Made by a program: the position numbers and the translations under genes. From Nemertoderma westbladi (taxonomy: Eukaryota; Animalia; Xenacoelomorpha): a stretch of 44,326 bases of DNA. The DNA lies in the NCBI GenBank assembly GCA_032718475.1, contig JAUCBJ010002513.1, positions 1 through 44,326 on the forward strand, given 5' to 3'. The notes under the pieces are model-generated. The model did no database searches and was not told where the DNA came from. It saw only the letters and a program-made list of their open reading frames with translations. Below, in pieces: positions 1 through 44,326 of this stretch. Positions within the stretch are counted from its first letter, which is position 1. Every line of letters starts with the position of its first letter.

Positions 1-3000
1 ACCATAGTACCAGGTAACCATAGTACCAGGTAACCATAGTACCAGGTAACCATAGTACCAGGTAGCCATAGTACCAGGTAACCATAGTACCAGGTAACCA
101 TAGTACCAGGTAACCATAGTACCAGGTAACCATAGTACCAGGTAACCATAGTACCAGGTAACCATAGTACCAGGTAACCATAGTACCAGGTAACCATAGT
201 ACCAGGTAACCATAGTACCAGGTAACCATAGTACCAGGTAACCATAGTACCAGGTAACCATAGTACCAGGTAACCATAGTACCAGGTAACCATAGTACCA
301 GGTAGCCATAGTACCAGGTAACCATAGTACCAGGTAACCATAGTACCAGGTAACCATAGTACCAGGTAGCCATAGTACCAGGTAACCATAGTACCAGGTA
401 ACCATAGTACCAGGTAACCATAGTACCAGGTAACCATAGTACTAGGTAACCATAGTACCAGTAACCATAGTACCAGGTAACCATAGTACCAGGTAACCAT
501 AGTACCAGGTAACCATAGTACCAGGTAACCATAGTACCAGGTAACCATAGTACCAGGTAACCATAGTACCAGGTAACCATAGTACCAGGTAACCATAGTA
601 CCAGGTAGCCATAGTACCAGGTAACCATAGTACCAAGTAACCATAGTACCAGGTAACCATAGTACCAGGTAACCATAGTACCAGGTAACCATAGTACCAG
701 GTAACCATAGTACCAGGTAACCATAGTACCAGGTAACCATAGTACCAGGTAACCATAGTACCAGGTAACCATAGTGCCAGGTAACCATAGTGCCAGGTAA
801 CCATAGTACTAGGTAACCATAGTACCAGGTAACCATAGTACCAGGTAACCATGATAGTACCAGGTAACCATAGTACTAGGTAACCATAGTACCAGGTAAC
901 CATAAGACCAAGTAACCATAGTACCAGGTAACCATAGTACCAGGTAACCATAGTACCAGGTAGCCATAGTACCAGGTAACCATAGTACCAGGTAACCATA
1001 GTACCAGGTAACCATAGTACCAGGTAACCATAGTACCAGGTAGCCATAGTACCAGGTAACCATAGTACCAGGTAACCATAGTACCAGGTAACCATAGTAC
1101 CAGGTAACCATAGTACTAGGTAACCATAGTACCAAGTAACCATAGTACCAGGTAACCATAGTACCAGGTAACCATAGTACCAGGTAACCATAGTACCAGG
1201 TAACCATAGTACTAGGTAACCATAGTACCAGGTAACCATAGTACCAGGTAACCATAGTACCAGGTAACCATAGTACCAGGTAACCATAGTACCAGGTAAC
1301 CATAGTACCAGGTAACCATAGTACCAGGTAACCATAGTACCAGGTAACCATAGTACTAGGTAACCATAGTACCAGGTAACCATAGTACCAGGTAACCATA
1401 GTACCAGGTAACCATAGTACCAGGTAACCATAGTACCAGGTAGCCATAGTACCAGGTAACCATAGTACCAGGTAACCATAGTACCAGGTAACCATAGTAC
1501 CAGGTAACCATAGTACTAGGTAACCATAGTACCAAGTAACCATAGTACCAGGTAACCATAGTACCAGGTAACCATAGTACCAGGTAACCATAGTACCAGG
1601 TAACCATAGTACCAGGTAACCATAGTACCAGGTAACCATAGTACCAGGTAACCATAGTACCAGGTAGCCATAGTACCAGGTAACCATAGTACCAGGTAAC
1701 CATAGTACCAGGTAACCATAGTACCAGGTAACCATAGTACCAGGTAACCATAGTACCAGGTAACCATGATAGTACCAGGTAACCATAGTACCAGGTAACC
1801 ATAGTACCAGGTAACCATAGTACCAGGTAACCATAGTACCAGGTAACCATAGTACCAGGTAACCATAGTACCAGGTAACCATGATAGTACCAGGTAACCA
1901 TAGTACCAGGTAACCATAGTACCAGGTAACCATAGTACCAGGTAACCATAGTACCAGGTAACCATAGTACCAGGTAACCATAGTACCAGGTAACCATAGT
2001 ACCAGGTAACCATAGTACCAGGTAACCATAGTACCAGGTAACCATAGTACCAGGTAACCATGATAGTACCAGGTAACCATAGTACCAGGTAACCATAGTA
2101 CCAGGTAACCATAGTACCAGGTAACCATAGTACCAGGTAACCATAGCACCAGGTAACCATAGTACCAGGTAGCCATAGTACCAGGTAACCATAGTACCAG
2201 GTAACCATAGTACCAAGTAACCATAGTACCAGGTAACCATAGTACCAGGTAACCATAGTACCAGGTAACCATAGTACCAGGTAACCATAGTACCAGGTAA
2301 CCATAGTACCAGGTAACCATGATAGTACCAGGTAACCATAGTACCAGGTAACCATAGTACCAGGTAACCATAGCACCAGGTAACCATAGTACCAAGTAAC
2401 CATAGTACCAGGTAACCATGATAGTACCAGGTAGCCATAGTACCAGGTAACCATAGTACCAGGTAACCATAGTACCAGGTAACCATAGCACCAGGTAACC
2501 ATAGTACCAAGTAACCATAGTACCAGGTAACCATGATAGTACCAGGTAGCCATAGTACCAGGTAACCATAGTACCAGGTAACCATAGTACCAAGTAACCA
2601 TAGTACCAGGTAACCATAGTACCAGGTAGCCATAGTACCAGGTAACCATAGTACCAGGTAACCATAGTACCAGGTAACCATAGTACCAGGTAACCATAGT
2701 ACCAGGTAACCATAGTACCAGGTAGCCATAGTACCAGGTAACCATAGTACCAGGTAACCATAGTACCAGGTAACCATAGTACCAGGTAACCATAGTACCA
2801 GGTAACCATAGTACCAAGTAACCATAGTACCAAGTAACCATAGTACCAGGTAACCATAGTACCAAGTAACCATAGTACCAGGTAACCATAGTACCAGGTA
2901 ACCATAGTACCAGGTAACCATGATAGTACCAGGTAACCATAGTACCAGGTAACCATAGTACCAGGTAACCATAGCACCAGGTAACCATAGTACCAAGTAA

Positions 3001-3970
3001 CCATAGTACCAGGTAACCATGATAGTACCAGGTAGCCATAGTACCAGGTAACCATAGTACCAGGTAACCATAGTACCAGGTAACCATAGCACCAGGTAAC
3101 CATAGTACCAAGTAACCATAGTACCAGGTAACCATGATAGTACCAGGTAGCCATAGTACCAGGTAACCATAGTACCAGGTAACCATAGTACCAAGTAACC
3201 ATAGTACCAGGTAACCATAGTACCAGGTAGCCATAGTACCAGGTAACCATAGTACCAGGTAACCATAGTACCAGGTAACCATAGTACCAGGTAACCATAG
3301 TACCAGGTAACCATAGTACCAGGTAGCCATAGTACCAGGTAACCATAGTACCAGGTAACCATAGTACCAGGTAACCATAGTACCAGGTAACCATAGTACC
3401 AGGTAACCATAGTACCAGGTAACCATAGTACCAAGTAACCATAGTACCAGGTAACCATAGTACCAAGTAACCATAGTACCAGGTAACCATAGTACCAGGT
3501 AACCATAGTACCAAGTAACCATAGTACCAGGTAACCATAGTACCAGGTAGCCATAGTACCAGGTAACCATAGTACCAGGTAACCATAGTACCAGGTAACC
3601 ATAGTACCAAGTAACCATAGTACCAGGTAACCATAGTACCAGGTAGCCATAGTACCAGGTAACCATAGTACCAGGTAACCATAGTACCAAGTAACCATAG
3701 TACCAGGTAGCCATAGTACCAGGTAACCATAGTACCAGGTAACCATAGTACCAGGTAACCATAGTACCAGGTAACCATAGTACCAGGTAACCATGATAGT
3801 ACCAGGTAACCATAGCACCAGGTAACCATAGTACCAAGTAACCATAGTACCAGGTAACCATAGTACCAGGTAGCCATAGTACCAGGTAACCATAGTACCA
3901 GGTAACCATAGTACCAGGTAACCATAGTACCAGGTAACCATAGTACCAGGTAACCATGATAGTACCAGGT
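1..3970. repeat. 16-bp tandem satellite (ACCATAGTACCAGGTA)n, runs off the left window edge
   Basis: About 245 near-identical copies. Recurrent variants: GGTAGCC, CCAAGTA, TAGCACC, TACTAGG and a 3-bp ATG insertion giving a 19-bp unit. Confidence 0.99.
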
Positions 3971-3988
3971 AGAAGTTCTTCGTGATAA

Positions 3989-5098
3989 TTAAGGTACTAA
4001 TTGCCGATCGCTTGTGGGTTTAGTATAACCGAATGGATCTAAACCCTGATCCATCAACTGCAGACAGGAACTTCGGACTTTACTGAAGAGTAACTTTAAT
4101 TCCTCTTTACTAAACACCTCGTAGAGTTTATACGAATCGGAAGCGATAACATCAACCAATTCTAGCGAATCAGTGAATCGCTGCGAGAGTTCTAGAACGC
4201 GAAACAGCAAGAGCGCCAAGGGCGGGATGCATAACCTACGGAGCAGCTCCATTTGGTGAGCGCGGGGGTCCGCGGGGTCCGGTGGTGCACCGCCGGTGTC
4301 CACCATCCAACCCCCGTCCGCGAACATTAGCACGTTATAGATGCGATCGGAAGCCCGCTGACACAGAACCTGGAGTTCGTGCTTCCAGTGCGTCAGACTC
4401 ATCTCGAACTCTTTGATCCGCTGCTGGTACTGAACGCGGTCCTTAAACCCGCCGCCTACCGGGGCTTCCGGCTCCCTGGGCAACACGTTGCTATAGTGCT
4501 GGAACCAGTCGTTGAACCCATCGTGCGCGTCTATAAAGGCCTTCACCGCGAGGTGCTCCCGAATCGCGAGGCTATCCTCTCGCGGCAAGTCCTCGTTGCC
4601 GTGGTAACGCAACCAGTAGCGGTAGACAACGTCCACGGACCCCACCGGGATCCTGGATAGGAGCTCCTTAGCGGCGGCGAGTTTACTCGTCGCGAGGAAA
4701 CTCCGGAACAACGCGTTGGACTGGCGGAGAGCCTCGGCGCGTTGCGAGTTGTCGAACATCAGCCAATCCAAGGCGTGGATCTTGCGGTAGTCGTCCGGGG
4801 TTGTGGCGGATTCCAGTTGCCCTGAGGAAGACGGGATCGCGTTGGCCAATCCGATCCCGGACAACCCTTCCCCCCGGATCGATTCGACCAAGGTTTTAGT
4901 TATGAGCGCCACGTTCAACCCGCAGTCCTCCGCCAGACCCAGGTACAGTTGTCTGTCCTCCCCGCTGTCTATGTTTGCGAGTAGTTTGGAGTACAGCGGG
5001 GTCTGCAGCTCGCTGGGTAGTTTACTAGTGTAGCAAGCTGCCAACGGCCGCAGACAGACGCGGTTGATTAGTTGTTCGTCAATAAACGTTTCTATAAC
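3989..5098 (-). CDS. NUP107: Nuclear pore complex protein Nup107, exon 3 (last)
   Basis: Acceptor TTTAAG|GTT at 5099/5098 and stop TAA at 3989-3991. Peptides KIHALDWLMFD, QRAEALRQSNALFRSFL, AIREHLAVKAF, IYNVLMFADGGWMVD, QMELLRRLCIP and DQGLDPFGY match the Nup107/Nup84 C-terminus. Confidence 0.95.
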   Translation of the reverse strand, partial: VIETFIDEQLINRVCLRPLAACYTSKLPSELQTPLYSKLLANIDSGEDRQLYLGLAEDCGLNVALITKTLVESIRGEGLSGIGLANAIPSSSGQLESATTPDDYRKIHALDWLMFDNSQRAEALRQSNALFRSFLATSKLAAAKELLSRIPVGSVDVVYRYWLRYHGNEDLPREDSLAIREHLAVKAFIDAHDGFNDWFQHYSNVLPREPEAPVGGGFKDRVQYQQRIKEFEMSLTHWKHELQVLCQRASDRIYNVLMFADGGWMVDTGGAPPDPADPRAHQMELLRRLCIPPLALLLFRVLELSQRFTDSLELVDVIASDSYKLYEVFSKEELKLLFSKVRSSCLQLMDQGLDPFGYTKPTSDRQLVP

Positions 5099-5627
5099 CT
5101 TAAACAAACAGAGTAAATATATGATAAAGGGTTTCAGGTTCAAAGGAATGAAATACAAAATTATAATAAACAATAATGATAAATGCAATTCTAGTTTCTA
5201 ATTCTTATGGGAGGGTAAATAATTCTCCTGTCGAACACATTTCGTGTTCCTAAAGTTTATTGGCAATAATTGTAGTTTAGTGTTACTAAACATGGAATAT
5301 GACAGTTAATCAATTCAACAATATTGGGAATAGTTTTAGTGATTACTTTTTGGCTGTGTTCGTGGAATACGGTGAGCAATACAGTTTAATTGTACAGGTA
5401 AACATGAACTTTACAATGGTGTGAGTGAGTATATACAATAGAGTATCTCTATACGCAACGATCCAAAGTCCTTTCAATCGCACTTAATTGTAAATAATGG
5501 CCTAAACCGATATTTTTAAACAATTTATCAATCTGGCTAGTGGCTACGCTCGGTAAATAAAATATCTCGAGTTTAGTGAAAAAATGTTAAATAATGTGAT
5601 AAATAATTGGAAATGTGTGACACATAC

Positions 5628-6123
5628 CTTATTAGCGGATTGATTATCGACGTTGTCAGTAACGGCGCGAATAAACAGCGTTAGATGGGCGACGAACCTG
5701 AGGAACTGGGGTTGTAGATCGCCAACCTCGTTATCGATCCACTCGACACAGCGATCCAGCAACCCGGGGGTGTCATCCAGCACCAGCAGCCGTTGCACCT
5801 CCCGGTACTTGTTGGCGGTCTCCCGGACAACATCCGGGAAGGCGACGCAACTGCGGAGATTCTGGAACGCGAGGGAGGGGGTCAGTGACTGCTGCTGCCA
5901 GTAGGCCGGCGGGAGGGCTGCCCGGGTTCGGGACTTATTGGGGTAGTGGGACAGTTCCAACTCCACAGAAAGGTCTACCATTACCTTGTACTGCGCCCAC
6001 AGATGGTCCTCCCAGGAGGAGCAGACAGGAAGAACGGAGGCGAGATTCCCACTGAGGGAACCGTAAATAGCTCGCTCCTCTAAGGGAAGTGCTTCCTCTG
6101 AGGCTAGCGCCCAACAGGCCGTC
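5628..6123 (-). CDS. NUP107: Nup107 exon 2
   Basis: Acceptor TTGCAG|G at 6124/6123 and donor AAG|GTATGT at 5628/5627, with phases compatible with both neighbouring exons. ERAIYGSLSGNL..VLPVCSSWEDHLWA and LRFVAHL are conserved Nup107 motifs. Confidence 0.95.
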
Positions 6124-6367
6124 CTGCAACACATTAAATAGAATGATTCAGGCGAAATAGTTCATACAGGTGTTACTATGACTGGGGCCAGTAAACTCAG
6201 CTACTCAATATCCATCGCTTTTTATTGGGATTTTCGTTTGATTTTGGGTTAATGTTTGTTGGTCAGTCCAACCCTGAGACATGAAGCTCTAATCTGATAA
6301 ATTGGGACTTTGACACTTTACCGTGCCATTATAGCCATATTTTGAAATAATAAAATGATCTTAAAAT

Positions 6368-6620
6368 ATTTGTTCTAGAACAAAATTTTCATATTAAATG
6401 TATAGATAATATGTTCTAGAACATTAAAAAAAGAAACAAAAACTAGCTAGTATAAAAAATGTATACAAAGATAACGTACAATAAAAAATTAACAAATTAG
6501 CTAGTGCTTTGTATTTTTTGTTCTAGAACAAAAAATATTTGTTCTAGAACAACATTTTTATATGAAATGGATTGATAATGCTCTAGAACATTTAAAAAAC
6601 AAGAAACAAAAACTAGCTAG
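6368..6620. repeat. Intronic degenerate tandem duplication with TGTTCTAGAACA palindromes
   Basis: The block at 6368-6450 recurs at 6537-6620. The same palindrome also occurs near 18585. Confidence 0.7.
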
Positions 6621-6669
6621 CTTGCCATTTTGCAATTTTTTGATATATTAAAATGATACATGATATAAC

Positions 6670-6850
6670 GAGATGGATGGGAGAGGGGAGGGGGTCGGCG
6701 AATTAATATCTAGTCTCAATGATCAATTATATATCAATTTATGAAATGTATGGAATGAGCAGGTAACAGTGGCAGGTTATTCTAACCAAAACAATAAACT
6801 AAAGTCAATAGAACAGGTAACAGTTATATTTTGTAGAGTAATAAGCTGTT
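6670..6850 (+). mobile_element. Degenerate copy of the MITE at 33061-33327, inside Nup107 intron 1
   Basis: GGCGAATTAATATC...GAGCAGGTAACAGTGGCA...AACCAAAACAATAAA...CAATAGAACAGGT is shared with 33101-33240. Confidence 0.75.
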
Positions 6851-7409
6851 CTTTGAGTCGATATTCCAGTGGAGAGACATCCATACATAAACTACAATTG
6901 TGGTATCCCCCAATAATAGGTGACAGGTGAAAACCAAACAAAAGGAATGTAAATTAAATCATCGTTTGTGTGTTACGTAGGTACCGGTACCTGTAGTAGA
7001 TCTGGGGAGGTAGAGATCTCAGCATTTGTATTGTTATTGTATGTAATACAAAAACCATTAAATATAAGGAAATAACCAATAGAATCCTACGGTGGCTGAA
7101 AGGTGGCTAATACTGTATTTTAAAGAGGCCAAAACAATCCACTACTTTTTAAATTTGACAGACAATTGATTACTATGCGAACTCATCGCCATTATATGTA
7201 AACATTACAGAATGGGAGGCTGAACTTCTTTTTAGTTTACGGTACCTGCCAGGCTGCCACACATATACCGGTACTGTAAGTTTAATCAAATTCTATTAAT
7301 TACCTACTATTTACCTAGATAAATGAATTGTAGCTATTATTATTACCTACGAATACAAAACCAAATCTATGTGGATTGTTTGACATACAATGACCGTATC
7401 ATCTCTCAC

Positions 7410-8458
7410 CTCCACAGATCCCGTCCTGGGTTCCCTTCCAAGGGTTCCAACAAACCACCTCCCTCCATCTGTGTCTCCTTATTGGGGTCCCGCAGTAATT
7501 GCCAGCCCTGTAGAGTGGCCGCCCGCCACGACTGACCGCACTGCCGACACAGCAACTCAGCCGCCTTCATCTGACCCGATCGGACCAGATGGAACAATTG
7601 TTTAAGGAACCGATTCTGGTCCTCCTTATCAAGCGGCGCCATGGGCTTCCCTTGCCGCGTAGTCGCGTCCGGGTCAAGCTCCGTTACCATGGACACATCC
7701 CTTCGCCCAGATCGCAACGAGTGCAAAGTGTTCTCCAAGCTCACTGATTGGTTGAAATACTCAACCCCCGCGGCTGTGTATCCCCGTCTCTTAGCGACGG
7801 CTTCCAACCAATCCAGTACAATGTGGGTCTGTCTCAAGGCAGGATCTCGATCGAACAACGCCTGGACTATTCGCTTCTCATTGACGCCATTTAGTGAGTA
7901 GTCCTGGAATACATTTTCGTCTAGAATGTTCTCAGTAATCAGCCGGTCGCGAAACAAAGGAGTTATCAGTTGCCAAGTAAACATTTCTTGTTCCAGACAC
8001 TTCAATGCCGCTTTACTATGGACTAAATGCTTCCCAGAGGAACTTCCTTCCACGGCTTTCTTCAGGATGGACACTTGTTCCTCTACGGCGCGGTACATAT
8101 TATTAGAGAATTGTAGTGCGTCGTCGGCGACTAGAAACTGGTCCAAGGCGTCTTTGCATTGCGAATAAAGTCCGTTACAAGCTGCTAATTCGATATCGTC
8201 ACTAGGAGACACAGACACATCTAGGTCCTCTACTAATGAGTCTTTTTGCAAAGGATATTTAACTCCGGTAGATGTCATCGACTGTATAGATTGCTCGAGT
8301 ATAGAGGTCGTCTTATTGCTAATAGTTTCTACGGTTGTGTTGAATTCCGCCGGGAATCGAGTTTGTTGGGGTTTCGGAGAGGCCCCCAGCGATTGGTCAA
8401 GTAGATTAACACTCTGTTTAACAGCCAACGATTGGGTAAATATCTTAGCATGCGACAT
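7410..8458 (-). CDS. NUP107: Nup107 exon 1 (first coding exon); spliced protein about 884 aa
   Basis: ATG at 8458 and donor AG|GTGAGA at 7410/7409. Motifs E..TWQLI, VLDWLE, ELDPDATTRQ, LVRSGQ, GQSWRAATLQGW and EGNP. Exon lengths 1049+496+1110 = 2655 nt, in frame. Confidence 0.93.
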
Positions 8459-8957
8459 TTCGTAAACCTAAAATTCCGTAGCACTGTAGCAGTATGCAGT
8501 ACCGGTACTGGCTGACAGGAGACTTGATTGGCTGACTGGTGTTAGAGCTAGGCAGCTAGGTAACATGTAGGTAACAGGCTGACAGCGTGAAGGGTGACGG
8601 CAAGACAGGCAGACAGGGGAAATAACACCTGAACATAGCCCAAGAAAGAACATCCGACCGAACCCAGTCAGTCTGTGACCACAACTGTCCCTGTCCACTG
8701 ACAAGTTCCTAAAAGGTGCCACCCTGCTCCATATCGCGGGAAATTCTAATGATTGAAAGACATGTAATTTGTACTAGAAAGGCGGCAAATATTTTGAAAA
8801 ATTGAAATACTTAAAATTAAATTTTATATTAAAAATATTTTGGCGGTAAATTCAAATCTGTTTTTAAGACTAAATGTAATTCATTGAATCAGAAAAAATT
8901 ATTTCTGATCGGTTTAATTCATTCACTCATCCGTTATTCTTGTTGTTTTATCTATTC

Positions 8958-9430
8958 TGGGGCTTCGAGCAGCACGTAAACAACTAAGCTGACTGGTTAA
9001 TTAGGGACTTCGAGCAGCACGGGAAAAACTAAGCTAACTGGTTAACAAGTCTTAGGACTTCAAGCAGCACGTGAACAACTAAGTTGACTGGTTTACTAGT
9101 CTGGGATTTTGAGCAGCTCATGAACAACTAAGCAGACTGGTTAACTAGTCTGGGACTTCGAGCAGCACGTGAACAACTAAACTGGCTGGTTTCCTAGTCT
9201 GGGACTTCGAGCAGCACGTGAACAACTAAGCTGACTGGTTAATTAGTCTGGGACTTCGAGCAGCACGTGAAAAACTGAGCTGAGTGGTTAACTAGTCTGG
9301 GACTTTGAGCAGCTCATGAACAACTAAGCTGATTGGTTAACTAGTCTGGGACTTCGAGCAGCACGTGAACAACTAAGCTGACTGGTTAACTAGTCTTGGA
9401 CTTCGAGCAGTACTTGAACAACTAAACTAA
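8958..9430 (+). repeat. 49-bp tandem array (CTGGGACTTCGAGCAGCACGTGAACAACTAAGCTGACTGGTTAACTAGT), about 10 copies
   Basis: Period 49 (e.g. 9151 vs 9200). Two to three inverted copies lie at 9780-9890. Confidence 0.95.
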
Positions 9431-10023
9431 ACTGTTATTACATTAGAAGTACTTTAAGTACCACTGCAGTAAGAAGTTTACAGTATGAAGTCTACTGCTC
9501 TAGCTCCTTGACCTTTTAGTACGTACCCACGTACATTATGCAGCACACTGTGTACAGTTTGTGATGGAAATATTATAATTCAGTAATTTGAATCAACCGC
9601 CAAAAATATATCAACTCACTGCGCCTTTCTATCATCTATCCACTTGAAATCTAGTATTAACATACTAGGTATAAGTGTATAATTGTTATGTTATAATGTT
9701 CTATACTTTACTGGGATAGAAGTTAAGCCAAATCACCCGACCCCCCCCCCCCCCCCCCCCCTTCTCAATTTTCAATTTTGCTCGAAGTCCAAGACTACTT
9801 AACTCAGCTTAGTTGTCCACGTGCTGCTCTAAGTCCCAGACTAGTTAACGTGCTGGTTTAGTTGTTCACGTGCTGCTTGAAGCCCCAGAATAGATAAAAC
9901 AACAACAATAACGGATGAGTGAATGAATTAAACCGATAAGAAATAATTTATTCTGATTCAATGAATTACATTAGTCTTACTCTATTCATGTCTGTCATGT
10001 ATTCAATCTTAAAACAAATTTGA

Positions 10024-10077
10024 ATTTACCGCCAAAATATAGGTGGCAGATCTGCCACCTATATTTTGGCGGTAAAT
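10024..10077. repeat. Perfect 54-bp palindrome
   Basis: ATTTACCGCCAAAATATAGGTGGCAGA|TCTGCCACCTATATTTTGGCGGTAAAT. Confidence 0.97.
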
Positions 10078-10547
10078 GATCTGCCACCCTTTCTGTTTCT
10101 GCCTTTGGCCTTTGCATTATAAATTACATGCCTTTCAATCATTTGAATTTGCCGCGCTATGGAGCAGGGTGGCACCTTTTAGCTGTTTAGGGACTTGTTA
10201 GCCACAGGACCAGCTCGTACTGTCATAGCTTATGGTGTTACTGCTGTTGCTGTACTGTGTTATGGCTCAGTCAGTGAGTAAACAGGTAGGTAAATGCAGC
10301 TACAATGAATCACTCCACAGTCCACACCCAGTTAAATAAATGTGTTCAGATTAGAGGTGCAACCAAGGACTACTGAGGCAAGGACTCTGGCGGTATTAGT
10401 ACGTTTGAACGACACTAGCCAAACAATCCTAAAATCAGATAGAAACTGATAAAAATTGTTACCGGTACCGGAATAACAGTATTGTTATGCCTACTGTTAC
10501 TTACTGGGCCTACTGTTAGTATACTCATACTGTGCTCGTGTACTGTC

Positions 10548-10763
10548 ATGGCACAATTAAATTTCATTGAGATTGAGAAACTTATCGAGACTGAGGAGCG
10601 CGCTATTAGGTTTGCACAAAGCGTGGAGCTTCTCCCCCGAACTCTACAACCAAATGGGCAACCAACCCTACGTCTTTGTCATTTTCTGCCATTTCCGGGT
10701 TGTACTGCGCAATCTAAAATTACTTTGGTGAAGGACAGGTTGATTGTCTTGGGTGCAACATAA
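10548..10763 (+). pseudogene. Possible N-terminal fragment of a Merlin/ISXO2(IS1595)-like transposase, or first exon of an unknown gene
   Basis: MAQLNFIEIEKLIETEERAIRFAQSVELLP..C resembles, from recall only, the N-terminal helix/Zn-ribbon region of eukaryotic ISXO2-like transposases. No catalytic domain follows. Confidence 0.3.
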
Positions 10764-11482
10764 AGATTTCTGTATTTAAAATGCCATTAATCTGTTAATA
10801 TCAAAAATAGGCCTAAGTCTGTAAGTCCAGAAGTCAGCAATGTACTGCGACTGACTGATTGGCTGAAGTACTGAGGTAAGACAGTAAGAAAAAATTATGT
10901 TATGTAAATACTGAAATACAGAACAGAAATGAGCTGAAATTTTGCCGGATATGTCGCCACCCAGCAAGTTATAGCCAGTTGCCATGGTAACGCCTAACTA
11001 CCAGACTGCCAGACGGAAATTTCTAGTTGCTTTGTCGCCTTTGTAATTTTCTGTACCAGACAGAAATTTGTACGGTACGTACAGCGGCTTTGTCTCCTTT
11101 ATAATTTTCTGCTCCAGACGGAAATTTGTAGCGCGGCTTTTGTTACCATAAACCTGATAAACAATAATTTTACATACATTTTAGATACACGTATACATAC
11201 TGGTACATAAAAAGTCATTAAACGAACAACAAAAATCATTATTCACAATTCGTAACAAAGGGCGGACAAAAAAAAGTCAAACGAACGGACATAAAAAATC
11301 AATGCCATATTGCAACTATTCAAAAACGAATGCTAGATTTAATATTATTTTATAAAAGCGCTCACACCCTTTGTAATAAAAGTGTACTTTCAGCAGTAGG
11401 CCTATTCGACAACTACTCCACTCAACTAATATTAACAATTAGCTATCCGTACCAACAAATCACTATAAAGTTGAAGAATAAC

Positions 11483-12257
11483 TCTGCCCTCCTAAGGCAA
11501 AACCATGTATCTCAAAAAATCGAGTTTTGAGAAAAATCAAACAAAAGTTAACAGATCTGCACGAAAACATGTGAATATCTGTGTGAACATTTCAACACTA
11601 AAGTTTAGTCAAATAGTATATTCAAATAGGCCTACCTAGAAAGTCTTAGAGCTCCAAACTTAAGCTAGTTAATTAAAAAAAAATTTATTTTGATTTTCGA
11701 GTTACATGGATTTACCTTTCAAATTCTAACCAGTGCCCTATATTTACTATATAACATAAAGCAATTTAGATAAATTTCCACAGGAGTTCCTAAGCCAAAA
11801 CAATGTAACTCGCCTGAGATACATGGTTTATGCTTAGTTACATGAAGTGTCATTATCACATGAGAGTTAGATGGTTCTGCCTTAGTAGTCGTTATCAAAT
11901 TCATATAAAGCAGTTACATTCTACCCCCTTTTTAACCCCTTTAGAGTTTAGGTGCACTCTATTAAATTCTACCACCATACCACCAGATAAAGCTCCCCGT
12001 AAAGGCCATGATACACCACAGGAGCGGCAGCGGCGTGCGGCCGCGGCAGGCGGCCGATGTGAGCGGCGACTTTTAGTTTGATAGACCTTAGGAGCCGCGA
12101 GCGGCAGCGGCCATTTCTGGTGTATTTTTTAAAAAGTGGCCGCTCGCTGCGGCCGCTCGCCGCCCTGTGGTGTATCATGGCCTTAAGCTTTCAAATGATA
12201 CCAACATCTCATTTTCGTCAAAATTCAAGTTACATGGGTTTGCCTTAGGATGGCAGA
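11483..12257. mobile_element. Non-autonomous TIR element (MITE) hosting a nested MITE
   Basis: TIRs TCTGCCCTCCTAAGGCAAAACCATGTA / TACATGGGTTTGCCTTAGGATGGCAGA, with internal GTTACATG subrepeats. Confidence 0.75.
12003..12183. mobile_element. PIF/Harbinger (Tourist-like) MITE, 181 bp
   Basis: TIR AGGCCATGATACACCACAGG / CCTGTGGTGTATCATGGCCT. TAA TSD at 12000-12002 and 12184-12186. GC-rich GCGGC internal repeats. Confidence 0.9.
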
Positions 12258-13875
12258 ACTGCCGTGTGGTGTAACTGGTGCATTATCCTTGGAGACACTT
12301 TTTTTTAAATGTTTTTTAGCTAAAGATTGAAAGCAAAACCGAAAATTCTGGCTGACCCACTAAGTCATGGCCTACACCGTCTAAGTCGGCGTCGGCGGTA
12401 AGACTAATGTTAAGACTGGCCCATAGCCAGCCTATTATAGATGTTAGTTCATTGCATAAGATGTCTGCAGCAACTGTAAATACATAATTATGAATGTTTT
12501 TATATTGCCATTCACGCCGGCTCTATATTTTATTGTTTGTGATTAAATATGTAATTGACGACACTTAAGTGAGTTGCTGTAATAATTTTGGAATTAATTT
12601 TTGTTGAATATTGGTAGTAAACTATCAATATTTTTTTTTGAATATTGGTATAGTTTACCCGTAGCGCCTGTACTGGACGTGCACAGTACAACTGAAATGT
12701 AATACCGGATTATATTCTTAATTAATTTTTGGATATTAATATATTTTCCTTTGTCGGATATTTTAATGTTATTCTCTTAATATTTATTATCGATCATACG
12801 TATTAATATAACTAATAAAAACTTAATTAGCCTAGTTATGTGTAAAAAATGTTATACTGTACTTAGTATTAATATTAAATATTTATAAAGTAAAAACTGT
12901 ATAAAATATGTGATAATTTATGTCCCGTAAATTACGACAAATCATCACCCCGTCACGAAGAGAAGAGTGCCACACAGCATGCCGTCGAGGAAGACATACG
13001 CCACATCACTCCAGCCAGAAACTTAATATTTACCACCCTATCCTATCAATTCTTACCAATAGAGCTTCATTTTATGCGTGAGATTACTTTATGTGGCAGG
13101 TAAGAATCCTGTAAGTGGCCGTCATATTATTACAGTATTATTGGAGTTAACAGGTTAACTCCTTTATGGGTCTGATTCAAAATACAACTTAAATACAGTA
13201 TTTGTTCTATTTCTACTGTACATGATTCTCTTATCTATATTTTCACCCACTGAGTAAGTTTGTTGTGTAAGAAACCATTCGGATCAGTGAAGTGCTACGT
13301 TACACACGTGTGTCAAATATGTCAAATAATACATATGTATTGATTTTAGCATGCCCAAGAAAGGTCCGTCCAATACGCAGTGGGAAGAAAGGACTGGCGG
13401 CAGGATCGTTTACCTTCGGGAGTGGAGAGAGACCTCGTTCTGGTTCAAAGTGGCACATTCGTGTTGCTGCAATAGAGGGATGTCGTGGGGGTCGAGGAAA
13501 GGACGTGTTTGGGCGTGAAACAACTTGCACTTGTGGATACCACGTAAATATTTAATTATTATTAGTTCTCATTAGTCATTACTATAGAAACATAACCACT
13601 TTAATTACCGGTTAACCGCTTTATGATATGGAGGTTGTCTTGCGGTTTATAAAAAATAATACATAGTAATACATATTTTTACATATGTGGCGGTTGCAGT
13701 AGAAAAGACACATGGAAAAAAGTGGCGTTTTGAGAAAAACGTATTTAAAGTTTTGTGAAAGGTAGAAAACATTTAGATCAGCAAAGTAACGCCAAAATAT
13801 AATATTTCTAGATGAAAATTTTACCATCTTTCCAGCTGCCAGATTTCTAGAAACGTAACTTCGTCTTAAAATGTT

Positions 13876-16800
13876 ATGTCTGTCTGTTTAAGAGATAGTC
13901 ACTACAACCGCACTCGATTACTTTGCTGGTTCCCTCGCAAAATGTGGCACATACAGTTTCACTGTGTGAGGTCGGGTTGTTGTGCACCCTTAACTTCTAA
14001 GGGGCCATACCGAATAATTCGTACTGTACTGGACATTGATAACTATTATTATTACATGGCTGTTGAGTATATGGAGTGTTCTTTTTGTAAGGCTACCTAC
14101 ATTACCAATGACCGCCGAATGTTGGACCAACTAAATCAAGGCATCCGAGGAAGGTTTCCTGTTCTACTGACTCACAAGTATGCTTGTGACAGGAAGATAA
14201 TAAGTATAATGAAGTCCCGCACTATGGGTAACAGCCCAACAGCACTTTGTAACACCTTGCATGAGACACATAGTGACCAATGGCTGCATGATACGCACTG
14301 CTATCTGCAAGATGTGATTCAAAGGAAATCAAGTGGATTAACTTCAGGGATAACCTACCCACCACCTCCTTTCTTTCGCCCATTTCCGACACCTGCCTGG
14401 TTTTTATCTGTGTACGTAAAGGATTTATATTACCGTCTCCCTGAACTCCTTGCCTCTTGTACGTCTACCTACGGTAGAATCTTGAAAATAGATTCTACCA
14501 AGAAGGTATGCAAGAAATTGCAAGGTTCAGGAGTTGCATCAGCAAGGTGGGCCACAGATGTTGGTAACGAGATTGGGCAGGTATTACAGTGTGTATTAAC
14601 ACAGTCAGAAGGGCTAGACGACCTCAAGGGAATGGCTGATGGTTTAACCAAGAGGTTTAAATCTGCAGGAAAGCCACCACCTGAAGTCATCTATACAGAT
14701 CGGGACTGTTGCACATTGGTTAATGGAAAGCCTGGGAAGACAGCCAGTCTGTTTTCTGGTTGGCCTAGCACCCTTGTTCGTCTCGATTCATGGCACTTTA
14801 TGAGGCGTATGGCCAAAGGTTGCACCTCAGAAAGCCATCCTCTTTATGGAGTGTTCATGTCTCGTCTCACAAACGCCATGTTTGAATGGGATGCTGAAGA
14901 TTACCAACTGCTCCTTCGTGCTAAGATTAGTGAACAAACTGGAATTGTCTCCCTTTCAGAAGTTGCTGGGAAGAAAGCTACCCAACAGGCAATCATATCA
15001 CCCGAACTGGCACGCCACTGTCGACGTCGCACCCGAGGTGTTGAAGCAACTCAGAAGGGAATTGAAGATCTTATAGGTAATCTTATGCAAGCAACTGATT
15101 TTCTAGGAGTCCCTCTATTCCGTACCAACATATTGGAAATATGGCAAGAGCAGAAACGCCATTTACCTTGCCTTCAGGATGTTCCTGGTGTTACCTTATA
15201 CACACCTACAGGGCACCTGACTAAAGGAGACATTGAACTTCCAGTATATCGGTGTGCTCGAGGGACCATATCTCTTGAGTCTTTTCATTACCACCTCGCG
15301 AAATTCATTCCTGGAAACTCTGCAAACCTTGTTAACTTCCAAGCATATCTCTTAGAAGGAATTACAAGGTGGAATCAAAATCGTTCCTCTGAAGCCATCC
15401 AAGCAAAGGAGTCGAAAAACATACAGTCCTTTGATACACTTTTGAAGGGGCTTGTCAATGACAAACATAAAAAAATATATGGTGAGACTCTATTGGATTC
15501 CTTTGCCATGCCATCTCCATACACTGGAGAGCGGATCGGTGTGAACTATCTTCTCCACCAAACCCATGAAGACATTATGACTGAGGAGGAGCTTGATATT
15601 AAGATCGAAGCTTTCGAAAATGTCGATTTCAATGAAGTCGACATTGGACTTCTTGAAAGTGAACTTATTATGTCCAACATTCCCGAATGTGATGCTGCTG
15701 ACCCTTTGGATGATGATGGCAATCTTGATTTTGAAAACTTAGAGCCGCCAGGTAGTAACAATGAACAGACAGTACTGCAGGATGTGGTGATGATTGATGA
15801 TATGGTTGGTGCCAGTACTAGTGGAGGAGCAACGGATGCAGACTCCCTTCCTGGTTGGGATCGTGTCCTTGCTTTGGCGGAACATCTGGCAGATCTAAAT
15901 AGTTTGATAGTGAGCATAACTGATGCAACAGCTATTGTGAAGAAGTTCAATCAACTTCATGAGTATGATAAGAAACCTATCGAATTCCAAAGGAGTGTTT
16001 CTTCTACTCGACCTTCACGTCCTTCGAGTTTCAGATTAAAGAAGGCCATGAGTTCACAAGATGGAGCAGAAACTTTGCGAACTTGTATAGTTTCTGGAGG
16101 TCCACCAGCTTTGAGCCCTGCACTAAGTAGAGTGGTTCAGGCAATATTCATCAGGTTGGGAGAAGTATATATTGAAAATAAACGCATTGTATCTTCAGGG
16201 AAGAGGATATCTGTATCCCACTGGAAGTTGATGTGTCAACATTATCTAAGACTGCGGAATCGGATTTCCCATTGCTCTGCAATAACAGATCATTGTAATT
16301 TGACACTCTACAATGTCAACGAAACAACCCTCAGGCAGTGGTGGGAAAAAAAAACCCGACGGGAAGAGGCTAAAACTCTTGTAGGAAATTTGGGGTTGCA
16401 GAGTTCTGCCCCAAATGTTGCAGAGGAACCACTCCCTGAACCACAGCCACTCAGGAAAAACATCGAGCAACCCATCACACCAATGTCTATCTATGATCCT
16501 GTGGATACCCGAGGCCACGCCACTGTCAGGAGTAGGAAAGAAACTGTTGATTCATCGAAGTCTTCAGCCCCTTCAGTTTCACAACCCCCTCCACAAATGC
16601 CTTTTCAACCATATTTACCCTTCTACCCACCTTATATAAACTGCAATCCAAATCCATACTATCCATATCCATACCCGATACCTTCCCACCCGAAGTATAT
16701 CCAGCCGAGCTATGACCGACCATCCCAGGATCAGTGGGATAGCAAACAGCCTCAATCAGACATGAGTTTAGGTCCTGTCCAGGTGCAACATCGACCTATA

Positions 16801-17007
16801 AGCCGTACAACCGCTTGGCGAAGACGTAAAGTATCAACAACAGAGCCTTTCACTCGTAAGATTCACAAACCTCGCAGATGTCGTAAATGCCAATCACTAT
16901 TAGGAGGGGATGTTTATCATCGTCATTATTTTGGGCATATATACTGCCCATATGAAGTGGGGCAGGTATCATATGATGAGTGGTTGGATTCCATCAAGCG
17001 CAAGTAA
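13876..17007 (+). CDS. DUF6729-like putative DDE/DxxH transposase, 1043 aa; true start may be in an upstream exon
   Basis: Uninterrupted 3.1-kb ORF. Motifs VLDID.YYYM..EY.EC..C, ILKIDSTKK (D1), YTDRDCC (D2), RLDSWH (DxxH), CARG..SLESFH (E), SRTTAWRRRK and a C-terminal CxxC..H..C cluster. AATAAA at about 17089-17098. Confidence 0.75.
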   Translation: MSVCLRDSHYNRTRLLCWFPRKMWHIQFHCVRSGCCAPLTSKGPYRIIRTVLDIDNYYYYMAVEYMECSFCKATYITNDRRMLDQLNQGIRGRFPVLLTHKYACDRKIISIMKSRTMGNSPTALCNTLHETHSDQWLHDTHCYLQDVIQRKSSGLTSGITYPPPPFFRPFPTPAWFLSVYVKDLYYRLPELLASCTSTYGRILKIDSTKKVCKKLQGSGVASARWATDVGNEIGQVLQCVLTQSEGLDDLKGMADGLTKRFKSAGKPPPEVIYTDRDCCTLVNGKPGKTASLFSGWPSTLVRLDSWHFMRRMAKGCTSESHPLYGVFMSRLTNAMFEWDAEDYQLLLRAKISEQTGIVSLSEVAGKKATQQAIISPELARHCRRRTRGVEATQKGIEDLIGNLMQATDFLGVPLFRTNILEIWQEQKRHLPCLQDVPGVTLYTPTGHLTKGDIELPVYRCARGTISLESFHYHLAKFIPGNSANLVNFQAYLLEGITRWNQNRSSEAIQAKESKNIQSFDTLLKGLVNDKHKKIYGETLLDSFAMPSPYTGERIGVNYLLHQTHEDIMTEEELDIKIEAFENVDFNEVDIGLLESELIMSNIPECDAADPLDDDGNLDFENLEPPGSNNEQTVLQDVVMIDDMVGASTSGGATDADSLPGWDRVLALAEHLADLNSLIVSITDATAIVKKFNQLHEYDKKPIEFQRSVSSTRPSRPSSFRLKKAMSSQDGAETLRTCIVSGGPPALSPALSRVVQAIFIRLGEVYIENKRIVSSGKRISVSHWKLMCQHYLRLRNRISHCSAITDHCNLTLYNVNETTLRQWWEKKTRREEAKTLVGNLGLQSSAPNVAEEPLPEPQPLRKNIEQPITPMSIYDPVDTRGHATVRSRKETVDSSKSSAPSVSQPPPQMPFQPYLPFYPPYINCNPNPYYPYPYPIPSHPKYIQPSYDRPSQDQWDSKQPQSDMSLGPVQVQHRPISRTTAWRRRKVSTTEPFTRKIHKPRRCRKCQSLLGGDVYHRHYFGHIYCPYEVGQVSYDEWLDSIKRK

Positions 17008-17424
17008 ACTTCTTTACAACTCTGTCGAGCATAGACTTCAATAATACTCATGATTATTGCACATTGCCAATATCAGTAGTAAATATATAAATAAATAAAA
17101 TATATTTCATGTATATATCAAGGTATAAAATTACAAACAAATTTTTGAAATTAAATTTTTTGCATAATTGCCTTTCATTCCATCAAATATAATTCCGTAA
17201 GTGGTGGCAAAACATAGATTGACTTGCTTCATAATTTGGCACTCTTCTGATGCTAAATAATATTGCTTTACAAAAACTCCAACTTTTTCCACCATTATTT
17301 TAAATACGTATTTTTTATATTTTAAATACTTCGGTGTAGTAGTAGGAGAATTATTTTGAAGGTATTTGCATCTCATCTTATTGTTCTTTGTTTATTATCC
17401 ATATTATCTATCACTTGTATTTAA

Positions 17425-17635
17425 ATACCAAGATATAAATAATCGCGATAGTTAGTATATCTATTAAGGTGCTTGAAATAATTCCTATGCAAGTCCTGTT
17501 ATTCATTCGCTGAATATAATGTGTATACCAAGATATATATAATTGCGATAATTACCGGTAGTATATGTATTATGGTACTTGAAATAAATCCGATGCAGGT
17601 CATGTTATTCATTCGCAGAATATAATGTTTATACT
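17425..17635. repeat. Two-copy tandem duplication of about 100 bp
   Basis: ATACCAAGATAT...TGTTATTCATTCGC.GAATATAATGT occurs twice. Confidence 0.8.
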
Positions 17636-17719
17636 CATATTAAAAGGCGGTACTTTATATTTATAAACAATTTATTTATTTTTGCTCCTGGGTTGTTTGG
17701 AATCCCGCATCATCACTAC

Positions 17720-17880
17720 AACACGTGGGGACTTCGCGCAGCACAGGTCAGGTCAACCTTAGCATAGCAGTACCATTAGCGAGCTAGTAATTCACCCCCT
17801 AGCGGCAGACAGAGGAACTATAGAGGTCTGTCTGTGTGTAGAATTTCTAAAGATTTTATAGACTACATGTGTACCTAGTT
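17720..17880. mobile_element. Fragment of the Helentron-associated (HINE-like) repeat family
   Basis: GTGGGGACTTCGCGCAGCAC resembles 31505 and 35107. 17790-17850 is the reverse complement of 32740-32800. Confidence 0.55.
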
Positions 17881-18769
17881 TAGATAGTAGCTACAGTCTA
17901 GGGAATCCCCCAAAATAGATGCAGCTGATTGTGACACTGTAAGGATTTCCCTTATAGAATCAGGTGATCTTCATATGATATTTTCGTCTTCCTTCCCCCT
18001 TTTTCCCTTTCCTTTCCCCCTCAGCACAGAGAACTTCTTCCCCCTGCCTCGCGGCAGGCCGGGAAGTGAAACTCTCTCTGTTTCAAATTTAATGCAATCT
18101 CATTATGATTTGTTGTTGGGTGGGGGGGGGGGGGGGGAGGGGGGGGGGTGTTCCTAGTCGTGTCATTGACTATATTCACTGTATTCGGGGCATGGTGTAA
18201 ATGTATGTAAATATTGCTTTGTTTCCCAGCTACGTATGAAATAAATATAATGTTCCAGAATTATGTGTAGTTTTTAAATTTATTAAAATTTCCTCGAGCA
18301 TATAACATATAAATTTAGAACGCCCATACATCAGCTATTAATTACACATCAGCTGTATATCAGCTATTTTTTAAACGAAATTTTACATATTTTGAATAAA
18401 AATGTTCAATTTTTAAGAATGGGGTCACACTCTACTCTATATCCCTCAATAATTCTAAATTAACCTATTCCCAAATAATTCGGAGGGGTTCCCAGAGTTG
18501 TTGTACCAGAGTCGTACCATATCCCATTCGAATGTTATACAAACAGGTTTATGTTATAAATTTCTAGACGTTAAATTTAAGCATTTGTTCTAGAACGTTA
18601 ATTGTTATATTCTGGAACAATGACAAAAGCTAAAATTTACGTACTGTATTTTAAATAAAGTACCGTATACTGTAAATATCGACAGTGTATACAATAGAAC
18701 TCTAGCTGCATAAAGTATATTGTATAAATTAGATACAGTAAGTTAAGCATCCGGACACTGACTCATGTG

Positions 18770-19384
18770 ATGGCTAGCTCACAGTTCTCTCCAGGCTCAC
18801 CCGAGTTCTCGACGTATATTGACGCTTGGGCTCCGTATCTTAGCAACCCTTTGGAGTCAGCGACCGACAGCTGGTTGCCGATGCTGTCCTCTTCCCCTCC
18901 CTCCATCTCTACAGACACCTGGGCTCCGGTCGTAGCAACAACGGGAGAATTCCAGCGGGATATCGCGTGTTCCGACAGCTGGGCGCCGCTTCTGTCGGCA
19001 TCTCCGATCCCAACAAACGCAATATACCCTTCGGATTTCATCGCGTGCGACTTACATGAAATTCTGGGAAATAAATTAAATCTTAAAGAAGTAGATTCGC
19101 CATCTAGTGATAATATAGGGAACTTCCCATCGGGCGACAGCGTCGTAAATAATCCGACAGATGGCGTAACTCTTAATACAAAGAAACAGGAACTTTGCAC
19201 GATTTGTCTCAATTGTCTCGGTGACGGAATCAGTGTACGGGCACTGCCTTGTGCGCACATCTTCCACAAGAATTGTCTCGAACTCTGGTTACCAAGCAAC
19301 AAAAGTTGCCCCGTCTGTCGCGCAAATGTCAACATAGAATATAAGGATTGCGGGAAGGCGTTTGGAGACATGGGATCTGTTTAA
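18770..19384 (+). CDS. Intronless RING-H2 (C3H2C3) E3 ubiquitin ligase-like protein, 204 aa
   Basis: CTICL..RALPCAHIFHKNCLELWL..KSCPVCR is a canonical RING-H2. TATAAA at 18723-18728 and AATAAA at about 19438 and 19476. Confidence 0.85.
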   Translation: MASSQFSPGSPEFSTYIDAWAPYLSNPLESATDSWLPMLSSSPPSISTDTWAPVVATTGEFQRDIACSDSWAPLLSASPIPTNAIYPSDFIACDLHEILGNKLNLKEVDSPSSDNIGNFPSGDSVVNNPTDGVTLNTKKQELCTICLNCLGDGISVRALPCAHIFHKNCLELWLPSNKSCPVCRANVNIEYKDCGKAFGDMGSV

Positions 19385-19861
19385 TAGAATAATGTAGTTT
19401 CTTCTGATGGACAATATCATAGCCGACACGGAATAATAATAAATTGATTAATATTTAATGATACGGTTATAAGTAAATAAATATTTTAAACTTAAATAAA
19501 TTTCAAAACTCGAATACATAATAAATAGTTACTATTTAAATAATTTTTAAATAGTTATAATTTTTCTAGACAATTGTGCAGGATATTACTTCAACTTCTT
19601 CAACTTTTACAGGGAGGCTTGCATTGGATAATATAATTATTTATTGCATGGTAAATAATGTAGAACATTATTTTCTCTATACTCGAGATATTCTATTTTT
19701 TTGTTTTAATGCACAGTACATAATATATAATACATAATACACATTGCTGGATTGAAATCCTAACAGAAATTAATGTTTAGTTTTCTGTATCGTACGTAGA
19801 CAACAAAAAATGAAGCTAAACAAATCTTAACGGAGTGGGGGGGCGCGGGGGGGGGGGGGGG

Positions 19862-22800
19862 TGTAAGGCTATTCCTGGATTCAGAGTAGGAATACCTCAT
19901 CAAGGCCCGCCTGATGGGGGGTGGTGCCTAGGACAGATGTCGCATTTCCTCTGACCACTGCGATTGAGAGCCGCTGGAAGAGGAATTCCGTGGACCTAGG
20001 TTCACCAGTTTCCTTGACGATTCTCCGCCCTATCTCCCGCAGTACTGCGGTGCCTTCTGCACCGATTGGGCCTAAGGTCTCTAAGGCAATAGTGCGGAAT
20101 AAGTGGTGGTGCTGGAGCGCAGCATACTTATTTCCTTTACTGGTCTCTGCCATTAAAGCGGCTGCACCTGCAGATTTACTTGTCTCGGGTAGATAGGAAG
20201 GAGCGAGGGTGTCCCTGCAAGTATAGTCCCAAACGAGTGGGCGGCCTGAGGACCAAGGGGAAAAGGTCAAACCGTCTGGTTTCTTGCCGTCTTGTGAAAG
20301 TCCTCGAGGCTCCAGGGTGGAGGCAATGCCGGCTGATGAGAGGGCATGGTGAATGATGTTATTGGCCTCTGCATGATGGGTGTATTTCCCATAATTGTGT
20401 AAGCAGCTGAGGCCATGACTTCCACTCGTGTCGACTTCCGACCCGCAACCCCTGCAGGAGTGCTCCTCGCAAATAGGTGTACCCAAGCGGAGAGCTGCTC
20501 CCACCCGCAGCTGCTCATCACTGAGGCGAAGGCCTAGGGATGATACCGGCAGGGCCCTTAGCCAGTCCCTGGCGTGGTCTGCAGCGGCGGCTAGGAGACG
20601 AGCCTTCTCTGTTGCTGATGAGGCTTTGGTGGTCAGTTCATCCTGTCATGATGAGCACAGCGGGGCATCCCATACTTTCTGAATGGCTTGATTGATTGGT
20701 ACAGGAAAATCGGTAGGTAGTAGTTGCTTCGCAGCTATTAGGAGTGGGTTGGGGATGCTGGAGATGGAACTGGGTAGTAGGGTGTTAATCAGTGGGATGC
20801 ACCCATGGCTGGAAGCTAGGAAGGCTGGTAAAGCTACGTCGCATGTGCTTCTAACCCCCAGTCCGCCCGAAGATATTGGAAGGGAAGCCTGGGCCCAAGC
20901 AACGCCCCCAATCCTAGTGTTGAGCACAATTTAACAGCACTGCCGAATCTTATCATCTAGAGACTTTAATCGAGGCGATCCAAAGGTGGGTGAACACCGC
21001 AGCACGTACATCAACTTCGGAATGGCAAAGCATTGTCTGAGTAGGTATAGGGCGTCATGCGCCGATAGAGCGCCTAGAGAGGTCTGATTCATTCCCTTCA
21101 AGGATCTTCTCCATGGCTGAATCTCCTAGGGGTGATCCAAGCAACAGCGCATCAGAAAAATCGATTGGTTTTATGCCTGGTGTGATCGCATCAAACAGAG
21201 CTGTTGTCTCTTCTTTCAGTTCTAAGGGAAAGTGCTTGCCAAAGATTAACTCACATTTGGATGCCTTGACCATAAGCCCTAGCTTTGCGGCCTCGGCTAT
21301 GGCCCTCTTCAGGTCAGAAGCAACAACAGATGGTGTCCCACCAAGGAACCCAAGGAACTGTCATCAGGAACCACACGTTGATGGGGGATTCCATGCTATT
21401 GACAAGTTCGATTGTGCCGTTGCTGAAGAACAGAGAGGCTAGTGGGTCTCCCTGTTGCATACCATCGTCAGAGGCAATTGTTGTCCCATTTTAGTTGCGA
21501 ATATGACTGATATGCCAGGTTGTATAGTGGTGGGAGGTTCTTTAGCACTGCCCTCAAGGCTGGTCCACGGTGAGTACTTTTGAAGGCATTTGAGAAATCA
21601 ATTTTGATCATGACTGTCTCTCTCTCTCTATTGACTCACTGAGGAAACGCCTGGCTGCATGTACTGCTGCTTCTGCACCCCGGGGGGTCCCAAACCCTAA
21701 CTGATGGGGACCTAGCTTTAAACCAGAATGCTTTGCCGCTGAATGGCAGCCTGTTTTGGCGGTAAGTCGACGCAGAGTGCACCCCATGGCTATGGGGTGA
21801 ACTCCACCTGCTGGTTTAGTGAAAGCACAAAGCCTGGCCCCATAGAGGTAAGGGAGAACTTCCTGGGGCACTCCACCCTTAAGCATGATATTAGCTACCG
21901 ATGCCATAGCCTTGAGGGAAGCCAGAGCAGCATCCCCAGCTGATGATGAGATCATGTCCTTGAGGAACTGAGGATGGCAGTTGTCGGGACCTGGGGCCGA
22001 ACCATTGGGGAATAGCTTGATTGATTTTAGAACCTCCGGGTAAGATAGCTCGAGGGTCGGGACATCAGCTTCCTCTAATGACGGTATTCCATGGAGGTCA
22101 TCTGCTGGGCGTGTAGGGTGAAGGAGTTGGGGGGCTTCAAGGGTCTCTGGGGTGGCTGGGACTATAGTGGCTGATGAGGATGCTAGTCGTGCAGCTGCTT
22201 TCACATTTCCATCTTCTATGTTAGAGGCTATCAATTTCCCTAGCATGTCATCCGAGGATAGTTGAGTCTTGGGCTTCAGATGGGAAGGAGGGCTAGTCGT
22301 AGGCAGTACTAGTAATTCTTTGGTGTTCTTGACCATCTCTTCAAATTCCAACAGTTGGTCCTTTACCTTGGCTGTGAGTGATTTGCAGGCCTGACCGATA
22401 GCCCTCCGGCCATGTCTGGACCTTGATCCCTGGGAGGGTACTCGGAGAGATAATGGAAAGGCCAGCAGGTTTAACCAGTTTGACTGACTGTTGTTGAGGA
22501 CGATGGCATCACAGAGACTACTGTAAAGTGTGACTGCTTTTAGTCTTGCACCCCTGGGGATACTAGTCAGGGTTTTGATCCAAGTGAGGGTTTCGAATGC
22601 ACTGCTAAGTGAATCTGTTATGGCGCTCTGGCTGGCAACCACAGGAGCAGGAGACAGAGTGACATTGATAAACGGTTGGGACAGTGGTCCGGGTGACCCT
22701 TGGGACATGAGGAAAACTCGAGGAGGCAGTGGGACTGGAGGCAAACTCGTGGAGGAGGCTGGACTCAAGGCGAACTCGTGCAGGCTGCCGAATTCGAGGC

Positions 22801-23170
22801 AAGATCGTGGTGGCAGCCGGACTCTAGGCAAACTCGTGCTGAATGCAGCTGTATTCGAGAACCCGTGGAGGCAGCTGGACTTAAGGCGAGCTCGTGGAGG
22901 CAGCCGGACTCAAGGCAAACTCGTGCTGAATGCAGCCGTATTTGCAAACCCGTGGAGGCAGCTGGACTCGAGGCGAGCTCGTGGAGACAAACGGACTCGA
23001 TGCGAACTCGTTTGGGTGCAGCTGTATTTGGGGCGAACTTGTGAAGGCAGCCGGACTCAAGGCGAGCTTGTGGAGGCAGCGTAGTCAGGGTGGACTCGTG
23101 CTGGATGCAGGATGCCGCCGTTTTCGGGGCGGCCTGGTGGTGGCAGCCAGAGGGGCAACGTAGGCCTATT
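19862..23170 (-). mobile_element. Degenerate CRE-clade non-LTR retrotransposon (RT + restriction-like endonuclease)
   Basis: RT motifs SAPGPD, PIAMGCTLRRL, QLGFGTPRGAEAAVH, DFSNAF, QQGDP and LPISSGGLG. CxxC..H..SC knuckle plus KPDGLT/WDYT/ETLG/FQRLSIAV RLE domain. Split by frameshifts, and YLDD appears to be deleted. Confidence 0.88.
22720..23085. repeat. 29-bp tandem repeat with 87-bp higher-order unit at the 5' end of the CRE element
   Basis: GGCAAACTCGTGGAGGCAGCCGGACTCAA-like units. AGGCAAACTCGTGCTGAATGCAG recurs 87 bp apart. Confidence 0.85.
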
Positions 23171-23899
23171 CTCTGCAATCTGACAGTACCGGTACTAGTT
23201 TACAGCATTTATCCAATAATCGCTATACGTACGTTCATGTGTATTTGAATTAATTTCGTTCCAATATCAATCAGTAATCAATAGTTAACTTTTATGGTAA
23301 GTGTAATTCGTTAGGTTCCATGCTACTGGTTTCTCTCGGTATGTATGTATGTATGTATAATATTCTAGTATAATATTTTATTATATAATTATTAAACAAG
23401 TTTCCTAAGGTGGTTCTGATTGTCAGCTATTCTCCAACCATGGTGTTGTCCCAGTAGTGGAGGTGGAATATTTCTACCACAATCTAAAAGCAGCTACTGA
23501 TGGATTGGATTAGCATGCATTCTTAACTTTCCCGGGTGAATTTAATGCAGGTCTACATCACCCATCTACATGTTTCGTAAGAAATTTCAGGAGCTCTGTA
23601 CAAGACTGCAGGGCATTTTCACTTTGCCCCTTATCCAGTGATCACCACCTTATTGTGGACAATGTGGACTTTGTCTACTACTACTATTATAATCGCCCTA
23701 CTGCATGGAACTGCACATTGAGATGCTATACTATACTGGCTACTGTATAATAAAAATATTTTTGCCACCACCATGCAATCCACAATTAACAAGCCGGCAA
23801 GCCCAATCCAGCGTGCATTAAGAACGCTATGCCGGCTTATTAACAAAATTGCATCGCCACAACTCCCTATACCCCGTGAGTTTCGCGAGATTATCCGCA

Positions 23900-24270
23900 T
23901 CTTCAAGGCCAGTATCCTTTAAGAAGCGTCTCCAGAAAGTCAAAGGCTGTCAACCATGCTTATTTTCTCCATGGGGCTGCCAAAGCACTAGATTGTGCAC
24001 AGACTGGTCCTCACGGCGAAAACAATGTCCTGCAAAGCGGAGGCGGCTTTGTTCTGCTTTGGGGGAACCAATGAGACAACTCCAATGTTGTATAGTGTCT
24101 GGTTGGAGATGTGTGCATTGTATTTGACATAGTGAACCCGGCGTAGCATTCTTGTGAATGTGCCATCCATAAATTTGGTGTCCTCAGCAGTTAGAGCCCA
24201 GCATTGACTCCCATAGAGGAGTACTGGACCTACTGCTGCTCTAAATAATCGGGCCTTAATATTCTATATC
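23900..24270 (-). mobile_element. RTE-type LINE 3' fragment (post-RT region)
   Basis: LFRAAV..VLLYGSQCWALT...DGTFTRMLRRV..HISN. Confidence 0.75.
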
Positions 24271-24511
24271 GGTCTATATTCACGCCATATCAGTTATGTC
24301 TTATACTAAGGTTTCTACTTTACCATAACTTTTTTTTAGGTATAGGGACAAATTTTACCTCCAAATCTCCGGTGCACCCCTGGGAGGCTCACATAGCGGT
24401 GATTAAGATTATGCCGTTATAGCAAATTCAAATTCAAATATAATTTCATTCAAATAATGGGCGCACAATACATAACAAAATTTGCGCATGCACATTGACA
24501 AATGTAATATA

Positions 24512-25102
24512 CTAGAAAGCCAGCAAGCTGGCTTTAAACGAACCTGCCCCTCAAATCAGTACCGCAGTACCCTGAGTGAGTGAAAATGAAAACGCGAAAA
24601 TTGCCATCAACTCAACGATAGAAACACCAGCTGCTGGTACTCATGTGGGCCTAGTAAGCTACTACTATTTATTGAATGGATAGACCAAAATGCAGAGAAG
24701 TAAATTACTTGCCAAATTGATTTTGGCGACGTTCTGTGCGAGATTGGCGATATTTGAAAAGATTCTGAGGCTCAAATATGTTGCTCAGATGACTGAATAT
24801 CTCAAATAAAAAAGTTGGTGCCTACTCGACGAGTTGAAATCGGCGAAATTCGACTTTAAATTTTCAAAACCGCTATTTTTCAGTGACCCCGTGATCGAAA
24901 CGCGACAAAAAATATACAGTCTTGTGCGCAACCAAAATTTATGGAGAGTTGGTTATTAAAATTTTTGCGTACCAGCTTGAGTTTTTGAGATATTGGATGG
25001 TTATACATATATACACACACACACACAACCACATCGTGTTTTTAAACGGCTCAATTCTTGACAAGAACTACCCTGGCCTATTAATAGGCAGGTTCGTTAT
25101 AA
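24512..25102 (-). mobile_element. Non-autonomous Helentron/Helitron2-like element (HINE/DINE-1 architecture)
   Basis: Subterminal inverted repeat AACGAACCTGCC (24537-24548 / 25087-25098). 3' hairpin AAAGCCAGC-AA-GCTGGCTTT (24516-24535) ending in CTAG. (TA)/(CA) microsatellite at 25001-25027. Confidence 0.75.
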
Positions 25103-25547
25103 TAAATGAAACTCAAAATAGCCAGATCGTAGTCGAAGCTAGTATGAACAGGCTACTTTGATATGCCCAAGTCCAAGAAATATTAAATTTTTTTATTTAT
25201 TTGTGAGGTCTTAAATACGCACAGTTTAAGAGATAAAGAGATAAAAGTACAGGGTGTGTGGCGGGCGGGGCAGGGGGGTGGGAAGAGGATGGGGCAGGAG
25301 CAGCATGAGATCAAGGTACAAGGGAAAAGGGAAACGAGAGATCGAAAAAAAGAAAACGACTCAAATTTTACGATAATTATTGTTGTTTAGGTAAACAACA
25401 TTTCATAGTTACTTGTCTTTATTATCAAAGAAATAGTGATTTGTAAATAAATGGGGTAGTTTCAGGATTTTGGTGCTGACAAAGTTTTATTCTAAAAGAA
25501 CTATGACAAAATTCAGAAAATAGAAATAAAACGAATGAAAAATATGT

Positions 25548-26660
25548 TCATGTTAAATTTTCAAATATACATTTTTTTAATTTAGATCGAAATATTGACT
25601 TGGATGGGATAGCCCGGATAGAATTTGGCAATGAGTTCCATTGAGCAGGGCCTTTATATTTAATTGATCGATGGGCAACCAAAAGCCTTACTCTCGGGAC
25701 AAAAAAAGTATTATGTATGATTACGAGCTGACCTGGTTCCATATGAGTGAATATTCGATACTGGCTGAAATAATGCTCTAGTGTTTGGGGACTTTTTTTT
25801 AATGGAAACAGTATACATGAAAGTTAACAACTGAAAGTAATATAATTTGTCAATTGGAAGGATTGTAAGCTTTTTGTACAACGGCGCTGCTGCAGAGATT
25901 CTAGAGTGACTAAAAGTTATAGCCCGCAACAATTTATTCACTTTTATTTTAAGCGGTCTAATAATAGATGGGCAAGCATTTCCCCAGATTAAAAGCCCGT
26001 ACGAGATGTATGGGTTGGAGATCGATTGTATCGATTTGGAGATTTTGGCCAAAACATATTCGACATGAACTTTCCATGATAGTTTACTGTCTATATATAA
26101 ATTCCTAAATATTTGCAATAAATATAATTTTTCATTTCTCACAAACTGTTGGCTGTTTTCAAGATAGCTACTAAACAATTTAAGAGGTAGACACCGAACT
26201 CCATAATTACTCAGTTTCATAAGTAGGATCGTATGGTCAAGCGCATCAAACGCCTTTTTGAGGTCGATAAATATTACTGTTGAAAATAACTTATTGTCTA
26301 GTGCTTCTCTTATTTTTTCAAGTACAGTTAATAAAGCCTCTGAGGTTTGCATATTTTTTCGGAAGCCGAATTGATTTGGTGTAAGGAGTGCATATTTATT
26401 AATGTAAGTGGTCAGCTGAGTTTTTAAAATCTGCTCGAATATTTTGCTAAAAACAGGTAGCACGGATATAGGTCGATAGTTAGTGGGATCATGGGGATTA
26501 CCACTTTTAAATACTGGAGTTATTACCCTTGCTACCTTTAACAAATCGGAAAAATTCCCCATGCTAATACATTGATTAATTAATGAACACAAATGCTCAG
26601 CTAGAATATCAGCTGCGAGTTAAACCAGCTTAATTGAGAAAGCGTCATTCGTGGAACATT
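25548..26660 (-). mobile_element. Decayed CR1/L2-group LINE RT with an internal deletion
   Basis: PVFKSG..NYRPISVLP, QFGFR, FIDLKKAFD, IDSKLSWK.H and WNSLP are present. The QG and YADD motifs are missing. Confidence 0.85.
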
Positions 26661-27309
26661 TTTGATGCAAAATAACACATCTATTATTAAATTTTCTAAT
26701 GTTTAACTATTTGGTGCAAAATAACACATAATATATTATTAAATTTTCTAATGTTTAACTATTTGGTGCAAAATAACACATATATTATTAAGTTTCTCAA
26801 GCTACTAACCCGCAATTAACTACCTACTGTATAAATTATGTTTACTTGGATATTTTTTAGCATTTACTGTAAAATTGCAACATACCGTACACACGGTACA
26901 CGGATGCAACCTGCTGAGGCTTAGGCTGTAGCCCCACCACTTAACTGCACTACCGGTACTCACAACGTTTCACTGTTTTAATTAGGCCCTAATTAATATT
27001 TCTATGTAAATTTCCCATTAATTAACTGTAAATGCTGCTTGGTAGTTAGGCCAACCCTAAACTTTTAAATTGTGAACTATTTTATAAATTTAATTATATT
27101 TTAACACTATTTTAATTGATTATACCGCTGAAGACGCCCGCGAGGGTGAAATGGCCAGGCCATACGGTAAATAATTAACTTCCATTTTTTATATCCACGT
27201 GGTGAAAGACCCTTCCTTGCCTTTATTAATCCTGTAATTATGAATACGCCACGAAAAACGTCGTTCCGGTTAATCCAAAACCTAAATCCTGGAAAGCCCC
27301 CATTCAAAC

Positions 27310-27750
27310 CTGCCCATGCCTATCTGATTGCTGCAATAATTTCACCACAAATCCCATATTCTGAAAGTATGCTGAACGAACATACGTGACTGATTCAAAG
27401 GCCTTGAAGAAATATAACAGCCAGATGCCTGTCTTTCTTTTTTGATAACTCTTCAATTATCCTTCTAAGTGCCAAAATGGGCTCCATGGTCCCACGACCT
27501 TTACGGAACCCATTCTGATTTCCACGTAGAAGTCTCTCAATGGGATCCCTGATGCGATTTAATAGAATTCTATTGTATAGCTTTGCAGCAATCGAGATCA
27601 ATGAGATTCCCCGAAAAGAACCATAGAGCGTTAGGTTGCCCTTCTTGGAAACTGGGACCAACTTATTTGTTTTCATTTCTTGTGGGACTCTTGTTGTACG
27701 GTACATGTCTACTATGATGGGATAGATGATGTCTGATGTCGTAACGATGA
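27310..27750 (-). mobile_element. RTE-type LINE RT fragment (RT1-3)
   Basis: KKGNL...FRGISLISIAAKLYNRILLNRI..LRGNQNGFRKGRGT..ILALRRIIE. Confidence 0.85.
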
Positions 27751-27769
27751 TGTCAGATGATAATCTGAT

Positions 27770-28978
27770 TAGTATAAATGGCTGTTTTAGTCCTCTACAT
27801 AGCCAAAAAATGAAAAAAAACAAGTAACCAGCACTTAATTCACTTATACGATGCTAGAAATTCACATTTTTAGGTTTTCTGGGGCGCTGATTCTAATGGA
27901 ATACATTTCTAATTTGCCAGATCATTGTTAATCTTATTTTTAGCGTAATATGGCAAATTTTTGGCGCTAGCATCAAATTTCGTACTCATCACCAAAAAGT
28001 ACAAGTTTGAGATACCAGTGCGGTTTTTATTGATTCCATCGGATTCAGGACCCTCATAAACCCGTATAACACAAGAAACAAGATGATACTATATATTAAT
28101 CAATTTGCTTATTTTTAAAAATTTGGTGCTGGTTCAACGATTTTCACCAACCGGCGAAAAATACAAGTTTGAAAACTCTTATGTAATTTTTACTTATTCC
28201 ATTAAATTCAGAACCCTCACAAACCCGTATAACACAAGAAACAAGGTGACACATGAATTTGAATTTGGTGCTAGCACCAAATTTTGCTACCACTTCAGAA
28301 AAATACGAGTTTGAGATGTGTAGTTGAGTAATTATTTATTCCGTTGAATTCAGAACCGCCATAAACCTCTAAAACGTGAGAAATAAGTTGTCACAAGCAA
28401 TTGAACTATTGAATGGATTTTCATAATTTCGTGCTGGCACCAAATTTTGCACTCACATCGCCAAAAATTACAAGTGTGACACGCCTAGTACAACTCGTAA
28501 ATATTCCATCAAAACCAGAACCCCAACAAAAAACAGGTTCAAACAATCAATTTACAAACTTGACATATTTCAAAATTTGGTGCTGGCACCAAAATTGGCA
28601 CCCGCCGAAAAAACAAGTTTGAAAATTTATATGAATTCCATCGAATTGTAAACACCAAAAAAACCGGTGTAAATTAAAAATAGAGATGTTACAAATCATA
28701 TTTCATGAAATGTAATTTTCAAAAAACGCCTCAAAAAAGTGCCAAAAGTAAGGTTAAAAAATGGTGCTATAACTCGAGAACTTCACAATATTTTTGTATA
28801 CCGTTTTCACTATTAGGAAGACAATAGATTTTAAGGAAAAGACATAAAATTACAGATTCCCAACTGCGTTTGTTTAAGAGTTATAACAAAATAACCCTGG
28901 GGGTGGAGGGGGGGGGGGGGGGGGGGGGGGGGGGTGGGGGGTCATATTGACCACCCCCCCAGGGTTTAATATGGTTAA
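27770..28978. mobile_element. Non-autonomous DNA element with about 150-bp internal repeats, interrupting the RTE
   Basis: Recurring TTTGGTGCT(A/G)GCACCAAA palindromes and TTCAGAACCC..AAACCCGTATAAC blocks. Right end GGTTAA abuts RTE coding sequence. Left end unclear. Confidence 0.6.
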
Positions 28979-29620
28979 AGAACTCAGAGGGGGCAGCATC
29001 TACTCCACTGGCACGATTGGCCTCGATTGGCCACAGCAGCCTTCACTTTAGCCAATGGGAATATCTGGGAGTACAGACTCAGACACTTTTACTTCCATAA
29101 AGTTATCGGACAAAACTCTGTCATTATTGAGGAGCTTTTCAAAGTGGGCCTTCCTACCATTATTGAGGCGATCGGCTGGTGATTCTGCCTTAACCTTGGT
29201 GGTTGATTGGATTTTTCGCCCAGTCAACAAGTTGACCGATTTCCATGCCTGGGGGATGATTGCCTGCTGCCGTCAGCATCATTGATGGCATCAACCTGTT
29301 GGTTTATAATCTCCTGTAGATTAACAGAGTACTGCCTGGTCAGTACTGCATGTTCCCAGGTCACATAAGTCGTCCACATGCTCAAGCATACCATCCTTTG
29401 AGCTTATGATCATACGATCAGACATTTCCTGAGGACTTTCAAAGTTAACTCTCAAAATTTCGGTCTTCTTGGAGTCAACAAAAAGACCAACACTAGAAGC
29501 AGTCTGTTCTAATGAGATGAGGAGCCGTTGGGCTCCCTCTAGTGATTCTGAGATTATTCCTAAGTCATCAGCAATGTCTAGGTACTTGGCAGATATTTCC
29601 TCGACTTCTGGAGCCATAAG
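28979..29620 (-). mobile_element. RTE-type LINE fragments (pre-RT/RT0 at 28979-29320; RT5-6 at 29321-29617)
   Basis: AWKSVNLLTGRK, HFEKLLN and RASGVD in the first part; LDIADDL..LEGAQRLL..VGL..KKTE in the second. Confidence 0.75.
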
Positions 29621-29722
29621 GTGGAGTTACCATCACCCCATCATCATTGATGATCTAAGGACATGCGTAGAAAATAGTCAACCACAATTATGAATAAGTG
29701 TAATCTAGTGTAATTTATGTAG

Positions 29723-30475
29723 TTTAACCCCTTAGAGCCTATGACGTCCACTCCACGTCACCATGGACAGCACTAAGACGTGCAGTGGACTTCATGCTGG
29801 AATACATATTTTATTGGAAGGGTCTTGGTCTAGGTATACTGGTGGACAGTATTAATGACATTTAGTGCTCTTCATGGCAAAAAATCCATTATGTACTGTA
29901 GATATAGGCTGTATTGTATGTAGACTGTATTATTAGTGTTAGGTATATGGCGTAATGCTAACCACAGTACAGTAGTACAGACTGACAGAAAGACCGTCAG
30001 ACAGACAGACTAGATTTATGTAAACGTGTAAACTGACATCAGAAATGAAATCAGCAACCCTTTAAACCCCCATGGCGAGAATGTTAGTTAGTTTGTATAC
30101 TTTTTTAAGTTTTGACAGACTGACTGACAGAAAGACCGACAGACAGTCAGACCGACAGACCAACAGACTAGATTTATGTAAAAGTGAAATCTGACGTTAA
30201 AAATTAAATCAGCACCCCTTAAAACCCCCATTTTGTGAAAGTCTGTCAATATATAACAAGAAAGCATAAAACCATGATAAGATTTTTGCTATGGGGGTTT
30301 TCCTGGTCGCTGAATTCATTTCTGAGGTCAGTTTTCACTTTTAATGAAATCTAGTGTCTCTGTATGTCTGTCTGTCGGTCTTTCTGACTATCCGTCTATA
30401 TCTGTCTGTCAAATATATGAAAAAGGCACACCATTTAGCTAAAAGTTTAGCTATTGGGGTTTTTAGGGGCTTAGG
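29723..30475. mobile_element. TTAA-CCCCTT-started (piggyBac-like) non-autonomous element with internal inverted (GACA)n-containing repeats
   Basis: TTAACCCCTT at 29723. 29980-30230 is duplicated and inverted at 30290-30470. Right terminus uncertain. Confidence 0.45.
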
Positions 30476-31757
30476 GGATAGTTATAAAACCCGAAAATAA
30501 CGAAAAAGACGAAATGTTCATCGAAAATATCGAATTTATCAAACAATTTGCAAATTCTCGCTTTACAGTACGATAGGTATTATTAGAAGGCACACTTTAC
30601 ATTTTTAAATTCATAAAATCCGATAATTTCGCCCCATTTTCGACCTTAAAAGTAATTTAATACCAAATACTGTCTGCTGGTTGGTTGTTAGGTGTTAGCT
30701 GTTAACCAATGGCGGCTTGGATGAAATCAGTGTACTGCAGTATTGGTCTGGTGCATTACAGATGTGGCACTACAGGTGTACTGTTGTACAGGCCTTGGTC
30801 AGCACGGTACAACAGCCCTATCAGCCTACAGACAGGAGCTGTTGCGCTGACAGACAGAGAGATAACATCCCATGGGGTAGGGCGTACAGTACAGTAGGGG
30901 GTACAGGATAAGGATTTATTCTGGACTATCAGATACCGGTAGAAGATGATTATTAAAAGTAGGAACGATGGCGAACGATGACTTTTATGATAATCTCCTT
31001 ATTTTTAACATTACATATGAATCATATCAGTGCCGTATTAATTCCCAGGTAACACAGGACGTTCATGGAAGAAATTGAACGTTATCAAATGGTTCAATTT
31101 CAGCCATTAATTGAACGTCTTTCAAAAAAAACGTTCAACATACGTACAAATATGATTACGTTTCCAGTCTTGTACCAATTTGAAACGTTAAAATAAGGCG
31201 ATAAAGAGACGTTGCTAAACATAACGAAAAATGAACTTTAACATTTATAAAATAAAACGATTAATGAACGTTCAATTAACGTTCAGTTTTTCGTTCATTA
31301 TGTGTACCTAAATATGTATGTAGATTGTCTGGCAATGGCGTGTTCGGACTTGCTGGTGACTCACAATATTCCCATATAAGTGTTTTTGCCTTAAGAAGAC
31401 CAATAACATTGTTCCTTTAAGAGGGGGGGGGGTACCCCCCCCCCCCCCCCCTTGTTATTATGTAAACGTTTAAAATGTTTTTATACCTACAGTATTACAC
31501 GTTCGTGGGGCCTTCGCGCAGCACGAGGCCCAGTTATGAGATACAAATTAAAACACAAAATCAGGTTATGAGAGATTAACCAACACCACCAATTAATCAA
31601 AGAAAGGGGGACAGTACGTGTTCACCCCTTTTAATCTGCACCCCCCCCCCCCCCCTCCCTTCCCACCCACCAATACATAACCGCGACATCTACCACCCAA
31701 GGAAGGGTAGCACGAACTTATTTCCAAACGCACGTTCAATATGCAAAGCCAGGTGGT

Positions 31758-32216
31758 TTATAGGAATATAATCAATGCAGTACTCGTCTTCATTATAAGC
31801 CTCTTTGCGTTCGACCTGTTTTGTATTAAAATATATTTATTAAACGCAGGCTGACGCTCTTTATAATAATAATACCTAGGGATGCCAGCTTCCAGACTTT
31901 CAATCTTTACTGCCGCGCAAACCCCGCAGAGGAAGTTTTGGTTTGAGAGATCAAGCCCATCGGCAATTGGTGTTTCAATTTCGGTCCAGGAACTCTGACA
32001 ATGGGAGCATTCAATCTTAGCTGTGGTCCATTCCCGTGGTTTCGGCTTCCTTTTCTTCGTCCCAATGACAGATTCTTCTGAAGACGTTCGATTCACTTTC
32101 AGTTTATTGTTGGCGTTTGTGTTTTGAAATTGTATTCGAGTGGACAGTCGCGCCGGTTTCGAGGTAACCATACCGACCTGTGATAAGCGTTGGTTTTGTT
32201 GAGTGCCGGTATTCAT
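31758..32216 (-). other. Short ORF with two CxxC pairs, possibly a LINE ORF1 PHD-like remnant
   Basis: CSHC...FLCGVC preceded by a basic stretch; no other support. Confidence 0.25.
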
Positions 32217-33060
32217 CTTCTCTCACCTCTTCAATGTCAGATGTTGCAAATACTGATAACACGAATAACGGTATATATTTCAATACTTGTCAATAGTAAT
32301 ATATATAATTTAGATAACTATTTTATATCTGTACTGTTGAGCAAACTCTACATAAATTCCAACCTGTGTATCGCTGGTAGGGCTGTTGCTGTGCAAGTGC
32401 TAGTTGCCACTGGTCAGCCGGTACCGGTAGTAGGGTGGTACCATGGCCTACTACACACAGGCCATGACAAGGACTTTGCTGTGAAATTAGCGTAGGCTGA
32501 CTGGTGACTGATGAATTATCAAATATTATATTTTCCATGAATGCAGGGTCCATATTTAAAAGAAGATGACTAGATTTTCGTAAAGAATTTAATTGAAACA
32601 GTATTTAATAATAAATAAATTAATTATCGCTCGAGTTCCTGCAGCTTTTATTCGTGGCAGGAATGTTTGAACGCTAATAAGTCGGTCAATCAAGGATGAA
32701 ATGGAACCAAACTTGGTACACATGTAGTCTATAAAAAATTTAGAAATTCTACACACAGACAGACTTCTACAGTTCCCCGGTCTGCCGCTAGGGGGCGAAT
32801 TAACAGAAACGTAAAAATAGCTGTAATTATAGAACCAACGATCAGATTCATCTGAAATTTAGTAGTAGTTACCTAAGAGCATTGCTTAATTAGAAATTCT
32901 ACAGAGACTTTTACAGTTCCTGTCTGCCGCTAGTGGGGAACTGTTAGAGCTCCAGTTCAACGTGCTTAGCACGGTTTAATAAACAATCAATTAATTATTT
33001 TATTCAATACAGTAATTATAACAGTAAAATGCAATGTATTCTATTTTTTAGTGAAATCAA

Positions 33061-33327
33061 GAGATAGGAGGGGGGTGGGACTGGACGCAAATCCCATCTT
33101 GGCGAATTAATATCCCGCCTCAATATTAATTTCTAAATTTTGGGAAAGGAGCAGGTTACAGTGGCACGTTATTTTAACCAAAACAATAAAGTAAACACAA
33201 TAGAACAGGTTACAGTTTTATTTTTGAGAGTAATCAGCTGTTGTTATTTGCGTCCAATTTCCCCTGGAGATGAGGGATGAATTTTTATTGCGTCCAGTTC
33301 CCCCCCCCCCCCCCCCCCCCCCTATCT
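33061..33327. mobile_element. MITE with 8-9-bp TSD (Mutator-like)
   Basis: TIR GAGATAGG(G)n ACTGGACGCAA / TTGCGTCCAGTT(C)n CCTATCT. Direct repeat TGAAATCAA at 33052-33060 and 33328-33336. Confidence 0.8.
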
Positions 33328-33479
33328 TGAAATCAAATACCAAAAATATATTTATTATATGAACAATCTATTTGGAAATTGTAAGTTCGGCCTATCTCTT
33401 TACCATAAGCTCAGTATCTTTATCTGGTGTGTTTTTATTATTTTACCAATTATTTAATATGTTTGATAGAATTGAACAA

Positions 33480-34085
33480 CACCGCCCAACACAACCAACT
33501 CTCTATCCGCCTCGAGCATCGAGAATACGAGAAACTCGATCGAAATACCTGCTTATCCCAGTAGTATCCGTCCGTAGTCTAGTCACCGGACCGCTGCGGT
33601 TTACTCCCGTAGAACAGTAGAATTCCCGCAGCTTCCGACCCAATTCGACAACGAATTCGCTTCACACTTTCGCGTCACAGAGAACGTAATCCAGTGCGAT
33701 AACGTCTGCCCAACGTTCAACCATTTCCCCCAGGCGATCCCAGGATCCGGGCCGCCGCTAAACCCAGATCGCAATCCTCGTCGATTCGTCCAGTCGTCGA
33801 CGTAAGTCAGTAAGTGGGACTCTTCCCACCGCACTCCAAGGTGGGTGACCGGAGTGAGGCATGATGAACTTGGCAGTGGCCCGCATTACGATCTGACCGA
33901 CCGCCGTATTCCCAGTGTCTGAGTGTAGTAAATACCCAAATAGAATCGTACTGACAAACAAGCAATTCCGTAGTATTCCCCCGTTAATCACCTCTTGAAG
34001 CAACTCGGCTGCTCGGGTCCAGATACATCGGACTGTCGGGAGCGTTTCAGACAGTAATGGAGCGGCATTTGCGAATATTTCCAAT
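33480..34085 (-). pseudogene. ALDH3: Aldehyde dehydrogenase family 3 (ALDH3/fatty ALDH) pseudogene fragment
   Basis: Piecing frames together after removing small insertions gives LP.YLDP, VINGG, YTGNTAVGQIVMRA.AK, VTLECGGKSPTYVD, DCDLGLAAARIAWGKWLNVGQT, DYVLC and REFYGSKPQRSGDYGRI, which are ALDH3 core motifs. Many frameshifts. Confidence 0.85.
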
Positions 34086-34746
34086 GGTTTTATAATAAAT
34101 AAGGGGATTCAACAGTTCAATGCTAAAACAAATGGATTATTCCTAACCCCACCCCAATACAGCAATATACCTAACAGTATATAGCTTAGGTACCACAGTC
34201 TGACTAGCTTTAAATATTAGAGTATGAAAATTATTATAGGACCCTCATGGAAACGAGGTATATACCTCATGAGGCTATCCTTACACCAGAACCTTTTATT
34301 TAAGTAAATAAACATTTTATAAGTTGACTATCTACATAAATCAGTATTGGTGCTCCTAAATATCTAGTGTTATTACTTGTACTGTAGGCCTAATATCGTA
34401 ACGTAATCTTTATAAATGTATTATTGTGAATTTTAAAAGGTTTAATTATGTGTAAAAAACAATCAATCAATCAAACCATAATCAGCACAGTCAGCCTACG
34501 CATGGGTGGTACCTACGGTGCGCACTACAACGGCAGTACAGCAATACGGTGTACCGTGCCAATGACTGAATGATTAGCGGTAACTACTGAACTATCTAAA
34601 CTATTATATTATTATTACCGGTACTAGGCTAATTAGGCCTAAACTATAATCACCGCAAGGGTTTCCGGGGCCATGTTTAGATTACATGATATGGCATGTC
34701 TGCAGTGTATGGTACCGGCTGACCTGTATTGCAGTATTGACTGATT

Positions 34747-35140
34747 GCAGAATTCTCGATTCAGGAATTGAGTCACAGCCTGACAGTACCGGTACAAATG
34801 GTACATGCAGATTGGCAGACAGCCCCTATGTTTTGCAAAATTTGTCAGAAAACCAGCTGATTTATCCTACAGTAATAATAATTTAACGCATGTTAATTTT
34901 GGATAAATAAATATATTATAACTACAATAACAGTTACACTGATGCTGCACGAAGGCCCCACGCAAATTCTACTTGGAAAATTTTCAAACTTTTGCCAAAC
35001 AACATGTGTACCAAGTTTGGATAGATTTCATCAAGGATTGGCCGAGTTATTAACGTTTAAAATAAAATACTGAAAAAAAACGCGACAGAACGACAGAACG
35101 ACACGTTCGTGGGGCCTTCGCGCAGCACGAGGCCCAGTTA
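34747..35140 (+). repeat. Direct-repeat copy 1, containing a Helentron-like element
   Basis: 34747-35096 is near-identical to 42401-42729. Inverted GCTGCACGAAGGCCCCACG (34945) / CGTGGGGCCTTCGCGCAGC (35107), GACAGAAC microrepeat and hairpin GGGCCTTCG..CGAGGCCC. 35101-35200 also matches 31497-31580. Confidence 0.85.
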
Positions 35141-35339
35141 TGAGATACAAGTTAAAATTGTGCGACTGTATCACAAAATCAGGTTATGAGAGATTAACCC
35201 ACAACTTGGTACATAATAAGTACAAAAGGTACACAACTTGGTACAATGGGTACAAAAGTTACACAACTTGGTACATTGTAGGTACAAAACGGCGCCCGGG
35301 ATACAATGGTGTACCCGGAAAGAAGATGCGCAGATAAAC

Positions 35340-36163
35340 GGATAAATTCGGCGATAATAAACATAATTTCAGCATTCTTTAAAGATACCGACAGACCACA
35401 GACTGCGGGAATACAGGAATAACGGGAGTTTGCGTAAATTAGCCGGAATCTCGAACTGTCGAAAGCTTTCCCGAGATCACTTCCATTTTTACTGTACCGG
35501 TACCCAATTGTGCCCACATCCAGATCGATCCGATAACCGATCACGTCGCCTAGTCCATATGGTTGTCCATAGTCGTCAAAATGCCGCCCGAAACACTTCT
35601 TACCGTTTCCTCCGAAGCCAAAACTATTTTTATCAGTCCCGATATCGAGTGTCGCGCTTTCCGGTGCTCCAACCAACCCGGCATGCAGGCATGGGCCCTC
35701 GCACCTCGTCCTTTACCGTCGCCTCGTAATAGCTGAATAGTAACGAAACGACCGGATCCGACTATTCCTTTAGTCGTCCGGGTACCGTGCCAACTCCTCT
35801 GGCCACGCGCATGACACAGCAACCGTCCGGGGTGATGGCCAACTGGTCACCTCTATCGCTCTATCGAATGAGTTCAACTGAAATTTCGTAGGCCTAGTTC
35901 TTCCCCCCGATTTCCCATCGAGTTTTCCATCTCGGAGTTTGTACCGTAGAGTTTCATGGACCAGCTGTAGTATCGGGATACAGAATGCCCCGGTCTTCCC
36001 GCTTCCGCCGCCATCAGCACAGTCTCCACCGCCCAGGATCAGAGCTGCAGAGGGACAGCCTCACCCTGCAAGTTGGTCGGTAGACTCCATTCCAGGACAT
36101 CCAACGCGCGTCCGATTTCCTTCTGAACACCACAGTCAGCTACAGAGCTACGAATGATCCCAT
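35340..36163 (-). pseudogene. DDX1: DDX1 (DEAD-box helicase with SPRY insert) N-terminal pseudogene fragment, intronless
   Basis: GVQKEIGRALDVLEWSLPTNLQGEAVPL, GSGKTGAFCIPILQLVHETL, WHGTRTTKG, CRVGWST..TLDIGTDKNSFGFGGNGKK and SKNGSDLGKAFEIP..FPAV.LKNAE give the Q-motif/Walker A/SPRY order diagnostic of DDX1. Many frameshifts. Confidence 0.92.
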
Positions 36164-36368
36164 ACTGTGTACTGCAGTACTGCCATACCTGCATACTGCA
36201 GTACTGCCATGCCATATACAATAGCCTAATGCAATAGGCCAATACAGCAATAGTCATACAACCAGACTGCGTTCAGTGTTAGGCAAAACAGAAGTAGGCC
36301 TAGCCTAAGCAGCTAGGCTTGTACAGTCTGCAGTCTGACAGTTGTAGCTACAATAATTGCCGAAATGC

Positions 36369-39300
36369 ATCGGATCGGATCGGATCGGATCGGATCGGAT
36401 CGGATCGGATCGGATCGGATCGGATCGGATCGGATCGGATCGGATCGGATCGGATCGGATCGGATCGGATCGGATCGGATCGGATCGGATCGGATCGGAT
36501 CGGATCGGATCGGATCGGATCGGATCGGATCGGATCGGATCGGATCGGATCGGATCGGATCGGATCGGATCGGATCGGATCGGATCGGATCGGATCGGAT
36601 CGGATCGGATCGGATCGGATCGGATCGGATCGGATCGGATCGGATCGGATCGGATCGGATCGGATCGGATCGGATCGGATCGGATCGGATCGGATCGGAT
36701 CGGATCGGATCGGATCGGATCGGATCGGATCGGATCGGATCGGATCGGATCGGATCGGATCGGATCGGATCGGATCGGATCGGATCGGATCGGATCGGAT
36801 CGGATCGGATCGGATCGGATCGGATCGGATCGGATCGGATCGGATCGGATCGGATCGGATCGGATCGGATCGGATCGGATCGGATCGGATCGGATCGGAT
36901 CGGATCGGATCGGATCGGATCGGATCGGATCGGATCGGATCGGATCGGATCGGATCGGATCGGATCGGATCGGATCGGATCGGATCGGATCGGATCGGAT
37001 CGGATCGGATCGGATCGGATCGGATCGGATCGGATCGGATCGGATCGGATCGGATCGGATCGGATCGGATCGGATCGGATCGGATCGGATCGGATCGGAT
37101 CGGATCGGATCGGATCGGATCGGATCGGATCGGATCGGATCGGATCGGATCGGATCGGATCGGATCGGATCGGATCGGATCGGATCGGATCGGATCGGAT
37201 CGGATCGGATCGGATCGGATCGGATCGGATCGGATCGGATCGGATCGGATCGGATCGGATCGGATCGGATCGGATCGGATCGGATCGGATCGGATCGGAT
37301 CGGATCGGATCGGATCGGATCGGATCGGATCGGATCGGATCGGATCGGATCGGATCGGATCGGATCGGATCGGATCGGATCGGATCGGATCGGATCGGAT
37401 CGGATCGGATCGGATCGGATCGGATCGGATCGGATCGGATCGGATCGGATCGGATCGGATCGGATCGGATCGGATCGGATCGGATCGGATCGGATCGGAT
37501 CGGATCGGATCGGATCGGATCGGATCGGATCGGATCGGATCGGATCGGATCGGATCGGATCGGATCGGATCGGATCGGATCGGATCGGATCGGATCGGAT
37601 CGGATCGGATCGGATCGGATCGGATCGGATCGGATCGGATCGGATCGGATCGGATCGGATCGGATCGGATCGGATCGGATCGGATCGGATCGGATCGGAT
37701 CGGATCGGATCGGATCGGATCGGATCGGATCGGATCGGATCGGATCGGATCGGATCGGATCGGATCGGATCGGATCGGATCGGATCGGATCGGATCGGAT
37801 CGGATCGGATCGGATCGGATCGGATCGGATCGGATCGGATCGGATCGGATCGGATCGGATCGGATCGGATCGGATCGGATCGGATCGGATCGGATCGGAT
37901 CGGATCGGATCGGATCGGATCGGATCGGATCGGATCGGATCGGATCGGATCGGATCGGATCGGATCGGATCGGATCGGATCGGATCGGATCGGATCGGAT
38001 CGGATCGGATCGGATCGGATCGGATCGGATCGGATCGGATCGGATCGGATCGGATCGGATCGGATCGGATCGGATCGGATCGGATCGGATCGGATCGGAT
38101 CGGATCGGATCGGATCGGATCGGATCGGATCGGATCGGATCGGATCGGATCGGATCGGATCGGATCGGATCGGATCGGATCGGATCGGATCGGATCGGAT
38201 CGGATCGGATCGGATCGGATCGGATCGGATCGGATCGGATCGGATCGGATCGGATCGGATCGGATCGGATCGGATCGGATCGGATCGGATCGGATCGGAT
38301 CGGATCGGATCGGATCGGATCGGATCGGATCGGATCGGATCGGATCGGATCGGATCGGATCGGATCGGATCGGATCGGATCGGATCGGATCGGATCGGAT
38401 CGGATCGGATCGGATCGGATCGGATCGGATCGGATCGGATCGGATCGGATCGGATCGGATCGGATCGGATCGGATCGGATCGGATCGGATCGGATCGGAT
38501 CGGATCGGATCGGATCGGATCGGATCGGATCGGATCGGATCGGATCGGATCGGATCGGATCGGATCGGATCGGATCGGATCGGATCGGATCGGATCGGAT
38601 CGGATCGGATCGGATCGGATCGGATCGGATCGGATCGGATCGGATCGGATCGGATCGGATCGGATCGGATCGGATCGGATCGGATCGGATCGGATCGGAT
38701 CGGATCGGATCGGATCGGATCGGATCGGATCGGATCGGATCGGATCGGATCGGATCGGATCGGATCGGATCGGATCGGATCGGATCGGATCGGATCGGAT
38801 CGGATCGGATCGGATCGGATCGGATCGGATCGGATCGGATCGGATCGGATCGGATCGGATCGGATCGGATCGGATCGGATCGGATCGGATCGGATCGGAT
38901 CGGATCGGATCGGATCGGATCGGATCGGATCGGATCGGATCGGATCGGATCGGATCGGATCGGATCGGATCGGATCGGATCGGATCGGATCGGATCGGAT
39001 CGGATCGGATCGGATCGGATCGGATCGGATCGGATCGGATCGGATCGGATCGGATCGGATCGGATCGGATCGGATCGGATCGGATCGGATCGGATCGGAT
39101 CGGATCGGATCGGATCGGATCGGATCGGATCGGATCGGATCGGATCGGATCGGATCGGATCGGATCGGATCGGATCGGATCGGATCGGATCGGATCGGAT
39201 CGGATCGGATCGGATCGGATCGGATCGGATCGGATCGGATCGGATCGGATCGGATCGGATCGGATCGGATCGGATCGGATCGGATCGGATCGGATCGGAT

Positions 39301-42300
39301 CGGATCGGATCGGATCGGATCGGATCGGATCGGATCGGATCGGATCGGATCGGATCGGATCGGATCGGATCGGATCGGATCGGATCGGATCGGATCGGAT
39401 CGGATCGGATCGGATCGGATCGGATCGGATCGGATCGGATCGGATCGGATCGGATCGGATCGGATCGGATCGGATCGGATCGGATCGGATCGGATCGGAT
39501 CGGATCGGATCGGATCGGATCGGATCGGATCGGATCGGATCGGATCGGATCGGATCGGATCGGATCGGATCGGATCGGATCGGATCGGATCGGATCGGAT
39601 CGGATCGGATCGGATCGGATCGGATCGGATCGGATCGGATCGGATCGGATCGGATCGGATCGGATCGGATCGGATCGGATCGGATCGGATCGGATCGGAT
39701 CGGATCGGATCGGATCGGATCGGATCGGATCGGATCGGATCGGATCGGATCGGATCGGATCGGATCGGATCGGATCGGATCGGATCGGATCGGATCGGAT
39801 CGGATCGGATCGGATCGGATCGGATCGGATCGGATCGGATCGGATCGGATCGGATCGGATCGGATCGGATCGGATCGGATCGGATCGGATCGGATCGGAT
39901 CGGATCGGATCGGATCGGATCGGATCGGATCGGATCGGATCGGATCGGATCGGATCGGATCGGATCGGATCGGATCGGATCGGATCGGATCGGATCGGAT
40001 CGGATCGGATCGGATCGGATCGGATCGGATCGGATCGGATCGGATCGGATCGGATCGGATCGGATCGGATCGGATCGGATCGGATCGGATCGGATCGGAT
40101 CGGATCGGATCGGATCGGATCGGATCGGATCGGATCGGATCGGATCGGATCGGATCGGATCGGATCGGATCGGATCGGATCGGATCGGATCGGATCGGAT
40201 CGGATCGGATCGGATCGGATCGGATCGGATCGGATCGGATCGGATCGGATCGGATCGGATCGGATCGGATCGGATCGGATCGGATCGGATCGGATCGGAT
40301 CGGATCGGATCGGATCGGATCGGATCGGATCGGATCGGATCGGATCGGATCGGATCGGATCGGATCGGATCGGATCGGATCGGATCGGATCGGATCGGAT
40401 CGGATCGGATCGGATCGGATCGGATCGGATCGGATCGGATCGGATCGGATCGGATCGGATCGGATCGGATCGGATCGGATCGGATCGGATCGGATCGGAT
40501 CGGATCGGATCGGATCGGATCGGATCGGATCGGATCGGATCGGATCGGATCGGATCGGATCGGATCGGATCGGATCGGATCGGATCGGATCGGATCGGAT
40601 CGGATCGGATCGGATCGGATCGGATCGGATCGGATCGGATCGGATCGGATCGGATCGGATCGGATCGGATCGGATCGGATCGGATCGGATCGGATCGGAT
40701 CGGATCGGATCGGATCGGATCGGATCGGATCGGATCGGATCGGATCGGATCGGATCGGATCGGATCGGATCGGATCGGATCGGATCGGATCGGATCGGAT
40801 CGGATCGGATCGGATCGGATCGGATCGGATCGGATCGGATCGGATCGGATCGGATCGGATCGGATCGGATCGGATCGGATCGGATCGGATCGGATCGGAT
40901 CGGATCGGATCGGATCGGATCGGATCGGATCGGATCGGATCGGATCGGATCGGATCGGATCGGATCGGATCGGATCGGATCGGATCGGATCGGATCGGAT
41001 CGGATCGGATCGGATCGGATCGGATCGGATCGGATCGGATCGGATCGGATCGGATCGGATCGGATCGGATCGGATCGGATCGGATCGGATCGGATCGGAT
41101 CGGATCGGATCGGATCGGATCGGATCGGATCGGATCGGATCGGATCGGATCGGATCGGATCGGATCGGATCGGATCGGATCGGATCGGATCGGATCGGAT
41201 CGGATCGGATCGGATCGGATCGGATCGGATCGGATCGGATCGGATCGGATCGGATCGGATCGGATCGGATCGGATCGGATCGGATCGGATCGGATCGGAT
41301 CGGATCGGATCGGATCGGATCGGATCGGATCGGATCGGATCGGATCGGATCGGATCGGATCGGATCGGATCGGATCGGATCGGATCGGATCGGATCGGAT
41401 CGGATCGGATCGGATCGGATCGGATCGGATCGGATCGGATCGGATCGGATCGGATCGGATCGGATCGGATCGGATCGGATCGGATCGGATCGGATCGGAT
41501 CGGATCGGATCGGATCGGATCGGATCGGATCGGATCGGATCGGATCGGATCGGATCGGATCGGATCGGATCGGATCGGATCGGATCGGATCGGATCGGAT
41601 CGGATCGGATCGGATCGGATCGGATCGGATCGGATCGGATCGGATCGGATCGGATCGGATCGGATCGGATCGGATCGGATCGGATCGGATCGGATCGGAT
41701 CGGATCGGATCGGATCGGATCGGATCGGATCGGATCGGATCGGATCGGATCGGATCGGATCGGATCGGATCGGATCGGATCGGATCGGATCGGATCGGAT
41801 CGGATCGGATCGGATCGGATCGGATCGGATCGGATCGGATCGGATCGGATCGGATCGGATCGGATCGGATCGGATCGGATCGGATCGGATCGGATCGGAT
41901 CGGATCGGATCGGATCGGATCGGATCGGATCGGATCGGATCGGATCGGATCGGATCGGATCGGATCGGATCGGATCGGATCGGATCGGATCGGATCGGAT
42001 CGGATCGGATCGGATCGGATCGGATCGGATCGGATCGGATCGGATCGGATCGGATCGGATCGGATCGGATCGGATCGGATCGGATCGGATCGGATCGGAT
42101 CGGATCGGATCGGATCGGATCGGATCGGATCGGATCGGATCGGATCGGATCGGATCGGATCGGATCGGATCGGATCGGATCGGATCGGATCGGATCGGAT
42201 CGGATCGGATCGGATCGGATCGGATCGGATCGGATCGGATCGGATCGGATCGGATCGGATCGGATCGGATCGGATCGGATCGGATCGGATCGGATCGGAT

Positions 42301-42374
42301 CGGATCGGATCGGATCGGATCGGATCGGATCGGATCGGATCGGATCGGATCGGATCGGATCGGATCGGATCGGA
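36369..42374. repeat. Perfect pentanucleotide array (CGGAT)n, about 1200 copies, 6.0 kb
   Basis: No visible interruption across 36371-42370. Confidence 0.99.
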
Positions 42375-42400
42375 CGGCGTCTGACTATAAATGCACCCTA

Positions 42401-42840
42401 GCAGGATTCTCGATTCAGGGATTGAGTACAGCCTGACAGTACCGGTACACATGGTACATGCAGAATTGCAAAATTTGTCAGAAAACCAGCTGATTTATCC
42501 TACAGTAATAATAATTTAACGCATTTTAAATTTGGATAAATAAATTTATTATAACTGCAATAACAGTTACACTGATGCTGCACGAAGGCCCCACGCAAAT
42601 TCTACTTGGAAAATTTTCAAACTTTTGCCAAACAACATGTGTACCAAGTTTGGATAGATTTCATCAAGGATTGGCCGAGTTATTAACGTTTAAAATAAAA
42701 TACTGAAAAAAAACGCGACAGAACGACAGGTTGATTAATGGTACCACTACGCTAAGGCTCACTCACTTCGTGGCTCGCCCCATAGGTTGATTAATGGTAC
42801 CACTACGCTAAGGCTCTCTCACTTCGTGGCTCGCCCCACA
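42401..42840 (+). repeat. Direct-repeat copy 2 with a different, tandemly duplicated 3' end
   Basis: Matches 34747-35096, then continues with two copies of about 56 bp: GGTTGATTAATGGTACCACTACGCTAAGGCTC.CTCACTTCGTGGCTCGCCC. Confidence 0.85.
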
Positions 42841-43665
42841 ATTACTGATTTACAGTATTACTGTAGTGCTTGGGGGTGTTGTGTGTGAGATTGAGAGTAC
42901 AGTATTTCTATACTGATTAATTACTAAAACAGTAAAATAAACAATAAACATACAGAGTAATGTAAATACAGAATATATTTAGTTACAGTGCCGGTAGGTT
43001 ATTATCACAATGGTTTTTTTTTTATATTTACAGTTATTATAAATTTTAGTTAAATAAATAAATATATACAAATTTTATTTGTTCAGTATAGATGGCGGCT
43101 AAATTGTGCGAAATTGTAGGCCCTTCAGAATTTAGTCGGATTTCAGATTTGCACCTACCGGTACGCACTTTGCGCTTTATTCATAACAACATAAAGATAC
43201 TTATAACGATCAGTATCAGTAAAAAAAATACCCTGACTACAGTGAACAGCTAACATCTACACTACAGTACGTCTTAATCGTATAATAAAATAAAAACTTC
43301 TGGGGTCTTATTAATTAATTTTTGGTCGACCAAAAATTAATTTTTGGTCGACCATAAATTATGACGTCATGGAGAACTTCTGAAAAAAATAATAAAAAAA
43401 TTAATTAATTGGCAGAGATCAGCCACCGTAAGGTTGTGTTGGTCAATTACAGTAGGAATTATATGACTGTTCGTTGTCCTAGGTGATATTGTTAATTGTT
43501 AATAGTAATAATGTTGGTGGTACTTAGTACTGTCTGTTTGTCTTTCAGTCTTTGTATTGATATTGATCAATCGTTTGCTTTTGACAGTTTGTTGGGTGTG
43601 TGAAAAATAATTGCTAAGTTGACTGCAGTGGGGGGCATGGAGTATGCAGTGGGGGGCATGGAGTA

Positions 43666-44050
43666 TGGTGTCGTCGGTCGTCGCGTTACGGCTACTGTCG
43701 CATTACAGCTATTTTTTTTGGGAGATTAGCCGTAACGCGACTTTCAAAGTCGCGGTACAGTTTATAATAAGTTTATTAATAAGTTTACGGAGGAGGTAGA
43801 GGAGGTGTGGGGGGGGGGGGGGGGGGGGGTGGTTATACCATCTTTCATACTGTATGTTTGATAATGATTCCCTATGTAAAACCAAGACAATAGATTAGCC
43901 GTAACGCGACAATTAGCCGTAACGCGACAATTAGCCGTAACGCGACTTTTTGAGTAGCCATACCGCGACTTTTAAAGTCGCGTTACGGCTACTCTGAAAA
44001 TTAGCCGCAACGGGACTTCCCGTAACGCGACATTAGCCGTACAGCCACTG
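43666..44050. mobile_element. MITE built from direct and inverted TAGCCGTAACGCGAC repeats
   Basis: About 10 copies in both orientations. Flanked by the direct repeat TGGAGTAT (43659-43666, 44049-44056), or by GAGTA if the right end is CCACTG. Confidence 0.7.
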
Positions 44051-44326
44051 GAGTATTGCCGGCATGTGGCAAGACACTGAATTAAGACACTATTATTGCA
44101 GCATAGCAGCAGTGTAACTGTAGGCCTATAACTGTATAAATATTTAATACAATACAGCGCCTAAATATTAAATTAAATACTGCAATATTATAAATAAGCC
44201 TTACTACAGTAGGTCTACTGTTAATATGTATGCCTAATTTGCCACATGTATTTGGGTATTGTATTTGTGTTTGTATTTTTGTATTTATTTATTTTATGTA
44301 TTTGGCTATGTATCATGCAATATGAA

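Follow-up and report, generated by a model that had tools for sequence, protein, structure and literature searches.

Five-base duplications around a CAG or CTG core in Nemertoderma westbladi DNA: candidate footprints of a cut-and-paste transposon

Pseudogene fragments of ALDH3 and DDX1 in contig JAUCBJ010002513.1 of Nemertoderma westbladi are interrupted by a short motif in which a 5-mer is followed by CAG or CTG and then by the same 5-mer (N5-CWG-N5). How did these motifs arise and, if a transposon left them behind, what kind of transposon was it? An initial annotation had read them as scars of an unassigned element with CAG...CTG ends and a 5-bp target duplication, and all 14 motifs that it had listed proved to be exact matches, covering 12 of the 22 CWG sites in that stretch. 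Here, we analysed the whole contig (44,326 nt, referred to as the window). Our analysis confirms the motifs as a real observation, and we consider it quite probable that they are excision footprints of a cut-and-paste DNA transposon with predicted 5'-CAG...CTG-3' ends and a 5-bp target duplication.

Counts, anatomy and distribution of the scars

In the stretch 33480-36340, 22 N5-CWG-N5 motifs (14 CAG, 8 CTG) were found, whereas 200 dinucleotide shuffles predict 0.11 and trinucleotide shuffles 0.105. The remaining window, counted with satellites and minisatellites masked, contained another 17 (0.95 expected). The initial annotation had set enrichment of CAG and CTG over other spacers as a check, and counting within 33480-36340 bore it out: CAG occurred 14 times and CTG eight times, followed by a next-ranking spacer with three occurrences, and the control spacers CCG/CGG and GAC/GTC were found once each. 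All other trinucleotide spacers between 5-mers together gave 34 matches in this stretch (3.1 expected, each at most three), many of which arise when the same scars, or tandem repeats, are read out of register. With a CWG spacer, duplications of five bases stood out (22 versus 0.1 expected) from those of three (2 versus 0.9), four (2 versus 0.3), and six to eight bases (none). Outside this stretch, shorter duplications around CWG showed a roughly two- to three-fold excess (three bases, 23 versus 11.5; four bases, 9 versus 3.4), which speaks against the footprint model. The two-base spacers also reported in the initial annotation were recovered in 33480-36340 with a clear polarity, as CA/TG occurred six times, with two overlapping (0.35 expected), and AG/CT was absent (0.33 expected). 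This polarity was weaker in a second cluster (CA/TG, 4 versus 0.95; AG/CT, 3 versus 0.59), likewise a point against the footprint model.

The core remained unchanged across targets. Window-wide, the 39 CWG sites comprise 36 distinct 5-mers, and CAG and CTG are about equally common (23:16, p 0.34 against 1:1). Because the spacer is the reverse complement of a target triplet in only five of the 39 sites, with no flank match in the other 34, it does not depend on the flank. The targets show a weak and symmetric bias towards T-A-N-T-A and away from G2/C4, as expected of a dimeric enzyme; at positions picked after inspection of the data, T1/A5 and A2/T4 were observed in 37 and 39 of 78 cases, respectively (background 0.29; p 6e-4 and 1e-4), and G2/C4 in four of 78 (background 0.21; p 1e-4). 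The GC content of the target 5-mers is 31%, compared to 41% in the unmasked window.

The scars are unevenly distributed (Table 1), with 22 CWG sites in 33480-36340, 13 in 8470-13200, three at the right end, and a single one in the 10.4 kb of 23111-33479. No CWG scar was counted in the Nup107 exons, the DUF6729 open reading frame (ORF), the LINE piece at 19880-22670, or the interval 17010-19880.

Table 1 Gene fragments, carrier repeat and scar positions in the window (a dot marks features listed without strand).
Feature	Position	Strand	Basis
Likely multi-copy repeat with ALDH3 and DDX1 fragments	33480..36210 (ends approximate)	.	Contig depth; loose ends 33482 and 36210 in X1
ALDH3 (fatty aldehyde dehydrogenase-like) pseudogene fragment	33500..34100	-	4QGK match
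DDX1 pseudogene fragment (N-terminal helicase part and SPRY domain)	35330..36170	-	4XW3, 8TBX, parent-like contig
CWG scars, ALDH3 piece (scars in 33512..34016)	33610, 33736, 33786, 33803, 33914, 34004	.	Motif scan
Further scars, ALDH3 piece	33512 (CA type); 33575 (bare 5-bp duplication)	.	Motif scan
CWG scars, non-coding DNA between fragments (34108..35101)	34108, 34155, 34561, 34582, 34727, 35089	.	Motif scan
Variant spacer TTG, between fragments	34807	.	Motif scan
CWG scars, DDX1 piece (35392..36150)	35409, 35451, 35681, 35728, 36040, 36138	.	Motif scan
Further scars, DDX1 piece	35392, 35697 (CA type); 35742 (bare 5-bp duplication); 35851 (8-bp tandem duplication)	.	
Stacked scars, right end (36163..36252)	36170, 36184, 36194, 36240 (CWG); 36163 (TG)	.	
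Second cluster, 13 CWG scars upstream of Nup107 (8479..13158)	8479, 8548, 8605, 9576, 10178, 10787, 10814	.	13 versus 0.18 expected
Second cluster, continued	10823, 10877, 10906, 11001, 13128, 13146	.	
CWG scars, right end of window (42925..44139)	42925, 43541, 44127	.	
Lone CWG scar	29977	.	

Scarred and unscarred copies of the carrier repeat

As had been claimed initially, the motifs are insertions: a shorter parent-like DDX1 contig, sister copies that lack some scars or carry others, and an empty arm of an inverted repeat all show this. The passenger DNA in which they lie is old and likely multi-copy. For the sister-copy comparison, 33380-36350 was aligned with contigs of the sequencing runs X1, X2, X4, and X6 (four of nine listed); the resulting tables list 12 of 116 indels and 23 of 672 loose ends, and X6, which we guess to be RNA, covers 0.22 of the words at a depth of about 3-17. 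The comparison with the parent gene called for by the initial annotation gave, for DDX1, a parent-like contig in X1 and X2 with 237 letters where the window has 273 (35663-35937). The 36 surplus bases equal the sum (8+7+8+5+8) of three scars (35681, 35697, 35728), the bare duplication at 35742, and the 8-bp tandem duplication at 35851, provided that two single-base indels cancel out, a +1 close to 35658 and a -1 close to 35820, the latter deduced from reading frames.

Sister copies differed at individual scars. Eight bases are missing at 34582 in X2, X4, and X6 contigs and at 34807 in X2 and X4 contigs, five bases are missing at 33575 in contigs of all four runs, and an X1 contig shows the empty form of the scar at 33736, entering at 33744 with sequence from upstream of the first 5-mer. 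Conversely, one X2 contig carries at 34559 a clean additional N5-CAG-N5 that the window lacks. Four of the listed sister-contig insertions were checked in context, and three of them count against the footprint reading: those at 34046 and 34617 are ambiguous, and that at 34373, first taken as N5-C-N5, turned out to be TA-GGCC-TA, a TA type. Within the window, a long inverted repeat provides an empty-site control, in which the right arm is scarred at 10178..10190 and the left arm has a single 5-mer without spacer at 8709-8713; here the arms were compared by eye, as the aligner set the gap poorly. The repeat units at 11001, 11054, and 11110, tried as a second such control, were uninformative. Scripted removal of the scars brought back the four peptides that the initial annotation had named as restored, but did not yield a single open frame, as other 1-, 5-, and 8-bp indels persist.

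Structural matches support both gene labels. The ALDH3 piece is ALDH3A2-like (4QGK residues 134-204, E 2.4e-4), with alignment gaps near the scars at 33914 and 34004; one of the two ALDH frames tried, 33604-33885, had no ALDH match, and a separate ALDH fragment search gave no matches. DDX1 was recovered with 4XW3 (E 4.6e-17) and 8TBX (E 4.5e-7), and weakly in one further search. The DDX1 fragment differs from the parent-like contig at 30 positions in 147 bp, and 11 of the 15 differences listed for 35551-35608 fall on third codon positions. Judging from this pattern, the captured DDX1 copy was under protein constraint through much of its divergence, so that it may stem from a paralogue or a different lineage instead of that parent-like gene.

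Contig depth suggests that 33480-36210 is likely a multi-copy repeat with tens of copies or more in X2 and X4, depth not being a strict copy number, and later copies would therefore inherit each scar. In X2, single contigs of the DDX1 piece reached depths of 855-1174, compared to 19.9 for the parent-like DDX1 contig, and in X4 308-388, compared to 11-17 for diverged copies. In X1, the excess was only about two-fold.

The density of about one scar per 100 bp that had been proposed applies locally, with 12 CWG and three CA/TG scars in the 1472 bp of both gene pieces, but not to the window as a whole, where 39 CWG sites in 33,383 unmasked bases correspond to one per 860 bp. In 33480-36340, seven one-mismatch scars, minus one expected, stand against 22 perfect ones, indicating about 5% difference between target copies; if scars arose at a steady rate, each would correspond to roughly 4-5 substitutions. 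This dating leaves out 23111-33479 because about eight of its 25 one-mismatch scars (4 expected) come from a GACA-rich element at 29965-30370. The description of the element as a dominant mutagen was thus overstated, as the scars are concentrated in a repeat that is likely multi-copy, and substitutions outnumber them roughly 4-5 times. Among the changes visible in this passenger DNA, scars are the chief cause of broken reading frames, but they do not dominate mutation in the genome.

A putative excision mechanism and its candidate enzymes

The initial annotation had suggested Tc1-like chemistry with a flexible 5-bp target. The form of the scars, a duplication plus two to three end bases, agrees with this, but no element was found in the window. 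As read from the scars, a dimeric DDE transposase would insert the element with a 5-bp stagger. On excision, the transferred strand would be cut right at the tip and its partner three bases inside the element, without a flank hairpin, leaving a 3'-CAG overhang on both flanks. These overhangs could pair with a single central A:A mismatch, the repair of which would give CAG or CTG about equally, and trimming ahead of joining would give CA, TG, or no spacer. Finally, the carrier repeat would pass each scar on to its copies, so that scars accumulate along its lineage.

The core of the Sleeping Beauty footprint reads CAG or CTG as well. According to passages of PMC7827188, excision by Sleeping Beauty and mariner involves a nick in the non-transferred strand, placed 3 nt into the element, and a cut of the other strand at the tip; the footprints equal the 3' overhangs, and in Sleeping Beauty both target copies and three terminal bases stay behind. 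In contrast to the TA of Sleeping Beauty, the duplication here is 5 bp long and flexible (36 5-mers). Tc1/mariner elements in general duplicate TA, which is missing from 15 of the 39 target 5-mers, while the retention of two to three end bases without a hairpin is matched in form by the CAG/CTG and CA/TG spacers and would imply similar chemistry. All scar features presented here would fit Sleeping Beauty-type excision if integration were staggered by 5 bp and not by 2 bp.

Within a transposon superfamily, the length of the duplication and the chemistry of excision are taken to go together, and the scar described here joins two traits that are otherwise separate: in the literature covered, 5-bp duplications are made by groups from superfamilies with a flank hairpin, and groups leaving three terminal bases use TA targets. 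If the motifs are footprints, this implies either hAT5-like enzymes that cut unlike other hATs, or a mariner-like enzyme with a wider stagger, or another or unclassified lineage; we would give the first and the last roughly the same weight and the mariner-like enzyme slightly less. The fullest version, an undescribed lineage in which double-strand hydrolysis of the mariner type (3-nt overhangs, no hairpin) goes with near-random 5-bp staggered integration and which has entered and left some passenger DNA so often that it became the chief source of local frameshifts, is tentative and, in our estimate, rather unlikely as a whole. Independent of the enzyme, the 13-base signature is easily counted in any assembly and can map past activity of an element with few filled copies. 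The scars also provide exact end and target rules for locating the transposase, which could serve as a near-random integration tool.

The nearest named candidate, which the initial annotation had left out and which we compared by description only, is hAT5. The scars may stem from an ordinary member of a named group, most likely hAT5, whose footprint has not yet been written up, a possible but doubtful reading that overlaps with our main explanation. According to passages of PMC12730594, hAT5 is defined by 5-bp duplications, as observed here, among animal hAT families near Blackjack. Passages of PMC1131882 state that hAT 5' ends invariably carry G at the third base and that hATs insert in AT-rich regions (GC-rich in its Table S2 legend); the predicted CAG ends, of which three scar-derived bases are known, would be compatible with the former, and the 31% GC of the target 5-mers agrees with the latter. 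However, hAT, Transib, and MULE enzymes are described in passages of PMC5499845 as hairpinning the flanking DNA, which would be expected to leave target-dependent inverted bases and no constant CWG, and only five of 39 spacers here are reverse complements of a target triplet. In addition, profile scans of frames in the window revealed no hAT transposase.

Other groups share single traits with the scars. Transib elements likewise duplicate 5 bp (passages of PMC1131882 and PMC12730594), but they have CAC ends and GC-rich targets, in contrast to CAG/CTG and 31% GC here, and excise through a flank hairpin. The CMCT clade shows CA..TG ends and 2-5 bp duplications (passages of PMC12730594). Neither CAC nor GTG, which the CAC...GTG ends of Transib would leave, is among the 12 commonest spacers here.

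Several further candidates were compared and set aside. Ginger2 and LTR elements end in TG...CA, which for LTR-type ends would yield TGN or NCA, whereas the three-base spacers here are CAG/CTG. Enzymes of the P element superfamily cut inside their own ends without a hairpin, so that the donor site keeps end sequence, but their overhangs are about 17 nt long and the scars here imply 3 nt. P element duplications are 7-8 bp in passages of PMC5199201, compared to 5 bp here. The TG...CA ends given for IS481EU in passages of PMC10045372 misfit in the same way as those of Ginger2. The RR..YY ends of KolobokP (passages of PMC9587614) do not fit either. For NuwaI (PHIS), passages of PMC4482050 describe CWG itself as the duplicated target, whereas empty sites here carry no CWG and the 5-mer is duplicated.

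Could one enzyme account for both the N5-type scars and the TA-CAG/CTG-TA words in the window? A TA-targeting Tc1/mariner that sometimes integrates with a 5-bp stagger would explain why both share the CWG core and why the T-A-N-T-A bias holds a TA in each half, and TACAGTA and TACTGTA are indeed frequent (17 and 16, compared to 1-5 for six control heptamers). We nevertheless regard this as improbable, since 15 of 39 target 5-mers lack TA, the two classes are spread differently (10 TA and one N5 scar in 23111-33479; three TA and 22 N5 scars in 33480-36340), and ITm elements generally make 2-bp TA duplications, as stated in passages of PMC10045372. Least probable of all, by our estimate, is an origin without any transposon, in which slippage or break repair creates the 5-base duplication and a template, nearby or fixed, supplies the few extra bases: bare 5-bp and other tandem duplications are in excess (13 overlapping matches versus 2.5 in 33480-36340, besides the 8-bp case at 35851) and window scans found no filled element, but this would leave unexplained why 36 different targets share one self-complementary CAG/CTG pair, why the length is so sharply five, why the target bias is symmetric, and why CA/TG occurs without AG/CT.

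Search for the source element and other features of the window

Scans for terminal inverted repeats (TIRs) with duplications and self-BLAST revealed no CAG...CTG element with a 5-bp duplication in the window, and the weak pairs were read as chance. Likewise, none of the 23 loose ends listed, of 672 in the run contigs, showed a CAG...CTG end with a 5-bp duplication. Of 96 further stop-free frames, 81 were scanned in Pfam (the other 15 lie inside Nup107 or had been scanned before) and gave no transposase, the matches being limited to Nup107, reverse transcriptase, and a single one to AgrB below threshold. A literature search outside Repbase and most subscription journals yielded no description of a footprint of this form.

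The only transposase-like ORF seen in the window is a DUF6729 ORF at 13870-17007 (+), an intact stop-free frame of 1045 aa (E 1.3e-56) with a DxxH motif and a C-terminal CCHC-like finger, whose atlas neighbours are chordate and basidiomycete clusters. It was set aside as the source of the scars because no TIR or 5-bp duplication was found around it and because it looks Dada-like; it resembles Dada transposases, which make 6-7 bp duplications and lack TIRs (PMC3706591). Three short motifs were absent from the text supplements of the same paper (9,417 characters), and its protein alignment possibly lies outside these. Rfam gave two matches, both far below the gathering score, and no small-RNA target for the DUF6729 ORF, and a metagenome collection held no match for a repeat motif or the DUF6729 protein.

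Besides TACAGTA and TACTGTA, the scar-like TA words TACCGGTA and TAGGCCTA occur 14 and nine times in the window, and the TA-GGCC-TA insertion at 34373 is polymorphic; several end-retaining transposons seem to have been active. A small inverted-repeat element at 33050-33336 is flanked by 9-bp direct repeats (TGAAATCAA), has a related copy near 6670-6880, and is presumably MULE-like by the length of these repeats. Another short inverted-repeat element, at 12002-12184, has GGCC ends and a TAA-type 3-bp duplication, by which we take it to be Harbinger-like. The stretch 8685-10210 is an element of about 1.5 kb with long inverted arms and 49-bp subterminal tandem repeats.

The Nup107 gene at 3989-8467 (-) consists of only about three large coding stretches without CWG scars, and its best named matches are vertebrate (36-46%). 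Two ORFs lie among repeats, one encoding a RING-H2 finger (18728-19384, +) and a short one that has a four-cysteine motif and whose Pfam matches all stay below threshold (31761-32222, -). The window begins with a 4-kb tandem repeat (1-3975), the unit of which measures about 18 bp, and contains a 6-kb (GGATC)n satellite at 36365-42375, just past which the segment 34747-35096 is repeated at 42401-42729.
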